DNA from: an uncultured Eubacteriales bacterium
GTDB taxonomy: Bacteria; Bacillota; Clostridia; Oscillospirales; CAG-272
Length of the DNA: 64,000 nucleotides
Assembly (NCBI GenBank): GCA_959601495.1
Contig: CAUGPT010000003.1
Location: forward strand, 2,222 to 66,221
Direction of reading: 5' to 3'
A model generated the notes under the pieces. That model saw only the letters and a program-made list of their open reading frames with translations. It ran no database searches and was not told where the DNA came from. Positions 1 to 64,000 of this stretch are shown piece after piece (positions within the stretch are counted from its first letter, which is position 1; each line of letters opens with the position of its first letter). Made by a program: the position numbers and the translations under genes.

Positions 1-597
1 TTTCGCATTCGGGTACTTTTCCTCAATCTCCATCATCTGCGCAAGGTTGACGGGGTCGCGCAGACGCAGCGAACGGGGGATATGCAGCATTACTATGCCG
101 CCAAGCTCGTCCATGACCTTGAGGTGCTCATGGGTGAGAAAATCGAAAATGCGCACTTCGTTTGCGGGTATGTAGGAAGGAGAATTGTTAAGATATGGCT
201 TTATGCCGTAAAATCCGGCTTTCATAGCCGCGCGAATCTCATCCGCAGGGGTATCCCAGTTTGTGCAGTAAAGCGCGGGGAGCCCCTCCTGCTTTGAGCA
301 GCCGAGAACATACTCGTTCACCTCGGGCAGCCTGCATGAGGGCATACCCATGATGACGGCGCGCACATTTTTGCCCGGGAACATCTGAAGATACGACTGC
401 TTCATATCCTCTATGGTAAGATCGGGAGCGACCATGTGAGGCCAGTTTACGCAGCCTTTTCTGTCTGCGGCGCTGTGGCGCTGCATCTCCTGCTTGTAAA
501 TGTGTACATGAACGTCTATGATATTGTCCGGCAGAAAGTCTCGAAGCTCTTCTTCATAAACCTGTCTGTCATAATCGGTTACATTTACACCGAACAT
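1..597 (-). CDS. amidohydrolase-family (metal-dependent hydrolase) protein, C-terminal part runs off window
   Basis: Open minus-strand frame reaches the window edge. ATG at 595-597 sits behind an AAGGAG RBS. Translation MFGVNVTDYDRQVYEEELRDFLPDNIIDVHVHIY... shows the HxH start typical of amidohydrolase TIM barrels. Missing from the ORF track because it is truncated. Confidence 0.6.
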   Translation of the reverse strand, partial: MFGVNVTDYDRQVYEEELRDFLPDNIIDVHVHIYKQEMQRHSAADRKGCVNWPHMVAPDLTIEDMKQSYLQMFPGKNVRAVIMGMPSCRLPEVNEYVLGCSKQEGLPALYCTNWDTPADEIRAAMKAGFYGIKPYLNNSPSYIPANEVRIFDFLTHEHLKVMDELGGIVMLHIPRSLRLRDPVNLAQMMEIEEKYPNAK

Positions 598-764
598 AAT
601 ATATCTCCTTATATAATTAAAATTTCATTATAAATATAGCACACGCGCCTGCCAAAGTCAACCGCGGTGCGCACATATTACGGCATATTTTGCTCATTTT
701 TGAAGTCTATTCCGTCATAGCGGCTGCAAATAATTAGGCGCGGCAATGCTGCCGCGCCCCGTAA

Positions 765-1211
765 TTATTTTTCTTCCTCTGCCATTACCTTTGCGATGCG
801 CGTGCTGTGACGTCCGCCCTCAAACTCCGTGTCGAGAAACAGATCGGTTATGTCGCAGGCAAGCCCCGCCCCGATAACTCTTGCGCCCATGCAAAGCACG
901 TTCGCGTCGTTGTGCATTCGTGTCATTCTTGCGCTGAACGTATCCGAGCAAACTGCCGCGCGTATGCCGCGCACCTTGTTTGCGCACATGCTCATGCCGA
1001 TACCGGTGCCGCAGATAAGTATGGCACAGTCGTATTTGCCCTCGGTCACGGCATGGCAGGCGGGAATACCGTAGTCGGGATAGTCCACGCTAGCGGTGCT
1101 GTCACAGCCCATGTCTGTATAGTCCTCGCCGCGCTCCTCAAGGTGACGGATGATCTCAAGCTTCAGTTCGTATCCGCCGTGGTCGCAGGCGATAGCGATC
1201 TTTTTTTTCAT
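765..1211 (-). CDS. rpiB: ribose-5-phosphate isomerase B (RpiB/LacA family)
   Basis: MKKKIAIACDHGGYELK...CGTGIGMSMCANKVRGIRAA matches the RpiB signature. I chose the internal ATG at 1211 over the longer ORF start at 1256. Confidence 0.9.
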   Translation of the reverse strand: MKKKIAIACDHGGYELKLEIIRHLEERGEDYTDMGCDSTASVDYPDYGIPACHAVTEGKYDCAILICGTGIGMSMCANKVRGIRAAVCSDTFSARMTRMHNDANVLCMGARVIGAGLACDITDLFLDTEFEGGRHSTRIAKVMAEEEK

Positions 1212-1324
1212 TTTGCAAATATCCTTTCTGAGTTTGTGCTGTATGTAAAGCCGCATGCCGGCTTTATATCGTTTTTGATCGGTCAGGCGGACGCTTTGAA
1301 AATATATGTATCATATCCGCTCGC

Positions 1325-2059
1325 TTACCGCCGCCCGGCGGTACCCGATGCACCGGCGGCAAGCGCCGCGGCGCGAAGGCGCTCGTCGCGCTCACGCTCC
1401 GCCTGCGGTTTTCGCAGATATACGGGCAGAAGCGCGTCAGGTGTGAAAATGCTCTTGTCTTCCGTTTTGTTCCATATATTTTCGGCAACTGCCGCAACAG
1501 ACGCCGCGCTTTGCAGTCTAAGGCGTTCCGGCGTTTCGAGCTTTCCGAATCCGCACACAAGATCGTAGCCGTCTCCGCAGAAATAAACGTTTTTGTCAAA
1601 TGCCGAAATTGCTTTTCCCAGTTCCTCCGCCCCGACAGCCATATCTTCGCTCATACGGGTGAGGTTTTTGCCGTCGGAGGAGAAAAGCGCCGTGTACACC
1701 TGGTCTCTGCGGGCATTCATGGCGGGGCAAATTATGCCTTCAAGCTCAACAAGATTATAGGCAAGTGCCTCAAGTGAAGATACAGGCACGCACGGAACAT
1801 TGTTTTTGTACGCCAGCCCCTTCACCGCCGCAGTTCCTATACGTACACCCGTAAATGACCCCGGACCCACGGACGCGGCGTAAATATCAATGTCGTAAAG
1901 AGCCGCATTGCAGAATTTCAGAAGCTGCTCTATCATGGGCAGCAGCGTAACGCTGTGAGTGTTTCCGGAATTCACCGTGCACTCGCCCAAAGTTTTTCCG
2001 TCGCGGCGCAAAGCCGCGCTGCAAACGGTCGCGGTAGTATCTACAGACAGGATAAGCAT
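1325..2059 (-). CDS. tsaB: tRNA t6A37 threonylcarbamoyltransferase complex dimerization subunit TsaB
   Basis: MLILSVDTTATVCSAAL...GPGSFTGVRIG is a YeaZ/TsaB-type N-terminus. It lies next to tsaE. Confidence 0.85.
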   Translation of the reverse strand: MLILSVDTTATVCSAALRRDGKTLGECTVNSGNTHSVTLLPMIEQLLKFCNAALYDIDIYAASVGPGSFTGVRIGTAAVKGLAYKNNVPCVPVSSLEALAYNLVELEGIICPAMNARRDQVYTALFSSDGKNLTRMSEDMAVGAEELGKAISAFDKNVYFCGDGYDLVCGFGKLETPERLRLQSAASVAAVAENIWNKTEDKSIFTPDALLPVYLRKPQAERERDERLRAAALAAGASGTAGRR

Positions 2060-2095
2060 ATGTTTTTTCCTTTAATATATTTTCGCCGTCCGGCG

Positions 2096-2524
2096 TCAGT
2101 CGTCGACTGTGATCTTTCGTTTTTCGCCGCCGAGCTTTTCGATGGTCACCTTGACCGCGCCCGCGGGGATCTCCGGCAGAAATTCGCTCCACTCCACAAT
2201 GCAGTGCCCGCCGGCAACATAGTCGTCAAAGCCTATGCCGTACAGCGCGTCGGCATCGTCCTCCAGACGGTACAGATCGAAATGGTAAAGAGGAACGCTG
2301 CCGCCAAGATACTCGTTTACGACGGTAAACGTGGGGCTCTTTACCCGACTTGTCGGCGAGAGCACGGAGGCGAAGCCGCGGACAAAAGCGGTTTTCCCCG
2401 CGCCGAGATCTCCGTACAGGCATACGAATATCCTGTCGTTTCCATTTCCGCAAAGCCTCCTTGCCAGAGAAGCTCCGCACTCCTCGGTCTCCGAGGCACT
2501 GTTCGTTATATACTCAAAAGACAT
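2096..2524 (-). CDS. tsaE: tRNA t6A37 threonylcarbamoyltransferase complex ATPase TsaE
   Basis: P-loop GDLGAGKTAFVRGF plus the SPTF motif. Start moved to the ATG at 2524 (MSFEYITNS...). Confidence 0.85.
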   Translation of the reverse strand: MSFEYITNSASETEECGASLARRLCGNGNDRIFVCLYGDLGAGKTAFVRGFASVLSPTSRVKSPTFTVVNEYLGGSVPLYHFDLYRLEDDADALYGIGFDDYVAGGHCIVEWSEFLPEIPAGAVKVTIEKLGGEKRKITVDD

Positions 2525-2685
2525 ATATGCCTCCGCAATTCGGTTTCCGACCGTCCTTTTGCGGGCGATACGGATATATCCAGTACAGTATAACACATAC
2601 GGCGCAAAATTTCAAATAAAACGAAAAAATAGTGCGCGTCTATTTACATTTTACAAAAGCTGTGCTATACTCATAGGGTAAATAA

Positions 2686-2762
2686 CCGCCCGTAGCTCAG
2701 CTGGATAGAGCACCGGATTCCGATTCCGGGTGCCGTAGGTTCGAATCCTGTCGGGCGGGCCA
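2686..2762 (+). tRNA. tRNA-Arg (anticodon CCG)
   Basis: Cloverleaf folded by hand. Acceptor CCGCCCG/CGGGCGG, D arm GCTC-AGCTGGATA-GAGC, anticodon arm CCGGA-TTCCGAT-TCCGG (anticodon CCG), T loop TTCGAAT, and an encoded CCA. Confidence 0.9.
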
Positions 2763-2764
2763 AG

Positions 2765-2796
2765 AAAAACCGTTTGCCAAAGGCAAACGGTTTTTC
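2765..2796 (+). terminator. rho-independent terminator after tRNA-Arg
   Basis: AAAAACCGTTTGCC-AA-GGCAAACGGTTTTT hairpin followed by a T run. Confidence 0.8.
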
Positions 2797-2799
2797 AGT

Positions 2800-2985
2800 T
2801 ATATTCGCCTTCGGCGAGTGATATTACTACGCAGTGATATTCGGTCTATGACCGAGTGATATTCGCTGCGCGAGTTTCTGCGGCGAATGTAATTTCATTG
2901 CGCCATAGGCGCAATCTCACTTTTGCCGCAGGCAGAAATATCACGCCGAACATAGTGAGGCATATCACTTATCTCTTTACAAGCT
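2800..2985. repeat. array of short tetraloop hairpins punctuated by GTGATATT / AATATCAC octamers
   Basis: GTGATATT occurs 3 times in direct orientation (2818, 2834, 2856). Its complement-like AATATCAC / CATATCAC occurs at 2937 and 2960. Small hairpins lie between them: TCGCC-TTCG-GCGA, CGGTC-TATG-ACCG, GCGCC-ATAG-GCGC. Confidence 0.6.
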
Positions 2986-3022
2986 TACTTTCTTATGCTA
3001 TATTTAATTTGAGGTGGTAACA

Positions 3023-3382
3023 ATGTCAGACAGCATCTTGCGTTATAAGTCAAAAGAATTTGCCAAACAAATAGTTTTTCTGTGTCGAAACATTAAGACA
3101 ACCGTCAAAGAATCAGTCCTGACAAATCAGCTTTTACGCTCCGGCACAAGCATCGGAGCAAACATTCATGAAGCGCAGTATGCACAAGGCAAAAAAGATT
3201 TCATATCCAAATTCGAAATAGCACTGAAAGAATGTTTCGAAACGGAATATTGGCTGGAACTTCTTTTTGAAACCGAATATATTTCGGAATCAGCATACAA
3301 ACCTATACAAAATCAATGCGGTGCAATCAGAAGAATGCTGATTGCGTCCCTTAACACAGCAAAGGAAAATGACAAACAATAA
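3023..3382 (+). CDS. four-helix-bundle protein (23S rRNA intervening-sequence protein / Avd-like family)
   Basis: MSDSILRYKSKEFAKQIV...LLRSGTSIGANIHEAQYAQGKKDFISKFEIALKECFETEYWLELL is the family's characteristic motif pattern. ATG 3023 follows a GAGGTGG RBS. The gene is AT-rich compared with its neighbours. Confidence 0.8.
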   Translation: MSDSILRYKSKEFAKQIVFLCRNIKTTVKESVLTNQLLRSGTSIGANIHEAQYAQGKKDFISKFEIALKECFETEYWLELLFETEYISESAYKPIQNQCGAIRRMLIASLNTAKENDKQ

Positions 3383-3453
3383 ATGGATTCAACAGGGATG
3401 AGTTTTTAAACTCGGATAGCTTATAAGCGCCTTAAGCTCACCCGTCGGCGCTT

Positions 3454-3500
3454 AAAAGCCCGCTCCTGCTTTCTCTCGGAAAGCGGGAGCGGGCTTTTGT
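3454..3500. terminator. bidirectional rho-independent terminator
   Basis: AAAAGCCCGCTCC(T)GCTTTC-loop-GAAAGC(G)GGAGCGGGCTTTTGTT lies between convergent genes. Confidence 0.8.
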
Positions 3501-3524
3501 TATGCCGCATTTTCGTCAATTGTC

Positions 3525-4091
3525 TTATCTGCACGTTTTTGCCGCAGTCATATCGTATGTACGTATATAGCGCGAAACATCCGCACCCATGTCCATATAA
3601 TTTTTCAAAAGCATTGCCGCCGCGCGGGCATCGCTGCCCGCGTTGTGATGGCAAAGATCAATGTCAAAACAGCTGCACATGGTATCGAGCCTGTGGTTCG
3701 GCAGCTCTGGACACATTTTTCTGCCCAGCGCGCAGGTGCAAACATACGAAAGCCTGTCCGGCGCGTCGGCGCCGTATGTCCTGAGGCATTTTGCCAGAAC
3801 GCCCATATCAAACGGCGCGTTGTGCGCCGCAAGCACCCCGCTGCACATTACGGGAGAGAGAACCTCCCAAAGCTCGCCGAAGGTGGGGCTGTCCGCCACA
3901 TCCGCGGGAGATATTCCCGTCAGCGCCACATTGAAGCGCGCAAACCATGTTTCGGGATTTACAAGAGTGTATATCTCGCGCACTATCTCCCCGCCCTCAA
4001 GCACCGAGACGCCTATGGCGCTCATGCGGTCGTTGAGGGAGTTGGGCGTTTCAACGTCAAAAACTACAAATCTGCCGCAATTTGAATTCAA
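3525..4091 (-). CDS. DEDDh 3'-5' exonuclease (DnaQ/epsilon-like domain protein)
   Basis: FVVFDVETPN (ExoI), AHNAPFDMGVL (ExoII) and HHNAGSDARAAA (ExoIII). TTG start sits 14 nt after the upstream stop. Confidence 0.8.
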   Translation of the reverse strand: MNSNCGRFVVFDVETPNSLNDRMSAIGVSVLEGGEIVREIYTLVNPETWFARFNVALTGISPADVADSPTFGELWEVLSPVMCSGVLAAHNAPFDMGVLAKCLRTYGADAPDRLSYVCTCALGRKMCPELPNHRLDTMCSCFDIDLCHHNAGSDARAAAMLLKNYMDMGADVSRYIRTYDMTAAKTCR

Positions 4092-4104
4092 GGTGCGCCG
4101 CCTT

Positions 4105-4554
4105 TCAGACAGGTATCTTGAAAACTGCCTTTTTCACGGAATCTGCCTTGTAGTGCAGCCCCGGGCGGTGCGCGTCGCAGGGGGCAAAATATGCAAATGT
4201 GCCCGCTGTCGCCCAAATCGTCGCGTAGTAACCGCCGCAGCAGTCGAAAAGCTCAAAATCGTCTTCCTCATTGTAGCCGCTGCCGCCGCTTACCATTTCA
4301 ATGGACGCGCCGTCCATACGCTCGTCGCCGGCGACTACTATCTGAAGATCGGCATATTTTCTGTGTGCCTCCCACTTGTCGGGCGCGGGATACGGCTCAT
4401 ACTCGCTGATGTTCACGAATATGCCCTCTCCCACATCGGTTCTGCCAATGGGCAGCGACGCAAGATCGTGAGCCTTCAGAAACTCGCATACGGTTTTAAC
4501 CGCGGGGCATACCCCCGCATAGCTTTCAAGATTTGTCAGCTTATCACAGAACAT
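4105..4554 (-). CDS. YhcH/YjgK/YiaL (EbgC-like, DUF386) family protein
   Basis: 149 aa. The pattern ...GRTDVGEGIFVNISEYEP...EAHRKYADLQIVVAGDE...FAPCDAHRPG is typical of the family. Confidence 0.7.
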   Translation of the reverse strand: MFCDKLTNLESYAGVCPAVKTVCEFLKAHDLASLPIGRTDVGEGIFVNISEYEPYPAPDKWEAHRKYADLQIVVAGDERMDGASIEMVSGGSGYNEEDDFELFDCCGGYYATIWATAGTFAYFAPCDAHRPGLHYKADSVKKAVFKIPV

Positions 4555-4556
4555 TT

Positions 4557-5597
4557 TCAGTCCTCCTCTGCCGCTCCGGAGCCCTCTCCGGGAACGTAAT
4601 CAATAAAATCAAATACCGCGCCCACCGATGCGGAGTCGGAATAGTAGACCATATCAGAGCCCTCGGGCGAATAATAGCAGCAGGTCTCGCTGCCCTCGGT
4701 GCCGTCCGCCTCCTTGAGCGACTGCACAAACGCCTTGCCTATGCGCAGCGTATACGTTTTATCGTCGCTGCCGGTATAATCGTTTCCGTCCTCATCAGTA
4801 TAGGTGGTGGATTTCACATACTTCACCGTAACTGTCGCGGAAGTCGAGTCTATACCGTACTCCGATACCATATCTTCGGCATTTGCATAATACGTTGCTC
4901 TGCTTGTAAGGTTCAGAACCTTTACATAGCCGAGAAGCTCGTCTATGCCGTCGGAATCGGTCACGGTGTTCGTTTTGCCGTCGGCGGTTTTCAGCGTGAT
5001 CTCTTTGACGTCCGTTGACTTGATCCCGTCCGCCGTCAGCGGGAATGCCTCGCTGCGGCACAGATCGTCAAGCTTTGCGGCAAGGGTCTCAGCGACCGAG
5101 GTCTCCGTGAGATACACGTTATCATCGCCGCTGACGCTGAGATACTGGCAGTTTTTATAGCTGTTTATATCGCCGAAAAGATATGTGACGCTTGTGCCGT
5201 CGGAAAACGCTGCGACCGCTCTGACGCCGGGTGCGTCAAGACCGTATTCAGCCTCTGTGCCCTGTCTGTCCGGAGCGATTTCGACGCTTGCCGAAATTTT
5301 TGAAAGCGTCTGCGCGATATTTGAAAGCTTTTCCTGATTTACGGGGAAATGCTCATCATCGTCGTACACCCATTCATCGTTAACGTACGAAAACGAAAGT
5401 CTGCCCGCCTTGGTGGTTATCTCCGCCGACGTTACCGTAAGCGAGGATTTGTCAATAACAACAACGGAGGTATCCTTGTTTTTTTCTTCCTCCTGCACCT
5501 TGTTGTAATGCTTCAGCGCGAATGTAGCGCCCACAAGGATGCCCAGAACGCAAAGCATTGCAGCAAGAGCGATTATCTTACCTTTTTTCTTTTTCAT
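4557..5597 (-). CDS. DUF4340-like membrane-anchored protein, last gene of the GldG-type ABC module
   Basis: N-terminal TM segment (MKKKKGKIIALAAMLCVLGILVGA) followed by a beta-rich extracytoplasmic domain. The position directly after a GldG-like gene is the usual context for DUF4340. Confidence 0.6.
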   Translation of the reverse strand: MKKKKGKIIALAAMLCVLGILVGATFALKHYNKVQEEEKNKDTSVVVIDKSSLTVTSAEITTKAGRLSFSYVNDEWVYDDDEHFPVNQEKLSNIAQTLSKISASVEIAPDRQGTEAEYGLDAPGVRAVAAFSDGTSVTYLFGDINSYKNCQYLSVSGDDNVYLTETSVAETLAAKLDDLCRSEAFPLTADGIKSTDVKEITLKTADGKTNTVTDSDGIDELLGYVKVLNLTSRATYYANAEDMVSEYGIDSTSATVTVKYVKSTTYTDEDGNDYTGSDDKTYTLRIGKAFVQSLKEADGTEGSETCCYYSPEGSDMVYYSDSASVGAVFDFIDYVPGEGSGAAEED

Positions 5598-5601
5598 TTT
5601 T

Positions 5602-7140
5602 TCACTTTCTTCGTCTTGATGCCCAGACCGCGATACCCACGATTATTGTGCAGACGGGGATTGCTATGCAGCAAACGGCGATGAACGTTCTCTGCTGCAC
5701 GGGAGTCACCGTGAGGTAGCTCTGCGACATTTCTTTTCCGATAAGTGATATTCTGTCGTTTTTCTCACAGGTTTTTGTGAGGATCGCGTTGAACAGATAT
5801 GAGTTGCCCGTGCCGCTTGCGTAGTTTGCGTCAAATACCGCAGGGCTTGCAAACCATATAAGCTCACCTTTGGACGCTCCGGTGTCGTCCTTCAGAACAG
5901 ACTGATACGCAAGGGAGTATTTACTTCTCACAACGTCATCGGTATCGGGCTGCCCGTCTCCGTTTTCGTCCTTGTATACAAAGGCTTTGTCGGAGGTCTC
6001 GAGCAGCGAATATGTTTCAACGGAGTTCTCGGCGCCATCGGTGTCGGCAGTCGTGATGGCGTGGCTCATAACCATATAGAAATAGTAGTTTGTGTTGTCA
6101 AGAGCCGATGTAATGCCGTTTCCGGTGATGCCGGCAAGTATCCAGTTTACATAGTTGTAGTAGTGTGAATCCTCGTCCTCAAGTATCTGCTCCTCAATGG
6201 CGCGAAGCCCCATGAACTTGCAGAAGCCCGCAAGGTTGGGCGTTTTCTCTTCTCCGTATGTTTCGACATACGTTGTAAGAATAACGTTTCCGCCGCCTTT
6301 TACATACGTTTTGAGTGACTCGGCCTCATCCGCGCTTATATCGGTCTGAGGTGCGTTTATAAGCACCGCACGCGCGTCCTCGGGAACGGCAACGCTTTCT
6401 CCGCCCTGCAGCGCAAGCTCCTTAAGCTCCACGTTTTCATCTTTGCAGAGCTTGCCGAAGCCGTCATCCTCTCCGAGGGCTGTTTCGCCGTGTCCGCTTA
6501 GCTCGTACACTACGGGCAGAGTCTCCTGCATAACGTAGTCAACAGCGCCGGTAACGGCATTCTCGGCAAAGAAATAATTCGTTGCCGCAGGCAGTGTCTG
6601 GCCGTAATATGAATAATACTGCGCCATCTGATTATACTCGCTGAGCGACATATACTGTCCCTCATAGCCGCTTATTTCGCACATGAAGATCTCGTCCGCC
6701 GTGACGGTCTTTGAGCGGCGCTCGCTGCCGTCGTCGTTCAGCGACTTGACCGTTATCATGTTCTGCGATACGGTCTCGTCCTGCACGTTGGTCTCGACTA
6801 TATCAACGGTCTTTACGGTTATATGAGAGCTTGCCTCGGCATATCTCTGCAGTATGCCCGAGATATAATTCGTGTTTGAGGTCTCCGTCGTGCTCGTTTT
6901 GCTGCCGTCAACGTAGTGGGTTATGACGATATCCGTGTCGAGACGGCTGAGAATATCCTTCGTTTCGCTGCCGATGGACATAAGTCCCGTTTTGGTCGTA
7001 TCGGGGTGCAGCACCGAATCGGGCAGCTGAGCCACGAGAATGTTGAGCACTATGACAATGGCAAGCGCCACCGCCGATATCACCAGTGCGAATGAGCCTT
7101 TTTTAAGAGCCTTTTTGTTGAACTTCTTTTCGTTTTTCAT
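5602..7140 (-). CDS. GldG-family ABC-transport auxiliary protein
   Basis: N- and C-terminal TM anchors flank a large extracytoplasmic domain. It follows the ABC-2 permease. Start set at the ATG at 7140 (MKNEKKFNKK) behind a GGAGGG RBS, not at the 7302 extension, which overlaps the permease. Confidence 0.7.
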   Translation of the reverse strand: MKNEKKFNKKALKKGSFALVISAVALAIVIVLNILVAQLPDSVLHPDTTKTGLMSIGSETKDILSRLDTDIVITHYVDGSKTSTTETSNTNYISGILQRYAEASSHITVKTVDIVETNVQDETVSQNMITVKSLNDDGSERRSKTVTADEIFMCEISGYEGQYMSLSEYNQMAQYYSYYGQTLPAATNYFFAENAVTGAVDYVMQETLPVVYELSGHGETALGEDDGFGKLCKDENVELKELALQGGESVAVPEDARAVLINAPQTDISADEAESLKTYVKGGGNVILTTYVETYGEEKTPNLAGFCKFMGLRAIEEQILEDEDSHYYNYVNWILAGITGNGITSALDNTNYYFYMVMSHAITTADTDGAENSVETYSLLETSDKAFVYKDENGDGQPDTDDVVRSKYSLAYQSVLKDDTGASKGELIWFASPAVFDANYASGTGNSYLFNAILTKTCEKNDRISLIGKEMSQSYLTVTPVQQRTFIAVCCIAIPVCTIIVGIAVWASRRRK

Positions 7141-7157
7141 ATTCCAAGACCCTCCTC

Positions 7158-7874
7158 TCAGCTCCAGCGCCGTTTTTCCAACGACTGCACGGTAAAGAAT
7201 ACGAACAGCGCCGCAACGCTTACATAATAGAGCGCGCAGCTCCAGTCGGGGTAGCCGTAGCCAATATCGTACATACGGCGGAAAATGCTCACTGCCCCGC
7301 AAAGCCCGCCGAAGAAGCCGGTGAGCGACGAGGTAATGCTGCCGATAATGTACAGAAGGATGATCACGGCAAGGCTGACAAGCGCCGTTATCATCTGGCT
7401 TTCAAACAAGGTCGAAACGAACATGCATATGGCGATGACCGCGCAGCCCGCAAGGAAATATGTCGCTATGCCGATATATGACATGAGGTACGGGACCTGA
7501 CCGTCGCAGAATACCGAAAACAGCAGCGGGAAAACGCAGAACAGCGCGCAGGGGATCGCAAAGACCGTTACGGCAGCAAAGTATTTGCCCAGCGTTACCT
7601 GCGTTCCCGTAATGGGAAGCGAGTAAAGAAGCTGATCCGTTTTGCTGTGCCGCTCCTCGGAGAACATTCGCATGGTCACAAGGGGAACGAACAAAAGCGA
7701 CCAGAACGACGCGCTTATGAGCGTATACTCAAAATGCGCGCTGCCAGAACCTGTTGAATTGAAGCTGTTGAGAAAGCAGAAAACACTGACAATGGCAAAT
7801 ATAAGCGCCATGAACAGCGGAGCCGCAACTCCTCGCATGGAGGTGCGAAGTTCTTTTCTGTATACCGCGCCCAT
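7158..7874 (-). CDS. ABC-2 family transporter permease
   Basis: 238 aa with six predicted TM segments. Start overlaps the ATPase stop (TAATG). Confidence 0.75.
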   Translation of the reverse strand: MGAVYRKELRTSMRGVAAPLFMALIFAIVSVFCFLNSFNSTGSGSAHFEYTLISASFWSLLFVPLVTMRMFSEERHSKTDQLLYSLPITGTQVTLGKYFAAVTVFAIPCALFCVFPLLFSVFCDGQVPYLMSYIGIATYFLAGCAVIAICMFVSTLFESQMITALVSLAVIILLYIIGSITSSLTGFFGGLCGAVSIFRRMYDIGYGYPDWSCALYYVSVAALFVFFTVQSLEKRRWS

Positions 7875-8917
7875 TATCTGTCACCGTCCTTTCCGTCACC
7901 GTTTTCGCTGTCCGCGCCGGAGGTGTTCTCCTCGGGGACAGTATTTTCGGCTTCTGCCGAAATTTCTCTGTCGTCTGCCGCGTTTTCGGTTGCACCGTCT
8001 GCAGGTGATGCGTCCGCGCCAAGCCCGAGAGTGCTTTCGGTTTTTTCGCTGTCTGCGGGTACAGGCGTTTCGTTTTCGTCCTCGTCGGCGTAAACTTCGG
8101 TATAGTATGCCGCGCCCTTTTCGCTCGCAACTTTTATTTTCTTTCTGTTTTTGTCCCTCGCTTCTCTTTCAAGCTCACGCTGAGCGGCGTATGCCGCGCC
8201 CGCGTCGAGGCTTTCACCCGCAAGACGGATGAATACGCTCTCAAGAGACTCGTTCTCGCCCACAAGCTCGCTTATATCGCCGTCGGCAACGACCTTTCCG
8301 CGGGAGATCATTATAACGTAGTCGCAGACCGCGTCTATCTCCTGAAGGATATGGCTCGAAAGTATAACGGCGTGCTCCTCTTTCAGAGACACGATGAGCT
8401 CGCGCACCTCAATGATCTGAAGCGGGTCGAGACCGACCGTGGGCTCGTCGAGAATGATGTACTCGGGATCGCCCAGTATCGCCTGCGCAATACCGACTCT
8501 CTGACGGTATCCCTTTGAAAGGTTGCGGATAAGTCTGTTCGCGACATCCGCAATACCCGTTTTATTCATAACGGATATGATACTGTCGTACAGCTCCGCC
8601 TTTGCGATGCCCTTTGCGCGGCCCACAAACTCCAGATACTCAAGCGGAGTCATGTCCGTGTAAAGCGGCGGCAGCTCGGGCAGATAACCTATGCGGCGCT
8701 TTGCCTCAACCGCGTCTTCGCAGATATCCAGACCGTCCACAAGCACCTCTCCCGATGTGGGTGCAAGGCAGCCGGTTATCATGTTCATTGTCGTGGATTT
8801 GCCCGCACCGTTGGGACCGAGAAAGCCGTATACCTTCCCTTTTTCCACCTTGAAGCTTATATCCCGAACGGCGGGAATGGCTCCGTAGTTTTTACAAAGA
8901 TCTTTAACTTCTATCAA
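7874..8917 (-). CDS. ABC transporter ATP-binding protein with a long acidic low-complexity C-terminal tail
   Basis: Walker A GPNGAGKST, signature LSKGYRQR, Walker B ILDEPT. I prefer the TTG at 8917 behind GGGAGGAA. The ATG at 8953 is an alternative start. Confidence 0.85.
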   Translation of the reverse strand: MIEVKDLCKNYGAIPAVRDISFKVEKGKVYGFLGPNGAGKSTTMNMITGCLAPTSGEVLVDGLDICEDAVEAKRRIGYLPELPPLYTDMTPLEYLEFVGRAKGIAKAELYDSIISVMNKTGIADVANRLIRNLSKGYRQRVGIAQAILGDPEYIILDEPTVGLDPLQIIEVRELIVSLKEEHAVILSSHILQEIDAVCDYVIMISRGKVVADGDISELVGENESLESVFIRLAGESLDAGAAYAAQRELEREARDKNRKKIKVASEKGAAYYTEVYADEDENETPVPADSEKTESTLGLGADASPADGATENAADDREISAEAENTVPEENTSGADSENGDGKDGDR

Positions 8918-9190
8918 ACCGTGTTCCTCCCGGTTAAAATTTAGCGGCACCATGCCTTAATGTTTTAATTATAGCACCGCGAAAATAAAAATGTGCGGTT
9001 TTTAGTAATAATTTACAATTTGATTTCAGAAAATTCTTGTCCTTCCACCCGAAACCCACATAAAAAGCGCGTTTGCGGCGCATATCGCATAATTTTGCCG
9101 CCCCGCCGCAGCTGTTTTGCGCGCCGCCTCTGTTTGCATTGTTCCCGCTCTCCATTCGCCGCCTGCGGCGTGTATGCTTTCGCAGTACCG

Positions 9191-9319
9191 CGCGCTCTCC
9201 CTCGCCGCCTCACCGCTACGCATAGTGCCACCACGCTCTTCTCCGTCCTTTCTCATGGTGCCGCCCCGCTTCTCTTCGCCCGCGCTCTCTCCCTCACCGC
9301 CTCGCCGCCACGCATAATG
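9191..9319. repeat. GC-rich 39-nt direct repeat (2 good copies plus 1 degenerate copy upstream)
   Basis: CGCGCTCTCCCTCGCCGCCTCACCGCTACGCATAGTGCC (9191-9229) and CGCGCTCTCCCTCACCGCCTCGCCGCCACGCATAATGCC (9281-9319) match at 35/39 positions. A weaker copy lies near 9143-9180. Confidence 0.6.
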
Positions 9320-9503
9320 CCCGTCTCAACCGTCGCCGCCCGCGGCGGCTGAAATTTTGAGCGTGTTTTGCGCCGCCCACGGTATAATCGCGCGCCTGTT
9401 TCAGTAAACTGTCTGTACGGGAAAAGTTTAGCGCGGGAAAATCCGCCGTCCGCGGCGGTATACTGTCCGAAAATCGGTTTTTTAAGAAATAATGCGCTTA
9501 TCA

Positions 9504-9532
9504 TTGCAAAAAGTAAAATTTTGTAGTATAAT
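9504..9532 (+). promoter_or_regulatory. sigma-A-type promoter upstream of mreB
   Basis: TTGCAA, 17 nt spacer, TATAAT. Confidence 0.55.
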
Positions 9533-9578
9533 ATAATCTGTATATTATCACCCATTGAAAAAGAGAGGAACAAGAGCT

Positions 9579-10619
9579 ATGCACTGGCATTTCGGAATGC
9601 GCAAGGATATAGGTATTGACCTGGGCACCGCCACGGTTCTTGTTTACGTGCAGGGCAAGGGCATCGTGCTCAAAGAGCCCTCCGTAGTTGCAATAGACAG
9701 AAACACCGATAAAATTCTGAAGGTAGGCAGAGAGGCACAGATGATGCTCGGCCGTACCCCCGGCAACATCACCGCCATCCGCCCTCTGCGTGACGGAGTT
9801 ATCAGCCAGTATGAATACACTCTGCGCATGATACAGTATTTTATAAAAAAGGCTTGCGGCAACGCATTTTTCGCTCCCCGCGTAATAATCTGCGTGCCCA
9901 GCGGCATAACCGAGGTCGAGGAACGCGCCGTTGTTGACGCCGCAACGCAGGCGGGCGCGAAAAACACCTATCTTATCGAAGAGCCCGTTGCTGCCGCTAT
10001 CGGCGCGGGCATTGACATCTCAACCCCCAACGGACACATGATAGTCGATATCGGCGGCGGCACCACCGACATTGCGGTCATCTCTCTCGGCGGCGTTGTC
10101 GTGTCGGAATCAATCAAAGTCGCGGGAGACAAGTTTGACGAGGCGATCATCCGCTATGTGCGCCGTCGGCACAACGTGCTTATCGGAGAGCGCACGGCAG
10201 AGGAGATAAAAATAAAGGTCGGTGCGGCATGGCAGAGAGACGAACCCCGCGTTATCGAGGTCAAGGGGCGCTGCCTTGTTCGAGGTCTGCCCAAGCTCGT
10301 TCGTATTTCCTCTGCGGAAATGCCCGACGCACTTGAAGAGCCCATTACGGCTATAATCGAGGCGGTCTGCTCCGTTATAGAGCGCACCCCGCCCGAGCTT
10401 GTAGGCGATATTCTGTACAACGGCATCGTCATGACCGGCGGCGGCAGCCTTTTGTACGGTCTTGACAGGCTGATCGCCAATGTTACCGGCATCAAGACAA
10501 GAGTCGCCGACAAAGCGGTATCCTGCGTGGCGCTCGGCACGGGCATGTCGCTTGAGCACATTACAAATATACCCGAGGGCGCGATAAATATTTCGCGTCA
10601 GCGGCAGAAACAATACTGA
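9579..10619 (+). CDS. mreB: rod shape-determining protein MreB
   Basis: DIGIDLGTATVLVY...GRTPGNITAIRPLRDGVI...DIGGGTTDIAVISLGG are actin-fold motifs. ATG 9579 follows an AGAGAGGA RBS. Confidence 0.9.
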   Translation: MHWHFGMRKDIGIDLGTATVLVYVQGKGIVLKEPSVVAIDRNTDKILKVGREAQMMLGRTPGNITAIRPLRDGVISQYEYTLRMIQYFIKKACGNAFFAPRVIICVPSGITEVEERAVVDAATQAGAKNTYLIEEPVAAAIGAGIDISTPNGHMIVDIGGGTTDIAVISLGGVVVSESIKVAGDKFDEAIIRYVRRRHNVLIGERTAEEIKIKVGAAWQRDEPRVIEVKGRCLVRGLPKLVRISSAEMPDALEEPITAIIEAVCSVIERTPPELVGDILYNGIVMTGGGSLLYGLDRLIANVTGIKTRVADKAVSCVALGTGMSLEHITNIPEGAINISRQRQKQY

Positions 10620-10658
10620 AAGAAAGACCTTCGGCAAATGCCGAAGGTCTTTCTTTCA
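10618..10658 (+). terminator. rho-independent terminator of mreB
   Basis: GAAAGAAAGACCTTCGGC-AAAT-GCCGAAGGTCTTTCTTTC. Confidence 0.8.
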
Positions 10659-10663
10659 GTAGA

Positions 10664-10701
10664 AAAAGCGGGGCTGCAAAATTTGCAGCCCCGCTCTCTT
10701 T
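10664..10701 (-). terminator. rho-independent terminator of the convergent zinc-ribbon membrane gene
   Basis: AGCGGGGCTGCAAAATTTGCAGCCCCGCT hairpin with flanking A and T runs. Confidence 0.75.
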
Positions 10702-11543
10702 TATATGTTTTCCTTTTCAAATTCTTTAATAAGTACCGACGCGATTATGTATACTGCCGCAACGCCGAGGGACGCCGCAAACGCAAAAGAATCCGAAACG
10801 GTCTTTATGCCTGTGATCACCGAACATGAGAACACCGCAAGCATAATGCCGTAAACTCTCATTCTGATTGCAATTTTGCCGTCAAACAGGCTGCCGGAAT
10901 AAGCTTCTCCCGAGGCGGCGGAGCAAAGCCTTTCGGAATATGCGAGAAAATGCTTTATAAAGCAGTTGTTGAAAACAATGATAACAGCCACTGCCGCGCC
11001 TGCCGCAAGCATAAGCACAAGACCCGCGATGACCGCTCCGCTCTCGGCGGTATTCATTATTAAGTTGAGCAGGTTCGAAAGCTCCGCGTTAAGATCCGCG
11101 CTGTAATCAATGGCGCTGCCCGCAAGATATACGGCGTATTTGCCGAAGAACATCAGAAGAATGCCGCAGACCGTACCGACAGTCGCGACAACGCCCGCGC
11201 CGACCCACATAAGCACATACTGTATTTTGAGAAGGACAGCGGTAAAGCGAAGTCCGCCGAGCTTTGTTTCGCCCCCCTCGCTTCTTGCCTGACCGAAGGT
11301 TATCCACGCCGCTGCCGCAAACAGAAGCGGCACAACGCCTGATCCGTTTTTCATTCCGAGGACAGCCGCCGCGCTTACAGTTATGCATATCGCAAGGTAC
11401 AGCGGATGTCTGAACATACCGCGCAGTGCCTGCGACGCGGTATTTCCTGTCGGAGCCGCCGCTTCGGGCGCGGTTTTCGCTTTGCAGACGGGGCACTCCG
11501 CCGCGTTGTCGGGGATGCTCGCCCCGCAGTTTTTACAATACAT
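10701..11543 (-). CDS. zinc-ribbon domain membrane protein
   Basis: N-terminal MYCKNCGASIPDNAAECPVCK is followed by about six hydrophobic segments. GGAGG RBS. Confidence 0.7.
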   Translation of the reverse strand: MYCKNCGASIPDNAAECPVCKAKTAPEAAAPTGNTASQALRGMFRHPLYLAICITVSAAAVLGMKNGSGVVPLLFAAAAWITFGQARSEGGETKLGGLRFTAVLLKIQYVLMWVGAGVVATVGTVCGILLMFFGKYAVYLAGSAIDYSADLNAELSNLLNLIMNTAESGAVIAGLVLMLAAGAAVAVIIVFNNCFIKHFLAYSERLCSAASGEAYSGSLFDGKIAIRMRVYGIMLAVFSCSVITGIKTVSDSFAFAASLGVAAVYIIASVLIKEFEKENI

Positions 11544-11687
11544 ATGAAATATCCTCCGTATATACTATATTTTCGCGCCGTCGGCGCACACTTTCGTTTT
11601 TAGGCAATTGCCTGCAATTTCTTCGCAGCGAAGCTTTCGTCGCCGCGTCGTTTTCGGTTTTGCGTATTTGGGGATTCTGCGGGCGGC

Positions 11688-12521
11688 TCATGCCTTTTTG
11701 CCGCCGCTGTTTTTGCGGATCGCGGACTTTATGAATCCCGCGGCGCTTCCGCCGTTTTTCTTCTTTCGGGCAGCATTACCGCCGCCGTTTGGCTTTCCCG
11801 CACCGACATTTCTGCCGCCGCCTGACTTTCCCGCGCCGGAGTTTTTGCCCTTCGGCTTTTCGCCTATCGCCATACTGCCGTCAGCAGACTTTACGCTGCC
11901 GTCTTTCGGCGCGGCACTTTTATTTTCGGCATTTGCCTTTGCACCTTTTGCCGCTCCGCTGCGCTTTTTCCGAACGGAAAATCCGAATTTTCCGAGAGAG
12001 TCGCCGAGACGGAAATACTCGCCGTGGGCAAAGGCGCAGAGGTCCGCGCGGTCAATGCAAAGCCTGCCGTCCGCGTCAAGAAGCTTCTCATCCACGTCAA
12101 CGGCAACAATATCCGCCAGAAACATATGGTGCGTTTCCATTTTGATAACGTCGAACACCCTGCATTCGAGGGCTATGGGACACTGCGCTATAAGCGGCAC
12201 CGACACTTTTGACGCCGGCAGCTTTTCAAGGGAAAACTTTTCGAATTTATCGCGTTTTCTTCCCGTATGCACTCCGCACCAGTCGCACGCCGCCGCGAGA
12301 GAGGACGGCGTCAGATTTATGACAAACTCTCCGCTTGAGGCTATGAGATCGTATGAAAAGCGCTGCGGACGCACGGAAATATACGTTTTCGGCGGCTGTG
12401 TGTTTACAAGACCCGTCCACGCAACGGTGAAAACATTGTCGCGCGCGCCGTCACTGCACGTCACAAGCACCGCCGGCACGGGAGCAAGCAGAGTTCCGCC
12501 CTTCCATACAAGCTTTCCCAT
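11688..12521 (-). CDS. flavin reductase-like (FMN-binding split barrel) protein with a ~90 aa Lys/Gly-rich C-terminal tail
   Basis: LAPVPAVLVTC...NVFTVAWTG...INL... are flavin_reduct-type motifs. The tail reads KKRSGAAKGAKANAENKSAAPKDG...GGGRNVGAGKPNGGGNAARKKKNGG. GGAGG RBS. Confidence 0.75.
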   Translation of the reverse strand: MGKLVWKGGTLLAPVPAVLVTCSDGARDNVFTVAWTGLVNTQPPKTYISVRPQRFSYDLIASSGEFVINLTPSSLAAACDWCGVHTGRKRDKFEKFSLEKLPASKVSVPLIAQCPIALECRVFDVIKMETHHMFLADIVAVDVDEKLLDADGRLCIDRADLCAFAHGEYFRLGDSLGKFGFSVRKKRSGAAKGAKANAENKSAAPKDGSVKSADGSMAIGEKPKGKNSGAGKSGGGRNVGAGKPNGGGNAARKKKNGGSAAGFIKSAIRKNSGGKKA

Positions 12522-12710
12522 ACGCTGCCTCCGAAAAATGATACTGCCGCCGTGCGTGCGGTCATGCTTATTTTACAACATACGGCCGTTTTCTGCAATA
12601 GGTTTGCGAAAAAAGCTTGCTTTTAAGGCTGTGCGGGGATATAATTATATAAATCGGCATTGAAGCGTTTCTTTACCGTAATACAAATTTTCGAACATCA
12701 AGGATATAAA

Positions 12711-13736
12711 ATGGATAAGCTTATAACCTTTGCCATACCCTGCTACAACTCCGCGGCGTTCATGTCAAACTGCATCGAATCGCTGCTCGGCGCGGGGGAC
12801 GACACAGAGATCATAATCATAAACGACGGCTCCGCCGACAACACGGGCGCCGTTGCCGACAGTTATGCGGAAAAATACCCCGACAAGATCCGCGCCATCC
12901 ACCAGGAAAACGGAGGACACGGCGCAGGCGTCAACCGCGGCATCGCGGAAGCCTCCGGAAAATACTACAAAGTCGTGGACTCCGACGACAGGCTTGACCC
13001 CGCCGAGCTTTCATGTCTGCTTGAGCGCATAAGAGAAAACGAGGCTGCGGAAAAGTCTGTGGATATGTACGTTACAAACTATGTCTATGTACGCACGGAC
13101 ACGGGAGAAAGACGTACAATGAGCTACCGCAGCAGATTTCCGATCGAGAAAATATGCACATGGGACGATGTAAAGCCATTCGGCGCGTCGCAGTATCTCA
13201 TGATGCACTCGGTAGTATACCGTACCGAGCTTTTGCGCGAGCACGGTGTGGAGCTTCCCCGTCACACATTCTATGTGGATAATCTTTATATGTATGAGCC
13301 TTTTCCGTATGTGAAAAGTATATACTATATGGATCTGGACATATATCTCTACTATGTGGGCAGGGACGAGCAGTCCGTCAGCGAAAAGAATATGCTGCGC
13401 CGCATAGATCAGCAGGTGCTCGTGGCATATCTTATGATAGACTGCCAGGATCTCGAGGCGGTGCGCGCGCAGAGCAGACGGCTGTACCGCTGCATGCTGC
13501 ACGATCTTTCGATCATCATGAGTATTTCCTCTGTTTTTCTGTATATGAAAAAGGATAAGGAAAGCATCGAGAAATCAAAAGCCCTCTGGCGTCATCTCAA
13601 GGAGCGCGACAGGCGCGCATACAGAAAGCTGCGCTTTTGCTCCGTCGCGGCTTTCACGGCGCTTCCCGGCGCTCTCGGCCGCAGCATATCGGTCGGAATG
13701 TACAGACTTGTTCACAAGTTCATGAAGGTCAACTGA
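12711..13736 (+). CDS. glycosyltransferase family 2 protein
   Basis: ITFAIPCYNSAAFM...IIIINDGSADNT...YKVVDSDD (DxD motif). ATG 12711 follows AAGGA. Confidence 0.85.
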   Translation: MDKLITFAIPCYNSAAFMSNCIESLLGAGDDTEIIIINDGSADNTGAVADSYAEKYPDKIRAIHQENGGHGAGVNRGIAEASGKYYKVVDSDDRLDPAELSCLLERIRENEAAEKSVDMYVTNYVYVRTDTGERRTMSYRSRFPIEKICTWDDVKPFGASQYLMMHSVVYRTELLREHGVELPRHTFYVDNLYMYEPFPYVKSIYYMDLDIYLYYVGRDEQSVSEKNMLRRIDQQVLVAYLMIDCQDLEAVRAQSRRLYRCMLHDLSIIMSISSVFLYMKKDKESIEKSKALWRHLKERDRRAYRKLRFCSVAAFTALPGALGRSISVGMYRLVHKFMKVN

Positions 13737-13868
13737 GCGGCGCGCGGCAAAGCAATTGTAAAATTATTATTTACCGCTTGCATTTTTACGTTTTTATGTT
13801 ATACTAAAATCAGAAGATAAGACAAAAGATAATTTGTCTTAAATTATAATTACTATCGGAGGTTTATC

Positions 13869-14129
13869 ATGAAAGATTGTGAAAAGCGCTCAAGCGTTGT
13901 GCGCACGGTTATTATAACCCTTTCCGTTATTGCCGCGATCGCAGCAATAGCAGCCGTACTTTATAAGCTGTTTAAGAAGTATTTCAGGATTTCTTTTGAC
14001 TGCGGAGACTGCGACGACTGCACCGCGGGCTGTTTCGACAGCGATTTCGATCCCATGAGCGACGAGGACTTTGCTCCCGAGTGCGCTCTTGACGACGAGG
14101 ACGAAGACGAGGACGGCGCAAAGGCCTGA
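13869..14129 (+). CDS. small membrane-anchored Cys-rich acidic protein (hypothetical)
   Basis: GGAGG RBS, one TM segment (VIITLSVIAAIAAIAAVL), then DCGDCDDCTAGC and an acidic tail. Confidence 0.55.
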   Translation: MKDCEKRSSVVRTVIITLSVIAAIAAIAAVLYKLFKKYFRISFDCGDCDDCTAGCFDSDFDPMSDEDFAPECALDDEDEDEDGAKA

Positions 14130-14227
14130 GCCTCAAATATCCGGCTCCGTACAGAGCCCGAAAGATGTCTGTGACAAAGGCGGAGTCTAAAAAAGACCCC
14201 GCCTTTACATTTTTAAGAGGGATCATT

Positions 14228-15064
14228 ATGAAAAAAACTATTTCGGCAAGACCGGGGCGCAGGATGTACGCTCTGCTTCTTGCGGCGGTGCTTCTCTGCC
14301 CCGTCGCCATGTCAGGCTGCAAAGGCGACAAAGCACCTGCCGACACCGCAGGCGAAACAAAGCAGGCTGCCCGCTGGCAGGACAGCATAGAATACGACTC
14401 TACCCTGTCACCGGACGGGAAAACGGTTTTTCTTTACGCGGTCAGCCGCGGAAAGATCACATTGTGGAATAAAAAAAGTGAAAAAGCCTCTCCCATCGTT
14501 CTGAAATACGATTCCACAGCCGATGACGCGACGGACCGTTTTGAGACGGCGGACATAAACGGCGACGGCTACGAGGACATCCGCCTTGTGTACAGTGAAA
14601 GCGACACGGGAATATCGTACAACCTTTGGCTGTGGGATGCGAACTCCGAAAGATATACATACTGCAATAACTACCGCAAAATAGAAGATCCGGAAAGCGC
14701 AGACGGCGGAAAGAGTGTTATCTGCCATACCGACACGGGCGCTTTCGGAAAAATCACGCAAACGTATACCTTCAACGACACCTGCGGGATCGACCTCACG
14801 TCTTCATCGGTGGACGATCCCGACGCGGTCGCCGCCGCAATATGCGGGGGGCTCGGATTCGGCGGCATTACAGCTTCGGGAGCCCCCATTACTATAGGCG
14901 TAACAAAGTGCAGTCTGTATACGGCGGGCGACAAAGAGTTTCTCGCCTATACGGATGAGTCCGTATGGTATGCTTCCCCCAAAGACACAAGCGAATATTA
15001 CGAAGTGAAGTATGACGGCGGCGCGTACTCCCTCGGCGAAAAAGTCGAAGCAACGTCAAAATAG
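14228..15064 (+). CDS. lipoprotein (hypothetical)
   Basis: Signal peptide plus lipobox LLCPVAMSGC. ATG 14228 follows AGAGGGA. Confidence 0.65.
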   Translation: MKKTISARPGRRMYALLLAAVLLCPVAMSGCKGDKAPADTAGETKQAARWQDSIEYDSTLSPDGKTVFLYAVSRGKITLWNKKSEKASPIVLKYDSTADDATDRFETADINGDGYEDIRLVYSESDTGISYNLWLWDANSERYTYCNNYRKIEDPESADGGKSVICHTDTGAFGKITQTYTFNDTCGIDLTSSSVDDPDAVAAAICGGLGFGGITASGAPITIGVTKCSLYTAGDKEFLAYTDESVWYASPKDTSEYYEVKYDGGAYSLGEKVEATSK

Positions 15065-15127
15065 CCGTCAGCCGTCCCGCGCGCCGCAATGCGGCGCCGT
15101 AACCACTTATTTTACAGGAGATACGAT

Positions 15128-15742
15128 ATGTTTTACAAAAGACCGAAGCCGGCACAGATAAAAGCCGCCGACGAAGCGATGTCGGCGCTGCTGCCGGATG
15201 CCGAAAAAGTATACGACATTCCCGCAAGAGAATTTATGGTAAAATGGCTGTCCGTCTTTGCGCCGGACATGAGCGTTGCGGACGCAAAGGCTTTCTGCCT
15301 GCCCAGGCTTCTTTATAAAAACCGCATATGGCATGCCTTCAGCTTCCGCAAGACCGACTGCGTATACGGAGAAGATGCGGACGAAGCGGCGGCGGGAAAG
15401 CTCCGCGGCGAAGGATATATACTCATGTGCGATGCCCAGGCGGTTTACCGCGCGGACGACCTGTCGGTCCTTACTGTCGAAGACATCAAAAAGCTAAAAA
15501 GCGCGGTCGTGTTCGACAGCGAGTATAAAATGACATATGCCGTATGCGACGAAGAAGGATGCGGACCGTTTTTCAAGCTGTCGGAGTGTGCCGCCTGCGG
15601 CGGATGCGGCGGATGCGGCGGATGCGGTATTTCCGACTGCGAAAAGCGCGCGGATGCCGTTGAGAACGATGATACAGGTGACAACGAGGCAAATGAGAGC
15701 CACGAAGAAGCCGAAGCCGCCGAAAAAACGAGCAATGAATGA
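15128..15742 (+). CDS. hypothetical protein (DUF4275-like N-terminal domain) with a CGG-repeat Cys/Gly stretch and acidic tail
   Basis: AGGAG RBS. The motif RIWHAFSF...GEDA resembles DUF4275 from memory. The C-terminus reads ECAACGGCGGCGGCGISDCEK. Confidence 0.55.
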   Translation: MFYKRPKPAQIKAADEAMSALLPDAEKVYDIPAREFMVKWLSVFAPDMSVADAKAFCLPRLLYKNRIWHAFSFRKTDCVYGEDADEAAAGKLRGEGYILMCDAQAVYRADDLSVLTVEDIKKLKSAVVFDSEYKMTYAVCDEEGCGPFFKLSECAACGGCGGCGGCGISDCEKRADAVENDDTGDNEANESHEEAEAAEKTSNE

Positions 15743-16727
15743 CAAGAAGCCCTGCCGAAGCAGAAGCCGCCGCGCACCGAAAATCTTCCGCAGAGCGGCC
15801 GCGGTCATCTGTATCGCCGCGGCGGTATTGACTTTTTCAGGCTGCGCGAATACATCCGAAAGACCCGACGTCACCGATACCCCGTCGGACACGGAAAGCA
15901 CCGCCGCGCCGCACGATTTTGAGTCAGGCCCGGACAGATCGGAAATGACAAAGGCGCTGAACTTTATTTGCGGCGACGTGTATCCCGGCAATGGCGTCAG
16001 CCCGAAAGAGCTCAGCGCGGCGAACGCCTTCAGATGCATTCTGGACGGCGAGAGCGGCTGGGGCTTCGGAGTTTACAGACAAAATGCAGAGACCGAAAAG
16101 ATCGGCGAATTTATACTGAGCGACAGCGGCACGCTGTATGTGCGCGACTCAGGCTACGGCGCCTACCGCCCCGCCGCAGGCGAAGAATTCAAAGGCTACG
16201 TCCTGCGCTTCAAAAACGCGGTTCGCGCAGAATCACTCGGCGGGCAGTATCTTGCCTCCACCGAGGGCGGGCAGATGTACTACTCCGACAGCTATCGCTG
16301 TGAGGGCGGGCTGACGTTTTCCGTGAGCCGCATAGGGCCCGTCGGCGAGGGCAAGAGCGTTCTCTCCGTCGTGTCAGACTGGACCGGAGTGCCGAGCGCT
16401 GAGTTTGTTCAGGTGTACAACGGGCCGATCGAAACGTATGAAGGCGTATGCTCCGCGCGCCGCGCGGACAGCGACTTTGATGTGCTTGTGATAGACTTTT
16501 ATCAGAAAAGCAAAAGCACGGCGAAAAAATACCGCGCCGCGCTTGTATCCCTTCCCGATTCGCTGCTGTGGTTTCAGTGCAGCATTGCGGAGGAGGATTT
16601 CGCCCGGTACGGCGATACATTCAAAGAACTTACGGACGGCCTGTGCGTCGTCGGGCAGTACGGCGAGCCCGTGTTCGGCGAGCTTTGCACCGAATACAAC
16701 AGTGAAGTTATAGGAATACAGCAGTAG
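15735..16727 (+). CDS. lipoprotein (hypothetical)
   Basis: MNDKKPCRSRSRRAPK...AAAVLTFSGC lipobox. Its ATG overlaps the upstream stop (ATGAATGA). The longer track ORF starting at 15537 overlaps the preceding gene and was rejected. Confidence 0.65.
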   Translation: MNDKKPCRSRSRRAPKIFRRAAAVICIAAAVLTFSGCANTSERPDVTDTPSDTESTAAPHDFESGPDRSEMTKALNFICGDVYPGNGVSPKELSAANAFRCILDGESGWGFGVYRQNAETEKIGEFILSDSGTLYVRDSGYGAYRPAAGEEFKGYVLRFKNAVRAESLGGQYLASTEGGQMYYSDSYRCEGGLTFSVSRIGPVGEGKSVLSVVSDWTGVPSAEFVQVYNGPIETYEGVCSARRADSDFDVLVIDFYQKSKSTAKKYRAALVSLPDSLLWFQCSIAEEDFARYGDTFKELTDGLCVVGQYGEPVFGELCTEYNSEVIGIQQ

Positions 16728-16979
16728 GCGCCGCAATGCGGCGCCTACTGCTGTATAAAAGCGGCAAAGAACTTCGGACATTTCGTCAGCCGGCGAACGG
16801 CGGCGAAAAGGGACTGCTTTTCCGGAAGCGGCCCCTTCGGGATGTTATCATAAAACTGAATAAAAGTTAAGAGGGGATGCGGTAAAACAGTCGGCGGCTC
16901 GGAGTTTTTCCGGATTAGACGGCAGATAGGTGTGCAGCCCGGAGAATCGAACAGCAGGAGCAGAATTTCTCATGAGCGG

Positions 16980-17595
16980 TCATTGCACCGCCTCATTCAG
17001 AGGTACACGATCCAAAGTGCGACCGGCCTCGTTCTTCAGATATTCATTGCGGTCGGTACTCTCCCGATCCCACAGCACGGTGACGGTGTCTGCGTCGGCG
17101 GCGTGAGCCTTGACAAACGCCCGAATCAGCGGAAGCCAGTCATGATCTGCTCCGGACACGCGGAAATAGAGATCCCGGCTGCCGGGCACGGTATCATACA
17201 GCCCACCCAGCCGTACCCGGAGAAATTCGCTGTTCAGCGCCCGATTCACGGCGGCGTTCAGCTCCGGCAGGCGTGCCGGGTCCACATAGAAAAGCTCTCC
17301 GGCGTGCCGCTCCGCAAAAGCACGGCTGAGGAAAAAAATATGGCCGCTTCCGAATTGCCAGCAGCAGATTCCGCACCAGATTGCGGTTAGGCCGCAGCGC
17401 CACGCCGTAGGCGGCTATCAACTCCAAACACTGTCGCCGGGTCTCCTCACTTTGGGTGGCATCATACAACCATTCGGCGGCGTAAATCGTCTCCTCCGCA
17501 TCCGTCGGGTCGGCGCTTCCGTAGTAGTGCCACCTGCAGGGAAACGCCGTTCCGTCCCGCCGCAGCATCCACGCGGTAGTCTTATCCATAGGCAT
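16980..17595 (-). pseudogene. hypothetical ~205 aa gene interrupted by a +1 frameshift in a T7 (plus-strand A7) run
   Basis: ORFs 17194-17595 and 16980-17285 are consecutive frames of one reading frame. Removing one A from 17332-17338 joins ...AIRKRPYFF to LSRAFAERHAGELFYVDPARL... The gene has its own AGGAG RBS and TATACT -10. Confidence 0.6.
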
Positions 17596-17635
17596 CCGCT
17601 CCTTTCGGAGAATAGTATAGCATGGCAGGTGGGAT

Positions 17636-17674
17636 AAAAAGAACGCACGGAGAACAAATCGTTCTCTGTGCGTC
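17636..17674 (-). terminator. rho-independent terminator after the AT-rich hypothetical gene
   Basis: Minus strand: ACGCACAGAGAAC-GATTT-GTTCTCCGTGCGT followed by TCTTTTT. Confidence 0.75.
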
Positions 17675-17683
17675 TTTTAAGTT

Positions 17684-18448
17684 TTAATTATTTTTTGTTT
17701 CCTTCTTGTCTTTCTGTTTTGCAGCTTTAATCTTGTCTCTCTGTTTTGCAACTTTAATCCACGCAAGGCCTTCCCACTGAATAGGGGAAATTCCCTGTTT
17801 TTTTACAATGTCCCTGATTCCGTCTTGCAGCTTTTTATAGTTTTTATGATCAGATATTGCGCTCCATGCCTCGCCGTTATAATAGTAGGATTCGCCGGAA
17901 CCAGTAATCCTATTTCCCTCAGTGTTGAACTGTTGCGTTTCTTTTAGAACTTCAAGAATAAAGCTGTCAACCGGTACATGCAACTCTGCCTCAGAAAGGC
18001 CATTTGGCAGCATATCAAGCAGCCACAGATATTTCAGCGTCATATTTACCCATTTCTGTGCTTGTCCGTATGTAAAACCAACTTTAAGAAAATCTTTCTT
18101 ATTATAAGGCACACTCATTTGATAAATGATTTGAGTACACTCGCTTTTATGCCATGCGTAAAAATCGCCAGAATGGTTTGGATAACTTTCGATGGATTCG
18201 ATTAGTTTTGAGCAGATATCTTCAATTCGGGTTTTCCGAATCTCAGCAAACGAATATGCCTCAGCACCGACCTTTGCTTTTTCCGGGTCTGTTGAAGAAT
18301 AGGTATATTTGACCGTTCGCGCTAAGTCTAAATATGCACGGTATGCACATTTTTTCTTCACCGTTTGCTCGGGATCCTCACTGCTGTATCCAAAGTAGCT
18401 ATACAGCAGAAAATCCAGCAGTTTTTTATTATCAGCAGACTGATTCAT
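17684..18448 (-). CDS. hypothetical protein (254 aa), AT-rich, downstream of the WYL gene
   Basis: AAGGAG RBS before ATG 18448. Conserved-looking core FTYGQAQKWVNMTLKYLWLL...LHVPVDSFIL and a Lys-rich tail. I recognise no family. GC is clearly lower than the flanks. Confidence 0.6.
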   Translation of the reverse strand: MNQSADNKKLLDFLLYSYFGYSSEDPEQTVKKKCAYRAYLDLARTVKYTYSSTDPEKAKVGAEAYSFAEIRKTRIEDICSKLIESIESYPNHSGDFYAWHKSECTQIIYQMSVPYNKKDFLKVGFTYGQAQKWVNMTLKYLWLLDMLPNGLSEAELHVPVDSFILEVLKETQQFNTEGNRITGSGESYYYNGEAWSAISDHKNYKKLQDGIRDIVKKQGISPIQWEGLAWIKVAKQRDKIKAAKQKDKKETKNN

Positions 18449-18461
18449 GGTGCTATCTCCT

Positions 18462-19066
18462 TTATCTATATTTCTCCAACGCCTTTTCCAAAGCGCTTTT
18501 GACCTTTTCACGCAGGCACCTGGGCTCCAGCACCGTCACATCCGGGGCGAAGTTCATGGCGAACTGCTCCATGGCCATCTCGTTGGTGAAAGCCGTAACG
18601 GTAACGCCGGCGTCATCCTCATCGGAGAAAGTCACGTCCGTTCCGAACAGGTCGATGACATCGCTGACCATGGCCTTGGCCACACGAAACACCGCCCGAA
18701 CATTGTCACTGGCATACATGTATGGGTGCTCCTTCATATAGGTAGCCAGATCCAGCGTCCGGCCGTTGGCCCACTTCAGATGTTCAAATGGCTTGGCCGG
18801 CTCGTCCAAAATCTTCAGTTCCGTGATGCGGTCCAGACGGTAGTTGGAAATATCGTCGTACTTGTCGTCGTACTTGTCATAGTTGCAGATCAGATAATAT
18901 TTCCCCTCCTTGGCCGCCATCTGATAGGGGGAAATGACATACAGCCGCTCTGTGCCGTCGGGACGGGTTTTGATATGATGACGCTTGTCAGTGCCGTATT
19001 CCAGATATTTGAAGCTGGCCTTCCGCCCCCATCTGCGAATGACCCTACCAGCTTATAAAACTGCAT
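18462..19066 (-). pseudogene. WYL-domain protein without an N-terminal HTH, frameshifted in a G5 run
   Basis: GAGGTG RBS plus ATG 19066 gives MQFYKLVGSFADGG. Adding one G at 19026-19030 (C5 on plus) continues into RKASFKYLEYGTDKRHHIKTRPDGTERLYVISPYQMAAKEGKYYLICNYD...NYRLDRITELKIL, a WYL-type motif. As sequenced, only 18462-18920 begins with an ATG. Confidence 0.6.
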
Positions 19067-19450
19067 ATCCACACCTCACATATCTTTTTATCCTCACAAA
19101 ACAAGTATAGGAAATTGCGTGGGACAAAAAGAGGACATCGACCGGCCCGCCCGTCAAAATCGGTTAGGCGATCAAGAGGCGACGCGGCGCACACTCCGTA
19201 CAACCTGAAAATGTTATCGGAGTGTTTCTTTAATCAGGGATATTTATTGGACATTAACCATGCCAAAATTATTTTTGTAAATTAGGAACACTCGGTGCTT
19301 GCTTGTGCCGTAAAAAAAGAGGTGCTGTCCCGGCTGCTCATCATCGATACCGTGGCCTTCACGGTACGGCCGTATATGGGATTTGACGAGTATATGGAAG
19401 TCTGCTACGCCTCCGCCCTCCTTGCCGACCGTCGGTTATCCGGCACTTTT

Positions 19451-19484
19451 AAAAAAGCGCGGAGCGTTTGCTCCGCGCTTTTTT
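19451..19484 (-). terminator. rho-independent terminator ending the T-box-1 operon
   Basis: AAAAAA-GCGCGGAGC-GTTT-GCTCCGCGC-TTTTTT lies directly after the oxidoreductase gamma subunit stop. Confidence 0.85.
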
Positions 19485-20014
19485 CAATATTCCATACCCC
19501 GGCGTATTGCCGCAAGGTTTGCTTCAAGCAGATCCTGATGGCGGGCGGAAACTACCTTTTTAAGAGCAGCCTCCGTATCATCCGAGGCGACCGCGCCGGT
19601 CTCTTTTATAAACTTGCCCACCATTATCATGTTGGCAAGAGACGGAGTGCCCAGCTCGTTTGCGAGAGCCGTTGCGGGCACATAAAAGACCTTTACATCG
19701 TCGCGGCGCACCTTGCGCTCAACAAGGGTCGAATCCACAAATATGCATCCGCCGCCGACAACTGCGTCCTCGTATTTGTCAAGGGACGGCAGGTTCATTG
19801 CGATGAGCACATCCGGCTTTGAAACGATGGGAGAGCCGACAGGCTCATCCGACAGGATAACGCTGCAGTTCGCGGTACCTCCGCGCATTTCGGGGCCGTA
19901 GGACGGCAGCCAGCTGAGCTGGCGTCCCTCCAGAAGTCCCTTGTACGCAAGAAACTTACCCGCAAACAGCACGCCCTGTCCGCCGAAACCGGCTATCAAA
20001 AGCTGTGTCGTCAT
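19484..20014 (-). CDS. 2-oxoacid:ferredoxin (acceptor) oxidoreductase, gamma subunit
   Basis: MTTQLLIAGFGGQGVLFAGKFLA...GPEMRGGTANCSV is the typical gamma-subunit signature. Confidence 0.85.
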   Translation of the reverse strand: MTTQLLIAGFGGQGVLFAGKFLAYKGLLEGRQLSWLPSYGPEMRGGTANCSVILSDEPVGSPIVSKPDVLIAMNLPSLDKYEDAVVGGGCIFVDSTLVERKVRRDDVKVFYVPATALANELGTPSLANMIMVGKFIKETGAVASDDTEAALKKVVSARHQDLLEANLAAIRRGMEY

Positions 20015-20766
20015 TTTGCTTCGCCCTCCTTTGCGCTTCTGTCCTTGTATACGCCCAGAGGATAGTAGGGTATCATCTTATCGTCTATCCATTTGAGCGC
20101 CGCCTCGGGCGTCATGCCCCAGTTCGTCGGGCAGGACGAAATTACCTCAATAAGAGAGAATCCCTTGCCCTCGACCTGGTTGCGGAACGCTTTTTCGATC
20201 GCCGCCTTTGCGGTCTTTACATTCTTTACATTATTCACGGCAACGCGCGCAAGATACTCGGGACCGTCCAGTGCCGAAAGCATTTCGCACACCTTTATGG
20301 GATAGCCCGCGGTCTTTACGTCGCGTCCGTAGGGAGAGGTCTGCGTGACCTGACCCGGCAGCGACGTGGGCGCCATCTGACCGCCCGTCATACCGTATAT
20401 TGCGTTGTTTACGAATATAACCGTGATGTTTTCGTTTCTCGTAGCGGCGTGAACAGTCTCCGCCATACCGATGGATGCAAGGTCGCCGTCGCCCTGATAC
20501 GTGAATATGATATTTTCCGGCATAGAGCGCTTGAGACCGGTGGCGACAGCCGGAGCACGTCCGTGCGCCGCCTCGACCATATCGCACGCAAAGTAATTAT
20601 ACGCCATAACTGCGCAGCCTACTGGAGCAACACCCACCGTTCTGCCCTCGATGCCGAGAGTGTCTATAGCCTCGGCGACAAGGCGGTGGATTATGCCGTG
20701 GGTGCAGCCGGGGCAGTAATGCAGTTCGGCGTCGGTAAGGCTGTGCGGTTTTTCAAATACTACCAT
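20011..20766 (-). CDS. 2-oxoacid:ferredoxin oxidoreductase, beta subunit (thiamine-pyrophosphate binding)
   Basis: YCPGCTHG...GDGDLASIGMAE...NNAIYGMTGGQ are TPP and Fe-S motifs. 4-nt overlap with the gamma subunit. Confidence 0.85.
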   Translation of the reverse strand: MVVFEKPHSLTDAELHYCPGCTHGIIHRLVAEAIDTLGIEGRTVGVAPVGCAVMAYNYFACDMVEAAHGRAPAVATGLKRSMPENIIFTYQGDGDLASIGMAETVHAATRNENITVIFVNNAIYGMTGGQMAPTSLPGQVTQTSPYGRDVKTAGYPIKVCEMLSALDGPEYLARVAVNNVKNVKTAKAAIEKAFRNQVEGKGFSLIEVISSCPTNWGMTPEAALKWIDDKMIPYYPLGVYKDRSAKEGEAK

Positions 20767-21827
20767 TATTTAAGCCCTCCGTTCATTTTTCTGATGCTTT
20801 CAAGTACCTCGTCGGGAGACGGTATCATACCGCCCGCTCTGAAGCAAAGCTCCACGGGACGGCTGCACTGACAAGAGAGGCGCACATCCTCTATCATCTG
20901 GCCCATGGAAAGCTCGACAGAGATAAATCCGCGAACGTGTGCGGCAGCTTCGGCAATTGCTTTTTTGGGGAACGGCCAAACCGTTATGGGTCTGATGAGT
21001 CCCGCCTTTATACCCTCGCGGCGTGCGGCGGTCACAGCGTTTTTCGCAACTCTTGCAGCAATGCCGAAGGCTACGAGGCAAATGTCCGCATCCTCCGTCA
21101 TGTAGCTTTCCCAACGCGCCTCGTTCTCCTCTATCTGCTTGTAACGCTCAAATCTTTCGATGTTTGTGCGCTCAAGCTCTTCGGGCACAAGATAGAGAGA
21201 GTTTACTATGTTGTGCTCTCTCTTCATACCGGTACCGGTAACAGCCCAGGGCTTTTCGCACGCAGCACTGCTCTCCTCGGGCAGCAGCACGGGCTCCATC
21301 ATCTGACCCATGGTGCCGTCCGCCAGAAGCATTGCGGGCACGCGGTATTTGTCGGAAAGATCAAATGCAAGCGCCGTAAGATCAGCCATTTCCTGAACGG
21401 AATCGGGTGTGAGCACTATGAGATGATAGTCTCCGTGTCCGCCGCCCTTTGTCGCCTGGAAGTAGTCGGACTGCGAGGGCTGGATGCCGCCCAGTCCGGG
21501 GCCGCCGCGCTGTACGTTTACTATAAGCGCGGGCAGGTCTGCGCCCGCTATGTAGGAAATGCCCTCCTGCTTAAGGGATACTCCGGGAGAGGAGGAAGAT
21601 GTCATAACTCTCTTGCCGCTTGCGGACACTCCGTACACCATGTTGATGGCGGATATTTCGCTTTCCGCCTGCAGAAATGTGCCGCCGATCTTCGGCATGC
21701 GCTTTGCCATATATGCCGCAAGCTCTGTCTGAGGCGTTATGGGATATCCGAAATAGTGACGGCAGCCTGCGCGTATCGCCGCCTCGGCGATAGCCTCGTT
21801 GCCCTTCATAAGTACCTTTTCACTCAT
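20766..21827 (-). CDS. 2-oxoacid:ferredoxin oxidoreductase, alpha subunit
   Basis: MKGNEAIAEAAIRAGCRHYFGYPITPQTE is a POR/KOR alpha-type N-terminus. Confidence 0.85.
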   Translation of the reverse strand: MSEKVLMKGNEAIAEAAIRAGCRHYFGYPITPQTELAAYMAKRMPKIGGTFLQAESEISAINMVYGVSASGKRVMTSSSSPGVSLKQEGISYIAGADLPALIVNVQRGGPGLGGIQPSQSDYFQATKGGGHGDYHLIVLTPDSVQEMADLTALAFDLSDKYRVPAMLLADGTMGQMMEPVLLPEESSAACEKPWAVTGTGMKREHNIVNSLYLVPEELERTNIERFERYKQIEENEARWESYMTEDADICLVAFGIAARVAKNAVTAARREGIKAGLIRPITVWPFPKKAIAEAAAHVRGFISVELSMGQMIEDVRLSCQCSRPVELCFRAGGMIPSPDEVLESIRKMNGGLK

Positions 21828-21839
21828 AATCCTCTCACC

Positions 21840-22040
21840 TCACTTCTCTACCGTTATAACGCAATCGGGACACATGGTCGCGCAGAAGGCGCAGCCTATG
21901 CATTTATCCTGATCCGTAACGGCAGCGGGAAAATGGCCTTTTTTGTTGATCTTCGTTTTGTCGATAACGATGATACCGCGGGGACATACGCCGACGCAAA
22001 GTCCGCAGCCCTTGCAGATATCCGTTTTGAAGCTTACCAT
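21840..22040 (-). CDS. 4Fe-4S dicluster ferredoxin-type delta subunit
   Basis: 66 aa with CKGCGLCVGVCP and CIGCAFCATMCP. Start set at the ATG at 22040. The 119-aa track extension overlaps the upstream gene. Confidence 0.8.
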   Translation of the reverse strand: MVSFKTDICKGCGLCVGVCPRGIIVIDKTKINKKGHFPAAVTDQDKCIGCAFCATMCPDCVITVEK

Positions 22041-22065
22041 AGCCTCGTCCTGCCTTTCTGTGATT

Positions 22066-22722
22066 TTATTTCCAATATTTTTTCTGCAGCTCAAGCGGCA
22101 GAATATCGCCGTGCCCCGAAAGTTCTTCGGCAATATCGCGCCTTGCCGACGTAAACGCGACGGGCACGCCGGAAAGCTCCGAGAGCCGCTGTGCGGCACC
22201 GAAGGTCTCGATAACGTGCTGCGCCGCTGTTTCCTCGCCGAGATTTGAATTGTTTACTATACCCGTGACGGGCACGCCGCCCGCCGCCTCCACCTCGCGC
22301 ATGACGCAAAGAGCGTCCTCGGCGCTTCTTGTCAGCGGGCGGTAGAAGTTTACCACATACAGGTTTTCAAAATTGTTCTCTTCCCGTATGGCGGGCGCGA
22401 ATCTGCCGACGGCATATGCGCCGCTGTCGTCTCCGCCCACGTCTATGACCGCGTGCCGCTCTCTGTTCTGCACAACTGAGTACATCTCGGAGGGCAGAGT
22501 GGGCAGATCCACGTTTGTGTTCGCAAACGGCAGCGATATGACCGAAACGCCCGCGCGCCGCAGTTTTTCCTCGCTGTCTTTTGTGCGGAAATACGGGTTT
22601 ACTATGTCAAGATCGGCTATCACCGTGTCGTATCCGAGCGAGTGGAGCCGCAGGGCATAGTTTACCGCAATGTTAGTTTTGCCGCTGCCGTAATGGCCGC
22701 AGAAAAGAGTAAGCCTTTTCAT
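22066..22722 (-). CDS. MinD/ParA/CooC-like P-loop ATPase (ATP-binding protein)
   Basis: Deviant Walker A CGHYGSGKTNIAVN plus DLDIVNPYF. Embedded between ilvE and the oxidoreductase genes. Confidence 0.7.
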   Translation of the reverse strand: MKRLTLFCGHYGSGKTNIAVNYALRLHSLGYDTVIADLDIVNPYFRTKDSEEKLRRAGVSVISLPFANTNVDLPTLPSEMYSVVQNRERHAVIDVGGDDSGAYAVGRFAPAIREENNFENLYVVNFYRPLTRSAEDALCVMREVEAAGGVPVTGIVNNSNLGEETAAQHVIETFGAAQRLSELSGVPVAFTSARRDIAEELSGHGDILPLELQKKYWK

Positions 22723-23816
22723 TATTTGTTAAGACCGAGGGGGTATGTCCAGCCCATAAAGTCCTCGACGGTGCCGGTCTGTATGCCGTACAAAGTGTCG
22801 TAAAGCTTCTGGGAAAGCGCGCCGACCTTGCCGTCGGCAACGGTCATATCCTTGCCCTCGATGCAAAGCCAGCCGATAGGAGAAATTACCGCCGCGGTGC
22901 CGCTTGCGAATATCTCCTTAAGTGTGCCGTCCTTGCTCGCAGCCTGAATTTCGTCAATGGAGAGCTTGCGCTCGCTGACCTTGACGCCCCAGTGCTTCAG
23001 CAGTCTTATAACGGAATCTCTCGTAATTCCGGGGAGTATCGTGCCGGAGTCCAGAGGCGCGGTTATCACCTCGTCGCCGATATAGAAGAACGCGTTGGAC
23101 GTGCCTATCTCCTCAACATACTTGTGCTCTGCAGCGTCAAGCCACAAAACGTCCTTGCAGTTGTACTTCATTGCGTCCTGAGAAGCGCGCATACCGCCGC
23201 CGTAGTTGCCGCCGACCTTGGCATATCCCGTGCCGCCGCGCGCCGCGCGGATGTATTTATCCTGAACATATATACGCGTGGTTGAAAGTCCGCCGTCGTT
23301 TGCGGCATAGTAAGAACCTGTGGGGCTGAGAATTATCATAAAGCGGTAGTGCTTTGCGGGAAGCACGGAGAAGGAGACCTCATCGCCGAAAATGAAGGGG
23401 CGAACATACAGTGCCGTACCGGGTGCATGAGGTACCCAGTCGATATCCTCTTTGATAACGGCGCGTACCGCCGCAACAAGAAGATCGTCGGGCAGCTCGG
23501 GAATGCACATACGCTCGTTTGTTCTCTTCATTCTCGCAACGTTCATGTCGGGTCTGAAAAGCTGAATGTCGCCGTCGGGAGTGCGGTATGCCTTCATACC
23601 CTCGAACATCATCTGCGCGTAGTGCAGAACGCAGGATGCGGGCTCGATGAGAATAGGCTCGTGGGGAACGACTCTGCCGTCGTGCCAGCCCTCGCCCTCA
23701 TCATAGTCCATTACAAACATATGATCCGTAAAGTATTTCGCAAAGCCCAGTTTTGTTTCGTCCTCGGGACGCTTTTTGGGATGTGTCGTTCTCGTTACGG
23801 GAAAAACGTAGTTCAT
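22722..23816 (-). CDS. ilvE: branched-chain amino acid aminotransferase
   Basis: 364 aa class IV aminotransferase pattern: LHYAQMMFEGMKAYR...GGTGYAKVGGNY...GITRDS. Confidence 0.85.
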   Translation of the reverse strand: MNYVFPVTRTTHPKKRPEDETKLGFAKYFTDHMFVMDYDEGEGWHDGRVVPHEPILIEPASCVLHYAQMMFEGMKAYRTPDGDIQLFRPDMNVARMKRTNERMCIPELPDDLLVAAVRAVIKEDIDWVPHAPGTALYVRPFIFGDEVSFSVLPAKHYRFMIILSPTGSYYAANDGGLSTTRIYVQDKYIRAARGGTGYAKVGGNYGGGMRASQDAMKYNCKDVLWLDAAEHKYVEEIGTSNAFFYIGDEVITAPLDSGTILPGITRDSVIRLLKHWGVKVSERKLSIDEIQAASKDGTLKEIFASGTAAVISPIGWLCIEGKDMTVADGKVGALSQKLYDTLYGIQTGTVEDFMGWTYPLGLNK

Positions 23817-23846
23817 GATATTTTCTCCTTTATATATTGATAAAAA

Positions 23847-24635
23847 TTATATACTGTATAATTCGCGTCTGCGGTCGGCAAACACGTTTATGCTGTCTCG
23901 TATACCGCCGAGCACCGACATATCGCAGTCGGCGCAGATTATCTCCTCGCCGCATCCCGCTTTTGACAGAACGCCGCCAAGAGGATCGTATATGACGGAA
24001 GAGCCGCCGTATACCGTCTCGCCGGCAGTTCCGCAGGAATTGCACAGCGCAAGAAACATCTGATTTTCTATTGCCCGCGCTCTTGTAAGCGCTTCAAGCT
24101 GCATCGTGCGGACACTCGGCCACTGCGAAACAAGGAAAAGCACGTCAAGGGGGACCTCGGCGCTCATTGTGCGAGCCGCCTCGGGAAAGCGGATGTCATA
24201 GCATATAAGCACGCCGCACCGCACGCCGTCAAGGGTGAAGGTGCAGAAATGATCGCCCGCCCTGAAATACTCATGCTCGCCCATGGGGGTGAAAAGATGA
24301 GTTTTGTCGTACGATGCAATGCACTCGCCGCTTCTGTCAAAAACATACGAAGTGTTGTACACTTTTCCGCCGCGGGCGTCCGAAACGCTGCCCGCCACTA
24401 TGTTAACGCCGAATTCTTTCGCCGCGCCGCCGATCTCGCGTCTGACCCTCTCGCCGTCCTTGTCGGAAAGAGCGGAAAGCCCCTCTTTCGGGAAAAAGCC
24501 CGTGTTCCACGTTTCGGGAAGCACACAGACATCGCAGCCGTCGGCGCATGCTTTTTCGATAAGCCGTTTTGCGGCATCGAAATTTTCATCCGGCGCCGCA
24601 AGCCGCATATTCATCTGAATACATGATATTTTCAT
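23847..24635 (-). CDS. carbon-nitrogen hydrolase family protein (nitrilase / omega-amidase-like)
   Basis: The Glu-Lys-Cys triad context is present: VLPETWNTGF, YDKTHLF, VLICYDIRFPE. Confidence 0.8.
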   Translation of the reverse strand: MKISCIQMNMRLAAPDENFDAAKRLIEKACADGCDVCVLPETWNTGFFPKEGLSALSDKDGERVRREIGGAAKEFGVNIVAGSVSDARGGKVYNTSYVFDRSGECIASYDKTHLFTPMGEHEYFRAGDHFCTFTLDGVRCGVLICYDIRFPEAARTMSAEVPLDVLFLVSQWPSVRTMQLEALTRARAIENQMFLALCNSCGTAGETVYGGSSVIYDPLGGVLSKAGCGEEIICADCDMSVLGGIRDSINVFADRRRELYSI

Positions 24636-24662
24636 TTTGCCTTACGCCTCCGATTTGTTAGT

Positions 24663-26945
24663 TTACAGTCGGTTTCTTTGTATTTTTCCGGTCGAAGTTT
24701 TGGGCAGCTCGTCGCGGAACACGACGAGGCGGGGATATTTGTAAGGAGCCGTATGTGTCTTGACGTAGTTCTGAATTTCTTTTTTCAGCTCTTCCGTCGG
24801 CTCCGTGCCCTTTGTAAGCACCACGCTTGCCTTTACTATCTGACCGCGCACCTCGTCGGGGGCTGCGGAAACTCCGCATTCAAGCACATAAGGCAGCTCC
24901 ATGATAACGCTTTCTATCTCGAAAGGTCCTATGCGGTATCCCGATGACTTGATAATGTCGTCCACTCTGCCCACATACCAGTAGAAGCCGTCCTCATCGC
25001 GCCAGGCGGTGTCGCCCGTATGGTAGAAGCCGTCGTGCCGGACTTCTTTTGTCTTTTCCTCATCGCCGTAGTAGCCGGTAAAGAGTCCGCAGGGCGCGCC
25101 TTCCGATACGTCAATGACGATCTCGCCGACCTCGCCGTCGGGCACAGGCTCGCCGTTTGCGTCAACAAGGGAGACCTTGTAGATAGGCGCGGGCTTGCCC
25201 ATGGAGCCTATCTTGTGCGGCGCGCCGCGCAGGTTGCCGATGACCATTGTAGTCTCGGACTGACCGAAGCCCTCAATTATCTGAAGCCCGGTCGCCTTTT
25301 CAAACTGACGGTACACCTCGGGGTTCAGCGCTTCTCCAGCAGTCGTCATGTGCTTGACGCTTGAAAGATCATACTTTGTAAGATCCTCTTTTATCATCAT
25401 GCGCAGCATTGTCGGCGGTGCGCAGAAGGTGGTAATTTGATATTTTTTGAACATGGGCAGTATATCGGCAGCGTCAAAACGGTCAAAGTCGTATACGAAC
25501 GTTGCCGCCTCGCAAAGCCACTGACCGTAAAGCTTGCCCCACATTGCCTTTGCCCAGCCCGTATCGGATATGGTAAAGTGCAGACCGTCGGGGTCGCAGC
25601 AGTGCCAGTATTTTGCCGTATGGAAATGCCCGAGGGCGTATTTGTAGTTGTGCGCCGCGATCTTCGGATATCCGGAAGTTCCGGATGTGAAGAACATGAG
25701 CATAAGATCGTCGCCGCCGGGCGCATCCGCCGGGCGCTCGTAGTGAGAGCTGAAAAGACGGTATTCGTCGTCAAAGCTTCTCCATCCCTCGCGACTTGCG
25801 CCGACAAGCAAAAGATTTTTCATTTTGCCGTAAGTCTTGCAGGCGGCCTCGATCTCCGCTGCCGTGTCGGGAGTGCTTATGACCGTTTCAATGCCCGCGG
25901 CATTGAAACGGTATTCGAAATCGTGCTGCTGAAGCTGACAGACTGCGGGAATCGCTATCGCTCCCAGCTTATTCAGTCCCAGCATCGCAAACCAGAACTC
26001 GTATGCGCGCCGCAGCACAAGCATTACTCTGTCTCCGCGCTTTATGCCGAGAGAGCTGAAATAGTTTGCGCATCTTGCGGATGCCTTTTTCATATTCTCA
26101 AAGGTAAAGCGGCGCTCGGTCCTGTCGCGGGCAATATGCAGCATTGCAAGTTTATCCGGGCTGCGGGATGCAAGTTCATCGACAATGTCAAAAGCGAAAT
26201 TGAAATGCTCCGTATTTTTGAATGTTATCGAAAGAGGCGTTCCGCGCTCGTTTTTCACGACGTCGACGTATTCGCTGTAGATACGTTTTTTCGTATCCTG
26301 CCTTACGGTCTTCGTCTCCTCGATGCTGCGCGCGGGCGCAAGCTCGGGGATAGGCTCGCCGGAGGGGTTAAGCACTATTGCGTAGAACTCACAGTCCTCG
26401 CCGTTTACGGCTATCATGCCGTGAGGTGTTGACGAATCGTAATATACGCTGTCGCCGCGGCCGAGAACGACGCTGTGCTCGCCTATCTGAACACGCAGAT
26501 GGCCCGAGATAACTATATCAAGCTCCTGCCCTTCGTGAGTGGTAAGCTCAATGTCGGCGCTCTGCGCCGATGGGTCATACGCGCTGCGGACGTACAGCGG
26601 TTCAGCTATCCTGTTCTGAAAAGCGTATGCCAGATTGTAGTACGTCATGCCGTGGGCGTTGGCTATCTCCTGCCCCTCGCCGCTTCTTGTAAGCGTAAAG
26701 GAGCGCAGAGTCGGGCTGTGACCCTCGATTATATCGGTAACGTCAACGTTGAAGGCAAGAGCGCAGCGGTATATGAACGCAAAGTTCAAATCGCTTCTGC
26801 CCGCCTCGCATTCAAGGTATTCGGCGACGGTGACATCCGTTTTCTCCGCCATTTCCTCGGGGCTGAGCCCCTCGATCTCGCGCAGCTCGCGTATGCGCGC
26901 CGCCATCTCGCCTATTTTGTAGTCAAGAGCCGTGATCTGTTTCAT
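24663..26945 (-). CDS. XRE-HTH + cupin + AMP-binding (acyl-CoA synthetase/ligase) fusion protein, paralog 1
   Basis: N-terminus IRELREIEGLSPEEMAEKTDVTVAEYLECEAG (HTH_3), then a cupin (HEGQELDIVISGHLRVQIG...GDSVYYDSSTPHG). AMP-binding motifs follow: FFTSGTSGYPK, GEAL, YHTGD, GRVDDIIKSSGYRIGPFEIE, GKIQR. Start at ATG 26945. Confidence 0.85.
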   Translation of the reverse strand: MKQITALDYKIGEMAARIRELREIEGLSPEEMAEKTDVTVAEYLECEAGRSDLNFAFIYRCALAFNVDVTDIIEGHSPTLRSFTLTRSGEGQEIANAHGMTYYNLAYAFQNRIAEPLYVRSAYDPSAQSADIELTTHEGQELDIVISGHLRVQIGEHSVVLGRGDSVYYDSSTPHGMIAVNGEDCEFYAIVLNPSGEPIPELAPARSIEETKTVRQDTKKRIYSEYVDVVKNERGTPLSITFKNTEHFNFAFDIVDELASRSPDKLAMLHIARDRTERRFTFENMKKASARCANYFSSLGIKRGDRVMLVLRRAYEFWFAMLGLNKLGAIAIPAVCQLQQHDFEYRFNAAGIETVISTPDTAAEIEAACKTYGKMKNLLLVGASREGWRSFDDEYRLFSSHYERPADAPGGDDLMLMFFTSGTSGYPKIAAHNYKYALGHFHTAKYWHCCDPDGLHFTISDTGWAKAMWGKLYGQWLCEAATFVYDFDRFDAADILPMFKKYQITTFCAPPTMLRMMIKEDLTKYDLSSVKHMTTAGEALNPEVYRQFEKATGLQIIEGFGQSETTMVIGNLRGAPHKIGSMGKPAPIYKVSLVDANGEPVPDGEVGEIVIDVSEGAPCGLFTGYYGDEEKTKEVRHDGFYHTGDTAWRDEDGFYWYVGRVDDIIKSSGYRIGPFEIESVIMELPYVLECGVSAAPDEVRGQIVKASVVLTKGTEPTEELKKEIQNYVKTHTAPYKYPRLVVFRDELPKTSTGKIQRNRL

Positions 26946-27014
26946 TTGTTTTTCCCTCCGTGCGTTGATGTGTGACAGATGCAAAGCGCATTCGGCGCCC
27001 CGCACAGCAATTGG

Positions 27015-27300
27015 AACGAAAAAAGCACCCGTCCCAAAGCTTTGGATTACTTTGAGACGAGTGCCGAAACATCAGCTACCCGCGGTACCACTCAAATTGC
27101 GCCGTAAATAGACGCCTCTCAGGCTCTGTCAAGCCGTATGCATTTCACGCAGCAGTTACGGGAAGGCTCTACTTGCCCGCATGGGCTTTCTTCCTTCCGG
27201 CTCAGAAGCTACAACCGACGCACCGTTTCCGACAGCTCACACCGACCGCTGCCTCTCTGCAGGACGTTTTGCATCAATACTCTTCGTCTTTGCCTTTACA
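27015..27300 (-). promoter_or_regulatory. T-box riboswitch leader 1 (Stem I with AGAGAG/GGTG distal elements, Stem III, T-box sequence, terminator)
   Basis: Minus strand contains AATTTGAGTGGTACCGCGGG (plus 27079-27098). The terminator GCACTCGTCTCAAAG...CTTTGGGACGGGTGCTTTTTT lies at plus 27019-27064. The 5' end has a GA-motif and AGAGTA S-turn. Confidence 0.85.
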
Positions 27301-27305
27301 TTCTC

Positions 27306-27334
27306 AGTATAATCCAACACTATTCAGTTGTCAA
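27306..27334 (-). promoter_or_regulatory. sigma-A promoter of T-box leader 1
   Basis: Minus strand: TTGACA, 17 nt, TATACT. Only 20 nt downstream of the paralog-2 stop codon. Confidence 0.7.
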
Positions 27335-27353
27335 GAGGGAAAACGAATTTTTA

Positions 27354-29621
27354 TCAGAGCTTGTTTCTCTGAATTTTTCCGCTGGTGGTCTTGGGCAGCT
27401 CGTCGCGGAACACCACAAGACGGGGATATTTATAAGGCGCGGTATGCGACTTTACATAGTTCTGAATTTCTTTCTTCAGTTCTTCCGTCGGCTGCGTACC
27501 CTTTGTAAGCACAATGCTTGCCTTTACTATCTGTCCGCGAACCTCGTCGGGAGCGGCGGAAACTCCGCATTCAAGCACATAAGGCAGTTCCATGATAACG
27601 CTTTCGATCTCGAAAGGCCCTATGCGGTATCCCGAGGACTTGATGATATCGTCCACTCTGCCCACGTACCAGAAGTAGCCGTCCTCGTCGCGCCATGCGG
27701 TGTCGCCCGTATGGTACACGCCGCCGCGCATACATTCCGCGGTCTTTTCGGGCTCCTTGTAGTATTCGTTGAACAGTCCCACGGGAGCGCCCTTGTCAAG
27801 GCGGATGACGATCTCACCCGTTTCACCGCAGGGAACGCTGTGGCCGTCCGCATCAACGATGTCAACATCGTACTGGGGAGAGGGCTTGCCCATGGAACCG
27901 GGACGCACCTCTGTGCCCACAAGGTTTGCAACGGTAAGCGTAGTCTCCGTCTGACCGAAGCCCTCGGCGATGCTGAGGCCCGTCGCCGCCATAAACTGTT
28001 TTGCGATCTCGGGATTGAGCGCTTCGCCGGCGGTGGTCATATGCTTTATTGTAGAGAAATCGTAGCTTGCAAGATCCTCTTTCATCATCATGCGCAGCAT
28101 TGTAGGCGGCGCGCAGAATGTGGTGACTTTGTATTTGCCCAGAAGCGGCATGATGTCGCGGGCGTTGAAGCGGTCGAAATCATATACGAACACCGCGCCC
28201 TCGCACATCCACTGACCGTACAGCTTACCCCAGAGGGACTTACCCCAGCCTGTGTCGGATATGGTAAAGTGCAGCCCGTCGGGCTCGCAGCAGTGCCAGT
28301 ACTTGGCGGTCACGAAATGACCGAGCGCATAAGTATGGCTGTGCTCGACCATTTTAGGCTCGCCCGTTGTGCCTGAGGAGAAGAACATAAGCGCCGCGTC
28401 GCGCCCGCAGGGGGTATCCTCCGTGCGGGAGAAGTGGCTTGAATACAGTGCGTACTCGGAGTCGAAGTCGTGCCAGCCGGGGCGGTTTTCGCCCACAAGT
28501 ATCATATTTTTAACGGCGGGACACTGCTCCGCGGCTCTGCGCGCTATCTCCGCCGTGTCTCCCTTTGCCGTGCAAAGAAGAGTGGTAACTCCGGCAGACT
28601 TGAAGCGGTATACAAAATCGTGCTCCTGAAGCTGGAACGTTGCGGGGATCGCAACCGCGCCGAGCTTGTGCAGAGCTATCATCGCAAACCAGAACTGATA
28701 GTGACGGCGGAGCACAAGCATTACCTTGTCGCCCGCGCCGATACCGAGGGATTTGAAGTAGTTCGCGCATCTTGCGGACTCTTTCTTTATATCGGAGAAC
28801 GTAAAGCGTCTCTCGTTCTTGTTCTCGTCAAGATATACCATGGCGAGCTTGTCCGGGTATCTGTCCGCGATAGCGTCCACAACGTCAAAGCCGAAGTTGA
28901 AGCTGTCCGTGTTTTTAAAGTCTATTTTCTTGAGAACTCCGTTTTCATCCTCCGCTGCGTCAACAAACTTCTCGCAGAGAAGTCCCGTTGCGGGGCGCAG
29001 GGACACAACGCTGCTGCGCACCTCGGATTCTTTTGTTTCCTCACCCGGCAGCACCACCGCGCAGAAAACGCACTCTTTGCCGTCAACGGCAATCATTCCG
29101 TGGGGTATGGAGGAGTTGTAGTATATGCTGTCGCCCTCGTGCAGAACCTCTTTATTCGTACCCACCTGTACAAGAAGCGATCCGGAAACGATAAGGTCAA
29201 ATTCCTGTCCGCTGTGCTTTGTAAGGTGTATGGGCTTGTTCTGAAGTTCGGGAGAATACTCATAGCGCACCCAGTACGGCTCTGCTATCTTGTGGCGGAA
29301 CTCGGGGGCAAGGTTTGCAATGCTGATGCCCTCCTCCTTTGCCGTCTGCTGACCCTTGCCGCGTCTTGTAACGGTGTAGGACGACAGACGTGCGCCGCGT
29401 CCCTCAAGAAGCTCGGTAAGCTCAATGCCGAAGGCAAGCGCGCATTTATGTATAAATGTAAACGGCAGATCGGTGCGACATGCTTCATAGTCGCGGTATT
29501 CATCGAGGGAGACCTCGGTCTTCTCCGCCATCTCTTCTTCCGTAAAGCCCATGACTTCACGCATTTCGCGTATTCTGTATGCGATCTCGTGAAGCTGCGT
29601 CATTGTGGACTGTGTGCTCAT
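27354..29621 (-). CDS. XRE-HTH + cupin + AMP-binding (acyl-CoA synthetase/ligase) fusion protein, paralog 2
   Basis: Same three-domain architecture as 24663-26945. GGAGG RBS. The C-terminal ~100 aa are nearly identical to paralog 1. Confidence 0.85.
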   Translation of the reverse strand: MSTQSTMTQLHEIAYRIREMREVMGFTEEEMAEKTEVSLDEYRDYEACRTDLPFTFIHKCALAFGIELTELLEGRGARLSSYTVTRRGKGQQTAKEEGISIANLAPEFRHKIAEPYWVRYEYSPELQNKPIHLTKHSGQEFDLIVSGSLLVQVGTNKEVLHEGDSIYYNSSIPHGMIAVDGKECVFCAVVLPGEETKESEVRSSVVSLRPATGLLCEKFVDAAEDENGVLKKIDFKNTDSFNFGFDVVDAIADRYPDKLAMVYLDENKNERRFTFSDIKKESARCANYFKSLGIGAGDKVMLVLRRHYQFWFAMIALHKLGAVAIPATFQLQEHDFVYRFKSAGVTTLLCTAKGDTAEIARRAAEQCPAVKNMILVGENRPGWHDFDSEYALYSSHFSRTEDTPCGRDAALMFFSSGTTGEPKMVEHSHTYALGHFVTAKYWHCCEPDGLHFTISDTGWGKSLWGKLYGQWMCEGAVFVYDFDRFNARDIMPLLGKYKVTTFCAPPTMLRMMMKEDLASYDFSTIKHMTTAGEALNPEIAKQFMAATGLSIAEGFGQTETTLTVANLVGTEVRPGSMGKPSPQYDVDIVDADGHSVPCGETGEIVIRLDKGAPVGLFNEYYKEPEKTAECMRGGVYHTGDTAWRDEDGYFWYVGRVDDIIKSSGYRIGPFEIESVIMELPYVLECGVSAAPDEVRGQIVKASIVLTKGTQPTEELKKEIQNYVKSHTAPYKYPRLVVFRDELPKTTSGKIQRNKL

Positions 29622-29649
29622 GCTGAATATCCTCCGTTTTGAAAATGGA

Positions 29650-29925
29650 AATTAAAAAACCCGTCCCAAGAAAAACTCTTGAGACGGGAAACTTACTTAT
29701 TACCCGCGGTACCACTCAAATTGCGTCTTTCGACGCCACTCAGACTCTGACAAGCCGTATGCATTTACGCAGCAGTAACGTAAAGAACTAAGGCGGACCG
29801 CCCTCATTCTTTCAGCTCGGAAGTGATGGGAAATTAAACACCTGGGCTGTCGGGATCGCACCGTCCCCGACTCTCTGAAAGCTTGCATGCTTTTCCGTCT
29901 TCGTCATAGCCTTTATTTATTCTTT
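29650..29925 (-). promoter_or_regulatory. T-box riboswitch leader 2
   Basis: AATTTGAGTGGTACCGCGGGTA (plus 29701-29722), Stem III GCGTC-GAAA-GACGC, and terminator TTTCCCGTCTCAAGAG...CTTGGGACGGGTTTTTT (plus 29654-29690). Confidence 0.85.
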
Positions 29926-29931
29926 TTCTAA

Positions 29932-29960
29932 AGTATAGCACCGCGCGGCGGGCGTGTCAA
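29932..29960 (-). promoter_or_regulatory. sigma-A promoter of T-box leader 2
   Basis: Minus strand: TTGACA, 17 nt, TATACT. Confidence 0.7.
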
Positions 29961-30035
29961 GTAGTTTTTTATGAGAAAAAATAACAAAACGGCGATTTGT
30001 TATGCGCGAATGGCATACCGATTGCACAAATCGGA

Positions 30036-32504
30036 CTATTCAATGCCGAGAAGCTTTACGGTCTCCTCGCGCATTTTATATTTGAGTATCTTGCCTGCAG
30101 CGTTCATGGGGAACGTTTTTGTAAATATAAAGTACCTGGGAACCTTGTGCGTTGCCATGCCGGACATACCGAAGGCTTTCATCTCCGTCTCGTCGGCACT
30201 CTCGCCGTCGTTCAGTATGACCCATGCGCAGGCCTCCTCGCCGTACTTCTTGTCCGGTACGCCCACGACCTGTACGTCGCGCACCTTGGGATTTGTGAGG
30301 TAATACTCCTCTATCTCGCGGGGGTATATGTTCTCGCCGCCGCGGATTATCATGTCCTTAAGGCGCCCCGTCACCTTGTAATATCCGTCGGGGGTGCGGC
30401 AGCATATATCTCCGGAGTGCAGCCAGCCCTCGCTGTCGATAGCCTGTGCGGTAGCACGGGGCATTTTGTAGTAGCCCTTCATAACGTTGAAGCCGCGAAC
30501 CACAAATTCGCCCGCTTCCCCGTCGCCGAGAACGGCGCCGGTCTCGGGGTCGATTATCCTGCACTCAACTCCGGGGAAAGCGCTGCCAACGGTCTCAACT
30601 CTGTGGTCGAGATCCTCATTGACTTCTCCCATGGTGCATCCGGGGGAGGACTCTGTCTGACCGTAGACGGAGAGTATTTCCGTCATATTCATTTCCGCTG
30701 CCGCACGGCGCATAAGCTCGGGCGGGCAGTTTGCGCCCGCCATAATGCCAGTACGCATATATGAGAAATCCGTTTTCGCAAAATCCTCATGCGCAAACAT
30801 TGCGATAAACATTGTAGGCACGCCGTTGAAGCAGGTTATCTTCTCCGCCGTGATGCACGCAAGCGAGGACTTGGGCGAGAAATACGGCAGTGGCGAGAGC
30901 GTGCCGCCGTGGGTCATCATGGACGTCATGGAAAGTACCATGCCGAAGCAGTGGAACATGGGCACCTGTATCATCATACGGTCCGCCGTTGACATATCCA
31001 TTCTGTCGCCTATGATCTTGCCGTTGTTTATTATGTTGCTGTGCGTCAGCATGACTCCCTTGGGAAAGCCCGTTGTGCCGGAAGTGTACTGCATATTGGC
31101 AACGTCGCCGGAGCGGACCATGGACGCGCGCCTGCGTACCTCCTCGCGGGGAACCTCGGCGCCCCTCTCGAGCATTTCGTTCCACTCAAGGCAGCCGGGC
31201 ATATTAAAGCCGACGGTCACAACGTTTCTCAGAAACGGCAGCCGCTTTGCGTAAAGGGGCGCGTCGGGCTTTTTCGTTTCAAGCTCGGGGCACAGATCGC
31301 GGATGATCTTGCCGTAGTCCGTATCCTTGCAGTTCTCTATCATTACAAGCGTATGAGTGTCGGACTGGCGCAGAAGGTATTCTATCTCGTGGGTCTTGTA
31401 GGCGGTGTTGACCGTTACAAGCACCGCGCCTATCTTCACAGCCGCCCAGAAGGACAGAAACCACTCAGGCACGTTCGTAGCCCACACAGCGACATGATGC
31501 CCGGGCTTTACGCCGAGGGCTATGAACGCCGCGGCGACCTCATCCACGTCGCGGCGGAACTGGGAATACGTGCGGGTGTAGTCAAGCGTCGTGTATCTGA
31601 AGGCGTACTGGTCCGGATATTTTTCCGCCATAACGTCCAGCACCTGAGAGAACGTCATATCAAGCACATCGTATTTCTTCCAGGGAAATGTACCCGTGCC
31701 CGCGCGGTTCGTATACAGCACTTCCCTGCGGGACGTTCTCGACACCTCGCCCATATAGCTGCAGAACTGTGTCAGAACTATATCGGGATCGTCGATCTCG
31801 TCGTTCCACGCCGCGCATACAAACGAATCGTAGTTGAGAGAGGCAAGCGCTTCGGTAAACTCTCCGCAGGGCAGCTCTCCCTCTCCGATAAGCACGTTGA
31901 CTCCGTCGGCACTGCGGTCTCCCAGTCGGACATAGCGGATGTACGCGCCAAGGTTCGTAATTGTATCCTCCGCGCTTTCATGCGTATCGAAATAAGTGCT
32001 GCGTACATCCCAGCACGCGCCGAGGGCGGCGCTTGCGCATCCGTTGAGAAACGCCACGGTACGCTTGGTGTCGGCAAATCTGCCCACGGTCTCTATAAGA
32101 ATTTCAACATCCTTTTTCTCAGCCGCAGCGCATACCTTTGAGAGCTTTTCGGCAAGACGGCTGTCAGCCTCACCGTCGCTGTCCGCTCCGCAGGCGCGGA
32201 TGATCACACGTCCCGCGCCGGAGGAGTGCGCCATATCAATATATCTTTTCAGAAGCTCGGGCGTAACGTCACCGCCGTCCGCGTCAAACGGACAGGTGAG
32301 CGCCGCCAGCTCAAGCCCTCTGTTATAAAGCTTTCTCTTTGCCTCCGAAACATGCTCCGGACGCAGGATGCTGTCGGAATGACGAATTCTTTCGTCCTCC
32401 GCGTCGGAAATCTCAATGCCAGAAAAGCCGTAGTCGTCGGCATATCTGCAAAGCGACAAAAACGAAGCAAGCCTTACGTTTTCCGTTGAAAAAGTGAGCT
32501 TCAC
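30036..32504 (-). CDS. xylose-isomerase-like TIM barrel (sugar phosphate isomerase/epimerase family) fused to an AMP-dependent acyl-CoA synthetase/ligase
   Basis: The first ~270 aa resemble AP_endonuc_2 / TIM barrel proteins. The remainder carries YTSGTTGFPKGV, GYYK, HSGD, GRLKDMIIRGGENIYPREIE and GKILK. The GTG start overlaps the upstream stop (GTGA). Confidence 0.8.
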   Translation of the reverse strand: MKLTFSTENVRLASFLSLCRYADDYGFSGIEISDAEDERIRHSDSILRPEHVSEAKRKLYNRGLELAALTCPFDADGGDVTPELLKRYIDMAHSSGAGRVIIRACGADSDGEADSRLAEKLSKVCAAAEKKDVEILIETVGRFADTKRTVAFLNGCASAALGACWDVRSTYFDTHESAEDTITNLGAYIRYVRLGDRSADGVNVLIGEGELPCGEFTEALASLNYDSFVCAAWNDEIDDPDIVLTQFCSYMGEVSRTSRREVLYTNRAGTGTFPWKKYDVLDMTFSQVLDVMAEKYPDQYAFRYTTLDYTRTYSQFRRDVDEVAAAFIALGVKPGHHVAVWATNVPEWFLSFWAAVKIGAVLVTVNTAYKTHEIEYLLRQSDTHTLVMIENCKDTDYGKIIRDLCPELETKKPDAPLYAKRLPFLRNVVTVGFNMPGCLEWNEMLERGAEVPREEVRRRASMVRSGDVANMQYTSGTTGFPKGVMLTHSNIINNGKIIGDRMDMSTADRMMIQVPMFHCFGMVLSMTSMMTHGGTLSPLPYFSPKSSLACITAEKITCFNGVPTMFIAMFAHEDFAKTDFSYMRTGIMAGANCPPELMRRAAAEMNMTEILSVYGQTESSPGCTMGEVNEDLDHRVETVGSAFPGVECRIIDPETGAVLGDGEAGEFVVRGFNVMKGYYKMPRATAQAIDSEGWLHSGDICCRTPDGYYKVTGRLKDMIIRGGENIYPREIEEYYLTNPKVRDVQVVGVPDKKYGEEACAWVILNDGESADETEMKAFGMSGMATHKVPRYFIFTKTFPMNAAGKILKYKMREETVKLLGIE

Positions 32505-33901
32505 GCCTGTTCCTCCTCAAAGATTATCTTGTTGAGAGCGTTTACGTACGCTCTTATACTTGCGCCTACAATATCCGTTGAAAGACCGTTGCCGGAGAAC
32601 AGCTTTCCGCCGCTGCGAAGCCTTACTACGGCGTCGCCCAGCGCTTCCTTGCCCTGCGTTACGGCGCGTATCTGAAATGCGTCCAGCTCATAGTGATGAC
32701 CGACGCACTGCTCTATCGCACGGAACGCCGCGTCAATAGGTCCGTCGCCCGTTGCGACGCCCACGGACTTTTCTCCCGCGCGTACCATGGCAACACTTGC
32801 CATGGCGGACGTTATGTTGCTGCTTGTTATATTGTAGCTTTCAAGATGATATGCGGAGGGCGCCTGCATTGCGTTTGACGCAATGATAGCCTCAAGCTCG
32901 GCAGCCCCCACGGAGCCTTTGCGGGCGCATACATCCATAAGCGCGTCATATACCTTGCCGTCGTCCTCGGCGCTCAGCGTGTATCCCAGTTTTTTTGCCG
33001 CTTCGCTGACCTGTGCGGCAGTGCTGTCACCGTGGAGATATATACCGGCGTCGCCGTCGTTCTCCCGCTCCGCAGTGTCAGAGGGATGTGCCGCCTCAAC
33101 GCCGCGCAGAAGCGACGCAACGTCGCTGTAAAGCTCGGTAAGCTTCAGCGATGTGGCAACTCCCATTTCCTCGCCGCGCGCCTCAAGCATTTTCGCAAAT
33201 TTCACGGTATTGAGCGCGTCATCTCCCGCAACGGCGACCTTTACGCCCGACGCACCCGCGCGTATGGCGGCGGCGGCGCAGGCGGCGCCCATGCTGATAG
33301 CGTCGGAGGGACGCACATACACATCTGCCCCGCAGCTTTCCTTTACATATTTGACAAGCGAAGCGATCTCCTCCGGCATTGCCCTGCCCGCGTCGTCGCA
33401 GAGGGTCACGATCTGCGCACCCGCATCCGCGGCACACTTCGCAGCCTTGCACAGAAACGCAACGTCGGCGCGGGTCGCGTCAAGCGCCGCAAACTCCACC
33501 TTGGGGCATTTTGCTTTCGCGGCAGTGCACAGACGGGTGATAAAGTCTGCCATTTTCGCTTCTTTCATATGGTAGCCGTACTCCATTGTAACGGTAGATA
33601 CGGGCAGCGCTATCTGCAGGCAGGGGTCCTTCGCGCCGCGAACGCACTCCCACGCGGCGTCGATCGTTTCCTCGCTGTCGCCCGCGGGGATCGTGACCGT
33701 CGCGTTCTTCACACCCGACGATATGGTTTTATATATTATAGTATCTTCTTTCGGACAGCGCACCGGGGCAAGCTCGATTGCGCCCATGCCGACGGCGTCC
33801 ATGCACGCGGCGACCGCGGTCTTTTCGCGGAAAAGAAGCTCCGCGCCCCTGCTGCGCGCAAGCGCACTGAGAGTATAATCGACAACAACTGTTTTTTTCA
33901 T
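32501..33901 (-). CDS. 2-isopropylmalate synthase / homocitrate synthase family protein (LeuA-like; catalytic motifs appear degenerate, LeuA-dimer regulatory domain retained)
   Basis: HMGL-like barrel followed by the C-terminal ATGDGPIDAAFRAIEQ...GNGLSTDIVGASIRAYVNALNKI. Start at ATG 33901 behind GAGG. The 40-aa track extension runs into the T-box terminator. Confidence 0.75.
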   Translation of the reverse strand: MKKTVVVDYTLSALARSRGAELLFREKTAVAACMDAVGMGAIELAPVRCPKEDTIIYKTISSGVKNATVTIPAGDSEETIDAAWECVRGAKDPCLQIALPVSTVTMEYGYHMKEAKMADFITRLCTAAKAKCPKVEFAALDATRADVAFLCKAAKCAADAGAQIVTLCDDAGRAMPEEIASLVKYVKESCGADVYVRPSDAISMGAACAAAAIRAGASGVKVAVAGDDALNTVKFAKMLEARGEEMGVATSLKLTELYSDVASLLRGVEAAHPSDTAERENDGDAGIYLHGDSTAAQVSEAAKKLGYTLSAEDDGKVYDALMDVCARKGSVGAAELEAIIASNAMQAPSAYHLESYNITSSNITSAMASVAMVRAGEKSVGVATGDGPIDAAFRAIEQCVGHHYELDAFQIRAVTQGKEALGDAVVRLRSGGKLFSGNGLSTDIVGASIRAYVNALNKIIFEEEQA

Positions 33902-33925
33902 GGTAAAACCTCGCTTGTGAAAAAA

Positions 33926-34195
33926 TAGAAAAACCCGCAGAAACCTCTCGGTTTCTGCGGGGTGACTTAACAAATATAAAGCCACGGTACCACCCGCATT
34001 GCCGCTCGCGCGGCCGCTCACAGGCTCAATAAAGCCTTCGGTCTGTCACGGGACCTCCCGGAATCCCTTACACTGCATTTTCGGGGATCCTGCTCCGATA
34101 GGAGACAGCATACGCGGATCCATGCCGTCTCGCACCGACCGACGGCTCTCTGAAAGGCTTGCCGCGAATGCTTAATATCATCATCGCATTTCTTA
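33926..34195 (-). promoter_or_regulatory. T-box riboswitch leader 3 (probable Leu, CUC specifier candidate)
   Basis: K-turn GATGA, AGAGAG bulge, distal loop GGTCGGTGCGA, T-box AATGCGGGTGGTACCGTGGC (plus 33981-34000), and terminator CCCCGCAGAAACC-GAGA-GGTTTCTGCGGG-TTTTT (plus 33926-33964). Confidence 0.85.
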
Positions 34196-34200
34196 CGGTG

Positions 34201-34229
34201 ATTATAGCAAAGAAGCCATGCTTTGTCAA
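34201..34229 (-). promoter_or_regulatory. consensus sigma-A promoter of T-box leader 3
   Basis: Minus strand: TTGACA, 17 nt, TATAAT (perfect hexamers). Confidence 0.75.
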
Positions 34230-34331
34230 CAAAATTGCGGCAAAATTCCCATTTTTGTGTCAAGTGACAAAAATAGCGAAAAAGGCACCCCGCGCGCGAT
34301 AATTTTGCACATGGAAAACACGGCGCGGCGC

Positions 34332-34451
34332 GGGCTGCCGCACATTCCCTTCTCACGGCGTGGGCTGCCGCACATTCCCTTCTCACGGCACGGCGCGGGC
34401 TGCGCACATTCCCTTCTCACGGCGCGGGCTGCCGCACATTTTCTTCTCCAC
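34332..34451. repeat. four tandem copies of a ~29-nt GC-rich unit (period 30-35 nt)
   Basis: GGGCTGCCGCACATTCCCTTCTCACGGCG at 34332 and 34362, then variants at 34397 and 34427. Only 1-6 nt separate the units. Confidence 0.8.
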
Positions 34452-34804
34452 TCGCTCCGCCCCGCGGGATCATCCGCGCTTTTTCGCGAAACAGTCAGAC
34501 GCCAAGCCCCGTGCGGTGCTGTCTGTTCTTTGCACCCGCGCCCCGTCATATCATGCTTTACGGCTTGATATTTCCGGCGGCGGGATTCTATTCTCTGTGC
34601 ACGCCCCGTCATATCGGCGTCCGAGCGTAAGCCTCTTGCCTGCCGCGTGCGGTGCTGTCACGTTGCCCGCCTTATATTCGGCGGCGCGGTCTGATGTCGG
34701 CAAAGCATAAAAGCAGTAGTTTTTTAACAAAATAAATAAAATATTGACATATGTAAACATATGTAGTAATAATTGTATTGCACGTTCATACGGAGGTGTT
34801 AATT

Positions 34805-35078
34805 TTGGCAGAGAAAAAGCTTATCATTCCTTCTAAGCGGAAAAAAGTATAACCCGTGTCCCGAATGCGGCGCGGATCTGCCGGACGGCGCAACGGTATG
34901 CGCATCATGCGGCTGCGAGCTGCCGAGTCCCTGCCCTTTCTGCGGAACGCCGCTTCCGCGAAAAGACGCGAAATTCTGCCCCGAGTGCGGCAAGCCGCTT
35001 ACCGAAACGTGTCCCGTCTGCAAGGCGCCGATCAGCGGCTCCTCCAAGTTCTGCCCCGAATGCGGAACAAAGCTGTAA
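34805..35078 (+). pseudogene. double zinc-ribbon protein interrupted by a frameshift in an A6 run
   Basis: GGAGGTG RBS plus TTG 34805 gives MAEKKLIIPSKRKKV*. Deleting one A from 34841-34846 continues into YNPCPECGADLPDGATVCASCGCELPSPCPFCGTPLPRKDAKFCPECGKPLTETCPVCKAPISGSSKFCPECGTKL*. Confidence 0.6.
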
Positions 35079-35280
35079 TACCCGACGCGGCGCGCCGTCG
35101 CTTCATCTCATCGGCTGCCCGCGCCGCAAACATACGGAAATCATCATTTTGAATTCCGTTTTCCGATCGCTTTGTAAACTCTCATATCGCTTTTTCGCCT
35201 GCAGCCGACTGCTTGGCGGCTGCAGGCAAACTTATACCGACGGCACATTATCAGCATAAAAGAAAAGAGGAACTATCAGC

Positions 35281-35853
35281 ATGGCATCAGACAGCGCCGT
35301 TTCCGCTATCAGGAGAACAAAAGCAAAAAAGATCATTTTTCTTATAATCGGATGGATGATCGCGGCTTTCAACGGGTCATTGGCACTTATATGTTCGTTC
35401 GCCACCGGACACAAGGATAAATCTTCTGTTTTTCTGTTATTTCTCTTTTTGTCTATCGCGTCAGTGGGAGTGCTGTTTATTGTGATAGGCACAAAAGCAA
35501 AGCATTTGCTCCGCAATTATTATGATTACTCGGCAAGGCTGTCCGCCGACCCGAACGGCTCCATAGACCTATTGGCGGCAGCGCTGGGCAAGCCCGCATC
35601 CGATCTTGCAAAAGAACTTTCGGAAATGATAACTCTGGGCTTTTTCCCGGGAGCGTTTATTGACACCAAGTACAACCGCGTGGTCTTCACGGGCGGTGAT
35701 CCGACAAAAGCAAAAGCTGCCGTCGGGCAAGCATCCGGACATTCGTCAAGATATGTTATGGTGAAATGCAAAGGATGCGGGGCAACGAACAAGATACTTT
35801 CGGGCACCGTCGGCGAATGTGAATACTGCGGCTCACGCCTGTCCGCAAACTGA
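35281..35853 (+). CDS. membrane protein with a C-terminal zinc ribbon (hypothetical)
   Basis: Two TM segments, a soluble linker domain, and the C-terminus VKCKGCGATNKILSGTVGECEYCGSRL. RBS AGAGGA. Confidence 0.7.
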   Translation: MASDSAVSAIRRTKAKKIIFLIIGWMIAAFNGSLALICSFATGHKDKSSVFLLFLFLSIASVGVLFIVIGTKAKHLLRNYYDYSARLSADPNGSIDLLAAALGKPASDLAKELSEMITLGFFPGAFIDTKYNRVVFTGGDPTKAKAAVGQASGHSSRYVMVKCKGCGATNKILSGTVGECEYCGSRLSAN

Positions 35854-35867
35854 GGAGAAAAACAGAA

Positions 35868-36512
35868 TTGCAGAAAAAAGGTTCTTCATGGGGCATCATA
35901 GCGCTGTGGTTCGTTTTGTTTTTCCCCGTCGCCGTTGTTCTGACAGTCAAAAAGATGAGCGGAGAAAAGCTCAGCTACATCCAAAACGGAAAAGCGCTGC
36001 GCATCATCGGGTACATATTGCTCGGTTTCGCCGCCCTGTATCTTGTGCTTGCGCTGACAGGAAATCTTAAGACCGAAGACGGCTCAAGCATTGTCGGCGG
36101 AGTTATTGTTGCCGAGGCTGTTTTCGGCGGCGGTGCACTGTGCGTGTTCTACGGTACGGCTTTTATAAGACGGGGCAAAAAATACAAAAGATACATATCA
36201 GTCATAAATACAAGCAATGATCTCATCATCGACAATATCGCGTCGCAGATACCCACAACTTATGATAAAGCGGTGAGAGATATCCAATCCATGCTGGACG
36301 ACGGATTTTTCATGAACGCCAGGCTGGATCTCGGCCAAAGAGAGCTTATCATGCCGAGGAGATCGGCAAACCGCGGCGCCGCCGGTCCGGATCGGACCTG
36401 CGTGAGTGCACCAAAGCAGACACTCTGCGTAAAGTGTAAAAATTGCGGAGCAACAAATACCGTTGTTTCGGGTGAAAGAAATGAATGTGAATACTGCGGT
36501 TCGCCGCTGTAG
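35868..36512 (+). CDS. membrane protein with a C-terminal zinc ribbon (paralog of the preceding gene)
   Basis: TTG start after GAGGAG. Several TM segments, then VKCKNCGATNTVVSGERNECEYCGSPL. Confidence 0.65.
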   Translation: MQKKGSSWGIIALWFVLFFPVAVVLTVKKMSGEKLSYIQNGKALRIIGYILLGFAALYLVLALTGNLKTEDGSSIVGGVIVAEAVFGGGALCVFYGTAFIRRGKKYKRYISVINTSNDLIIDNIASQIPTTYDKAVRDIQSMLDDGFFMNARLDLGQRELIMPRRSANRGAAGPDRTCVSAPKQTLCVKCKNCGATNTVVSGERNECEYCGSPL

Positions 36513-36528
36513 ATCGGAGAAATGATCA

Positions 36529-36888
36529 ATGAAATGTCAGAATTGCGGTACGGAGTTTGAAGGAAACTTCTGTACAAACTGCGGCTCTCCCGCCGCGGGA
36601 CCGACGGCTGTGCAGCGCGCGCCGATCGGCGGCGCCGGCTTGGTATGCAAAAAGTGCGGCAGCAGTAGTATCAGTGTTCAGGTCGTGAATGAAGTAAAAC
36701 TGAAAAACAAGCGCCACGGCTGCGCCTGGTGGATATTCGTCGGCTGGTGGTGGGTCCCCTGCAAATGGCTGTTCTTTACATTGCCCGCGCTGATCTTCAA
36801 GATCTTCAGCCACAAAAAGCAGGAAGCCGTAAACAAACAGAAAACTATATGTGTATGTCAGAATTGCGGATATACATGGGAAAAATAA
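36529..36888 (+). CDS. zinc-ribbon / Trp-rich TM / zinc-ribbon small protein (hypothetical)
   Basis: MKCQNCGTEFEGNFCTNCGSP..., KKCGSS..., the hydrophobic segment WWIFVGWWWVPCKWLFFTLPALIF, and CVCQNCGYTW. Confidence 0.7.
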   Translation: MKCQNCGTEFEGNFCTNCGSPAAGPTAVQRAPIGGAGLVCKKCGSSSISVQVVNEVKLKNKRHGCAWWIFVGWWWVPCKWLFFTLPALIFKIFSHKKQEAVNKQKTICVCQNCGYTWEK

Positions 36889-36903
36889 ACGGAGGAAAGA
36901 AAA

Positions 36904-37776
36904 ATGAAATGTAACTATTGCGGAACAGAGTTTGAGGGCAAGTTCTGCCCCAATTGCGGAGCACCTAACGGTGAAACCGCGGCAGCAGCCGCAGCCGGAC
37001 AGCAGCCGTCGGAAAACGGCGCAAACGGCGCGCAGCCCGAAATTCAGGCAGCGGCGCCCGAAGCGCCCGCGCCTGCCGCGAAAGCGAAAAAATCCATATT
37101 CAAAAGATGGTGGTTCTGGGTCATCATCGGCGTAGCTTCGATCGGTATTCTCGGCGCAGCGGTCGGCGGCGGAGATGACGACAAAACGGTAAAGCCGAAG
37201 GATACATCCTCGTCTCAGGTCGCGGACAATAAGGACAGCGGCGAAAACAGCAGCGCTGACGAGGCTGCGGTAACCGTTGTTGATTTCTCCTCAATGAGCA
37301 AGGCGGATATCGAAGCATGGGCAGCGCAGAATGACGTTACCGTTACATTCAGCGAAGATTACTCCGACAGCGTTGAGATCGGAGCGCTAGTCAGCCAGAG
37401 CAAAAAGGCTGACGAGACCGTAAAAGCCGGCGCCACCGTCAATGTCGTGCTTTCAAAGGGAAAGAAGCCTTCCGCCGAGTACCTCAACGCTCTGAAAAAG
37501 GCTGAATCCTATTCCAAGCTCATGCATATGTCGAAAAAGGCGATCTACGATCAGCTCACATCGGAATACGGCGAGCAGTTCCCTGCCGATGCGGCACAGT
37601 ACGCGATAGATAATATGACAGCCGATTGGTACGCAAACGCTCTTGAAAAAGCAAAATCATACCGCGACACCATGAATATGTCCAAAAACGCCATCTATGA
37701 TCAGCTGATCTCCGAATACGGTGAGCAGTTCACAGCGGACGAAGCTCAGTACGCTGTCGATCACATGGACGATTGA
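36904..37776 (+). CDS. zinc ribbon - TM - PASTA-like - 2x Ltp-like (host cell surface-exposed lipoprotein family) repeat protein
   Basis: MKCNYCGTEFEGKFCPNCGAP, then the TM segment WWFWVIIGVASIGILGAAV. Next comes a PASTA-like segment VTVVDFSSMSKADIEAWAAQNDV...GATVNVVLSKG. Two repeats follow: NALKKAESYSKLMHMSKKAIYDQLTSEYGEQFPADAAQYAID and NALEKAKSYRDTMNMSKNAIYDQLISEYGEQFTADEAQYAVD. Confidence 0.75.
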   Translation: MKCNYCGTEFEGKFCPNCGAPNGETAAAAAAGQQPSENGANGAQPEIQAAAPEAPAPAAKAKKSIFKRWWFWVIIGVASIGILGAAVGGGDDDKTVKPKDTSSSQVADNKDSGENSSADEAAVTVVDFSSMSKADIEAWAAQNDVTVTFSEDYSDSVEIGALVSQSKKADETVKAGATVNVVLSKGKKPSAEYLNALKKAESYSKLMHMSKKAIYDQLTSEYGEQFPADAAQYAIDNMTADWYANALEKAKSYRDTMNMSKNAIYDQLISEYGEQFTADEAQYAVDHMDD

Positions 37777-37980
37777 GTCGCGCGGGCAGTCACTTATAAT
37801 AAACATAAACAGATGACACCGCCCATACACCGCACCGCACATAAGAGCATATAGTATTTAAGGCTTCGTTCATCCCGCCGTCTGCAGCCCGCGGGCTGCA
37901 GACGGCAAAACGGACAGCTGCCGCATATGAGCATTGCGGACGGTGGACCGCGAAGTCAAATAATGATCGCAAAATTCCGA

Positions 37981-38031
37981 AGCACCGCGTGAAAACAGAT
38001 GACCGCACTCTGTTTTCACGCGGTGCTTTTT
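37981..38031 (+). terminator. strong rho-independent terminator in the 37.8-38.2 kb intergenic region
   Basis: AGCACCGCGTGAAAACAG-11 nt-CTGTTTTCACGCGGTGCT-TTTTT. Confidence 0.8.
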
Positions 38032-38188
38032 ATATAAGAAAAGCAAATGCCGCTTCTCATACACTCCCGACGATCGCAATCAGCCCATCCGCGCACCGAG
38101 GCATAAATATACCGGGCGGGTATAAATCGCCTTTTCTTACAAATACTATTTCTGCGAGAAAGCACAAGCATCAAAAAGGAGATAATAT

Positions 38189-38725
38189 ATGAAAGCTACA
38201 GGAATAGTACGAAGGATCGACGATCTCGGACGCGTCGTGATTCCTAAGGAGATAAGAAGGACCATGCGTATACGCGAGGGCGACCCGCTTGAAATATACA
38301 CCGACCGCGACGGCGAAGTTATATTCAAAAAATACTCCCCCATCGGCGAGCTTTCCCAGTTTGCCGCGCAGTATGCGGAGACACTTAACAAGACCTGCGG
38401 ACTGGCTGTGGTCATATGCGACCGCGACGCGGTCATCGCCGGTGCGGGCGTCCCCAAACGGGAATACACGGACAGAAAGCTGTCGTCCGAGTTTGAGAGC
38501 ATCATCGAAGCCAGAACTCTTTTCACGGCGGGCGCTGAGGAAATTCCCATCGTGGACGGCAGTCAGTGCTTTATAAGCTGCGCTATGCCCATTATCACCG
38601 ACGGTGATATTACCGGCTGCGTGGCATCAGTGCTGCAGCCTGATGTGCCCAAACTGCAGGGAAACCTTGAAACAAAGCTCATTCAGACCGCCGCCGGATT
38701 TCTCGGCAGGCAGCTTGAGGGCTGA
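38189..38725 (+). CDS. spoVT: stage V sporulation protein T (AbrB-family transcriptional regulator)
   Basis: MKATGIVRRIDDLGRVVIPKEIRRTMRIREGDPLEIY (SpoVT-AbrB swapped hairpin) plus a GAF-like C-terminal domain. AAGGAG RBS. Confidence 0.9.
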   Translation: MKATGIVRRIDDLGRVVIPKEIRRTMRIREGDPLEIYTDRDGEVIFKKYSPIGELSQFAAQYAETLNKTCGLAVVICDRDAVIAGAGVPKREYTDRKLSSEFESIIEARTLFTAGAEEIPIVDGSQCFISCAMPIITDGDITGCVASVLQPDVPKLQGNLETKLIQTAAGFLGRQLEG

Positions 38726-38974
38726 AGGAAAATACAAAAAGACAAACCGCGGCGCTCGGCAAAAAAGCCTTGTACAAGCTCCGCAACGCTTCAGAGCACG
38801 CGCGTGCGGTACCCATTTTGAGTACACACGCACGATCCGCGGCTACGGATCGCAAGACTTCGGGTTCGGCGGTACATGTACCGCAAGGCAACCGTGTCTG
38901 CGTTCCTTATATGCCGCCGCAGCCCTTGCGCACACTCCGACGAAGCAGTTTACCGTTTCAGATCGGCATCACGG

Positions 38975-39024
38975 AAAAAAAGCCTTGCATCCCGCTGCAT
39001 GCGAAACGCAAGGCTTTTCTTTTG
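38975..39024. terminator. bidirectional terminator between spoVT and glycerate kinase
   Basis: AAAAAA-AGCCTTGC...GCAAGGCT-TTTCTTTT. Confidence 0.65.
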
Positions 39025-39029
39025 ATATG

Positions 39030-40148
39030 TTACACGGAATGCTTCTCTTTCCAGTCCGCAAAGAACTTTTCCGCGCTGCGCATAAGGTTGTCGGAGGCAT
39101 TCTCAAACGCCTCGTCGTCCCCCTGCCCGTTTGCAATGGGCACGACGTATATATTCTCTCCCACGGGCGTTCCGTCGTAGCGCCCGCAGAATACGACGCA
39201 AGGCTTGCCGTCCTCTATACGGCTGATGACGCCGCCGACCGCCTTGCCCATAAAGCTCTGGCTGTCGAAGCTGCCCTCGCCGGTCACTATCATGTCGCAG
39301 TCTCTAGCGGCGCGTCTGAATTTATACACGTCAAGAACGGCATCTATGCCGGACACGACATTTGCCTTGAGAAATGCCAGCGCGCCGTACGCAATGCCGC
39401 CCGCGGCGCCCGCACCCTCAATATCGGCGCAGTTCGTTCCCGTGACGCGTCTGACGACTCTGTCAAACTTTTTGTCGCCGTCCTCAAGACGCTTTACGCC
39501 TGCCGCATCCGCACCCTTCTGCGGCGCAAACACCTTAGCGCAGCCGCTCTTTCCGAGCAGCGGATTCTTAACGTCGCAAAGCAGTGTGAACTCCACATCG
39601 CTGTATTTGGAAAAAGCCTGATTGTATTCTATATTCTCCACCCTGTGCAGCGTGCCGCCCACGGGAGTAAAATGGTTGCCGCATATATCAACGAAGCTGA
39701 CTCCCATGGCGCTGAGCATGCCCGCGCCGCAGTCGTTCGTGCAGCTGCCGCCGAGCGCAAGGATTATTCTGTGCGCGCCCCTTGAAGTCGCAAACGATAT
39801 CATCTGACCGACGCCGTAGCTTGACGTTTTCTCGGGATTTGACCGTTTGCCGGCAAGCGTCAGCCCCACTGCCTGTGAGCACTCGATAACGGCACAGCGG
39901 CCGTCGTCCACAAAACCGATGCCTGCCTTTACCTTCTTTCCGAAAGGCCCCTCGACCTCGATCTTTTCAAAACGTCCGCCCAGATACGACGTTACAAGGG
40001 CTGCCGTGCCCTCTCCGCCGTCGGCAAGCGGCATATTTATAAAGCCGCAGTCGCCGAAGGCGCGCTTCGCGGCGTGAGTTATGACTTTGACCGCCTTTTC
40101 GGCGCTTATCGTCCCCTTAAAAGAATCCGGAGCGATCAGAATTTTCAT
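39030..40148 (-). CDS. glxK: glycerate kinase
   Basis: MKILIAPDSFKGTISA...PLADGGEGT...GGSCTNDCGAGM...IVTGEGSFDSQS are glycerate kinase family signatures. Start at ATG 40148 behind GGGGGA. Confidence 0.85.
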   Translation of the reverse strand: MKILIAPDSFKGTISAEKAVKVITHAAKRAFGDCGFINMPLADGGEGTAALVTSYLGGRFEKIEVEGPFGKKVKAGIGFVDDGRCAVIECSQAVGLTLAGKRSNPEKTSSYGVGQMISFATSRGAHRIILALGGSCTNDCGAGMLSAMGVSFVDICGNHFTPVGGTLHRVENIEYNQAFSKYSDVEFTLLCDVKNPLLGKSGCAKVFAPQKGADAAGVKRLEDGDKKFDRVVRRVTGTNCADIEGAGAAGGIAYGALAFLKANVVSGIDAVLDVYKFRRAARDCDMIVTGEGSFDSQSFMGKAVGGVISRIEDGKPCVVFCGRYDGTPVGENIYVVPIANGQGDDEAFENASDNLMRSAEKFFADWKEKHSV

Positions 40149-40312
40149 GAACTTATCCCCCAAAAATTCCAGAATTAAGCATAACCGTCTCGCTTATAAT
40201 GCAATTATAACATATAATTACACAAATTGAAAGTCTTTTTTGGTAAAAAAACATATAAATTTTATGAGGAAAAAATCAAAAAATCATATTTGAAGCAAAA
40301 GAATAATAATTC

Positions 40313-40341
40313 TTGACAAATTTACGCATATGTTGTATAAT
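40313..40341 (+). promoter_or_regulatory. consensus sigma-A promoter upstream of the TetR gene
   Basis: TTGACA, 17 nt, TATAAT, followed by nested inverted repeats. Confidence 0.65.
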
Positions 40342-40438
40342 CGTGTTGTAAAGTTGTTGTTTAAAATATCGCTTCGGCAATGAGATATTTAAAATAGCGT
40401 TTTACAATTATTGGCAGCCACAGCAAAGGAGAAATAAT

Positions 40439-41026
40439 ATGTCAAGACAGCATCAGCAGGAAAGAAGCGAAGCAGTAAAGCAGATGATCCTTCAGGCAGC
40501 GCTCAACATCGGGCTTGAAGAAGGCAACGAAAATGTTACCGTACGTCGTATAGGCGAGCGTATCGGTTATTCTACCGGAGTAATATATTACCATTTTAAA
40601 GATAAACAGGATATTCTTGATGAGCTTGCGCGTCAGCTTGACCGTGAAGCATACGAGACCGCAAAGTCTTTTATAGATATGGACAAACCGGTCAAAGAGG
40701 CGCTGAAAGGTCTTTACATCAGCATAGCCGATCTGTCGGAAAGGGCTCCCTCCGACTACAAGCGCCTTTTTACCAACAGACGCAAGTACGGAAGCAGCCA
40801 AACCGTATGGATAGGGCTTATTAAAGAGCTTATGGATATCGCCGTCGAACGCGGAGAGCTCCGGATAAAGGACACTGCGATTGCTTCCACTTGCCTTCTC
40901 AGCTATATAATCGGCAGCAATATACTTTTTGTTGAGCTTAAAAGCGGCGTCGCCGGCAGCTCCAAGGATTATGCCGACCGCGTAGTAGACGTTATCCTCA
41001 ACGGTTTAATAAACGCCGGCATCTGA
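40439..41026 (+). CDS. TetR/AcrR family transcriptional regulator
   Basis: N-terminal HTH ILQAALNIGLEEGNENVTVRRIGERIGYSTGVIYYHFKDKQDIL. Confidence 0.85.
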   Translation: MSRQHQQERSEAVKQMILQAALNIGLEEGNENVTVRRIGERIGYSTGVIYYHFKDKQDILDELARQLDREAYETAKSFIDMDKPVKEALKGLYISIADLSERAPSDYKRLFTNRRKYGSSQTVWIGLIKELMDIAVERGELRIKDTAIASTCLLSYIIGSNILFVELKSGVAGSSKDYADRVVDVILNGLINAGI

Positions 41027-41042
41027 CAGTATATATATGCAT

Positions 41043-41078
41043 AAAAAAGCTCTCTGCTGTTTTGCAGAGAGCTTTTTT
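41043..41078 (+). terminator. rho-independent terminator of the TetR gene
   Basis: AAAAAAGCTCTCTGC-TGTTTT-GCAGAGAGCTTTTTT. Confidence 0.8.
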
Positions 41079-41571
41079 CACATAGGGGATAGGTGCGCGC
41101 ATTATACGGCGAACGGGCTGCGATACAAAGCGTGTAAAATCAGGCAGTACCGTACGGGCGCGTGCCGAACGGTCTTATCGCGACGCGAGGGCGGCGTCCG
41201 GCGGGTCCCGCCGCGGCTGTAAGGCAAAGCCCGCGCATCTTCTGCGTTTAGAAATACAAAGAAAGAAGCAGCCGCGCTCCGTGCGCCTCGCGTCAGGAAT
41301 AACTCCCTCGCGATTACTGCTTCCGAAATAAGTGTATCAGTCCCGCCGCAAGTTGTCAAGGGTAATATTCGGAATGCTCGCACGGAAGTCTTTCCCGAAC
41401 GTTTTCGATATACTTCCCGCCCGAAAGGTATGTACGGCAAAGGTGCAGCGTTTTCCGAAGGACCCGGAGAAAGAGGCGCCGTATGGCAGCTGTCGGAAGA
41501 ATCAAATTTTGATAACTCCTCGACGCAGAAAAAAATTTATGATATAATCAAATCAGGAATGGAGGACGAAG

Positions 41572-41766
41572 ATGGAAAATCATTCGATCAAAGATTTAGA
41601 GACATACAAAAAGCTTGTAGAGAAATGTCTCAGGGAGAACTACAATCATACAGAGAACGCCGTACAATACTTAATGAAAGAGTACGAGCCGGACTTCAAG
41701 AGTATTTTCGAAGAAGGATTCTCTCCGGAAGGAGCAGCAATCGGTATGGTAATGAATTTGCTCTGA
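41572..41766 (+). CDS. hypothetical small protein (64 aa) in an AT-rich islet
   Basis: GGAGGA RBS 5 nt upstream. An extended -10 (TGATATAAT) lies at about 41540. Plausible helical sequence MENHSIKDLETYKKLVEKCLRENYNH... A coding-like frame continues downstream in another frame (possible frameshift). Confidence 0.4.
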   Translation: MENHSIKDLETYKKLVEKCLRENYNHTENAVQYLMKEYEPDFKSIFEEGFSPEGAAIGMVMNLL

Positions 41767-41975
41767 CCTCCAAAGAAGGAAACAAATTCAAGGTCGTTAT
41801 TGTCGACGCGACTTCGGACGAGCAATGCTCCGAAACAATACAAAAGGGTTTGGAGAAATTTCACAGTTCGAAGTCCGAGACGGAGTATATACAAAGGATG
41901 AAGGAAGCGTTTCCGTACGCATTCAAGGACTGAAGTTTTCTGAAAAAGCGATCAAAAACACGGAGGGTTTGACAT

Positions 41976-42149
41976 ATGGATACTAAAGATACTAAAACGA
42001 CGTCAGATGCGGAGAAAGACCTGTCCTCAGAGAAGAAAGTGCACATTTACACAGCGGAAGAAATGGACAAAATGGACACGGAAATGTTCTGTCGAGCAGT
42101 GAAAGCAGCGAAAAAATACAAGGAACAGTTGACGAAAGCGAAGAAATAA
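41976..42149 (+). CDS. hypothetical small protein (57 aa)
   Basis: GGAGGG RBS, MDTKDTKTTSDAEKDLSSEKKVHIYTAEEMDKMDTEMFCRAVKAAKKYKEQLTKAKK, followed by a terminator. Confidence 0.4.
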   Translation: MDTKDTKTTSDAEKDLSSEKKVHIYTAEEMDKMDTEMFCRAVKAAKKYKEQLTKAKK

Positions 42150-42210
42150 AGGCTTCGGACGAAGCATATCGCGCCCGCCGCGGGAGATCGGCATAAGAAG
42201 TAAACGGCGC

Positions 42211-42258
42211 AAAAGCGGCGGAGCCGTGGGAAATTCTCCCACGGCTCCGCCGTTTTTT
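42211..42258. terminator. bidirectional rho-independent terminator
   Basis: GGCGGAGCCGTGGGA-AATTC-TCCCACGGCTCCGCC with TTTTTT on plus and TTTT on minus. Confidence 0.8.
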
Positions 42259-42412
42259 ATTTATCCTTTTCCTCTTTTCCTGCCTTGCGGCGGGTCACGA
42301 GGTTCAGAAGCATTACGGTAACCACGATCACGGCGGTCACAATAAATACTCCCGCCATTCCCTTGCCTATTACGGGCAGCACGTCGTACAGTGCATGAAT
42401 ATCGAATTTCAT
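42257..42412 (-). CDS. OadG-family sodium-pump decarboxylase gamma subunit (51 aa)
   Basis: Not in the ORF track because it is under 60 aa. GAGG RBS. MKFDIHALYDVLPVIGKGMAGVFIVTAVIVVTVMLLNLVTRRKAGKEEKDK has the single-TM OadG-like layout. Confidence 0.6.
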   Translation of the reverse strand: MKFDIHALYDVLPVIGKGMAGVFIVTAVIVVTVMLLNLVTRRKAGKEEKDK

Positions 42413-42517
42413 ATATTTTACCTCATTATATATTTGTAGGTTCGCATTTCCCGCCTGCGGGCGGAAATGTGTTTTTTTGCAAATGCCGAATATTCTCCGC
42501 GGCTATATACCGCGGCG

Positions 42518-43648
42518 TCAGCGGGGGATAAGGTTCAGTATCATGCCGCCCGCGATGACGGAGGCTATCTGACCCGACACGTTAACTCCTACGGCGTGCA
42601 TGAGCAGAAAGTTCTGGTTATCCTCTTTAAGTCCCATTTTGTGGACGACACGCGCGGACATGGGGAAAGCGGATATGCCCGCCGCGCCTATCATGGGGTT
42701 GATCTTCTTTGATTTCGGCAGGAAAATGTTTATGAGCTTTGCAAACAGAACGCCGCCCGCCGTATCGAATATGAATGCCACAAGTCCGAGGGCGAGTATC
42801 ATGAGCGTCTGCAGGGTAAGGAAGTAGCGCGCCTGCATTTTAGTCGCGATCGTCAGACCGAGGAGAAGCGTTACAAGGTTCGGCAGCACCTTCTGCGCCG
42901 TTTCGGAAAGCGAGTCAAGCACTCCGCATTCGCGTATGAGGTTGCCGAACATCAGAAAGCCTATAAGCGCAACGCTGCGGGGCGAGACTATACCTGTTAT
43001 TACGGTTATGACTATGGGGAAAAGGATACGCGTCGTTTTGGAGACTGCCGCGGGTCTGTACTCCATACGGATGAGGCGCTCTTTTTTCGTCGTCAGAAGC
43101 TTTATGACGGGCGGCTGCACGATGGGCACGAGCGCCATGTACGAATACGCCGCGACCATGATCGCTCCCGTATAAAGAGAGTCGAAATAGTTTGCGACGA
43201 ATATGGATGTGGGTCCGTCCGCCGCGCCGATTATGGCAATAGACGCCGCGTCCTTTGTATCAAAGCCGAGCAGCGCCGCAACACCGAGAGTGAAGAATAT
43301 GCCGAACTGCGCGGCGGCTCCGAATATCATAAGCTTCGGATTTGACAGAAGCGGTCCGAAATCTATCATTGCGCCGATGCCGATGAACAGCAGCAGCGGA
43401 AACAGCTCGTTCGCAATGCCCGCGTTGAACAGAACGTCGATGATCCCCTCTTCCGTCGCGCCGTCGTACACCTGGTTCACCGCGCCGGACAGCGGCAGGT
43501 TTACAAGGATCGCGCCGAAGCCGATAGGAAGCAGCAGCGTCGGCTCCATATCCTTTTTGATAGCAAGAAAGATCAGCACCGCGCCGATCACCCACATGAC
43601 GACTTCGCGCCATGTGATATTCAGAACGTTTGAAAACAGCTCTGCCAT
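42518..43648 (-). CDS. sodium ion-translocating decarboxylase, beta subunit (OadB/GcdB/MmdB family)
   Basis: 376 aa polytopic membrane protein with FLAIKKDMEPTLLLPIGFGAILVN...IGAADGPTSI...AAGISAFPMSARV, typical of the family. Confidence 0.85.
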   Translation of the reverse strand: MAELFSNVLNITWREVVMWVIGAVLIFLAIKKDMEPTLLLPIGFGAILVNLPLSGAVNQVYDGATEEGIIDVLFNAGIANELFPLLLFIGIGAMIDFGPLLSNPKLMIFGAAAQFGIFFTLGVAALLGFDTKDAASIAIIGAADGPTSIFVANYFDSLYTGAIMVAAYSYMALVPIVQPPVIKLLTTKKERLIRMEYRPAAVSKTTRILFPIVITVITGIVSPRSVALIGFLMFGNLIRECGVLDSLSETAQKVLPNLVTLLLGLTIATKMQARYFLTLQTLMILALGLVAFIFDTAGGVLFAKLINIFLPKSKKINPMIGAAGISAFPMSARVVHKMGLKEDNQNFLLMHAVGVNVSGQIASVIAGGMILNLIPR

Positions 43649-43915
43649 ATTTCTCTTTCCTCTTTTCGGTTATTTCAAATGTTTTGGGGCAGCGGCGTTT
43701 CTCTGTGCCTTTCGCCGGAATATGCGCCCTGCCCCGAAAACTAAAAAGACTTTTATCGGACGCCGAAAAAAGCGCCCGATAAAAGTCTTGCCGTTTAATT
43801 CTCAAGCGGGCATTTCTGCCGTACTGACGCCGAAGACGCGGATAAAAGCCGCCGACTACTCCCTTTTATCGGAATATTACGCATTTATAATATCACATTC
43901 CCTTAAAATTTTCAA
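43649..43915 (-). promoter_or_regulatory. promoter plus ~230-nt leader with terminator/antiterminator alternative (candidate riboswitch or attenuator) upstream of oadB
   Basis: Minus strand: TTGAAA, 17 nt, TGaTATTAT. An 18-bp terminator hairpin AAGACTTTTATCGGGCGC-TTTTTT-GGCGTCCGATAAAAGTCTT plus TTTT lies at plus 43741-43789. CCGATAAAAG (plus 43863-43872) can pair with either CTTTTATCCG (43839-43848) or the terminator 5' arm. Confidence 0.6.
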
Positions 43916-44233
43916 CACTTTTTTCGATTTTTATGCATCTGTTTTTTGCCGTGAAACGTATCCGCGTGCCTATGCTGCGCCGCAACGCGCCCGAAAAAAG
44001 CGAAAAAGTAGGCTCTGCCTCTTTATTTTTTCACCCTTTTATGTTATAATGTATTAAATAATCATTATGCAGCGATGTTCAAAAGCTTCTCTGCCCAACT
44101 GCCCTGCGGCGCAGCACCGGCATCTGCAAAACGCAGCGCCGCATGCGGCATTGCGGGTTTGTACATCCGCAGTTTTTAGAGATTTCTCGGCGCTTCGGCG
44201 TCTTTACGGCAATTACGAAAGGAACCAAGCGAT

Positions 44234-46096
44234 ATGTGCGGTATTGTAGGCTTTACCGGAAATATAGTAAACAGAAACGAAGTCATCCGCAAAATGGCTG
44301 ACAGGATAATACACCGCGGCCCCGACATGGAAGGCTACCACATAAGCGGCGACGGAAAGTACGACAGCATTGCCCTCGGTCACCGCAGGCTGAGCATCAT
44401 CGACCTTTCCGACGGTCATCAGCCCATGTACAACGAGGACGGCAGCGTTGTCATCGTTTACAACGGCGAGGTGTACAACTTTGAAAGCCTGCGCGACGAG
44501 CTTATCGCGCACGGTCACGTTTTCAAGACCCGCTGCGACACGGAGGTACTCATCCACGGCTGGGAGCAGTACGGCACCGCTCTCGCCGCAAAGCTGAGAG
44601 GCATGTTCTCCTTTGCCATATGGGATTCCAACACAAATACGCTGTACGGCGCGCGCGACTACTTCGGCATAAAGCCGTTTTACTACTCCCGTCTCGAGGG
44701 CGGCGGGCTGCTTTTCGGCTCTGAGATAAAGAGCTTTTTCGAGCATCCCGAATACAAAGCGGCGGTAAACCCCGAGGCGCTGCGCCCATATCTCACCTTC
44801 CAGTTCAGCGCCATGGACGAAACGTTTTTCAAAGGCACGTACAAGCTGCCGCCGGCGCACTGGTTCACATGGCACGCGGGAGAAATGCACATCGAGCGCT
44901 ACTGGGATGCCGATTTCTCGCACAAAACCTCAAAAAGCTTTGAAAAGTGCACCGACGAGCTTGACGCGCGAATACATGAATCCGTTGCGGCACACAGGAT
45001 CAGCGACGTAAAGGTGGGCGCCTTCCTCTCCGGCGGCGTTGACTCAAGCTACATCACAGCCTGCCTTATGCCCGACGAGACATTTTCCGTCGGCTTTGAC
45101 TCCGGCGACGGCTCGCACAAGTTCGACGAAACAAATGAGGCAGGCGAGCTTTCCGATATACTCGGCATCAAAAACTACCGCGATATGCTGAACTCCGAGG
45201 AATGCATAGACGCTTTTGCAAATATCCAGTACCACATGGACGAACCGCAGTCCAACCCCTCGTCCGTACCCCTGTATTTTCTCGCAAGGCTCGCAAAGCA
45301 ACACGTTACCGTTGTGCTCTCGGGTGAGGGTGCGGACGAAATATACGCTGGATACGAATGGTACGACGAAACTCCGACCATGAGAAAGTACAAAAAGCTG
45401 CCCGCGTTTATCCGCCGTGCGGCATCGGGCGCGGCACAGCACCTGCCGTACTTCAAGGGTCACGATTTCATCATTAAGGGCAGCGGCAGACCCGAGGACT
45501 GGTTTATCGGTCAGGCGCTGGTTTTCCCCGAAAAAGAAGCTTATGACATACTGAAGCCGAAATACCGCGTGGGCCCCTCCGCAAGAGAGGTCGCGGCTCC
45601 CATATATGACCGTGTGCGCGATCTTTCCGAGCTTGACAAAAAGCAGTATCTGGATTTGAATCTCTGGCTGCCCGGCGACATCCTTCTCAAGGCGGACAAG
45701 ATGAGCATGGCTCATTCGCTTGAGCTGCGTGTTCCCTACCTTGACCGCGAGGTCATGCAGGACGCGGGCGTTTATCCCGATTCGTACAAGATAGCGGGCG
45801 ACACAAAAGAGATACTGCGCCGCGCCGCCAACAGGACCCTGCCGGACCAGTGGGCAAACAGAAAGAAAAAGGGCTTTCCCGTTCCGATCGCCCGCTGGCT
45901 TTGCGACGAAAAGTTTTCTTCCAAAATAAAAGAATACTTCACGTCAGACGTCGCAGGCGAATATTTCGATCAGGACAAGCTTGTGGCAATGCTTGCGGAT
46001 CCCGCCCACGACAGGCGCAAGATCTGGACGGCATACACTTTCCTTGTATGGCACAAGCAGTTTATAGAAGGCGCCGCTTTCGGCGCAAACATATGA
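44234..46096 (+). CDS. asnB: asparagine synthase (glutamine-hydrolyzing)
   Basis: MCGIVGF N-terminal nucleophile plus SGGVDSS PP-loop. Confidence 0.9.
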   Translation: MCGIVGFTGNIVNRNEVIRKMADRIIHRGPDMEGYHISGDGKYDSIALGHRRLSIIDLSDGHQPMYNEDGSVVIVYNGEVYNFESLRDELIAHGHVFKTRCDTEVLIHGWEQYGTALAAKLRGMFSFAIWDSNTNTLYGARDYFGIKPFYYSRLEGGGLLFGSEIKSFFEHPEYKAAVNPEALRPYLTFQFSAMDETFFKGTYKLPPAHWFTWHAGEMHIERYWDADFSHKTSKSFEKCTDELDARIHESVAAHRISDVKVGAFLSGGVDSSYITACLMPDETFSVGFDSGDGSHKFDETNEAGELSDILGIKNYRDMLNSEECIDAFANIQYHMDEPQSNPSSVPLYFLARLAKQHVTVVLSGEGADEIYAGYEWYDETPTMRKYKKLPAFIRRAASGAAQHLPYFKGHDFIIKGSGRPEDWFIGQALVFPEKEAYDILKPKYRVGPSAREVAAPIYDRVRDLSELDKKQYLDLNLWLPGDILLKADKMSMAHSLELRVPYLDREVMQDAGVYPDSYKIAGDTKEILRRAANRTLPDQWANRKKKGFPVPIARWLCDEKFSSKIKEYFTSDVAGEYFDQDKLVAMLADPAHDRRKIWTAYTFLVWHKQFIEGAAFGANI

Positions 46097-46109
46097 AAAG
46101 AGGCATTTT

Positions 46110-47339
46110 ATGAACTCTCAGATCGTTCCCGTATTTCTCGGCGCGGATCTTAACTGCTACAACTTCGCCCGCGCCTTTCACGAGGCGTACGGCGTAAAGT
46201 CGTGGGCTTTCGGACGCTATGAAATATCCGCCACGAAATACTCCAGAATAATCAATTTCAAAACCGTGCCCGACATGGACTGCGAGGAAACCATGCTGCG
46301 CGAGCTGCACGCCTTTGCAAAAGAGCATACGGGCAAAAAGCTGTATCTTTTCGGCTGTACTGACGATTACGCCGCAATGATAATCCGCCGCAAGGGTGAG
46401 CTTTCGGAGTACATTGCGCCCTCCCCCTCCCCCGAGCTTTACGGCTCTATACAGAAAAAAGCCGAGTTTTACGAAATGTGCGACAAATACGGCATTCCGT
46501 ATCCCGCCACAAAGGTCATAAGCGCCCCCGCGCGACCGGAGGATATAACTCCCGACGTGCTCGGCTTTGACTACCCCATTATAGTTAAGCCTTCTTCAAG
46601 CGTTGACTATTGGAAGCATCCTTTCGACGGAATGAAAAAGGTCTATATCGCAAAGGATAAGGAAGAGGCGGCAAAGATCACCGAAGAAATTTACGCCTCC
46701 GGCTATCCGGACAGGATGATCCTGCAAAAGCTTATCCCCGGCGGCGACTCCGAAATGAGAGTGCTGACGGCTTTCTCCGACAAGAGCGGACGCGTTCGCG
46801 CCATGTGTCTCGGACACACCATGATAGAGGAGCATACGCCGAAAGGGCTCGGCAACCACGCCGCTATCGTGACGGAGCCGGTCTCGTCTTTGGCGATTGC
46901 AGAAAATATAAAGCGTATGCTTGAGGATCTGGGCTACACCGGATTTTCAAACTTTGATATCAAATACGGCAGAGACGGCGAAGGCTTCAGAGTATTTGAA
47001 ATAAACCTGCGCCAGGGCCGCAGCAATTTCTACGTTACGTCCTGCGGACTGAATATCGCAAAGCTTGCGGTCGAAAAATGGGACGACGGCGGCGATGACT
47101 GCGTTATGAACGAAAACGTTCATTTCTGGCATCATGTTCCCGCCTCCGTTGCCTATAAATATACGGAGGACGCCGATCTTGCGGCGAAGGCAAAGAAGCT
47201 TGCCAAAGAGGGTCGCGAGACCTGCTCGCTTCTGTATCCGTATGATCTGCGGCTGAATCCGCTCAGATTTCTGTGCGTTATGGAGCAGCTGCGCCGCCAG
47301 AAAAAGAAATTCAGAATTTACTATCCCGTAAAGAAATAG
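46110..47339 (+). CDS. ATP-grasp domain protein (carboxylate-amine ligase; D-aspartate-ligase-like by context)
   Basis: 409 aa. IVPVFLGADLNCYNFARAFHEAYG N-terminus and IVKPSSS...KVYIA ATP-grasp core. It sits between asnB and an Asp-racemase-type gene. Confidence 0.7.
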   Translation: MNSQIVPVFLGADLNCYNFARAFHEAYGVKSWAFGRYEISATKYSRIINFKTVPDMDCEETMLRELHAFAKEHTGKKLYLFGCTDDYAAMIIRRKGELSEYIAPSPSPELYGSIQKKAEFYEMCDKYGIPYPATKVISAPARPEDITPDVLGFDYPIIVKPSSSVDYWKHPFDGMKKVYIAKDKEEAAKITEEIYASGYPDRMILQKLIPGGDSEMRVLTAFSDKSGRVRAMCLGHTMIEEHTPKGLGNHAAIVTEPVSSLAIAENIKRMLEDLGYTGFSNFDIKYGRDGEGFRVFEINLRQGRSNFYVTSCGLNIAKLAVEKWDDGGDDCVMNENVHFWHHVPASVAYKYTEDADLAAKAKKLAKEGRETCSLLYPYDLRLNPLRFLCVMEQLRRQKKKFRIYYPVKK

Positions 47340-47367
47340 ACAATCGCCAAAAAAGGAGGCGTTCGGC

Positions 47368-48105
47368 ATGACACCGCAAAAGCAGCCGCTGCTCGGCATA
47401 CTCGGCGGCCTCGGCCCCATGTCAAGCGCGTATTTTTACGAGCTTATAACCGCACATACGAAAGCGTCCAGAGATCAGGATCATATTGATATAATCCTGT
47501 CCTCCAACGCCTCAACGCCGGACAGGACCGCGTATATCATGAAGCAGAGCACGGAAAGTCCGCTGCCGTACATGGTCGCGGACGCAAAGCGCCTTGAGAT
47601 ATACGGTGCGGACGCCATAGTTATCCCCTGCAACACTGCGCACTATTTTCTCGATGAGGTGCGCTCTTCGGTCAGCGTACCCGTACCCAGCATTATAGAA
47701 GAAACGTCAATGTACCTCAAAAAGGCAAATGTCAAAAAAGCAGGTATCATGGCGACCGAGGGCACCGTATCAAGCCTTTCGTACCAGAAAAAGCTTGACG
47801 CCGTCGGGCTTGAATGCGCCGTGCCGGACGAGAAATATCAGAGATATCTGCACGAGATCATATACGACGACGTTAAAAGCGGCGCCGAGCCCGATCTTGA
47901 CAAATTTTATGCAGTTGCCGAACATCTTGCCGCGAAAGGCTGCGACCGCATGATACTCGGCTGCACCGAGCTTTCGCTCATAAAGCGCATCATCGGAAAC
48001 GACGAGCGCTTTACAGACTCGCTGGAAGTGCTCGCGCACAAAGCCATAAGGCTCTGCAATAAAGAAACGGTCGGTTTTTCTCCCGAATTTGACCTTATGG
48101 ACTGA
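47368..48105 (+). CDS. aspartate/glutamate racemase family protein (aspartate racemase-like)
   Basis: LGILGGLGPMSS, with the two catalytic Cys contexts IPCNTAHYF and LGCTELSL. Confidence 0.8.
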   Translation: MTPQKQPLLGILGGLGPMSSAYFYELITAHTKASRDQDHIDIILSSNASTPDRTAYIMKQSTESPLPYMVADAKRLEIYGADAIVIPCNTAHYFLDEVRSSVSVPVPSIIEETSMYLKKANVKKAGIMATEGTVSSLSYQKKLDAVGLECAVPDEKYQRYLHEIIYDDVKSGAEPDLDKFYAVAEHLAAKGCDRMILGCTELSLIKRIIGNDERFTDSLEVLAHKAIRLCNKETVGFSPEFDLMD

Positions 48106-48163
48106 CAAAGCCCGCGCAGCGCCGCGGCAGAATACCGCACGGAAAGGATACATATATATAGGC

Positions 48164-49645
48164 ATGAAGCTTGCTGATATACTGAAGAGCACCGCCGTAT
48201 GCGGTGAAATTCCGGATACGGACTGTACAAATATCGAATACGACTCGCGCAAAGCCCGCTTCGGCGACTTGTTTGTGTGCCTTGTGGGAGCAAAGCGCGA
48301 CGGGCACGATTTTGCCATGCGCGCCTACGATAACGGCTGTCGCGCCTTTTTGTGCCAGCGCCGTCTCGATCTGCCCGCCGACGCCGTGCAGGTGATCTGT
48401 GCCGACACGCGCAGCGCCCTTGCGTCGTGCGCCGCCGAGTTTTATATGCACAGTGCCGACAGGCTGCACATAATCGGTATTACAGGCACAAAAGGCAAGA
48501 CCACCACTGCCCTGCTGACGGCGGCTATACTCAACGCCTCCGGCATGAACTGCGCCTATATCGGCTCAAACGGCGTGATCATCAACGGCAAGCATACGGA
48601 AACGGTAAATACCACCCCCGAAAGCCTTGAGCTGCATCACTACTTTTCGCTCATGGTCCGCTCCGGCGTGAAGTACGCCGTGCTTGAGGTATCGTCTCAG
48701 GCACTGGGTCACCACAGAACGGACGGTATTCCGTTTGAGGTCACAGCCTTTACAAATCTGTCAGAAGATCATATCGGCGAGGGCGAGCACCCCGATTTTG
48801 AGGACTACCGCCGCTGCAAAAAGCGCCTGTTTACCGATTACGGCTGCAAATACATGATATATAACGCGGACGATCCCGCGGCAAAATACATGATAGACGG
48901 CTGTGATGCCGAAAAGATATCCTATTCACTTGACCCCGCGGCGGATGCCGTGTTCACCGCGTCGTCCGTGGAAGAATACCGCACAAGGACCTCCCTCGGA
49001 GTAAACTTTGTCTGCAGCATTAAAAACAGAATGTCAAAAGTACCCGTAAGCCTTATGTCGCCGGGAAAATTCAGCGCGTACAACGGACTTTGCGCCATTG
49101 CCATCGCGTCATGCTTCGGCATAGAGCCTGATTTCGCGGCGTCCGTTCTGCGGCGCACCCCCGTGCAGGGGCGTTTTGAGATCGTAGAGGGTCTTGCGGA
49201 CAGAACGTTCATCATTGACTACTCTCACAACGGTCTGAGTCTTACAAAAGCTCTCGAAACTCTGCGCGAATACTCACCCGAGCGACTCATCTGTCTTTTC
49301 GGCAGCGTCGGCGGCAGAACGCAGTGCAGACGCCGCGAGCTTGCCGAGGCAGCGGGCAAATACGCCGACTATTCCATAATAACCTCCGACAACCCCGATT
49401 TTGAAGCACCCGAGGATATAATCAAAGATATTGCCGCCGCCATGCCCGAGGGCGCGCACTTTGAGTGCATAGTAAACCGCGAGGACGCCATAAAGCGCGC
49501 CGTCGCAATGTCGCGTCCCGGGGACATTGTGCTGTTCGCCGGCAAGGGGCACGAGACATATCAGCTTATCTGCGGAAAGAAAGTTCCGTTTTCCGAGAGA
49601 GGCATAATCCTCGACTTCTGCGAGGAGCTGAGCGCGGTACGCTGA
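48164..49645 (+). CDS. murE: UDP-N-acetylmuramoyl-L-alanyl-D-glutamate ligase MurE (non-DAP-type motif DNPD)
   Basis: GITGTKGKTTT, FTNLSEDHIG, and ITSDNPDFE in place of the DNPR motif. Start at ATG 48164 (MKLADILK). Confidence 0.85.
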   Translation: MKLADILKSTAVCGEIPDTDCTNIEYDSRKARFGDLFVCLVGAKRDGHDFAMRAYDNGCRAFLCQRRLDLPADAVQVICADTRSALASCAAEFYMHSADRLHIIGITGTKGKTTTALLTAAILNASGMNCAYIGSNGVIINGKHTETVNTTPESLELHHYFSLMVRSGVKYAVLEVSSQALGHHRTDGIPFEVTAFTNLSEDHIGEGEHPDFEDYRRCKKRLFTDYGCKYMIYNADDPAAKYMIDGCDAEKISYSLDPAADAVFTASSVEEYRTRTSLGVNFVCSIKNRMSKVPVSLMSPGKFSAYNGLCAIAIASCFGIEPDFAASVLRRTPVQGRFEIVEGLADRTFIIDYSHNGLSLTKALETLREYSPERLICLFGSVGGRTQCRRRELAEAAGKYADYSIITSDNPDFEAPEDIIKDIAAAMPEGAHFECIVNREDAIKRAVAMSRPGDIVLFAGKGHETYQLICGKKVPFSERGIILDFCEELSAVR

Positions 49646-49676
49646 AAGCGGACCGTCCCCGAAATATCGATTTACA

Positions 49677-49712
49677 AAGCCTGTGCAAACGTTTGCGCAG
49701 GCTTCGTTTTTT
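49677..49712 (+). terminator. rho-independent terminator of murE
   Basis: AGCCTG(T)GCAAAC-GTTTGC(G)CAGGCT-TCGTTTTTT. Confidence 0.75.
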
Positions 49713-49814
49713 GCGGCACAGTACCGCGGCGTACCGCGGCGCTGCCCGCGGCAAACCGATAATGGGCGGCATTTTATGCGCCGATCCGCTCTTGTTGTGA
49801 AAAACGGTGTGTGA

Positions 49815-49968
49815 CCACAATATATAGTGGTCTTTTTTATTTGAAAAGACATTTTTTACCAATATATAGAGTTTGTCACAAAAAGCGTGTTATGTATTTG
49901 TTAATAGTGCTGATTTGTTCATATATTGGTAAAAAACATTGACTGGATACAACATATAGTGGTATACT
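49815..49968 (+). promoter_or_regulatory. NrdR-box operators (two strong, two weak) overlapping the nrdD promoter
   Basis: CCACAATATATAGTGG (49815-49830) and ACAACATATAGTGG (49949-49962) fit the NrdR palindrome acaCwAtATaTwGtgt. Weaker boxes lie near 49857-49872 and 49917-49932. The promoter is TTGACT (49939), 18 nt, TATACT (49963). Confidence 0.7.
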
Positions 49969-50026
49969 AAAGGAGCTGACAATAAATAATAAAAATGCCG
50001 CCGAGAGCTCGGACAAAGGAGAAAAA

Positions 50027-52393
50027 ATGTATCAGGTACTTAAAAGAGACGGTAAGATCACCGATTTCGATCTGTCGAAAATAACCCAGGCCATAACCAT
50101 GGCTTTTGAGGCGCAGGAAAAGAATTTTGTTCCCTCCGTTATAGATTTTCTTGCACTGAAAGTAACCGCAAACTTCGAGCCGAAGATCAAAGACGGACTT
50201 ATCGCCGTTGAGGATATTCAGGACAGCGTTGAGTCCGTGCTCGTTCAGGCAGGTTACGACGATGTGGCAAAAGCCTACATTATATACCGCCGTCAGAGAG
50301 AAAAGGTGCGCAATATAAAGACCACCGTTCTCGACTACAAGCAGATCGTTGACAACTACGTCAAGATCAACGACTGGCGCGTTAAGGAGAACTCCACCGT
50401 CACATATTCCGTCGGCGGACTTATCCTTTCCAACTCCGGCGCCATCACTGCGAATTACTGGCTCTCCGAAATATACGATGATGAGATCGCCAACGCCCAC
50501 AGAAACGCCGATCTGCACCTGCACGATCTTTCCATGCTCACCGGATACTGCGCGGGCTGGTCGCTGAAGCAGCTTATCAAAGAAGGGCTCGGCGGCGTTC
50601 CCGGCAAGATCACCAGCGCCCCCGCAAGCCATCTTTCCACCCTCTGCAACCAGATGGTGAACTTTCTCGGCATTATGCAGAACGAATGGGCGGGCGCGCA
50701 GGCGTTCTCCTCTTTTGACACATATCTCGCTCCCTTCGTAAAGGTCGACGACCTGAGCTACGAGCAGGTCAAAAAGTGCATCGAAAGCTTTATATACGGC
50801 GTCAACACCCCGTCCCGCTGGGGCACACAGGCTCCTTTCTCCAACATCACGCTGGACTGGACGGTCCCCGCGGACCTCGCCGAGCAGAACTGCATCATCG
50901 GCGGCAAGGAGCAGGATTTCAAGTACAAGGACTGCAAAAAGGAAATGGATATGGTCAACCGCGCCTTTATCGAGATCATGATAGAGGGCGACGCCAACGG
51001 CAGAGGTTTTCAGTATCCTATTCCCACATATTCCATCACAAAGAACTTCGACTGGTCGGAGACCGAGAACAACAAGCTGCTCTTTGAGATGACCTCAAAG
51101 TACGGCACACCATACTTCTCCAACTATATAAACTCCGATATGGAGCCCAGCGACGTACGCTCCATGTGCTGCCGTCTGCGTCTCGACCTCAGAGAGCTGC
51201 GCAAAAAGTCCGGCGGCTTCTTCGGCAGCGGCGAATCCACCGGTTCTATCGGCGTCGTTACCGTAAATATGCCCCGTATCGCTTACCTTGCCGAAAACGA
51301 GGCGGATTTCTACAAGCGGCTTGACCACGTTATGGACATTGCGGCGCGCAGCCTGAAAATTAAGCGCGAGGTTATCACAAAGCTTCTGGACGAGGGGCTC
51401 TATCCCTACACAAAGCGCTATCTCGGCACGTTTACAAACCACTTCTCCACCATCGGTCTTGTGGGCATGAACGAAGCGGGACTCAACGCGCGTTGGATAC
51501 GTAAGGATATGACGCACCCCGAAACGCAGGAGTTTACAAAAGAAGTGCTTGACCACATGAGAGAGCGCCTCTCCGACTATCAGGAGCAGTACGGCGACCT
51601 CTACAATCTGGAGGCGACCCCCGCGGAGTCTACGAGCTACCGTCTTGCAAAGCACGATAAAAAGCGCTTCCCCGACATTATCACGGCGCACGAGGGCGCA
51701 ACACCCTACTATACGAACTCTTCGCACCTGCCCGTGGGCTTTACGGACGACATCTTTACAGCCCTCGACATTCAGGACGATCTGCAGACACGCTATACCT
51801 CGGGCACGGTGTTCCACGCCTTCCTGGGCGAGAAGCTGCCCAGCTGGAAGAGCGCCGCAAACCTTGTGAGAAAGATAGCGGAAAACTACAAGCTGCCCTA
51901 CTACACCCTGTCCCCCACATACTCCGTATGTAAGGATCACGGATATATCGCCGGCGAGAAGAAAGAGTGCCCCATATGCGGCGGCAAGACCGAGGTGTAC
52001 TCCAGAATTACCGGCTACTACCGTCCCGTGCAGAACTGGAACGACGGCAAAACGCAGGAGTACAAGGACAGAGTTACCTACAATATCGACACGAGCGTTA
52101 TGCACCGCAGCGGCTACCCCGCAGACGGCAAAGCCGATGCCCCCGAGACGACCGCCACAGAGAGCAGCACTCCCATGCTTTTCGCGACAAAGACCTGCCC
52201 CAAGTGCAAGGTAGCCGCGTCAATGCTGGACAAGGCGGGGATCTCCTATGAAAAGGTCTACGTTGAAGACAACGAGGAGCTTGCGCGCAGTCTCGGACTT
52301 CACCAGGCACCGACCCTTGTCGCAAACGGCAAAAAATATGTTGAGATCGCGGGCGTGCGCGAGTTTATCGACGGCGCGGCGAAAGAAGCATAA
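50027..52393 (+). CDS. nrdD: anaerobic ribonucleoside-triphosphate reductase NrdD with a C-terminal glutaredoxin/NrdH-like domain
   Basis: ATP-cone N-terminus, Zn site CPICGG, glycyl-radical motif SRITGYYRPV, then an extra ~72 aa MLFATKTCPKCKVAASMLDKAGISYEKVYV... (CxxC thioredoxin fold). Confidence 0.9.
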   Translation: MYQVLKRDGKITDFDLSKITQAITMAFEAQEKNFVPSVIDFLALKVTANFEPKIKDGLIAVEDIQDSVESVLVQAGYDDVAKAYIIYRRQREKVRNIKTTVLDYKQIVDNYVKINDWRVKENSTVTYSVGGLILSNSGAITANYWLSEIYDDEIANAHRNADLHLHDLSMLTGYCAGWSLKQLIKEGLGGVPGKITSAPASHLSTLCNQMVNFLGIMQNEWAGAQAFSSFDTYLAPFVKVDDLSYEQVKKCIESFIYGVNTPSRWGTQAPFSNITLDWTVPADLAEQNCIIGGKEQDFKYKDCKKEMDMVNRAFIEIMIEGDANGRGFQYPIPTYSITKNFDWSETENNKLLFEMTSKYGTPYFSNYINSDMEPSDVRSMCCRLRLDLRELRKKSGGFFGSGESTGSIGVVTVNMPRIAYLAENEADFYKRLDHVMDIAARSLKIKREVITKLLDEGLYPYTKRYLGTFTNHFSTIGLVGMNEAGLNARWIRKDMTHPETQEFTKEVLDHMRERLSDYQEQYGDLYNLEATPAESTSYRLAKHDKKRFPDIITAHEGATPYYTNSSHLPVGFTDDIFTALDIQDDLQTRYTSGTVFHAFLGEKLPSWKSAANLVRKIAENYKLPYYTLSPTYSVCKDHGYIAGEKKECPICGGKTEVYSRITGYYRPVQNWNDGKTQEYKDRVTYNIDTSVMHRSGYPADGKADAPETTATESSTPMLFATKTCPKCKVAASMLDKAGISYEKVYVEDNEELARSLGLHQAPTLVANGKKYVEIAGVREFIDGAAKEA

Positions 52394-52540
52394 AAGCGAG
52401 AGACAGGCGGCAAAATAAATACAGCCCGTAAAGGCTGCCGACCAAGGCAGCCTTTACGCCGTTGAAGCAATTGCGCCTTCTGCCGCGCGGCGCGGCAAAC
52501 GCCGCTTTGCCCAAAAGTTTGAAAGAGAGAAACCGAAAAA

Positions 52541-53467
52541 ATGTATGATATAATCGTAGTCGGCGCGGGCTGCGCCGGACTTACGGCGGCGCTGTACGCC
52601 CGCCGCGCCGACAAAAGCGTGCTCGTACTTGAGCGCGGCACCTTCGGCGGTCAGATTACCTTTTCGCCGAAGGTCGAAAACTATCCCGGCATAAAGCAGA
52701 TGAGCGGCAACGAGTTTGCCGATATGTTTGTTGAGCAGGTGCTTGAGCAGGGTGCGGATATAGAACTCGGGTGCGCCGTCGGAATAGCGGCCGCGCCGAG
52801 CGGCGAGAAAACGGTCATCTGCGAGGACGGATCGGAGTATAGCGCAAAAGCCGTGATCCTTGCCACCGGCGCGCGGCACAGAACGCTCGGCGTCGAGGGT
52901 GAAGAAGCGCTTACGGGGCACGGCATCTCATACTGCGCCGTTTGCGACGGCGCATTCTACCGCGACACCGACGTTGCCGTTATAGGCGGCGGAAATTCGG
53001 CGCTGCAGGAAGCGCTTCAGCTTTCCGATATATGCAGAAAAGTCACCATTGTGCAGAATCTCGACACCTTTACGGGAGAGGCAAGACTGCTTGACGCGCT
53101 GAAAAAGCGGGACAATGTGGACTATATAACGGGCACCGTCGTCGCGGGCTTTGAGTCCGAGGAGGGAGAGCTGTCCGCCCTGGTTTTGCGGCGCGTCTCC
53201 GACGGCGAAAGCTCGCTTCTTAAGGTAAACGGCGCGTTTGTGGCTATCGGTCTTATCCCCGACAACGGCGCTTTTGCGGATGCGGTGCCCCTCGACGAGC
53301 GGGGATATTTTGACACGGACGAAAGCTGCACTTCTCCGTGCGAGGGCATATATACCGCGGGCGACTGCCGCGCCAAGGGCGTGCGTCAGCTTACCACCGC
53401 CGCCGCCGACGGCTCTGTAGCGGCGCTTGCCGCCTGCCGATATATCGACTCGCTGACCGAGGGCTGA
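52541..53467 (+). CDS. trxB: thioredoxin-disulfide reductase
   Basis: IIVVGAGCAGLTAALYA, redox-active CAVCDG, GGGNSALQEA. Confidence 0.9.
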   Translation: MYDIIVVGAGCAGLTAALYARRADKSVLVLERGTFGGQITFSPKVENYPGIKQMSGNEFADMFVEQVLEQGADIELGCAVGIAAAPSGEKTVICEDGSEYSAKAVILATGARHRTLGVEGEEALTGHGISYCAVCDGAFYRDTDVAVIGGGNSALQEALQLSDICRKVTIVQNLDTFTGEARLLDALKKRDNVDYITGTVVAGFESEEGELSALVLRRVSDGESSLLKVNGAFVAIGLIPDNGAFADAVPLDERGYFDTDESCTSPCEGIYTAGDCRAKGVRQLTTAAADGSVAALAACRYIDSLTEG

Positions 53468-53532
53468 GGACTACCTGCGGTCGGCCGCGACATTACGACA
53501 AAGTGCTGTAAAGAGGAGGACACGGCAAAAAT

Positions 53533-54177
53533 ATGGCAAATTATATTCTTTTTGACCTTGACGGTACTCTTACCGACCCGGGAGTGGGGATTACATCCTC
53601 GGTGCAGTATGCGCTGCGCGCGTACGGTATAGAGGTTGAGGACCGCACAAAGCTCAACTGCTTTATCGGCCCTCCCCTGCACGAATCGTTTATTAAATAC
53701 TACGGTTTTTCAAACCTTATGGCGTTTGACGCCATAACAAAATACCGCGAGTATTACAGCACCCGCGGCATATTTGAAAACGAGGTTTACGACGGCATAC
53801 CCGAGCTGCTTGCAGATCTTAAAGCGGCGGGAAAGACTGTCATTATGGCAACGTCGAAGCCGGAATGCTACGCAAGACAGATCGCCGATCACTTTGACAT
53901 TACAAATTATTTCGACTGCATCACGGGCAGCGAGCTTGACGGCCGCCGTGTGGACAAGGCGGAGGTCATAGAGTGCGCCCTTGAGCGCGTGGGCGAGCCC
54001 GACAGGGGCGAATGCCTTATGATAGGCGACAGGATGCACGATATTGTCGGCGCAAAGAAAGCAGGTATTTCTTCCGTCGGCGTTCTGTACGGCTACGGAA
54101 GCCGCGAGGAACTGACGGAAAACGGCGCGGACAGAATCGCCGAAAGCGTTTCCGGGCTTCGTGATATGCTGCTCTGA
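53533..54177 (+). CDS. HAD-IA family hydrolase (phosphoglycolate phosphatase-like)
   Basis: ILFDLDGTLTD, MATSKP, GDRMHDIVGA. Confidence 0.8.
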   Translation: MANYILFDLDGTLTDPGVGITSSVQYALRAYGIEVEDRTKLNCFIGPPLHESFIKYYGFSNLMAFDAITKYREYYSTRGIFENEVYDGIPELLADLKAAGKTVIMATSKPECYARQIADHFDITNYFDCITGSELDGRRVDKAEVIECALERVGEPDRGECLMIGDRMHDIVGAKKAGISSVGVLYGYGSREELTENGADRIAESVSGLRDMLL

Positions 54178-54193
54178 AATAAAATTTTGATCC

Positions 54194-54230
54194 GCCGGCA
54201 GAGGCTTTTCGTCTCTGCCGGCGCTTTTTT
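54194..54230 (+). terminator. rho-independent terminator
   Basis: GCCGGCAGAG-9 nt-CTCTGCCGGC-GCTTTTTT. Confidence 0.75.
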
Positions 54231-54320
54231 CGGCAGTTTATTTTCCTCCTTCGGCGGGCATAATATAGCTGACGCACCGCACTGCGGTGCGCGGTAAAAA
54301 ATCCGAAGGCAGGAAGGTTT

Positions 54321-54587
54321 ATGAAACACGAAGATAAAGAAAACAAAGTAAGAGACAAGGCGCTTGACAGCATCGTTGACGTCGTCAGCAGCGAGTCGGT
54401 AAATATTTACCCATGCTGCGAGATGGAAGACGGCATACGTCCCCGCGACACACCTGACGATCTTGCGGGCGGAGAGTTTTCCACCTATCCCGCAAACTGC
54501 TGCGGCTGCGGCTGCGGCACCGGCGGTGAGGACGCGAAAGACAAGGACGAGAAAAAAGGCTATCGCCTGCCCCCGCCGAGAAGATAA
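54321..54587 (+). CDS. hypothetical small acidic protein with a CCGCGCG motif
   Basis: RBS GGAAGG. 88 aa containing NIYPCCEMEDG and ANCCGCGCGTGGEDAKDKDEKK. No family recognised. Confidence 0.4.
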   Translation: MKHEDKENKVRDKALDSIVDVVSSESVNIYPCCEMEDGIRPRDTPDDLAGGEFSTYPANCCGCGCGTGGEDAKDKDEKKGYRLPPPRR

Positions 54588-54813
54588 ACAAAAGCGCCAT
54601 TATCCCCGGAGAGCGCACAGGAGGGCAACGTCGGCGGTGCAGCGGTAGCGCGGGTGATACCGTATTCTCCCGTGAAACGGCAGTCGGATAGCGCGGATAG
54701 CGATGCCGCAAATTCTGCGCGGCGCAGCGCAAGGCGCGGGCGATACCGCCCGCCCTGCTGTCTGCGTCTGCGGTCCTATGTGCAAAACGGCGGCAAGCGC
54801 GATCTTAGAACGT

Positions 54814-54844
54814 AAAAAGCGGCGGGTGCACCCGCCGCTTTTCT
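54814..54844. terminator. bidirectional rho-independent terminator
   Basis: AAAAAGCGGCGGGTGCACCCGCCGCTTTTCT. Confidence 0.75.
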
Positions 54845-54864
54845 GTCCTTATTGTCAACGGAAA

Positions 54865-55103
54865 CCTCCGGCTATGCCGGAGGAGGTATCCTCCGTAAAA
54901 AAGCTTTAGCTTCAAGCATCGAGCGAAGCGAGTTGCTAATGAAATATCAATCAAAATAGCACAGGCTTCAATTAGGTGTGGAATCACCCGTTTACGGGTA
55001 GCAGGGCAAGTGTTGCAAGCGAAAGAAATTTCAGTGCGTCTTTAGATGCTTGCCTGTAAAATGCCCTTACAGGGCTTATTCAAGCCTCCGGCTTAGCCGG
55101 AGG
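54865..55103. other. 239-bp structured non-coding element bounded by near-identical 19-nt palindromes (candidate ncRNA, 3'UTR element or MITE)
   Basis: CCTCCGGCTATGCCGGAGG (54865-54883) and CCTCCGGCTTAGCCGGAGG (55085-55103). Internal helices include CAAGCATC/GATGCTTG (long range), ACCCG-TTTA-CGGGT and CCTGTAA-7 nt-TTACAGG. There is no convincing ORF. Confidence 0.45.
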
Positions 55104-55141
55104 TCCTGACTTACATACGCCGCGATTCTTTGCGGCATTCA

Positions 55142-55648
55142 TCATATGCCCTTATATACATCGCAAATTTCCGCGATATACGTTTTGTGAAAATCGTTTT
55201 TCGGATAGTTTTTCATTATATCCCCGCAAAGCATATTCTCAGGCTTTATCATGTCGGTGTATATTTTCTTTGCGCATACGGCAAGATGCGCGCCCTCAAA
55301 TGTAACAAGTCCGTCGCCGAGCCTGCAAGGTGTAAGCCCCGCTTTTTCTATCTTCGGGCAGTCTCTGCCGCTGAGCGATCCGCATATCTTCAGCGCCTCG
55401 CGCTTTTCTCCGCCGAAAAACGAAAGCGTCATGACGTCCGAGCTTTCCGTAAACTCAAAAGTATAGCGCTGCGGGCGGATAAATACAAATGCCACGGGCT
55501 TGTTCCACAGAACGCCCATACCGCCCCAGCTTGCGGTCATGGTATTTACGCCCTTCTCCGTTTCGGCAGTGACGAGCATCCAGTCGTCGCCGATCATTTT
55601 GAAAACATTTCCGTCTATATCTTCCGGTCTGATCTTCTCAAAACTCAT
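55142..55648 (-). CDS. flavin reductase family protein (FMN-binding split barrel)
   Basis: MSFEKIRPEDIDGNVFKMIGDDWMLVTA...NTMTASWGGMGVLWNKPVAFVFIRPQRYT. GGAGG RBS. Confidence 0.75.
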   Translation of the reverse strand: MSFEKIRPEDIDGNVFKMIGDDWMLVTAETEKGVNTMTASWGGMGVLWNKPVAFVFIRPQRYTFEFTESSDVMTLSFFGGEKREALKICGSLSGRDCPKIEKAGLTPCRLGDGLVTFEGAHLAVCAKKIYTDMIKPENMLCGDIMKNYPKNDFHKTYIAEICDVYKGI

Positions 55649-55674
55649 ATATTGCCTCCGCACAAATCATTTTG

Positions 55675-56019
55675 TCAGAAGTTGGAGCCGTTCCATCCCC
55701 AATCAGTATACTCGGAATATGTGATATATATTCTCTCTGCGGGAATATTCAGCTCCTCAGAGAGCGTCTTGCAGACCGCGCCGGTCATACGGTCGTATGC
55801 CTCTCTGTGCGCTTTGCCGTAAATTTTCACCTGCACGAAAGCGGCGGGCTCATCGTTTCTGCCCCCAAGCCACAGACGGCAGTTATCGTCAAATTCGCAC
55901 ATGAGCCAGTTCTCGGACTTGCCGGGGATAGCCTCGAGCGCGCGGGCAAGCCTCTCTTTGAGAACCGCTTCTTTTTCGGGGGTGATGGTCACTGTTGTTT
56001 TTGTACCGATATAAGGCAT
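55675..56019 (-). CDS. MIF/tautomerase-superfamily protein (phenylpyruvate tautomerase-like)
   Basis: 114 aa with the catalytic-type Pro at position 2 (MPYIGTKTTV...) and a MIF-like length and pattern. Confidence 0.6.
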   Translation of the reverse strand: MPYIGTKTTVTITPEKEAVLKERLARALEAIPGKSENWLMCEFDDNCRLWLGGRNDEPAAFVQVKIYGKAHREAYDRMTGAVCKTLSEELNIPAERIYITYSEYTDWGWNGSNF

Positions 56020-56166
56020 TGCAGAAAACCTCTTTCTATAATATTTACGCTTATATTTTAATATATATTCTGCGAAAAAGCAACAGTTGATTTATACGGC
56101 GCGCGGTGCTATAATAATATATGCGGCAATGCCGCACATATTATTTTCAAGAAGGCTTTTTGACAT

Positions 56167-56364
56167 ATGGCTGACAAACAGAAAAATAAGACTACAAACT
56201 GCGAGGACTGCATGTATTTCGACTATGACGAAATGCTTGACGAAGACATATGCACCCTTGATCTTGACGAGGACGAAATGATACGGTTCATGGAGCATCC
56301 GTATTCAAGCTGTCCGTATTACAAGTTTTACGACGAATACAAAACCGTTCAGAAGCAGAACTGA
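56167..56364 (+). CDS. small Cys-containing acidic protein (hypothetical)
   Basis: MADKQKNKTTNCEDCMYFDYDEMLDEDICTLDLDEDEM...SSCPYYKFYDEY, followed by a strong terminator. Confidence 0.55.
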   Translation: MADKQKNKTTNCEDCMYFDYDEMLDEDICTLDLDEDEMIRFMEHPYSSCPYYKFYDEYKTVQKQN

Positions 56365-56365
56365 G

Positions 56366-56408
56366 AAAAGCCGCCGCGCGTCCCTGGTCGGGACGCGCGG
56401 CGGCTTTT
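56366..56408. terminator. bidirectional rho-independent terminator
   Basis: AAAAGCCGCCGCGCGTCCC-TGGTC-GGGACGCGCGGCGGCTTTT. Confidence 0.85.
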
Positions 56409-56423
56409 CCGCATTTGCGGAAT

Positions 56424-56990
56424 TTACTGCTTCGCTTTTTCTATTTTGGTGGTGGTCTCGTTTCTGAGTGCGTCGCGCAGCTTTGTAAGATACGGTGAAA
56501 ACGCCGCTTTATCAGCGCCGTATGTAAGGTTCAGCTCGTACTCGCGCGCTTCCCATGTGGAAATGTCCGACTCGTTGTGCTGAACGACCGCCTCCATATT
56601 GTCAAGCGCCTTATAGATCTTCGCTTCAACGGTCCCGAGCTCGCCCATCTCTTTATAAAGCGCCGCCATTTCCGTGCGGTACGGCTCGGGCAGGGTCTCC
56701 ACCCATGAACAGAGAAGCTTTTCTTCCGTTTTTTCGTCCGAATCGGTTTTGTTGAAGGACGGTATATCTCCCGTAAAGCACTCGCCTATGTCGTGGATAA
56801 GGCACATTTTCAAAACCTTGTCGCAGTCCGCCTCGGGAAATTCGTCTCTCATGAAATATGCCATAAGACAAAGCCGCCACGAATGCTCAGCAACGCTTTC
56901 GTGCCGCCCGCCTGAGGTATAGCAGTGTCTTGTAGCATCCTTAAGTCTTTCAGCGGTATGCAGAACTTTTATAAGCTCTTCGGGCTTCAT
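56424..56990 (-). CDS. HD domain-containing phosphohydrolase (YfbR-like 5'-deoxynucleotidase family)
   Basis: ESVAEHSWRL...CLIHDIGE (H...HD motif). ATG 56990 follows AGGAGG. Confidence 0.75.
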   Translation of the reverse strand: MKPEELIKVLHTAERLKDATRHCYTSGGRHESVAEHSWRLCLMAYFMRDEFPEADCDKVLKMCLIHDIGECFTGDIPSFNKTDSDEKTEEKLLCSWVETLPEPYRTEMAALYKEMGELGTVEAKIYKALDNMEAVVQHNESDISTWEAREYELNLTYGADKAAFSPYLTKLRDALRNETTTKIEKAKQ

Positions 56991-57086
56991 ATATGCACCT
57001 CCTGCATTTTTCGGGATCAAATGCCAAAGCCGCAGGCCGCCGGTATGACCGGCTGCCTGCGGCAATATTTATTTTTTCGGGTATTC

Positions 57087-58457
57087 TTATTTTGTTTCAC
57101 TCGCGTCCTTATCCGCCTTTTTCTTTTCGGGGAGGATAAGGTTTGTAAGGATACCGAGGATAAGTGCGCACGCAACCTCGGTGATGGTTACGGAACCGAA
57201 CTTGAGCACAAGTCCGCCGACACCTGCAATGAGGATGACTGATACGATAAAGAGGTTTCTGTTCTCGCCGAGGTCAACATCCTGTATCATCTTGAGACCG
57301 GATACTGCGATAAATCCGTACAGGGAAATGCATACGCCGCCCATTACGCAAGAGGGGATAGATGCAAGGAATGCAACGAAGGGAGCGAAGAAGGATGCGA
57401 TTATTGCAAGAATCGCAGTCGCAAGGATAGTCACAACGGAAGCGTTGCCGCTGATAGCAACACAGCCGATGGACTCGCCGTAGGTGGTGTTGGGGCAGCC
57501 GCCGAAGAACGCGCCTACCATTGAGCCGACGCCGTCACCCAGAAGAGTTCTGTGCAGGCCGGGATCCTCAAGAAGGTCATGCTCGATTATGGTGGAGATG
57601 TTCTTGTGGTCTGCAATGTGCTCTGCAAATACGACAAACGCAACGGGGACGTATGCTGCCGCGATAGTGCCTATGTAGGAGGCGATGCTGCCTGCGTCAC
57701 CGAAGTCATATCCGCCGCTGAACGCAGTCTCAAAGGTGAAGCTGGGCACCCACCGGAGATTTGAGAATGCGCTGTAGTCGATTATTTTCAGCGCGTCGAT
57801 GCCGGTATTGTTGCCGATTATTGTGAATATTGAAGCTACGATATATCCGGAGACGATACCGATTATAAAGGGGATCATCTTCATCATCTTTTTACCGAAC
57901 ACGGAACACAGCATCGTAACCGCAAGGGTAACCAGTGCGCAGATAAGGCAAACGCCTGCGTGTGCGTTCATTACAAACGCGCTGCCGTCCTTCGCGACGC
58001 CGACCGCGTCGCCGATAGCGTTGCCGGAGAGAGAAAGTCCGATGATTGCGACCGTAGGTCCGATAACGACTGCGGGCATAAGCTTTGAAATCCACTTAAC
58101 GCCTGCGAACTTTACGATAAGCGCGATGACGACGTAAACGAGGCCTGCCATTACCGCACCGATTATCATACCGAGGTATCCTGCAGAAGCGGAAACGCCG
58201 CCTGCGAACGCTGCAGCCATGGAGCCGAGGAACGCAAAGGAGGAGCCGAGGAACACGGGGCTTCTGAACTTTGTGAAGATAAGATAAACGATAGTGCCGA
58301 CACCCGCGCCGAACAGAGCGGCGGACTGTGACATACCGTTGCCGATTATCGCGGGTACCGCGATCGTTGCCGCAAGAATTGCGAGCAGCTGCTGAAGTGC
58401 GAATACAAGGGTTTTGCCAAACGAGGGCTTGTCCTTGACGCCGTAGACGAGTTTCAT
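57087..58457 (-). CDS. pyrP: uracil/xanthine permease (NCS2 family)
   Basis: 456 aa polytopic protein, ...VFALQQLLAILAATIAVP...TYGESIG... It lies directly downstream of pyrR, as in the Bacillus pyrR-pyrP arrangement. Confidence 0.8.
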   Translation of the reverse strand: MKLVYGVKDKPSFGKTLVFALQQLLAILAATIAVPAIIGNGMSQSAALFGAGVGTIVYLIFTKFRSPVFLGSSFAFLGSMAAAFAGGVSASAGYLGMIIGAVMAGLVYVVIALIVKFAGVKWISKLMPAVVIGPTVAIIGLSLSGNAIGDAVGVAKDGSAFVMNAHAGVCLICALVTLAVTMLCSVFGKKMMKMIPFIIGIVSGYIVASIFTIIGNNTGIDALKIIDYSAFSNLRWVPSFTFETAFSGGYDFGDAGSIASYIGTIAAAYVPVAFVVFAEHIADHKNISTIIEHDLLEDPGLHRTLLGDGVGSMVGAFFGGCPNTTYGESIGCVAISGNASVVTILATAILAIIASFFAPFVAFLASIPSCVMGGVCISLYGFIAVSGLKMIQDVDLGENRNLFIVSVILIAGVGGLVLKFGSVTITEVACALILGILTNLILPEKKKADKDASETK

Positions 58458-58510
58458 AAGAATACCTCCGAAATATTATTAGAAGCGGCACTGCCGCAGG
58501 TTAACTTTGT

Positions 58511-59047
58511 TTATCTGTCGCCGAGAAGCACGCGGTTTTCTCCGTCGTACTCGGAGACCTCAACGCAAACTATCTCATCATGAGAGGTAGGCACGTTTTT
58601 GCCCACATAATCGGGCTTTACGGGCAGTTCTCTGTGACCGCGGTCAATAAGCACCGCAAGCTGTATTGCCCTCGGTCTGCCGTGGGCGAATACCGCCTCA
58701 ATAGCGGCGCGCACCGTTCTGCCCGTATAGATAACGTCGTCCACAAGCACGACCGTTCTGTTCTCCACGCCGCCGGGCAGCCGCGTATCCGAGGATTCGG
58801 GCAGCGGAGAAATCTCGGAAAGGTCGTCGCGGTACAGGGATATATCAACGTATCCGACAGGGACCGACACGCCCTCGAACTTTTCGATATTTTTCGCAAG
58901 TATATCCGCAAGCGGTACACCGCGGCGTCGGATACCCACAAGCATTACGTTGTCGCAGCCGTGGTTTTTTTCTATTATCTCGTGGGTGATCCTCGCGAGA
59001 GAGCGCATCATCGCGGATTCATCCATAAGCTGAGCTTTGATATTCAT
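58511..59047 (-). CDS. pyrR: bifunctional pyr operon regulator / uracil phosphoribosyltransferase PyrR
   Basis: MNIKAQLMDESAMMRSLARITHEIIEKN...VLVDDVIYTGRTVRAA (PRPP motif). Start at ATG 59047 behind GGAGG. Confidence 0.9.
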   Translation of the reverse strand: MNIKAQLMDESAMMRSLARITHEIIEKNHGCDNVMLVGIRRRGVPLADILAKNIEKFEGVSVPVGYVDISLYRDDLSEISPLPESSDTRLPGGVENRTVVLVDDVIYTGRTVRAAIEAVFAHGRPRAIQLAVLIDRGHRELPVKPDYVGKNVPTSHDEIVCVEVSEYDGENRVLLGDR

Positions 59048-59204
59048 AAAGCGACCTCCGACAAAAAAAAGCCTTGCCATCGGCAAGACTCCACACACAA
59101 AAATATAACGCTGCCTCGGCAGCACTGTGTCGATCTTACCGGCTTCTCTGAACCGCTTAAAAATTCAACTGTTTAAGTATAGCATACAAAAAATGAATTG
59201 TAAA
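59048..59204 (-). promoter_or_regulatory. promoter and PyrR-binding transcription attenuator
   Basis: Minus strand: TTTACA, 17 nt, TATACT. The PyrR-box-like GGTTCAGAGAAGCCGG lies at plus 59139-59154. The terminator GGAGTCTTGCC-GATG-GCAAGGCTTTTTTTT lies at plus 59063-59092. Confidence 0.75.
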
Positions 59205-59365
59205 TAGTTTTTATCAAATTCTTCATTTTTCGGCAAAATGTCAGTAATGCCGCGCCGGATCGTTATAAAATCCTCATTTTGCACATTCGGAGCAGAATGA
59301 TACGCAAAAAGGCTGCCGAATGCAGCCTTTTTGTCTCATTATGCGGCACCGCGCAAAACCTTATA

Positions 59366-60652
59366 CTAAAGCTTCACGATAGAATAAAGCCCCGACAGCA
59401 CCGTCCACAAAGCGGGAAACGGGCGCATTATGTTCCAGACGCCGATGCCCGCAAGGGAGAATTCCGCCGCGAGAGACGCAAGCGCCTCAACGCTGCGCGC
59501 ATCCTGGAACCAGACCACGTGGCTGACCCCGTCCGCGTCGGTATAGTAGAAATACGGCGCCATGGCGTCAGTATCAAACTGTATGGCGACGCCGAGGCGT
59601 GCGGCAAGCTCCGTCGCCTCTCTCGCGGACAGCGACTCGGCGACGGTGACTCCGCGCTCGTACGGCAGCCGCCAGTCGTAGCCGTAGGACGGCAGCCCCA
59701 TAAAAATTTTCGCGGGCGGTATCGCGCCGACGGCATATTCCAAAACGCGCCGCACATTGCCCACGGGAGAGACCGCCATGGGCGGACCGTAGCTGTATCC
59801 CCACTCGTATGTCATGAGAAAGGCAAAATCCGCGGCGTTCCCCAAAGCGTCGTAGTTATGCGCCTCGTACAGAAGCCCGGGCATTGCGGCATATGTTTTG
59901 GGGGCAAGGTCGCAGAACACTGTATATCCTTCGCCGAGAGCCGCTTTCAGCCCCGCCACGAACGACGTATACGCGTCGGCGTTTTCTCCCGATATATATT
60001 CAAAATCGCATTCTATACCGCCGTATCCCTTTTCTCTGACGACCGAGACTGCGGCGTCCGTCACCGCCGCCGCAAGTGACGGATTTTCAAGTATCGTGTT
60101 TATAAGCTCGTTTGAAAACGTCCCCTGCGCCGTTATGGACGTAAGCATCATTACGGGTGTCGCCCCGTACTCCCGCGCAAGATCTATAAGCCGCGTATCG
60201 TCCTGACGCGGAGGGACAAGCGTGCCGTCAGGGTTCAGCCCGTATGAAAAAATCGAAAGATATGTAAGGTACGGCAGCGTCCGTCTCAGTGTTTCGTCGC
60301 TTATATACGTATACGCATAGCCGTTGGTCCTTTTTTCAAGCCCCAGCCGCGGCGCACCGTAGGATATGACTATGGTCTGCCCGGGGTATATCGCCTCCCT
60401 GCCGCCGAGAAGCGGATTGTTCTGCCACAGAACATTTTCGCTAACGCCGAAACGACGGGCAACGGACGAAAGCGTGTCGCCCGCCTCTACCGTGTATGTC
60501 AGCTCGGGTGTGCGCAGCACCAGCGCCTGACCCTCTGCAAGAGGGGTGCCCGGTGTGATTCCGTTATCCGCCGCTGCAAGCGCCGGAGAGAGCGAAAACT
60601 GCTCGGCTACGGACAAAAGCGTGTCGCCCGGGCGGACCGTATATATTATCAT
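59366..60652 (-). CDS. LysM-repeat glycoside hydrolase family 18 protein (YaaH/SleL-like spore peptidoglycan hydrolase)
   Basis: Two LysM repeats (YTVRPGDTLLSVAEQF, YTVEAGDTLSSVARRF) plus a GH18 core with GGIECDFEYI. Start ATG 60652 is preferred but uncertain. Alternatives are 60688 and 60814. Confidence 0.8.
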   Translation of the reverse strand: MIIYTVRPGDTLLSVAEQFSLSPALAAADNGITPGTPLAEGQALVLRTPELTYTVEAGDTLSSVARRFGVSENVLWQNNPLLGGREAIYPGQTIVISYGAPRLGLEKRTNGYAYTYISDETLRRTLPYLTYLSIFSYGLNPDGTLVPPRQDDTRLIDLAREYGATPVMMLTSITAQGTFSNELINTILENPSLAAAVTDAAVSVVREKGYGGIECDFEYISGENADAYTSFVAGLKAALGEGYTVFCDLAPKTYAAMPGLLYEAHNYDALGNAADFAFLMTYEWGYSYGPPMAVSPVGNVRRVLEYAVGAIPPAKIFMGLPSYGYDWRLPYERGVTVAESLSAREATELAARLGVAIQFDTDAMAPYFYYTDADGVSHVVWFQDARSVEALASLAAEFSLAGIGVWNIMRPFPALWTVLSGLYSIVKL

Positions 60653-60800
60653 AATACAAAGCTGCCTTTCTTTTTTCTTATGCTTCATTATATGAATATA
60701 AAATATTTGCGACACATTTTGAAAGTGCTGTTGCGGTTTCGCGGCAAAAGTAGTATAATATTTCAGAAAGCAATGCAAAAAAGCCGGAGGAGGAAGAATA

Positions 60801-62558
60801 ATGAAGAAAAACAAAAGCCTGCTCGGGCGATTTATGAAATATTACAGACCGCACAAGGTACTGTTCACCTTTGATATGCTGGCATCCTTTGCGGTTTCGG
60901 CAATAGGCATTTTCTATCCCATGGTCACCCGCACGATGATAGGCGAGTTCACCTCCGGCAGCAGAAATATGCGCTACATAGTTACGGCAGGAACTGCGCT
61001 TTTGCTGCTTTACGTCATACGCATGCTGCTGAACTACTTCATCCAGTACCAGGGGCACATGATGGGCGTTAAAATGCAGGCGCAGATGCGCCGCGATATG
61101 TTTGAGCATCTGCAGCGCCTGCCGTACAGCTTTTTCGACAGTCACGAAACGGGCAAGATCATGTCCCGCATGACAAACGACCTTATGGATATAAGCGAGC
61201 TTGCACATCACGGACCGGAGAATATAATCATATCCACCATATCCGTGGCGGTATCGTTCGTATATCTCGCGACCATCGACTGGCGCCTGACGCTTATAAT
61301 TTTCGCCTGCGTGCCCGTTTTGTTTGCCATCTCCCTTATGCTGCGCACGAAAATGCGCAACGCTTTCAGAAAAAGCCGCGAAGCAACGGCGGTCATAAAC
61401 GCCTCTCTTGAGAGCAGCATATCGGGTATACGCGTTACAAAGGCTTTTACAAACGACAAAACGGAAAAAGAAAAATTCGAGGTGGGCAACCTTGAGTTTG
61501 TGGAGGCGCGGCGCGAAGCGTACGACTCCATGGGCAAATTCCATTCGTCAACATCCTTTGTCACAAACGTTTTCAACGTTGTGGTGCTTATAGCGGGCGG
61601 TCTGTTTCTCTACGCGGGGCAGATAACCGTTGCTGACTATTCGGCGTTTATCGTGTCCGTCAGCCTGTTCCTTACTCCCATAACGACGCTTATCGGCTTT
61701 ATGGAGCAGTACCAGAACGGCGTTACCGGCTTTCAGCGCTTTACCGAGATCATGGATACCGAGCCCGAAAAGGACACGGATGGTGCCGTCGACATCGGCC
61801 GCCCCGAGGGGCATATAGAATTTCGCGGCGTTTCCTACGGCTACGGTGACTCTCACGACGTTCTGCATAATGTTGATCTTGACATCCCGGTCGGCAAAAC
61901 ATTCGCACTTGTCGGTCCGAGCGGCGGCGGCAAAACCACCATATGCCATCTCATTCCGCGGTTCTACGATGTTGCCGACGGAGAGATACTTCTTGACGGA
62001 ATGAATATCAAAAACATAACGCTTTCGTCGCTCAGGCGCAGCATAGGAATAGTGCAGCAGGACATCTATCTGTTCAACGCCTCGGTGCGCGACAACATAC
62101 TGTACGGCAGACCGGACGCGACCGACAAGGAAGTCGTTGAGGCAGCAAAACGCGCAAACATCCATGACTATATAACCGAGCTTGACGAGGGCTACGATAC
62201 CGTTATCGGCGAGCGCGGAGTAAAGCTCTCCGGCGGGCAGAAGCAGCGTCTTTCCATCGCGAGGGTATTTCTTAAAAATCCGCCCGTGCTCATACTGGAC
62301 GAAGCCACAAGCGCCCTTGACAACGCGACCGAGATCCTCATACAGTCGGCACTGGACGAGCTCTGCCGCGGCAGGACCACAATAGTCGTGGCTCACCGTC
62401 TGTCTACAATTAAAAACGCGGATGAGATCGCAGTTGTGGAGGACGGACGCATTACGGAGCGCGGCACGCACAAAGAGCTTCTGGCGCTCGGCGGAATGTA
62501 CGCAATGCTGTACAACCAGCAGTTCCGCGCCGAAGATACGGAAGCCGCGGCGCAGTAA
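60801..62558 (+). CDS. ABC transporter ATP-binding/permease fusion (MsbA-like exporter)
   Basis: N-terminal 6-TM domain, Walker A GPSGGGKTT, signature LSGGQKQR, Walker B ILDEATSALD. Confidence 0.9.
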   Translation: MKKNKSLLGRFMKYYRPHKVLFTFDMLASFAVSAIGIFYPMVTRTMIGEFTSGSRNMRYIVTAGTALLLLYVIRMLLNYFIQYQGHMMGVKMQAQMRRDMFEHLQRLPYSFFDSHETGKIMSRMTNDLMDISELAHHGPENIIISTISVAVSFVYLATIDWRLTLIIFACVPVLFAISLMLRTKMRNAFRKSREATAVINASLESSISGIRVTKAFTNDKTEKEKFEVGNLEFVEARREAYDSMGKFHSSTSFVTNVFNVVVLIAGGLFLYAGQITVADYSAFIVSVSLFLTPITTLIGFMEQYQNGVTGFQRFTEIMDTEPEKDTDGAVDIGRPEGHIEFRGVSYGYGDSHDVLHNVDLDIPVGKTFALVGPSGGGKTTICHLIPRFYDVADGEILLDGMNIKNITLSSLRRSIGIVQQDIYLFNASVRDNILYGRPDATDKEVVEAAKRANIHDYITELDEGYDTVIGERGVKLSGGQKQRLSIARVFLKNPPVLILDEATSALDNATEILIQSALDELCRGRTTIVVAHRLSTIKNADEIAVVEDGRITERGTHKELLALGGMYAMLYNQQFRAEDTEAAAQ

Positions 62559-62602
62559 TATAAAAAACAATAAAAAATCAATACAGAAACGGGGAAAAAC
62601 AC

Positions 62603-63799
62603 ATGAATGCAGTAATTTTCGGCGCCGGCAATATCGGCAGAGGCTTTATAGGAGCGCTGTTTTCGCAGGCAGGATACAACGTTACGTTTATTGACGTTTC
62701 GGCGCCTGTGGTCGAACGGCTGAACCGCGACCGCTGCTATCCTCTCCACATTGTGGGCGGCAAAGAAGAAAAGATCATTACCATAGACAAGGTCTGCGCC
62801 GTTGACGGCAACGACCGTGACGCCGCAGTCGAAGCGCTGAAAGCTGCCGACATAGCCGCGACCTGCGTGGGCGCAAAGGCTATAAAGTACATAATTCCCA
62901 ATCTCAGCGCGGGCATCAAGGCAAGGTACGCCGCAGGCATAAAGCCGCTGAACCTGCTTATCTGCGAAAATCTTATGGACGCGGATAAATACATACACGA
63001 CGAGCTGCTCGCCCCCGTGCTCAGTGCCGAGGAGCTTGAGCAGATAGGTCTCGTTGAGACCTCCGTGGGCAGAATGGTGCCCGTACCGAAGCCGCCTAAG
63101 GAAGGCGAAAATCCGCTGAAGATCGCCGTCGAGGAATACGGCGTTCTGCCCATGGACAAGGCGGCGTTCAAGGGAGAAGTTCCCGAGATCAAAAACGTTG
63201 TTCCCTTTGCTCCGTTCCACTACTATATAGAGCGCAAGCTGTTCATACACAACATGGGTCACGCCATATGCGCCTATCTCGGCGACATACTGGGTCATGA
63301 ATACATATGCGACAGCATAGCGGAGCCCACCGTCAGACTTTTCGTGCACAACGCGATGCTCGAAAGCTGCGCAGCGCTTTCCGCAAAGTACTCAACACCC
63401 ATAAAGCCCCTGCTCGACCACGCCTGCGACCTTATCCGCCGCTTCGGTAACAGAGCGCTGGGCGATACCTGCGCCCGCGTGGGCGGCGACATTCCCCGCA
63501 AGCTTTCCGCAAGCGACAGACTCACGGGAGCTTGCAAAAACGTTATTGAGACCGGCAGTTTTCCCGTATACATCTGCACGGGCAGCGCGGCGGCTCTCCA
63601 CTGCTATATAACCGAAAATTCCCTTGACGCGGAAAATGCCTGCGAGATACTCACAGGTCTCACGGGACTTGCGAATGACGATCCCGTAACCGTATGCACT
63701 CTTGAGATGTACGCTCATTTTGCCCGCGGCGAGGCGCTTTCAGATATACTTACCGCAGCGGACGAAAAGCTGCACGAAAAGCTCGGCATGATAGTCTGA
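62603..63799 (+). CDS. mtlD: mannitol-1-phosphate 5-dehydrogenase-like (mannitol dehydrogenase family)
   Basis: MNAVIFGAGNIGRGFIG...ICENL...ERKLFIHNMGHAICAYLG...PRKLSASDRL is collinear with E. coli MtlD motifs as I recall them. Confidence 0.7.
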   Translation: MNAVIFGAGNIGRGFIGALFSQAGYNVTFIDVSAPVVERLNRDRCYPLHIVGGKEEKIITIDKVCAVDGNDRDAAVEALKAADIAATCVGAKAIKYIIPNLSAGIKARYAAGIKPLNLLICENLMDADKYIHDELLAPVLSAEELEQIGLVETSVGRMVPVPKPPKEGENPLKIAVEEYGVLPMDKAAFKGEVPEIKNVVPFAPFHYYIERKLFIHNMGHAICAYLGDILGHEYICDSIAEPTVRLFVHNAMLESCAALSAKYSTPIKPLLDHACDLIRRFGNRALGDTCARVGGDIPRKLSASDRLTGACKNVIETGSFPVYICTGSAAALHCYITENSLDAENACEILTGLTGLANDDPVTVCTLEMYAHFARGEALSDILTAADEKLHEKLGMIV

Positions 63800-63826
63800 C
63801 AAATATCGGAACCTTTTTCAAAACCT

Positions 63827-63856
63827 GATCGGGGCGCCGTCGGCGCCCCGATCTTT
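63827..63856 (+). terminator. rho-independent terminator
   Basis: GATCGGGGCGCC-GT-CGGCGCCCCGATC-TTT. Confidence 0.7.
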
Positions 63857-63927
63857 ATGTATGCGGGCTTCGTTTTTTGCTTACCGAATACAAGGCGCCC
63901 AAAGCAGCAGACCTTTTCGTGCCGTCG

Positions 63928-63990
63928 CGGGGCGGCGGCATGGTCTTCTTGCGTCGCGGCAGGACGGCGGCATGATTTTCTTGCCGCGGG
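63928..63990. repeat. tandem ~32-nt GC-rich repeat (at least 2 copies, cut by window end)
   Basis: CGGGGCGGCGGCATGGTCTTCTTGCGTCGCGG followed by CAGGACGGCGGCATGATTTTCTTGCCGCGGG. Confidence 0.55.
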
Positions 63991-64000
63991 TTCGGTCTCT

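Follow-up and report, generated by a model that had tools for sequence, protein, structure and literature searches.

The window analysed here is a 64,000-nucleotide stretch of DNA from an uncultured Eubacteriales bacterium, in which positions 19451-27334 of the minus strand form one transcription unit comprising a sigma-70 promoter, a T-box leader, eight genes and a terminator. The promoter P1 (TTGACA-17-TATACT; 27306..27334, minus strand) matches 11 of 12 positions, is of the sigma-70 type and looks constitutive, and a similar promoter precedes nearly every orthologous leader listed. The eight genes behind it encode, in order, an acyl-CoA ligase, a C-N hydrolase, an IlvE-type aminotransferase, a P-loop NTPase and the delta, alpha, beta and gamma subunits of a 2-oxoacid oxidoreductase. 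They are separated by intergenic distances of only -4 to 30 nt, and the unit is closed by an intrinsic terminator (AAAAAAGCGCGGAGC-AAAC-GCTCCGCGCTTTTTT; ~19451..19484, minus strand; -33.4 kcal/mol, z -5.7) that none of 200 shuffles equalled in folding. An earlier note on this DNA had described eight co-directional genes after one promoter and T-box, tight gene packing and a strong terminator, and on all three counts its description was borne out.

T-box leaders and their specifiers

The leader T1 (27018..27299, minus strand) was recovered with the Rfam covariance model RF00230 (27299..27050, model positions 1-219, 83.1 bits; E-value 1.5e-18 in a local search and 1.7e-16 over the whole window). 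It displays a GUA (Val) specifier at 27212..27210, a UGGU bulge, and a leader terminator with a 17-bp stem (27065..27024) followed by a T run; this terminator shares nucleotides with the antiterminator's 3′ strand. The earlier note's prediction of a T-box with a branched-chain specifier thus holds, and the codon for some other kind of amino acid that it had named as counter-evidence is not what the leader carries. T1 is absent from a search at the gathering threshold because its 83.1 bits fall short of 93; indeed, the three T-boxes of the window (83.1, 83.1 and 90.3 bits) all score below that value, and orthologous leaders in related loci attain 97-103 bits (top 102.7). An alignment of the leaders (mean column identity 54%) further showed compensatory changes in the stem I base, the specifier-loop closing helix, stem II and the terminator.

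The note's single T-box is correct for the eight genes; what it overlooked is an array of three, the other two lying further upstream in the same orientation. The first of these (29660..29960, minus strand) combines promoter P2 (29960..29932) with leader T2 (29916..29677), which has an AUC (Ile) specifier at 29827..29825 and a terminator at 29688..29660. The second (33934..34229, minus strand) combines promoter P3 (34229..34201; 12 of 12 positions) with leader T3 (34193..33955), which has a CUC (Leu) specifier at 34104..34102 and a terminator at 33961..33934. Three T-box units thus follow one another, Leu (CUC) first, then Ile (AUC), with the Val (GUA) unit at the end.

Like other RF00230 T-boxes, such as the Leu (CUC) leader ahead of ilv-leu in Bacillus subtilis, these leaders have a stem I with K-turn, specifier loop, AGAGA bulge and GGUGNRA distal loop, followed by stem II, the pseudoknot region, stem III, a UGGN bulge in the T-box sequence and mutually exclusive antiterminator and terminator; the specifier likewise corresponds to the amino acid that the downstream genes are predicted to make. 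However, the genes regulated here encode neither an aminoacyl-tRNA synthetase nor a transporter and are no canonical biosynthetic operon; they encode predicted short branched-acid CoA ligases and a ferredoxin-dependent 2-oxoacid oxidoreductase. Tandem T-boxes sharing one specificity occur; unlike these, the present cluster has three leaders with three specifiers and genes between them in one co-directional array.

The acyl-CoA ligases and the specifiers that precede them

The first gene of the Val unit, ligV (24663..26945, minus strand), codes for a 760-aa protein of the Val-gated clade that combines HTH_XRE and Cupin_2 domains with an AMP-forming acyl-CoA ligase; its true ATG lies 60 nt inside the listed GTG open reading frame and has GGAGGG ahead of it. 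The Ile unit codes for a paralog of the same make-up, LigI (27354..29621, minus strand; 755 aa; Ile-gated clade). The N-terminal HTH_XRE-Cupin_2 module (~220 aa) was detected in both by Pfam and is unreported on such ligases; the earlier note had correctly recognized the acyl-CoA ligase and overlooked the three-domain fusion. The Leu unit deploys a different type, Lig3 (30036..32504, minus strand; 822 aa), in which a xylose-isomerase-like TIM barrel is fused to a FadD-like AMP-forming ligase, making it a candidate isovalerate-CoA ligase. Adjacent to it is a LeuA-like protein with HMGL-like and LeuA_dimer domains (32501..33904, minus strand); this protein and its orthologs in related loci lack the RDGEQ and HxH catalytic/metal motifs, by which measure it is catalytically dead.

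The best solved relative of LigV is MacsMa of Methanosarcina acetivorans (3ETC; 585 bits, ~57% identity in the catalytic domain), and the best NCBIfam match of both LigV and LigI is MbcS, albeit at 432-440 bits against an equivalog cut-off of 850. Both relatives are short/medium-chain acyl-CoA synthetases preferring alpha-branched C4/C5 acids. MacsMa accepts straight-chain acids between C3 (propionate) and C8 (octanoate) for adenylation, but its preferred substrate is 2-methylbutyrate, with which it completes the CoA ester, and many other acid adenylates stop before the thioester-forming step (PMC10455477). MbcS of Staphylococcus aureus activates 2-methylbutyrate and isobutyrate, and isovalerate poorly, and supplies branched acyl-CoA primers for iso-/anteiso-fatty acids (PMC10026030); its poor use of isovalerate fits the presence of a different ligase type under the Leu T-box. 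LigV and LigI retain the alternate pocket tryptophan (KYW) and all adenylate-forming motifs of these enzymes. They differ from them in the HTH-cupin module, in their occurrence as two Gly/Ala paralogs, in T-box control and in their linkage to what looks like amino-acid rather than lipid synthesis.

Related loci were collected from rumen and gut genomes by tblastn scans with the operon's own proteins. A neighbor-joining tree of 104 ligases (62-80% identity) splits exactly into an Ile-specifier and a Val-specifier clade: in the in-register leader alignment, all 59 leaders preceding Ile-clade ligases have AUC and all 40 preceding Val-clade ligases have GUA (37) or GUC (3), with a further 15 leaders preceding the LeuA-like gene having CUC. 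Where A is the usual base directly 3′ of a specifier, most Val leaders have G and 16 Ile leaders have C. Just one catalytic-domain position separates the clades, with Gly in 100% of the Ile clade (Gly460 in LigI), as in MacsMa, and Ala in 100% of the Val clade (Ala465 in LigV). It comes directly after a conserved Gly-Trp and, in a gap-free alignment, corresponds to the Val of the acetyl-CoA synthetase motif 'GWVTGHSY', a residue that we take to line the acyl pocket of that enzyme. The HTH-cupin part has 13 further clade-specific residues. On these grounds, LigV is a predicted isobutyrate-CoA ligase and LigI a predicted 2-methylbutyrate-CoA ligase.

The match between clade and specifier could also be the frozen accident of one ancient duplication, with both ligases equally broad and the T-boxes differing just in the tRNA that reports a general shortage of branched-chain amino acids. 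The partition in the tree is traceable to a single duplication, the catalytic domains differ consistently at that one residue, and MbcS takes both 2-methylbutyrate and isobutyrate (PMC10026030). Nevertheless, each clade keeps its specifier without exception despite the divergence of leaders and ligases alike, the Gly/Ala distinction is absolute at a position aligned with the acetyl-CoA synthetase Val, and the clades also differ at the 13 residues in the HTH-cupin part; we accordingly regard such an accident as unlikely.

The oxidoreductase, its NTPase and the transamination genes

The four oxidoreductase subunits, all encoded on the minus strand, are delta (21840..22040; 66 aa; 2x[4Fe-4S] ferredoxin-like with CKGCGLCVGVCP and CIGCAFCATMCP; Pfam Fer4 families), alpha (20766..21827; 353 aa; Pfam POR_N and PFOR_II), beta (20011..20766; 251 aa; Pfam TPP_enzyme_C) and gamma (19484..20014; 176 aa; Pfam POR, 1.2e-36). 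Alpha belongs to the VorB family (NCBIfam NF005507; 554 bits, cut-off 399). The translation of beta contains a TPP motif (GDG...NN) and four cysteines that could hold a [4Fe-4S] cluster, and delta is represented by 195-nt tblastn matches in every related locus. Beta, gamma and delta matched only generic or 2-oxoglutarate NCBIfam families below their cut-offs (for gamma, the generic 2-oxoacid:ferredoxin oxidoreductase gamma family); as the ligases, too, lie far below the MbcS cut-off, homology does not fix substrate specificity. That 2-oxoisovalerate is built up out of isobutyryl-CoA plus CO2 by the VOR of methanogens is accepted (PMC3087415). The present enzyme has the delta, alpha, beta and gamma subunits and the TPP and Fe-S motifs in common with the VORs of methanogens and Thermococcales; unlike them, it is bacterial, always preceded by a SIMIBI-class P-loop NTPase gene and co-transcribed with a ligase and an aminotransferase.

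In all related loci whose contigs reach that far, the gene for this NTPase (22066..22722, minus strand; 218 aa; Walker A GHYGSGKT) lies directly upstream of delta. It has more than 8000 homologs, and those named by a source are called 'hypothetical protein'. Its fold is nearest to the NG domains of Ffh/FtsY and to ATPase-type HypB (TM ~0.6), its likeness to MinD is no greater than that to SRP GTPases and ATPase-type HypB, and no invariant cysteine was found in its alignment; the CooC/MinD-like maturation factor proposed by the note is speculation.

The aminotransferase (22722..23816, minus strand) is a class IV, type II IlvE of the 'type A' subtype, which passes the cut-offs of NCBIfam PRK13357 (447 against 307 bits) and TIGR01123 (365 against 250 bits) and has M. 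tuberculosis IlvE as its best PDB match (1.5e-99). Next to it is a nitrilase-superfamily C-N hydrolase (23847..24635, minus strand; 262 aa; triad E41-K111-C145; Pfam CN_hydrolase, 4e-48), whose best NCBIfam match is a YafV-type amidohydrolase (113 bits, below the cut-off of 249) and whose PDB relatives are 3P8K, Nit2 (2W1V) and Nit3 (1F89). The amidase and one IlvE subtype go tightly together: the IlvE of 16 of the 17 amidase-bearing loci is at least 67% identical to that of the window, whereas all 40 IlvE genes of amidase-free loci are less than 60% identical to it, save in two loci, L037 and L033 (truncated). Roughly one locus in four has no IlvE within the available sequence, partly because contigs end early. 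Transaminase-amidase pairs occur elsewhere, as in the methionine salvage pathway of Bacillus. Like the mammalian Nit2 and E. coli YafV pairs, the window has a Glu-Lys-Cys nitrilase amidase encoded beside an aminotransferase; here, however, the partner is a class IV branched-chain aminotransferase and glutamine is only presumed as donor. The closeness to Nit2, Nit3 and YafV-type enzymes and the co-occurrence lend indirect support to the note's idea of an omega-amidase, for which this C-N hydrolase is a candidate.

The gene order ligase(s)-(amidase)-(IlvE)-NTPase-delta-alpha-beta-gamma is kept in 80 of 80 loci wherever the contig extends. LigI and LigV occur together, always in that order, in 33 loci (the window included), and LigI occurs without LigV in 27.

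A proposed route from branched acids to amino acids

With a probability of about three in four, we read the eight-gene unit as a Val-gated operon for making valine from isobutyrate and as the last of three tRNA-gated acid-activating units. A T-box turns on its genes in response to the uncharged form of its tRNA and hence to a shortage of the amino acid. Uncharged tRNA-Val (anticodon UAC, 3′ end ACCA) would pair at two sites, the GUA specifier and the UGGU bulge, thereby stabilizing the antiterminator and letting RNA polymerase read into the eight genes. We infer the acid substrates and the reductive direction as follows: LigV, being of the MacsMa/MbcS type, would convert isobutyrate to isobutyryl-CoA, the VorB-type four-subunit oxidoreductase would reductively carboxylate this with reduced ferredoxin to 2-oxoisovalerate, and IlvE would transaminate the product to valine. 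Acting as an omega-amidase, the amidase would probably clear the keto-amide left over from a transamination that depends on glutamine, and the SIMIBI NTPase would be an obligatory partner of the oxidoreductase, perhaps in assembly or maturation. Upstream, the Ile T-box would gate LigI, and the Leu T-box the dead LeuA-like protein and the TIM-barrel/FadD-like ligase, with the oxidoreductase and IlvE common to all three acid routes. Since each unit has its own specifier, each uncharged branched-chain tRNA would open its own acid-activating enzyme. Thus, the cluster appears to convert isobutyrate and 2-methylbutyrate to valine and isoleucine, and probably isovalerate to leucine.

The gene families hence fit the ligation, carboxylation and transamination steps that the note had proposed. 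Its reading of the eight genes as one module for Leu, Ile and Val did not survive: the unit is Val-gated, its ligase is of the Val-specifier clade, and directly upstream are separate units for Ile and for Leu, each with a T-box and a ligase. A puzzle is that, in loci with two ligases, a transcript reading through the Ile or Leu T-box then meets the Val T-box terminator; leak aside, Val limitation alone would induce the oxidoreductase and IlvE that the routes share.

A propionate route to isoleucine has been reported in some clostridia and methanogens, and the Ile-gated ligase, possibly with the whole system in LigI-only loci, might activate propionate, with propionyl-CoA yielding 2-oxobutyrate and, via IlvBCD, isoleucine. 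Ferredoxin-dependent 2-oxoacid oxidoreductases are often promiscuous, and MacsMa does adenylate propionate, but among the acids it adenylates it completes the CoA ester with 2-methylbutyrate and not with many others (PMC10455477). Moreover, the Gly that MacsMa has after Gly-Trp is retained in the Ile clade, the Val-gated paralog has no straight-chain analog, and no ilvB, ilvC or ilvD was noticed in the cluster, as covered by tblastn with the operon proteins and about a dozen flanking open reading frames of the window. We therefore consider this route quite improbable. The ligases could instead supply primers for iso-/anteiso-fatty acids, exactly the role of MbcS (PMC10026030), with the oxidoreductase and IlvE serving otherwise; this is very improbable given control by tRNA-Ile, tRNA-Val and tRNA-Leu and the invariant linkage to the VorB-type oxidoreductase and usually to IlvE, which point to amino-acid supply, and a search of the loci for homologs of the operon proteins brought no genes of fatty-acid synthesis to notice. 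A Stickland-type catabolic direction, from branched-chain amino acid through 2-oxoacid and acyl-CoA to the acid with a yield of reduced ferredoxin, is hardly tenable: VOR and IlvE are reversible and are classical catabolic enzymes of peptide fermenters, but induction by uncharged tRNA is the opposite of catabolic need and fits synthesis, the ligases are AMP-forming, which act in the activating direction, rather than energy-conserving ADP-forming enzymes or a phosphotransacylase/kinase pair, and the specifier of each ligase clade names the amino acid that its acid would yield.

Through physiological and isotopic evidence, Allison, Robinson and Peel reportedly demonstrated in the 1960s-70s that rumen bacteria make Val from isobutyrate, Ile from 2-methylbutyrate and Leu from isovalerate by reductive carboxylation. 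These acid-to-amino-acid pathways are established in rumen bacteria (work of Allison and Robinson cited in PMC7356843). Our literature search found neither an account of the present module nor a paper assigning genes or a regulatory mechanism to the rumen reductive carboxylation pathway, consistent with the earlier note's statement that it knew of no such T-box-controlled module. The cluster reported here, from rumen and gut Clostridia, encodes the predicted chemistry; if our reading is true, it would assign genes to a rumen pathway whose biochemistry has been known since the 1960s.

T-box leaders and the operon limits

Using permissive Rfam searches in conjunction with sequence scans, we recovered three T-box leaders on the minus strand of the window. 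The first, T1 (27299..27050, minus strand), emerged from a search of the region 26900-27450 as a match to RF00230 over model positions 1-219 (83.1 bits, E 1.5e-18); it is preceded by a near-consensus promoter, P1 (TTGACA-17-TATACT; 27334..27306, minus strand), and accompanied by the long hairpin of its leader terminator (27065..27024, minus strand). A search of the whole window with the same permissive settings retrieved T2 (29916..29677, minus strand; 83.1 bits) and T3 (34193..33955, minus strand; 90.3 bits). All three score under the gathering score of 93, with E-values of 1e-16 to 1e-18 and full model coverage. The search at the gathering score reported a tRNA alone and no T-box, which, given that the permissive searches recover the T-boxes, is a threshold effect. 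Rfam also verified T-boxes in four other loci, two of which exceed the gathering score, and the orthologous leaders of one related locus (L003) reach 102.7 and 97.4 bits.

The T1 sequence displays an AGAGAG bulge, a GGUGUGA distal loop and the conserved AAUUUGAGUGGUACCGCGGG element, and the cmscan alignment shows the elements of stem I, namely the K-turn, the specifier loop, the AG bulge and the distal loop. In an in-register alignment of 42 leaders the AAUUUGAGUGGUACCGCGGG T-box element is nearly invariant, and the specifier position comprises the codon and the next base just 5' of the closing helix. Compensatory changes were detected with RNAalifold at the base of stem I, in the specifier-closing helix, in stem II and in the terminator. 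The stretch CUCGUCUCAA is common to the 5' strand of the terminator at 27065..27024 and the 3' strand of the antiterminator, and by this overlap the two are competing folds. Read at the stem I position, the specifiers are GUA (Val; 27212..27210, minus strand) in T1, AUC (Ile; 29827..29825, minus strand) in T2 and CUC (Leu; 34104..34102, minus strand) in T3. The T-box bulge is UGGU in all three leaders and hence compatible with a tRNA having discriminator base A; each leader further has its own strong promoter ahead of it and its own terminator. We predict that the three T-box leaders are gated by their cognate uncharged tRNAs. As for other structured RNAs, a tRNA-Arg(CCG) at 2686-2762 of the window is followed by two near-threshold matches to the Gut-1 sRNA family, one on each strand and both below its gathering score of 50 (2796-2867, plus strand, 48.4 bits; 2887-2970, minus strand, 40.4 bits), and in one related locus (L008) the cluster has, about 2 kb downstream, a 6S RNA (15417-15608, plus strand; 77 bits, over the gathering score).

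The earlier note had described a single promoter and T-box ahead of eight co-directional genes with short gaps or overlaps, closed by a strong terminator; this description of the main operon (19451-27334, minus strand) is borne out by P1, T1 and the eight co-directional ORFs that follow, with intergenic gaps of -4 to 30 nt, and by an end-of-unit hairpin of -33.4 kcal/mol (z -5.7). The RF00230 search that it had proposed for fixing the specifier returned the full-length match with GUA (Val). Its reading of the operon as one starvation-inducible module for turning acids into amino acids is partly supported, being right in essence but with the correction that the operon is Val-specific and one of three units. 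The first ligase, LigV, most likely starts at ATG 26945, with GGAGGG upstream, and not at the listed GTG at 27005; the delta subunit of the oxidoreductase starts at ATG 22040.

Ligases and their specifiers across related loci

LigV (24663-26945, minus strand), behind the Val leader, combines HTH_XRE and Cupin_2 domains with AMP-binding and AMP-binding_C domains (Pfam), and its 755-aa paralogue LigI (27354-29621, minus strand), which follows T2, has the identical three-domain architecture; in both, the HTH_XRE and Cupin_2 module makes up the N-terminal ~220 aa. The best NCBIfam family for the pair is MbcS, at 432.5 bits for LigV and 440.4 bits for LigI against an equivalog cut-off of 850, and as this is not reached we do not class them as MbcS but as relatives that probably function in a similar way. 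Among solved structures the ligase domain of LigV matches MacsMa (3ETC) at 585 bits, far ahead of the rest. The adenylation motifs TSGTSGYPK, YHTGD, SSGYRIGPFEIES and PKTSTGKI are present in the ligases, and the alternate pocket tryptophan is conserved as KYW in the alignment to 3ETC. MacsMa prefers 2-methylbutyrate (PMC10455477); MbcS is active on 2-methylbutyrate and isobutyrate and handles isovalerate poorly (PMC10026030).

To place these ligases in a wider setting, 80 related loci were fetched from species-representative genomes via an alignment of homologues of the P-loop NTPase encoded in the operon (22066-22722, minus strand). Their hosts are nearly all metagenome assemblies of rumen or gut Clostridia (Oscillospiraceae, Acutalibacteraceae, Ruminococcus), with a few binned as Sphaerochaetaceae or Spirochaetales. 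As far as the contigs reach, the gene order in these loci runs from the ligase(s), via the amidase in some and IlvE in most, to the NTPase and then the delta, alpha, beta and gamma oxidoreductase subunits. A neighbor-joining tree of 104 full-length HTH-cupin-ligases has two clades, and the specifier columns were read for all 99 ligase-preceding leaders after their addition to the 42-sequence alignment (mafft --add). Leaders of Ile-clade ligases carry AUC in 59 of 59 cases and those of Val-clade ligases GUA in 37 of 40 and GUC in the other 3, such that ligase tree and specifier agree completely across the 99 leaders. A helix-anchored specifier parser mis-called or missed 13 leaders, none of which proved a real exception when read by eye and with mafft --add. 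The partition stems from one ancient duplication and thus represents a single event; the specifier has nonetheless stayed fixed in each lineage despite divergence of the leaders (54% mean column identity) and of the ligases (62-80% identity).

By full-length ligases, and with the window included, LigI followed by LigV is found in 33 loci, always in that order, LigI only in 27 and LigV only in 11, the last mostly on truncated contigs. Four Val-clade ligases have no intact T-box before them: in L001 the ligase follows LigI after a 27-nt gap, L010 and L048 have promoter-like sequence only, and L058 has a degenerate GC-rich leader with GCGGGACCGCG replacing the T-box core. The base after a T-box specifier is usually a conserved A; in the present set (column 144 of alignment A2; window positions 27209 and 29824) it is G in 35 of the 40 Val leaders; of the Ile leaders, 39 have A, 16 have C and 4 have G. 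The whole cluster occurs in six assemblies binned as Sphaerochaetaceae or Spirochaetales (L013, L033, L043, L047, L076, L079), with Ile leaders in L013 and L047 and the Leu unit also in L047; a further cluster-bearing locus, L012, is labelled Bacteroidaceae. Beyond Firmicutes and a few other phyla T-boxes are rarely seen, and these occurrences reflect either horizontal transfer of operon and riboswitch or a binning error.

At a conservation of at least 85%, 14 positions separate the Val and Ile clades, and 13 of these lie in the N-terminal HTH-cupin part. The sole difference in the catalytic domain is Ala465 in all Val-clade members against Gly460 in all Ile-clade members, with Gly also in MacsMa. 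This residue directly follows a conserved Gly-Trp, and its counterpart in a gap-free alignment with acetyl-CoA synthetase is the Val of 'GWVTGHSY', which we take to belong to the four-residue lining of the acetate pocket. A change from Gly to Ala would narrow the acyl pocket by about one methyl, which fits isobutyrate (C4) versus 2-methylbutyrate (C5). Taken with the characterized relatives and the matching T-box specifiers, this position leads us to predict a preference of LigV for isobutyrate and of LigI for 2-methylbutyrate. No convincing palindromic operator shared by the sequences upstream of the 42 leaders was found for the HTH domain, the promoters alone being conserved there.

The Leu leader T3 is followed by a gene (32501-33904, minus strand) coding for a LeuA-like protein with HMGL-like and LeuA_dimer domains, and then by Lig3 (30036-32504, minus strand; 822 aa), in which a xylose-isomerase-like TIM barrel (AP_endonuc_2) is fused to a FadD-like AMP-forming ligase. 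The LeuA-like protein has SALAR at the RDGEQ site and RPS at the HxH site, a loss repeated in its orthologues from related loci. With these catalytic and metal-binding motifs lost, we reject its annotation as a true LeuA: an isopropylmalate synthase function is very unlikely. It retains LeuA_dimer, a leucine-binding domain, and may be a leucine-sensing pseudoenzyme. Of the 80 loci, 39 have one or both of the two genes, as a rule immediately upstream of the Ile unit, and they are adjacent in every locus having both; the TIM-barrel/FadD-like fusion itself was seen in 38 of the 80, beside the LeuA-like gene where the contig reaches upstream. CUC was read in 15 leaders that precede the LeuA-like gene. 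Since MbcS-type enzymes handle isovalerate poorly, the pathway would need a different ligase under the Leu T-box, and our guess is that Lig3 is the candidate isovalerate ligase.

Shared enzymes and a distinct SIMIBI NTPase

The oxidoreductase genes in the Val unit code for delta, alpha, beta and gamma subunits, with a TPP motif, the cluster cysteines of beta and a 2x[4Fe-4S] delta (Pfam and translations). The alpha subunit scores 554 bits with NF005507 (VorB) and thereby passes its cut-off, which is 399; beta, gamma and delta fall below all curated cut-offs, their best NCBIfam matches being generic or 2-oxoglutarate families. We accordingly only predict that the complex is a VOR working in the synthase direction on branched 2-oxoacids and acyl-CoAs. 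IlvE passes two equivalog cut-offs (PRK13357, 446.8 against 307 bits; TIGR01123, 364.9 against 250 bits), has the PLP-lysine motif AKVGGNY, and finds its nearest solved relative in IlvE of M. tuberculosis (1.5e-99).

The amidase is covered over its full length by CN_hydrolase (Pfam) and has the triad E41-K111-C145 in translation. Its best NCBIfam family is the YafV-type amidohydrolase (PRK10438), at 113 bits against a cut-off of 249; this being below the cut-off, the protein may work like an omega-amidase but is not assigned as one. Searches against solved structures returned an uncharacterized S. aureus protein first, and then the omega-amidase homologues Nit2 and Nit3. The amidase is present in 17 loci, 16 of which have an IlvE at least 67% identical to that of the window (85-90% in 14); in amidase-free loci, 40 IlvE genes show less than 60% identity to it, the exceptions being L037 and the truncated L033. 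The IlvE genes are of two subtypes: type A shares 82-90% identity with the IlvE of the window, precedes the NTPase and is accompanied by the amidase, and type B, 47-54% identical, occurs without the amidase and either precedes the NTPase or follows the gamma subunit (example loci of the subtypes: L011, L016, L018, L022, L024, L027, L028, L032, L035, L042, L044). The linkage to type A IlvE and the Nit2, Nit3 and YafV relatives support, without proving, a role for the amidase as an omega-amidase that would drive glutamine-dependent transamination.

The NTPase has a Walker A motif GHYGSGKT and a Walker B motif VIDVGGDD. The protein collection contains more than 8000 homologues, and those few to which a source gives a name are called 'hypothetical protein'; in Pfam and NCBIfam it reaches no family cut-off that would place it in a named subfamily. 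Unlike MinD/ParA, it has an invariant His in place of the signature Lys of the deviant Walker A; unlike G3E GTPases, it has VNNSNL at the NKxD site; and unlike Mrp/NBP35, with their CXXC, and NifH, with its cluster cysteines, it has no invariant Cys. Roles in NifH-like electron transfer or as an Mrp-like Fe-S carrier were rejected on the last ground. Sequence comparison with solved proteins extends over the P-loop only (about 40 residues); a Foldseek search with the AlphaFold model (pLDDT 83.7) recovered generic SIMIBI relatives only, the NG domains of the SRP GTPases Ffh/FtsY and ATPase-type HypB (E 1e-9 to 1e-7, TM about 0.6). The protein represents a new SIMIBI subfamily linked to the oxidoreductase. 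Many SIMIBI proteins are cofactor-insertion chaperones, and by this analogy it may plausibly act in maturation.

No ilv or leu genes were found among the window ORFs scanned. In a record search on the origin of the window the exact protein was absent, and a 99%-identical one was located on a short ENA metagenome contig. Further along are genes for the beta subunit of a Na+-translocating oxaloacetate decarboxylase (42518-43648, minus strand), a glutamine-dependent asparagine synthase (44234-46096, plus strand) and NrdD, an anaerobic ribonucleotide reductase that has a glutaredoxin domain at its C terminus (50027-52393, plus strand), neighbors that are compatible with a strict anaerobe.

A proposed tRNA-gated route from branched acids to amino acids

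We propose that each uncharged branched-chain tRNA would open its own acid-activating ligase, that the resulting acyl-CoAs would be reductively carboxylated by a common VorB-type enzyme, and that the 2-oxoacid products would be transaminated by IlvE; as a whole, we put the probability of this mechanism at about three in four. The biosynthetic direction is favored by the T-boxes, which activate genes when the matching amino acid runs short, by the AMP-forming nature of the ligases, and by precedents in methanogens (PMC3087415) and in classical work on rumen bacteria, as represented where it is cited in PMC7356843. The arrangement poses a puzzle, in that the common oxidoreductase and IlvE genes of two-ligase loci sit behind the Val T-box; under limitation for Ile or Leu alone the respective ligase would thus be turned on, followed by termination at the Val leader. 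Leaky termination, a second copy of the oxidoreductase elsewhere in the genome, or Val, Ile and Leu habitually becoming limiting at once are all possible solutions.

A more elaborate and, in our estimation, improbable extension of the tRNA-gated route posits that each amino acid is sensed in two layers, with the NTPase being needed to run the oxidoreductase as a synthase. The T-box reporting the charging of tRNA-Leu, tRNA-Ile or tRNA-Val would be the first layer, and a protein sensor on the entry enzyme the second: for LigI and LigV this would be the HTH-cupin module, home to 13 of the 14 clade-separating residues, and for the Leu ligase the catalytically dead LeuA-like protein with its leucine-binding LeuA_dimer domain. 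Such sensors would respond either to the branched acid or to the amino acid as end product, and would tune enzyme activity or, by analogy to the biotin ligase/repressor BirA, transcription.

The earlier note's author was aware of no described T-box-controlled module for this pathway, and our full-text literature search found none either: it returned no paper on a ligase/oxidoreductase/IlvE module under T-box control, on the fusion of HTH-cupin and ligase or on the NTPase (the 2008 T-box census of Vitreschak being outside its scope). Such genes go unmentioned in a comparative study of RNA-motif regulons, and no gene or regulation assignment for the bacterial isoacid pathway was found among the papers searched. 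The parts are all of known kinds; as far as checked, the novelty lies in how they are assembled, in the array of three specifiers and in the two accessory features.

Fiber-degrading Clostridia of the rumen and gut need or use branched short-chain acids ('isoacids') for Val, Ile and Leu, and it is for this reason that isoacids are fed to dairy cattle. The genes and the regulation of the route from isoacid to amino acid have been a gap of 60 years, for which the cluster offers candidates: three ligases, each with a predicted substrate, together with an oxidoreductase, an aminotransferase, an amidase and a new NTPase. The T-box specifier serves as a built-in label for the amino acid served by each ligase, and the assignments are directly testable. 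The cluster widens the known T-box regulon to a salvage route via ferredoxin-dependent CO2 fixation, and two unexplored protein features, the enzyme-fused HTH-cupin domain and the oxidoreductase-tied NTPase, come into view along with a metagenome marker for isoacid-dependent organisms in the form of the cluster itself.

Follow-up and report, generated by a model that had tools for sequence, protein, structure and literature searches.

HTH-cupin modules joined to paralogous branched short-chain acyl-CoA ligases in gut and rumen Clostridia: a candidate sensor acting on the enzyme

What a domain of transcription-factor type does at the N-terminus of a metabolic enzyme is the question raised by two neighboring genes, here termed A and B, in a 64,000-nucleotide stretch of contig CAUGPT010000003.1 from an uncultured Eubacteriales bacterium (the window). 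Analysis of the window confirmed the proposal of a preliminary description that the two are tandem paralogs of 760 and 755 amino acids, encoded on the minus strand (Table 1) and 62% identical over 753 alignment columns that span the whole N-terminal module. The cupin barrel and the complete AMP-binding enzyme described for both proteins were borne out by Pfam scores for Cupin_2 (46.6 bits in A, 39.1 bits in B; cut-off 27.2), AMP-binding (209.8 bits, E 7e-62 in A; 222.3 bits, E 1e-65 in B; cut-off 29.9) and AMP-binding_C (75.9 and 77.2 bits; cut-off 24.5; E about 1e-21 for both), and by the full set of ANL core motifs in each, namely the A3 P-loop, A5, A7 (YHTGD), A8 (GRVDDIIKSSG) and the A10 lysine in PKTxxGKI. 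An HTH_3 domain of about 65 residues had been described at the start of both proteins; this holds for A, which exceeds the cut-offs of HTH_3 (26.7 against 23) and HTH_31 (28.7 against 27), but B stays under every Pfam HTH cut-off (best HTH_19, 26.5 against 30.2), although it aligns with A across the module. The AlphaFold2 model of residues 1-200 places a beta-barrel after five helices (pLDDT 91.3, pTM 0.79); the full-length model (pTM 0.39), in which the linker has low pLDDT, is too poor to judge domain docking. The start of gene A is an ATG 3' of a GGAGG ribosome-binding site. The mechanical open reading frame of gene A is longer and reaches a GTG at 27005, at the T-box terminator.

Table 1. 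Features of the ligase locus, in coordinates of the window.
Feature	Position	Strand	Details
Third-unit promoter	34201-34229	minus	
Upstream third unit	30036-34229	minus	Leu unit
Leu T-box leader	33934-34193	minus	Specifier CUC; model match 33955-34193
Divergent IPMS-like gene	32501-33904	minus	In Leu unit
TIM-barrel-ligase fusion	30036-32504	minus	In Leu unit
Gene B promoter	29932-29960	minus	TTGACA-17-TATACT with TG extension, 11/12 matches
Gene B T-box leader	29660-29916	minus	Terminator hairpin 29660-29688; specifier AUC (Ile), next base A; model match 29677-29916
Gene B	27354-29621	minus	755 aa; HTH-cupin + acyl-CoA ligase fusion
Gene B XRE-like HTH	29400-29588	minus	aa 12-74; net charge about -8
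Gene B cupin barrel	29046-29378	minus	aa about 82-192; conserved His/Glu/His triad
Gene B AMP-forming acyl-CoA ligase	27357-28904	minus	aa 240-755
Gene A promoter	27306-27334	minus	TTGACA-17-TATACT
Gene A T-box leader	27024-27299	minus	Terminator hairpin 27024-27065; specifier GUA (Val), next base G; model match 27050-27299
Gene A	24663-26945	minus	760 aa; HTH-cupin + acyl-CoA ligase fusion
Gene A XRE-like HTH	26721-26909	minus	aa 13-75; net charge -8
Gene A cupin barrel	26367-26699	minus	aa about 83-193
Gene A linker and ligase N-terminal extension	26211-26366	minus	Linker about aa 194-215, Pro/Glu-rich, poorly conserved
Gene A AMP-forming acyl-CoA ligase	24666-26210	minus	aa 246-760
Downstream block	19484-24635	minus	Co-directional with gene A
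CN-hydrolase	23847-24635	minus	
IlvE	22722-23816	minus	447 bits; cut-off 307
P-loop NTPase	22066-22722	minus	
VOR delta	21840-22040	minus	
VOR alpha/VorB	20766-21827	minus	554 bits; cut-off 399
VOR beta	20011-20766	minus	
VOR gamma	19484-20014	minus	

Regarding the ligase part, the best solved relative of both proteins is MacsMa of M. acetivorans (PDB 3ETC; E 6e-175 for A and 5e-189 for B; chain residues 52-571 covered), with which residues from about 246 to 760 align end to end, and the best NCBIfam model is MbcS (432.6 and 440.4 bits), although both remain under its equivalog cut-off of 850 bits and are thus not equivalogs. That A and B are paralogous synthetases of Macs/MbcS type for branched short-chain acyl-CoAs is strongly supported. 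The Ile and Val paralog types differ at no more than three positions of the ligase, two of them within the segment DTGW(A/G)K(A/S)(M/L)W, where the types differ by Ala or Gly and the Ile-type (gene B) has the Gly of MacsMa. From the alignment to MacsMa and our understanding of the Acs pocket, position 465 is presumably an acyl-pocket site. The homology, the specifier codons of the T-boxes and the pocket difference (Ala or Gly) together suggest that gene B would encode a 2-methylbutyrate--CoA ligase of the isoleucine branch and gene A an isobutyrate--CoA ligase of the valine branch, in line with characterized relatives that share the ANL motifs: MacsMa prefers 2-methylbutyrate (PMC10455477), and MbcS of Staphylococcus aureus is selective for 2-methylbutyrate and isobutyrate but poor with isovalerate (PMC10026030). 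These characterized enzymes, unlike A and B, are single-module, and since MacsMa is active in vitro without a partner (PMC10455477), the N-terminal module is not needed for catalysis, which weighs against an action of the module on the enzyme.

Three T-boxes, already mentioned in the preliminary description, are present on the minus strand as full-length model matches with scores of 83-90 bits and E about 1e-17 (83.1 bits and E 4.8e-17 for each of the A and B leaders); a default Rfam scan missed them because these scores lie just below the gathering score of 93, and the E-value mode was needed. The AUC specifier occurs in at least 41 of 44 orthologous gene B leaders and GUA or GUC in at least 36 of 44 orthologous gene A leaders, as well as in most single-copy loci, and about 80 species-level loci retain the Ile, Val and Leu specifier codons. 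Promoter and T-box are separate for each gene, with a T6/A6 tract similar to an UP element directly upstream of the gene B promoter, and this pattern of Ile for B and Val for A recurs in about 80 related species, strongly supporting a response of gene B to uncharged tRNA-Ile and of gene A to uncharged tRNA-Val, each from its own strong promoter and T-box.

Because genes for 2-oxoisovalerate:ferredoxin oxidoreductase (VOR) and the branched-chain aminotransferase IlvE follow gene A, the cluster most likely makes branched-chain amino acids (BCAA) from branched fatty acids (BCFA). In such a salvage pathway the acids would be converted to acyl-CoA by the ligases A and B, the acyl-CoA to 2-oxo acids through reductive carboxylation by VOR, and the 2-oxo acids to amino acids by IlvE; for 2-methylbutyrate to isoleucine, reductive carboxylation is an accepted route in rumen anaerobes (PMC2812497). 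This would set A and B apart from the characterized Macs/MbcS enzymes in that the product would feed VOR and amino acid synthesis rather than fatty-acid priming.

The domain-architecture search proposed in the preliminary description for spread and conserved neighbors revealed the fusion to be widespread in gut and rumen Clostridia, with synteny of the downstream block in about 55 of 80 loci. An artefact of gene calling or a frameshift was rejected, as at least 80 species-level genomes and 120 protein clusters carry the fusion uninterrupted. The earlier statement that this is not a recognized, characterized family stands: the sources give only generic names such as 'AMP-binding protein' and 'acetyl-CoA synthetase', and literature searches on the fusion or the gene cluster returned no relevant paper. 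New beyond that description are a split-gene form, the assignment of the paralogs to Ile and Val, and the role of the cluster from BCFA to BCAA via VOR and IlvE.

The split form became apparent from the gene neighborhoods of 10 stand-alone HTH-cupin members, archaea included, obtained by exact-protein look-ups. Nine of the 10 are followed on the same strand, after 3-48 nt, by the gene of a ligase of about 550 aa, the sources of such pairs including Methanolobus, Methanobrevibacter, Hydrogenoanaerobacterium, Zongyangia, Christensenellales, Acutalibacteraceae and others, and in split Firmicutes loci the HTH-cupin and ligase genes form an operon, in that order, driven by an Ile T-box. Six split-locus ligases were compared with the ligase part of A and B; they share 50-58% identity with it, the alignments beginning at fusion residue 214-248. 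With an HTH-cupin gene directly upstream of an orthologous ligase in nine of 10 cases, what the fusion has united is a conserved gene pair, which suggests that the HTH and cupin are a dedicated partner of the branched-acid ligase family. All fused N-modules fall in one clade of a neighbor-joining tree. Ancestrally, the module would have been a small protein in its own right, its gene a few nucleotides upstream of the ligase gene, as is the case in methanogens and many Firmicutes; gut and rumen Clostridia of one clade would then have acquired the fusion to the ligase and duplicated the fused gene.

Regarding the function of the module, the favored reading, to which a probability of about 0.4 is given and which is preferred to a BirA-like repressor-enzyme, is that it is a ligand-sensing regulatory module acting on the ligase. 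Its main target would be the enzyme and not DNA, with the cupin binding a branch-specific small molecule, probably via its His-Glu-His metal site, with the end-product amino acid, the acid substrate or the CoA ester of the acid as candidate ligands, and the acidic HTH-like domain offering a surface for protein-protein or intramolecular contact or for dimerization. The slower T-box control would thereby be supplemented by a fast, protein-level control of the first committed step, which consumes ATP. The preliminary description had offered both a bifunctional enzyme-regulator and an enzyme tuned by a cupin ligand; the leaning towards enzyme tuning comes from the acidic HTH, the lack of a shared operator, the T-box control already in place and the occurrence of the module as a separate coupled gene in archaea and bacteria. 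Ligand sensing is further favored by the invariant His/Glu/His triad of the cupin and by the accumulation of paralog-specific residues in the module, both detailed below. An extension of this reading, held more tentatively, is that the whole HTH-cupin subfamily, in hundreds of archaeal and bacterial species, consists of regulatory subunits of branched short-chain acyl-CoA ligases, or of their regulatory domains where fused, and contains no transcription factors.

The module resembles the XRE-cupin transcription factors (PuuR and SutR of Escherichia coli, ErfA, PsdR and PauR of Pseudomonas, and 1Y9Q) in its HTH_3/19/31 and Cupin_2 domains, fold and metabolic gene neighbors (PMC7901475), but differs in being always fused to, or directly upstream of, one ligase family, in an extra conserved segment of about 13 residues with the family-specific form AEPxxV (AEPLYV, residues 114-119, in gene A), and in a strongly acidic HTH. 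Mean HTH net charges are -4.9 to -6.7 among 238 family members against +1 for PuuR and +5 for SutR, in a comparison that comprised three reference regulators only, and residues 28-56 carry -3 to -8, a few members excepted, whereas both PuuR and SutR are at 0 there. All 238 members have Asp52, and Glu or Asp dominate at positions 30, 31, 41 and 42, which align with the polar DNA-contact residues of PuuR, SutR and DdrO; the polar or basic residues found in XRE-cupin regulators at DNA-contact positions (the N-termini of helices 2 and 3 and the loop before the conserved Pro) are thus replaced, helix 3 of gene A reading TVAEYLECEAG. Degeneration specific to the fusion was rejected as a cause, since stand-alone members are equally acidic (pI below 7 in 117 of 117, median 5.1).

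The same domains could instead make A and B bifunctional repressor-enzymes, or 'trigger enzymes' in the manner of BirA, NadR and PutA, in which one polypeptide could couple catalysis to regulation. Here the HTH would bind the promoter of its own operon or others, for example of a transporter, and DNA binding would be switched either by what the cupin binds or by the catalytic state in which the ligase finds itself, adding transcriptional feedback to the T-box; we regard this as somewhat less likely than the favored reading, although several observations point towards it. Every experimentally characterized XRE-cupin protein is a DNA-binding local repressor of neighboring metabolic genes, acting on palindromes near its own gene (PMC7901475), and the split arrangement, with what looks like a regulator as the first gene of an operon, fits that paradigm as well as it fits the favored reading. 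The top match in the fold search is 1Y9Q (TM 0.66-0.73), annotated as an HTH_3 transcriptional regulator, and the HTH fold is kept together with its stabilizing Arg22/Glu47 pair, the fold residues being under purifying selection (within-type conservation 0.72-0.79). One acyl-CoA ligase has also been linked to transcription, FadD1 of P. aeruginosa being an ANL ligase reported as a transcription factor, but FadD1 is without an HTH-cupin module and a leucine-zipper motif has been proposed for it (PMC12754631).

Regarding operators, a shared element or dyad was sought in about 97 fused-gene promoters and none was found besides the UP-element-like AT tract, even though helix 3 is strongly conserved. 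The sole enriched dyad, in Ile-type promoters, is T5-6/A5-6 directly upstream of the -35 box and is read as an UP element or terminator tail rather than an operator, and species-specific palindromes in fused-gene promoters exceed shuffled controls by only a small margin. The picture differs in split loci that lack a T-box: TATCTGAT occurs three times around the -10 box of one (L087) and AGTCAAC three times in another (L086), and such repeats or dyads at the promoters of two to three of these loci could be candidate operators, which counts for repression and against the favored reading. Against repression stand, beside the acidic contact positions, the absence of fixed paralog differences from helices 2 and 3, the unusual provision of a DNA-binding domain in a 1:1 ratio with an enzyme expressed from a consensus promoter, and the degree to which methanogens and Clostridia share the pair (35-45% identity), which would be unusual if the module were a local repressor. 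In BirA, a biotin protein ligase of class II aaRS-like fold is combined with a winged helix; it has no separate sensor domain, and its operator is known. The parallel drawn to it in the preliminary description holds in so far as a regulator-type domain is joined to an adenylating enzyme, but A and B combine an ANL fold with an XRE HTH in place of the biotin protein ligase fold, winged helix and bio operator, so that the likeness is one of logic only.

For the favored reading, action of the module on the ligase, there are several precedents. Through IlvN, of the AHAS small subunits IlvN/IlvH, valine feeds back on the first committed step of BCAA synthesis. Like these subunits and the MbtH-like proteins of NRPS adenylation domains, the module is a small protein encoded beside a catalytic gene and sometimes fused to it; theirs bind and modulate the enzyme, whereas enzyme contact is a proposal here, and the folds (ACT, MbtH) are unrelated. 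In the anaerobe Bacteroides fragilis, pirins are cupin proteins that regulate a central-metabolism enzyme, PFOR, by direct binding (PMC11304471), although they are bicupins without an HTH and unfused to their targets. Proteins with an HTH-like domain and a cupin that are not transcription factors (HppE, Psf4, HEPD) are also among the top fold matches.

These last matches raise the alternative that the module is a metal-dependent catalytic or substrate-handling domain of HppE type, with a chemical step tied to branched-acid activation. HppE, Psf4 and HEPD modify phosphonates and pair a five-helix, XRE-like domain that does not bind DNA with a 2-His-1-Glu cupin (Foldseek probability 1.0); with MPnS they rank from 2nd to about 41st in the fold search. 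His137, Glu141 and His175 of gene A are invariant in 121 sequences, at nearly the same positions as what we take to be the iron site of HppE (His138/Glu142/His180). This triad is not diagnostic, however, because the bona fide repressor PuuR keeps an equivalent pattern in its cupin, and identity to these enzymes is 17-21% (17% to HppE) with TM 0.41-0.49. Conversion of a branched acid to its CoA ester needs no extra chemical step, MacsMa and MbcS work alone in vitro, the HppE-type enzymes have no linkage to a ligase, and their chemistry requires O2 or H2O2, which is implausible in strict anaerobes; a catalytic role is thus improbable.

Equally improbable is a mere dimerization or stability scaffold, or a captured regulator slowly decaying after loss of a stop codon, without a sensing role in the fusions: cupins often dimerize, the two adjacent genes are simply joined end to end in the fusion, T-boxes already supply regulation, and about one in nine fused homologs has no recorded Pfam HTH match, but the module is intact in both paralogs and in at least 80 species-level genomes, with within-type conservation of 0.72-0.80 against 0.52-0.64 for the linker, the triad and AEPxxV persist, and paralog-specific fixed differences are concentrated in the module (11 in 200 residues, five of them at residues 97-117, against 3 in the 515-residue ligase), which argues for functional divergence and not decay.

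Isobutyrate, 2-methylbutyrate and isovalerate are needed by many cellulolytic and other gut and rumen anaerobes, and the genes that turn these acids into amino acids, as well as their control, are poorly defined. The locus offers a testable gene-level model of three T-box-gated units, an Ile and a Val ligase, VOR and IlvE, and a Leu unit, and many proteins annotated as 'XRE family transcriptional regulator' are now tied to one enzyme family by strict adjacency as well as by fusion. Action of the module on the enzyme would mean a new allosteric control for adenylate-forming enzymes, and XRE-cupin annotations would have to be reread. Were the whole subfamily of this nature, its members would exert feedback, from the end product or the substrate, on the first committed step of BCFA-to-BCAA salvage, and it would be the first XRE-cupin scaffold exapted for protein-level enzyme control, a functional analog of IlvN for AHAS. 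If it binds DNA, A and B would represent a new ANL-family enzyme-repressor. Either outcome would be relevant to branched-acid supplementation of ruminants and to metabolic engineering of BCFA and BCAA.

Genes A and B proved to be the two tandem fusions of HTH, cupin and AMP-binding enzyme that the preliminary description had reported, as their reading frames, Pfam domains, ANL motifs and a confident model of residues 1-200 together show. The Pfam models AMP-binding and AMP-binding_C (both far over cut-off) and Cupin_2 (over cut-off) match both proteins, while HTH_3 and HTH_31 exceed their cut-offs in A and not in B, the HTH of which lies under all curated cut-offs though it can be aligned to A along its whole length. 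Identity between the two proteins is 62% over 753 columns, and neither lacks any of the ANL core motifs, the catalytic lysine of A10 being present in both. The AlphaFold2 model of residues 1-200, made from an alignment of 121 sequences, has five helices followed by a beta-barrel (pLDDT 91.3, pTM 0.79). A longer mechanical reading frame of A, from a GTG at 27005, was rejected because its start falls within the T-box terminator.

The three T-boxes upstream, likewise read from the sequence alone, were recovered as complete leaders with legible specifiers in a permissive Rfam scan (83-90 bits, E about 1e-17); all three fall slightly short of the Rfam T-box gathering score of 93 and so went unreported at default settings. 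A near-consensus promoter stands ahead of every leader, and a terminator hairpin closes it. Downstream, on the strand of A, are genes encoding a CN-hydrolase, the branched-chain aminotransferase IlvE (447 bits, cut-off 307), a small P-loop NTPase and the delta, alpha (VorB; 554 bits, cut-off 399), beta and gamma subunits of 2-oxoisovalerate:ferredoxin oxidoreductase (VOR). Among related loci in other genomes, an AUC specifier precedes at least 41 of 44 first genes (B-like, or Ile type), GUA or GUC precedes at least 36 of 44 second genes (A-like, or Val type) and most single-copy genes, and CUC precedes the IPMS-like gene.

Coordinates of features in the window and in related loci of other genomes (L handles)
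Feature	Position	Strand	Remarks
tRNA gene	2686-2759	+	sole Rfam match of the entire window at gathering threshold
P-loop NTPase	22066-22722	-	218 aa; weak ParA/NUBPL and CbiA matches
IlvE	22722-23816	-	adjoins CN-hydrolase
CN-hydrolase	23847-24635	-	adjoins IlvE; top NCBIfam model PRK10438 amidohydrolase, under cut-off
Gene A	24663-26945	-	760 aa from ATG preceded by GGAGG
T-box leader of A	27050-27299	-	specifier GUA (Val)
Gene B	27354-29621	-	755 aa
T-box leader of B	29677-29916	-	specifier AUC (Ile)
T5-6/A5-6 tract at B promoter	29961-29990		also in L006, L010, L011, L014, L020, L022 and others
Leu T-box unit (third)	30036-34229	-	CUC specifier
Divergent IPMS-like gene	32501-33904	-	best leuA models 185-228 bits, far under cut-offs
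T-box leader, Leu unit	33955-34193	-	specifier CUC (Leu), ahead of IPMS-like gene
Tandem repeat	34319-34448		~30 nt, four copies, 83% matches, GC-rich, short hairpins inside; just upstream of Leu unit promoter
L081 (Methanolobus sp. ZRKC3)	5001-10096		HTH-cupin, 12-nt gap, 556-aa ligase, ferredoxin-like (Fer4) gene, POR_N/PFOR_II and TPP/POR (VOR-like) subunits
L082	4780-5000		imperfect 9-bp palindrome across -10 box
L086	3780-4000		AGTCAAC x3
L087	3780-4000		TATCTGAT x3, flanking TATAAT on both sides

Regarding the substrate, the ligase regions of A and B match PDB 3ETC, the MacsMa enzyme of M. acetivorans, at E-values of 6e-175 and 5e-189, respectively. The preferred substrate of MacsMa is 2-methylbutyrate (PMC10455477). 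Among NCBIfam models MbcS scores highest (433-440 bits), short of its equivalog cut-off of 850; the purified MbcS enzyme is selective in activating 2-methylbutyrate and isobutyrate, isovalerate being a poor substrate (PMC10026030). Only three ligase positions differ in a fixed manner between Val and Ile types, 465 (A/G), 468 (M/L) and 480 (A/G), and in the alignment the Gly at 465 is common to the Ile type and MacsMa, which would fit a substrate one carbon larger in the Ile type.

In the Leu unit the IPMS-like gene is accompanied by one for an 822-aa protein in which a xylose-isomerase-like TIM barrel (AP_endonuc_2) is fused to a different AMP-binding ligase (PRK12583-like; 650 bits versus 832). 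About 25 of the 80 related loci have this pair too, and the unit may represent the isovalerate/leucine branch. The TIM-barrel-ligase is a further N-terminal fusion to a ligase. The P-loop NTPase, which has no NCBIfam match, separates the ligase (or IlvE) from VOR delta in nearly all related loci that extend beyond the ligase, and might serve VOR as an Fe-S or maturation factor. The CN-hydrolase, whose top model PRK10438 is presumably the omega-amidase YafV, might pull glutamine-dependent transamination; it is limited to the window and about five related loci, four of which (L007, L025, L057 and L072) have an ilvE 70-87% identical to that of the window, while none was detected in the fifth, L056. 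The remaining loci have an ilvE of ~50% identity sited after VOR gamma.

The preliminary description had left the phyletic spread and neighbours of the architecture to a domain search. At least 595 relatives were found in one genome per species, and the best 80, compared as loci, are full-length fusions save a few cut at contig ends. The hosts of these 80 are metagenome-assembled genomes of gut and rumen Clostridia (Acutalibacteraceae, Oscillospiraceae, Ruminococcus, Christensenellales), with one bin labelled Spirochaetales, and the recurrent gene order is Ile-type ligase, Val-type ligase, P-loop NTPase, VOR delta-alpha-beta-gamma and IlvE, often with the Leu unit close by.

A HMMER search with residues 1-235 returned, besides fused proteins, many proteins of ~185 aa that match both domains at 30-46% identity and are named merely 'XRE family transcriptional regulator (with cupin sensor)'. 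On the ten contigs looked up, nine of these stand-alone members lie 3-48 nt upstream of a same-strand AMP-binding ligase gene of ~550 aa (in Methanolobus, Methanobrevibacter, Hydrogenoanaerobacterium, Zongyangia, Christensenellales, Acutalibacteraceae and three other hosts), the sole exception being the Paludicola copy, with no such ligase directly downstream. In the six split ligases tested, identity to the ligase part of A and B amounts to 50-58%, and the alignment begins at fusion residue 214-248; from this identity and starting point the fusion is an ancient gene pair joined end to end. All fused N-terminal HTH-cupin modules (N-modules) fall in one clade of a neighbour-joining tree without bootstrap, which suggests a single fusion event followed by duplication to Val and Ile types. 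Among split Firmicutes loci, a T-box with an Ile specifier stands directly ahead of the HTH-cupin gene in L088 and L094, and there is probably a T-box, its specifier not read, at the same place in L093.

Regarding the function of the N-module, the favoured reading, with a probability of roughly 0.4, is a ligand-sensing regulatory module acting on the ligase; the full-length predicted structure is too poor to judge docking of the one on the other. The main rival, a repressor-enzyme resembling BirA, is somewhat less probable. The HTH retains the fold-stabilising Arg17, Arg22, Glu47 and Gly49 and is unusual at its surface: the mean net charge of the domain in 238 family members is -4.9 to -6.7, with -3 to -8 over helix 2-turn-helix 3-loop in all but a few; Asp52 is invariant, and Glu or Asp prevail at positions 30, 31, 41 and 42. 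In the proven repressors PuuR and SutR (sequences from E. coli K-12), these four positions align with Ser, Gln, Arg, His, Lys or Thr, and the net charge is +1 and +5, respectively, for the HTH domain and 0 in both for the motif. The motif is near neutral also in DdrO, which among solved structures matches best in sequence. The pI is acidic in 117 of 117 stand-alone members (median 5.1). Stretches of 110 nt ahead of Stem I in 97 fused genes contain canonical -35 and extended -10 boxes with variable spacers and no dyad common to these promoters, bar a T5-6 N1-5 A5-6 tract immediately ahead of -35 in 22 of 39 Ile-type promoters, which was rejected as an operator since it fits an UP-element consensus or a terminator tail; the longest palindromes barely exceed shuffled controls. 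Two observations count against a reading without DNA binding: the XRE-cupin proteins characterised so far are all local repressors that bind DNA (PMC7901475), and three split loci without T-boxes (L087, L086 and L082) have repeats or dyads around the promoter that might serve the stand-alone HTH-cupin proteins as operators.

Within the cupin, all 121 sequences carry His137, Glu141 and His175, which fit a putative metal site; the triad is not diagnostic because PuuR retains an equivalent pattern. An additional conserved segment, AEPxxV (aa 114-119), is absent from PuuR and SutR. Foldseek ranked 1Y9Q first (TM 0.66-0.73), followed by HppE, Psf4, HEPD and MPnS, enzymes with an XRE-like helical domain that is not known to bind DNA, so the HTH-cupin architecture is not limited to transcription factors. 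A catalytic cupin, with such enzymes among its fold matches and its triad shared by a repressor, is nevertheless improbable. The N-module, with 200 aa, has 11 positions that are constant within and differ between paralog types, and the 515-aa ligase has only 3; residues 97-117 hold five of the 11, and helices 2 and 3 hold none, a clustering that points to branch-specific functional divergence on the cupin side. Set beside this clustering, a purely structural or vestigial N-module is equally improbable.

The N-module family, the ligase family and enzyme-regulator fusions as a kind are all already known; in the literature searched, the association, specific and strict, of an acidic XRE-cupin subfamily with Macs-type ligases, split or fused, is apparently undescribed, as is its place in a T-box-gated cluster leading from branched-chain fatty acids to branched-chain amino acids. 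The pathway role and the Ile/Val division of the paralogs are well supported, and the simplest reading of the cluster is a starvation-induced salvage of branched-chain fatty acids to acyl-CoA and, by reductive carboxylation, to branched-chain amino acids, a route long accepted in rumen anaerobes (PMC2812497). As the archaeal cluster of Methanolobus sp. ZRKC3 indicates, this ligase-VOR salvage module with its HTH-cupin partner is older than the fusion in Clostridia.

Follow-up and report, generated by a model that had tools for sequence, protein, structure and literature searches.

Type I LeuA (2-isopropylmalate synthase, IPMS; EC 2.3.3.13), as represented by E. coli LeuA (b0074) and Listeria LeuA (3ewb), joins a (β/α)8 HMGL-like barrel through a linker to a LeuA_dimer regulatory domain, whose GxGPxD and GKxALG loops make up the effector site and whose G462 is the residue changed in the feedback-resistant E. 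coli mutant G462D. HisZ, a catalytically dead HisRS paralog, is the allosteric subunit of the short-form ATP phosphoribosyltransferase HisG; both the complex and its inhibition by histidine have been shown experimentally. Branched-chain volatile fatty acids, which also serve as feed additives, have long been recognised as growth factors of rumen bacteria that degrade fibre. Allison, Bryant and colleagues reportedly found in the 1960s–70s that rumen bacteria carboxylate these acids reductively to branched-chain amino acids. Among the ligases for such acids, S. aureus MbcS accepts 2-methylbutyrate and isobutyrate, and isovalerate poorly (PMC10026030).

We analysed a 64,000-nt stretch of DNA from an uncultured Eubacteriales bacterium (the window). 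It encodes a LeuA homolog for which profiles, alignments and a structure model support an absence of the IPMS catalytic apparatus together with an intact regulatory domain. The gene lies in a cluster whose features are listed in Table 1.

Table 1. Features of the cluster (nucleotide positions within the window)
Feature	Position	Strand	Remarks
Promoter of Leu unit, sigma-70-type	34201–34229	−	TTGACA-17-TATAAT; 12/12, TG extended
T-box leader, specifier CUC (Leu)	33955–34193	−	Rfam RF00230; specifier 34102–34104; T-box sequence GGGUGGUACCG
Intrinsic terminator of Leu T-box (attenuation element)	33934–33961	−	12-bp stem, then U-run
LeuA-like pseudoenzyme	32501–33901	−	466 aa; N-terminus MKKTVVVDYTLSALARS; profile matches, alignments, structure model, family conservation
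Degenerate HMGL-like TIM barrel	33116–33901	−	aa 1–262 of LeuA-like protein
Linker			aa 263–330 of LeuA-like protein
LeuA_dimer regulatory domain	32504–32911	−	aa 331–466 of LeuA-like protein
TIM-barrel::acyl-CoA ligase fusion	30036–32504	−	822 aa; xylose-isomerase-like TIM barrel (aa 1–270), AMP-forming acyl-CoA ligase (aa ~280–822)
Second T-box leader, specifier AUC (Ile)	29677–29916	−	promoter 29932–29960, terminator 29660–29688
HTH-cupin-AMP ligase, MbcS-like	27354–29621	−	755 aa; proposed 2-methylbutyrate-CoA ligase, Ile branch
Third T-box leader, specifier GUA (Val)	27050–27299	−	promoter 27306–27334, terminator 27024–27065
Second HTH-cupin-AMP ligase, MbcS-like	24663–27005	−	780 aa; proposed isobutyrate-CoA ligase, Val branch
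Carbon-nitrogen hydrolase, Nit/omega-amidase-like	23847–24635	−	
Branched-chain amino acid aminotransferase IlvE	22722–23816	−	NF009897, 447 bits (cutoff 307)
Conserved P-loop (GSGKT) protein	22066–22722	−	218 aa
VOR delta subunit, 2x[4Fe-4S] ferredoxin-type	21840–22040	−	66 aa; two CxxCxxCxxxCP motifs
2-oxoisovalerate-type 2-oxoacid:ferredoxin oxidoreductase (VOR)	19484–21827	−	NF005507, 554 bits (cutoff 399)
VorB alpha subunit	20766–21827	−	
VOR TPP beta subunit	20011–20766	−	
VOR gamma subunit	19484–20014	−	
Terminator 3′ of VOR	about 19448–19480		

Homology to LeuA extends over the full length of the protein and comprises barrel, linker and LeuA_dimer domain, with Pfam matches to HMGL-like (PF00682, 7e-26) and LeuA_dimer (PF08502, 9e-32, profile positions 4–130 of 131). 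The two proteins have in common the GxGPxDA, GK(D/E)ALG and S/TDI regulatory motifs as well as membership of a leucine regulon; however, the LeuA-like protein is ~50 aa shorter, is without GIGE and the AFAHSSGIHQDG subdomain, and is encoded beside an acyl-CoA ligase instead of leuBCD. None of the NCBIfam LeuA equivalogs reached its cutoff, the top score being 228 bits versus 532 and the shortfall exceeding 300 bits for every equivalog. An AF2 model (pLDDT 79.5) contains the eight barrel strands; superposition, suggested in the earlier note for M. tuberculosis LeuA and performed here with Foldseek on Listeria 3ewb, gave a TM score (TMt) of 0.91 and an rmsd of 1.8 Å. Homologs, named ‘hypothetical protein’ in the databases, make up a large family of over 100 clusters at 50% identity across hundreds of species. 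A longer reading frame starting with GTG at 34021 was rejected, as it extends into the leader.

Mapping of catalytic residues on alignments to 3ewb and E. coli LeuA revealed DTTLRDGEQ to be replaced by DYTLSALAR, SCEDAGR by AALDATR, HTHDDLG by RPSDAIS and NGIGERAGN by AG----DDALN. These replacements cover the Arg-Asp pair, Glu, HxH metal ligands and GERAGN; in addition, a deletion removes ~30 residues with AFAHSSGIHQDG, a point missing from the earlier note. Of 183 family members, 8 keep the metal Asp; at the position of the DTTLRDGEQ Arg, which serves the 2-oxoacid in LeuA, Lys (97) and Arg (38) predominate. No His is among the residues listed at either HxH position for these 183 members (strand-7 HxH reads RPS in the window protein; Q/E/R… and S in the family). 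Gaps replace GIGE in 171–182 members and, in 178–182, the HSSGIHQ stretch of the subdomain-I motif AFxHxSGIHQDG, to which the catalytic His and acetyl-CoA site of LeuA belong; the DATR and D.G scaffold motifs of the CoA/2-oxoacid-binding fold are retained. As judged from these alignments, loss of the 2-oxoacid/metal site is family-wide, as is that of the acetyl-CoA/His subdomain. The earlier note had called the protein a pseudo-enzyme on the grounds that DTTLRDGEQ, HxHxD(L)G and GIGERAGN were lost; both reference alignments and the 183 members, including the GIGE and HSSGIHQDG deletions, bear this out.

It is very improbable that the protein retains isopropylmalate, citramalate or homocitrate synthase activity with ligands that are register-shifted or come from the TIM barrel of its partner, even though its matches to the HMGL-like and LeuA models are significant and a leucine regulon suits LeuA. 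A shifted register had been named beforehand as the observation that could overturn the pseudoenzyme reading; profile, pairwise and multiple alignments agree on the register and reveal none that restores the ligands. The missing HxH His, the rarity of the metal Asp, the deletion of GIGE and HSSGIHQ in most members and the failure at every equivalog cutoff speak against a synthase as well, as does the main-clade partner TIM, itself apparently without two of four canonical ligands.

The Leu leader is complete: Stem I, the T-box sequence and the terminator are all matched. A default scan missed it because its score against RF00230 (90.3 bits, E 6e-20) falls just below the Rfam gathering score of 93; orthologous leaders score 93.3–135.6 bits, at or above that value. 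The CUC (Leu) triplet picked out previously does occupy the specifier position, and CUC was found in 63/77 upstream regions (CUG in two more), mostly within a canonical GAA-CUC-A loop. The residue after the specifier in the window is C, where a purine is usual. Similar TTGAC..TATAAT elements align 5′ of the orthologous leaders, and at seven loci the T-box is replaced by an Ile/Leu-rich leader peptide plus terminator. These comparisons support control of the LeuA-like gene by a Leu T-box. Its Stem I (AGAGA, specifier loop), T-box sequence, terminator/antiterminator and tRNA-Leu(GAG) specifier are those of ilv-leu and leuS T-boxes with CUC, but the unit controlled is a ligase plus pseudoenzyme, not a synthetase, transporter or ilv-leu operon.

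The ligase motifs of the adjoining fusion are intact—YTSGTTGFPKG, YGQTE, GRLKDMIIRGGENIYP and AAGK (core A3, A5, A8 and A10, read in translation)—and the protein matches AMP-binding (PF00501, 1e-91) and AMP-binding_C (PF13193, 6e-13), scoring 650 bits against PRK12583, under the cutoff of 832. We propose, with the substrate deduced from context alone, that it is an isovalerate-CoA ligase. A model of the N-terminal domain (pLDDT 90.6) has an AP_endonuc_2-type fold with a TM of ~0.75 to ketose 3-epimerases. Among main-clade members, two of the four canonical E/D/H/E ligands appear to be lost through D→N and H→R changes (by alignment, in which the mapping of the fourth ligand is uncertain); a distant clade retains LWDIHH, YVHMKD and YEW, the canonical E/D-H/H/E motifs.

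Translational coupling of the two genes, as claimed in the earlier note, is real: a GTGA start/stop overlap joins them, with a GAGGAGG ribosome-binding site just 5′. TIM::ligase lies directly 3′ of the LeuA-like gene in 80/80 genome loci, and searching from the TIM side returned the same pairing at every main-clade metagenome locus having upstream DNA. A triple (Rosetta-stone) fusion was not found among the best 150 representatives. At five distant-clade loci, the Leu T-box stands directly 5′ of TIM::ligase without a LeuA-like gene; the ligase therefore appears to be the effector, and the LeuA-like protein an accessory that is not obligatory.

Comparing family members revealed the regulatory domain to be the most conserved part of the LeuA-like protein (mean pairwise identity 80% vs 62% for the barrel). 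In E. coli numbering, G425, G427, G462 and D483 stay unchanged in 182–183 of 183 members, and the motifs quoted previously as evidence of a preserved regulatory domain are present. A structural or chaperone role, in which the protein would stabilise or oligomerise the fusion barrel to barrel while its C-terminal domain dimerises without sensing leucine, would fit the strict pairing and translational coupling, and LeuA_dimer is also a dimerisation domain in its Pfam description. We nevertheless deem this improbable, as the near invariance of GxGPxD and GKxALG exceeds the needs of dimerisation alone.

The barrel is under purifying selection rather than decaying. Because it combines 62% family identity with invariant motifs of its own (LLFREKT, KEDTI, YHxKxxKM, CDDAG and GADGVK), it must have some function; a pure sensor would not explain these motifs, which may be signs of a ligand site or of a novel activity. 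A neofunctionalised barrel might bind isovaleryl-CoA, CoA or 4-methyl-2-oxopentanoate and, gated by leucine through the regulatory domain, channel acyl-CoA from the ligase to VOR or perform metal-independent catalysis. The polar residues of the invariant motifs, the retained DATR and D.G motifs and the canonical ligands of the distant-clade partner TIM, a hint of ancestral activity of the assembly, lend this some appeal. We consider it unlikely all the same: the metal ligands of the HMGL-like superfamily are all lost along with the His-bearing subdomain, some lineages run the ligase without the LeuA-like protein, and the route from isovalerate to leucine has no obvious chemical gap.

The Ile and Val T-box ligases, IlvE and four-subunit VOR form a wider context absent from the earlier note. 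IlvE and VOR are adjacent in 11–12 of 80 loci; the P-loop protein was found in 12 loci, just upstream of VOR wherever sequence covers that stretch. The cluster reads as a module that turns isovalerate, 2-methylbutyrate and isobutyrate into branched-chain amino acids. It encodes acid activation, a ferredoxin-dependent 2-oxoacid synthase and a transaminase, exactly the activities that reductive carboxylation in the rumen needs, and occurs in ruminant and gut Clostridia. MbcS is the best NCBIfam match of both neighbouring ligases (433–440 bits), and their Ile and Val T-boxes fit its 2-methylbutyrate/isobutyrate preference; however, they fall below the equivalog cutoff of 850, carry N-terminal HTH-cupin domains and apparently serve amino-acid rather than lipid synthesis. 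The poor use of isovalerate by MbcS (PMC10026030) would account for the presence of another ligase family, PRK12583-like and joined to a TIM barrel, in the Leu branch.

That the pair instead serves priming of membrane branched-chain fatty acids or catabolism, and not leucine synthesis, has a slim chance. Isovaleryl-CoA does prime iso-odd fatty acids. S. aureus MbcS-type ligases feed fatty-acid synthesis (PMC10026030). Against this stand the control of the pair by tRNA-Leu charging, the linkage to VOR and IlvE, the parallel Ile and Val T-boxes and the activation direction in which AMP-forming ligases work.

Catalytic-residue loss, regulatory-domain conservation, the Leu T-box, strict pairing and the pathway neighbourhood are, like the comparative evidence as a whole, consistent with a leucine-sensing or scaffolding subunit. 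We give an even chance to the LeuA-like protein being an accessory subunit of the Leu-branch ligase, one that has no catalytic function and probably senses leucine. Both proteins would be made from one transcript, which uncharged tRNA-Leu would free from attenuation through the CUC-bearing T-box. TIM::ligase would convert isovalerate to isovaleryl-CoA, the ferredoxin-dependent VOR would reductively carboxylate this to 4-methyl-2-oxopentanoate, and IlvE would transaminate the product to leucine. The LeuA-like protein would dock on the ligase, probably via both degenerate barrels, and leucine bound at its regulatory-domain dimer would allosterically exert fast end-product inhibition on the first, ATP-consuming step, atop the slower T-box control. 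A counter-point is that the T-box alone already gives leucine-dependent expression. As with HisZ, a dead pathway-related paralog is encoded beside its partner and feedback on the first committed step is proposed, but fold and partner are unrelated, and we infer a complex and inhibition that for HisZ are experimental. We know of no precedent for a LeuA regulatory dimer signalling in trans to an ANL ligase. The full picture—a module of gut and rumen Clostridia that turns isovalerate, 2-methylbutyrate and isobutyrate into Leu, Ile and Val, each activating ligase being gated by a T-box specific for its own amino acid, with a dead LeuA recruited to the Leu branch as trans-acting leucine-feedback subunit of an ANL ligase—is put forward more tentatively.

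The literature we searched contained no description of the LeuA-like protein, of genes or regulation turning branched-chain volatile fatty acids into amino acids, or of a link from reductive-carboxylation physiology to a gene set, T-box regulation or a LeuA-like component. LeuA-like proteins could pass as LeuA, in which case metabolic models of gut and rumen MAGs would score leucine prototrophy wrongly. If our reading is true, this would be the first regulatory pseudoenzyme derived from IPMS and an example of enzyme-to-regulator exaptation, in which a feedback domain outlasts the catalytic domain it came with and has apparently been put to use on another first-committed step. With three T-box-gated ligases, VOR and IlvE, the cluster is a concrete set of genes open to testing and would, if the reading holds, provide the genetic basis for the classic ‘isoacid’ requirement.

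Profile searches resolved the 466-aa LeuA-like protein into an HMGL-like barrel (aa 19–259; Pfam, 7e-26) and a LeuA_dimer regulatory domain (aa 333–459; 9e-32). All LeuA equivalogs of NCBIfam matched it, far under their cutoffs (top match, 228 bits vs 532), which is why its homologs carry the name 'hypothetical protein' in databases. The mechanically called ORF reaches a GTG at 34021; this extra stretch is leader RNA, and the protein itself starts with MKKTVVVDYTLSALARS.

Three alignments—phmmer against Listeria LeuA (3ewb), a family profile against the PDB, and MAFFT with E. coli LeuA—placed the protein in the same register. The E. coli LeuA motifs DTTLRDGEQ, TSPMH, SCEDAGR, PDTVG, HTHDDLG and NGIGERAGN here read DYTLSALAR, VSTVT, AALDATR, CDDAG, RPSDAIS and AG----DDALN, respectively. 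Subdomain I, the bearer of the catalytic His, is present in LeuA but deleted from the LeuA-like protein, which lacks ~30 residues around AFAHSSGIHQDG. We tallied the corresponding columns (D14, H202, H204 and E141 in E. coli numbering) over 183 members, of which 103 are 50%-identity representatives and the remainder the window plus 79 genome loci. The metal Asp (D14) is kept in 8 of these, no His was found among the residues listed at H202 or H204, GIGE is gapped in 171–182 and HSSGIHQ in 178–182, and E141 is Leu in most; the scaffold motifs DATR, D.G and S103 are kept. The loss of LeuA catalytic motifs claimed in the earlier note is thus borne out. That note had also raised a check for ligands in a shifted register: the active-site columns of the profile alignment are replaced or gapped, and such a rescue is ruled out, given that the three alignments concur and two motifs are physically deleted.

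An AF2 model (mean pLDDT 79.5; barrel blocks mostly 86–97) contains eight strands and superposes on the N-domain of LeuA 3ewb with a target-normalised TM of 0.91 and an rmsd of 1.8 Å. The protein therefore forms a folded LeuA-type barrel without LeuA chemistry. It is almost certainly not an IPMS-type synthase, and the reading of the protein as a residual synthase is effectively excluded.

Within the regulatory domain, G425, G427 and D483 are kept in all 183 members, G462 in 182, D430 in 175 and P428 in 174 (E. coli numbering). Averaged over pairs of the 80 closest members, identity is 80% in this domain, against 62% in the barrel and 57% in the linker. Judged by this conservation, the regulatory domain is intact, as the earlier note had seen, and it is the most constrained part of the protein. 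A G462D change renders E. coli LeuA leucine-insensitive, and in regulatory domains of the LeuA type the effector site is formed by the GxGP loop; conservation of both supports, without proving, that leucine binding is retained. PDB sequence and profile searches returned no solved type-I regulatory domain on which to map leucine contacts, and Foldseek comparison with Leu-bound M. tuberculosis LeuA (3fig) gave global matches only (TM ~0.5). The barrel is not drifting and harbors invariant motifs of its own (LLFREKT, KEDTI, YHxKxxKM, CDDAG and GADGVK). Given these motifs, a less likely alternative stays in play, in which the barrel has been remodelled to bind a 2-oxoacid or CoA thioester and serves channelling or some new activity.

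Members of the family derive from Oscillospirales-type Clostridia in metagenomes of ruminant and human gut. The 120 homologs listed by a word-indexed search span 460–512 aa and are 54–61% identical to the LeuA-like protein, except for the two nearest (98% and 73%). An exhaustive search of representatives listed ~100 further 50%-identity clusters (~453–497 aa, identity down to ~26–35%), with ordinary LeuA-length proteins (503–516 aa, two matched stretches) first appearing from ~195 bits. Both the substitutions and the deletions are common to all distant members sampled. Two proteins, P0310 and P0324, have the length of LeuA (505–516 aa); their motifs are degenerate in part (DTTLCDGEQ, IRAYNDLG, GIGKRAGC), and the HSSGIHQDG region is scrambled. 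They may have been caught midway through LeuA decay, or have undergone it independently.

The 822-aa protein encoded directly downstream fuses a xylose-isomerase-like TIM barrel (aa 1–270) to a complete AMP-forming acyl-CoA ligase. Its GTG start overlaps the stop of the LeuA-like gene (GTGA), with GAGGAGG just upstream, in agreement with the coupling claimed previously. With the LeuA-like protein as seed, the fusion lay directly downstream in 80 of 80 genome loci, across which identity is ~80% for the ligase domain, ~53% for the LeuA-like protein and ~50% for the TIM domain. Reverse seeding with the TIM domain in metagenomes returned 71 loci with a TIM identity of at least 43%; the LeuA-like gene was directly upstream in all 67 with upstream DNA, the other four having <50 nt. 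No LeuA-like::TIM::ligase triple fusion occurred in the best 150 representatives or the 120 listed homologs. The TIM domain model (pLDDT 90.6) resembles ketose 3-epimerases and UlaE (TM ~0.75, ~17% identity), and two of the four canonical metal ligands seem replaced in the main clade (WD/WN..R for D..H, YVRLGD for vHl.D). A word-indexed TIM-domain search, whose 64 matches were mostly contig-truncated fragments, provided no evidence for a stand-alone TIM family.

A distant fusion clade (L153–L161) from bioreactor and anaerobic digester metagenomes is 31–34% identical in the TIM domain and 63–67% in the ligase, and retains the canonical xylose-isomerase-type motifs LWDIHH, YVHMKD and YEW. Two of its loci (L156, L158) have the LeuA-like gene upstream of the fusion. 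In five others (L154, L157, L159, L160, L161), a T-box directly precedes the fusion and no LeuA-like gene lies within up to 3.5 kb on each side; CUC (Leu) is readable in the four T-box alignments shown for these loci. The ligase is thus the effector of the leucine regulon, and the LeuA-like protein, although widespread, is an accessory that can be dispensed with, a pattern that fits a regulator better than a pathway enzyme.

Features of the Leu unit and the neighbouring Ile/Val genes.
Feature	Position	Strand	Remarks
Leu-unit promoter	34201-34229		TTGACA-17-TATAAT, perfect
Leu T-box	33955-34193	-	Rfam RF00230, 90.3 bits, E 6e-20
Leu leader terminator	33934-33961		12-bp stem + U-run
LeuA-like CDS	32501-33901	-	466 aa
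TIM::ligase fusion	30036-32504	-	822 aa
T-box, AUC (Ile)	29677-29916	-	E 3e-17
HTH-cupin ligase	27354-29621	-	top NCBIfam match MbcS
T-box, GUA (Val)	27050-27299	-	E 3e-17
Second HTH-cupin ligase	24663-27005	-	top NCBIfam match MbcS
Nit-type C-N hydrolase	23847-24635	-	
IlvE	22722-23816	-	over NCBIfam cutoff
P-loop protein	22066-22722	-	218 aa
Ferredoxin-type delta subunit	21840-22040	-	
VorB (alpha) / TPP beta / gamma	19484-21827	-	VorB over cutoff
Terminator	~19448-19480		after VOR genes

With scores of 83–90 bits, all three T-box leaders of the window fall short of the RF00230 gathering score of 93, which explains why a default Rfam scan is blank for T-boxes; we recovered them by an E-value threshold. 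Of the orthologous leaders, all nine that were tested score at or above the gathering score. CUC at 34102–34104 aligns with the specifier position, as had been read from the sequence, and AGAGA...CUC...GAGC recurs in 63 of 77 upstream regions (from 76 of the 80 genome loci plus the window), chiefly as a canonical GAA-CUC-A loop. Variants among the 77 include CUG, also a Leu codon (L014, L046), and CCC, a Pro codon (L062). Seven loci without a T-box (L002, L003, L004, L012, L013, L016, L019) have a promoter, a short ORF and a terminator instead. This conserved, Ile/Leu-rich ORF, M..FFTANILLLIAIIILAI.. (MNMxxFFTANILLLIAIIILAI..; e.g. within L004 5730–5970), together with the promoter and terminator looks like a classic Ile/Leu leader-peptide attenuator, and the operon runs straight into IlvE, the P-loop protein and the 2-oxoacid:ferredoxin oxidoreductase (VOR) in the six short-ORF loci with enough downstream DNA. 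As two independent regulatory solutions, T-box and putative attenuator both indicate branched-chain amino acid supply. Just upstream of the Leu-unit promoter, a ~30-nt GC-rich unit (CGGCGCGGGCTGCCGCACATTCCCTTCTCA) occurs in four tandem copies (34319–34448).

All three T-boxes are served by a promoter and terminator of their own, and the Ile and Val specifiers hold across loci (..AUC(A/C)CUUC.GAGC for HCL1-type and ..GUAGUU.C.GAGC for HCL2-type ligases). In 30 of 80 loci the LeuA-like/ligase pair has an HTH-cupin ligase no more than 6 kb away, and IlvE, the P-loop protein and VOR adjoin the pair in 11–12 of 80. Other than ilvE, the 64-kb window contains no canonical leu or ilv genes. Both MbcS-like ligases carry an XRE-type HTH and a cupin in their N-terminal ~230 aa, which may be a built-in sensor/repressor that does for Ile and Val what the LeuA-like protein is proposed to do for Leu. 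The P-loop protein (GHYGSGKTN), conserved and without family assignment, occurs in 12 of 80 loci, just upstream of the VOR genes wherever that stretch is covered, and may be an ATPase that matures or assists VOR. The Nit/omega-amidase-like hydrolase gene separates the Val-branch ligase from IlvE, and adjacency recurs in L028 and L031; speculatively, the enzyme could remove 2-oxoglutaramate if glutamine were the amino donor, pulling transamination forward. The products of four consecutive genes at 35281–37776 (+) are small proteins, membrane-bound or secreted, each of which has zinc-ribbon-like CxxC pairs (e.g. CKGCGATN...CEYCGS); the last also has PASTA and Ltp lipoprotein domains. These genes appear unconnected to the LeuA-like finding.

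Because AMP-forming ligases drive activation and T-boxes respond to amino-acid starvation by switching on, the pathway runs in the biosynthetic direction. The route is from acid to acyl-CoA, by reductive carboxylation (VOR) to the 2-oxoacid, and by IlvE to the amino acid, and the cluster probably serves branched-chain amino acid synthesis from branched acids. The same physiology was described decades ago in rumen bacteria that need 'isoacids'. The purified MbcS of S. aureus accepts 2-methylbutyrate and isobutyrate for activation, but isovalerate poorly (PMC10026030). This preference matches the use of MbcS-like ligases for the Ile and Val branches and of another ligase family for Leu. A role of the LeuA-like/ligase pair in lipid priming is unlikely, countered by the T-box control and the linkage to VOR and IlvE.

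Under leucine limitation, uncharged tRNA-Leu would stabilise the antiterminator and the LeuA-like protein and fusion would be co-translated; the ligase would then supply isovaleryl-CoA to VOR and IlvE. Leucine, as it recovers, would bind the LeuA-like protein at its regulatory-domain dimer and damp the ligase, much as feedback inhibition acts on LeuA, the first committed step in making leucine de novo. We infer the ligase substrate, the complex, leucine binding and allostery, and are evenly divided on this feedback mechanism. Its nearest functional analogy is HisZ: this paralog of HisRS is catalytically dead and gives HisG its feedback by histidine. The LeuA-like protein could also be a purely structural partner without ligand sensing; the earlier note's inference of a pseudoenzyme acting as a sensing or scaffolding subunit is reasonable. 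The searched literature contained no description of the LeuA-like/ligase gene pair, an IPMS pseudoenzyme or T-box-controlled isoacid ligases, nor one tying isoacid physiology to these genes. The finding exceeds the earlier note, in that it concerns a widespread, unannotated family of LeuA-derived pseudoenzymes inside a triple-T-box isoacid-assimilation module.
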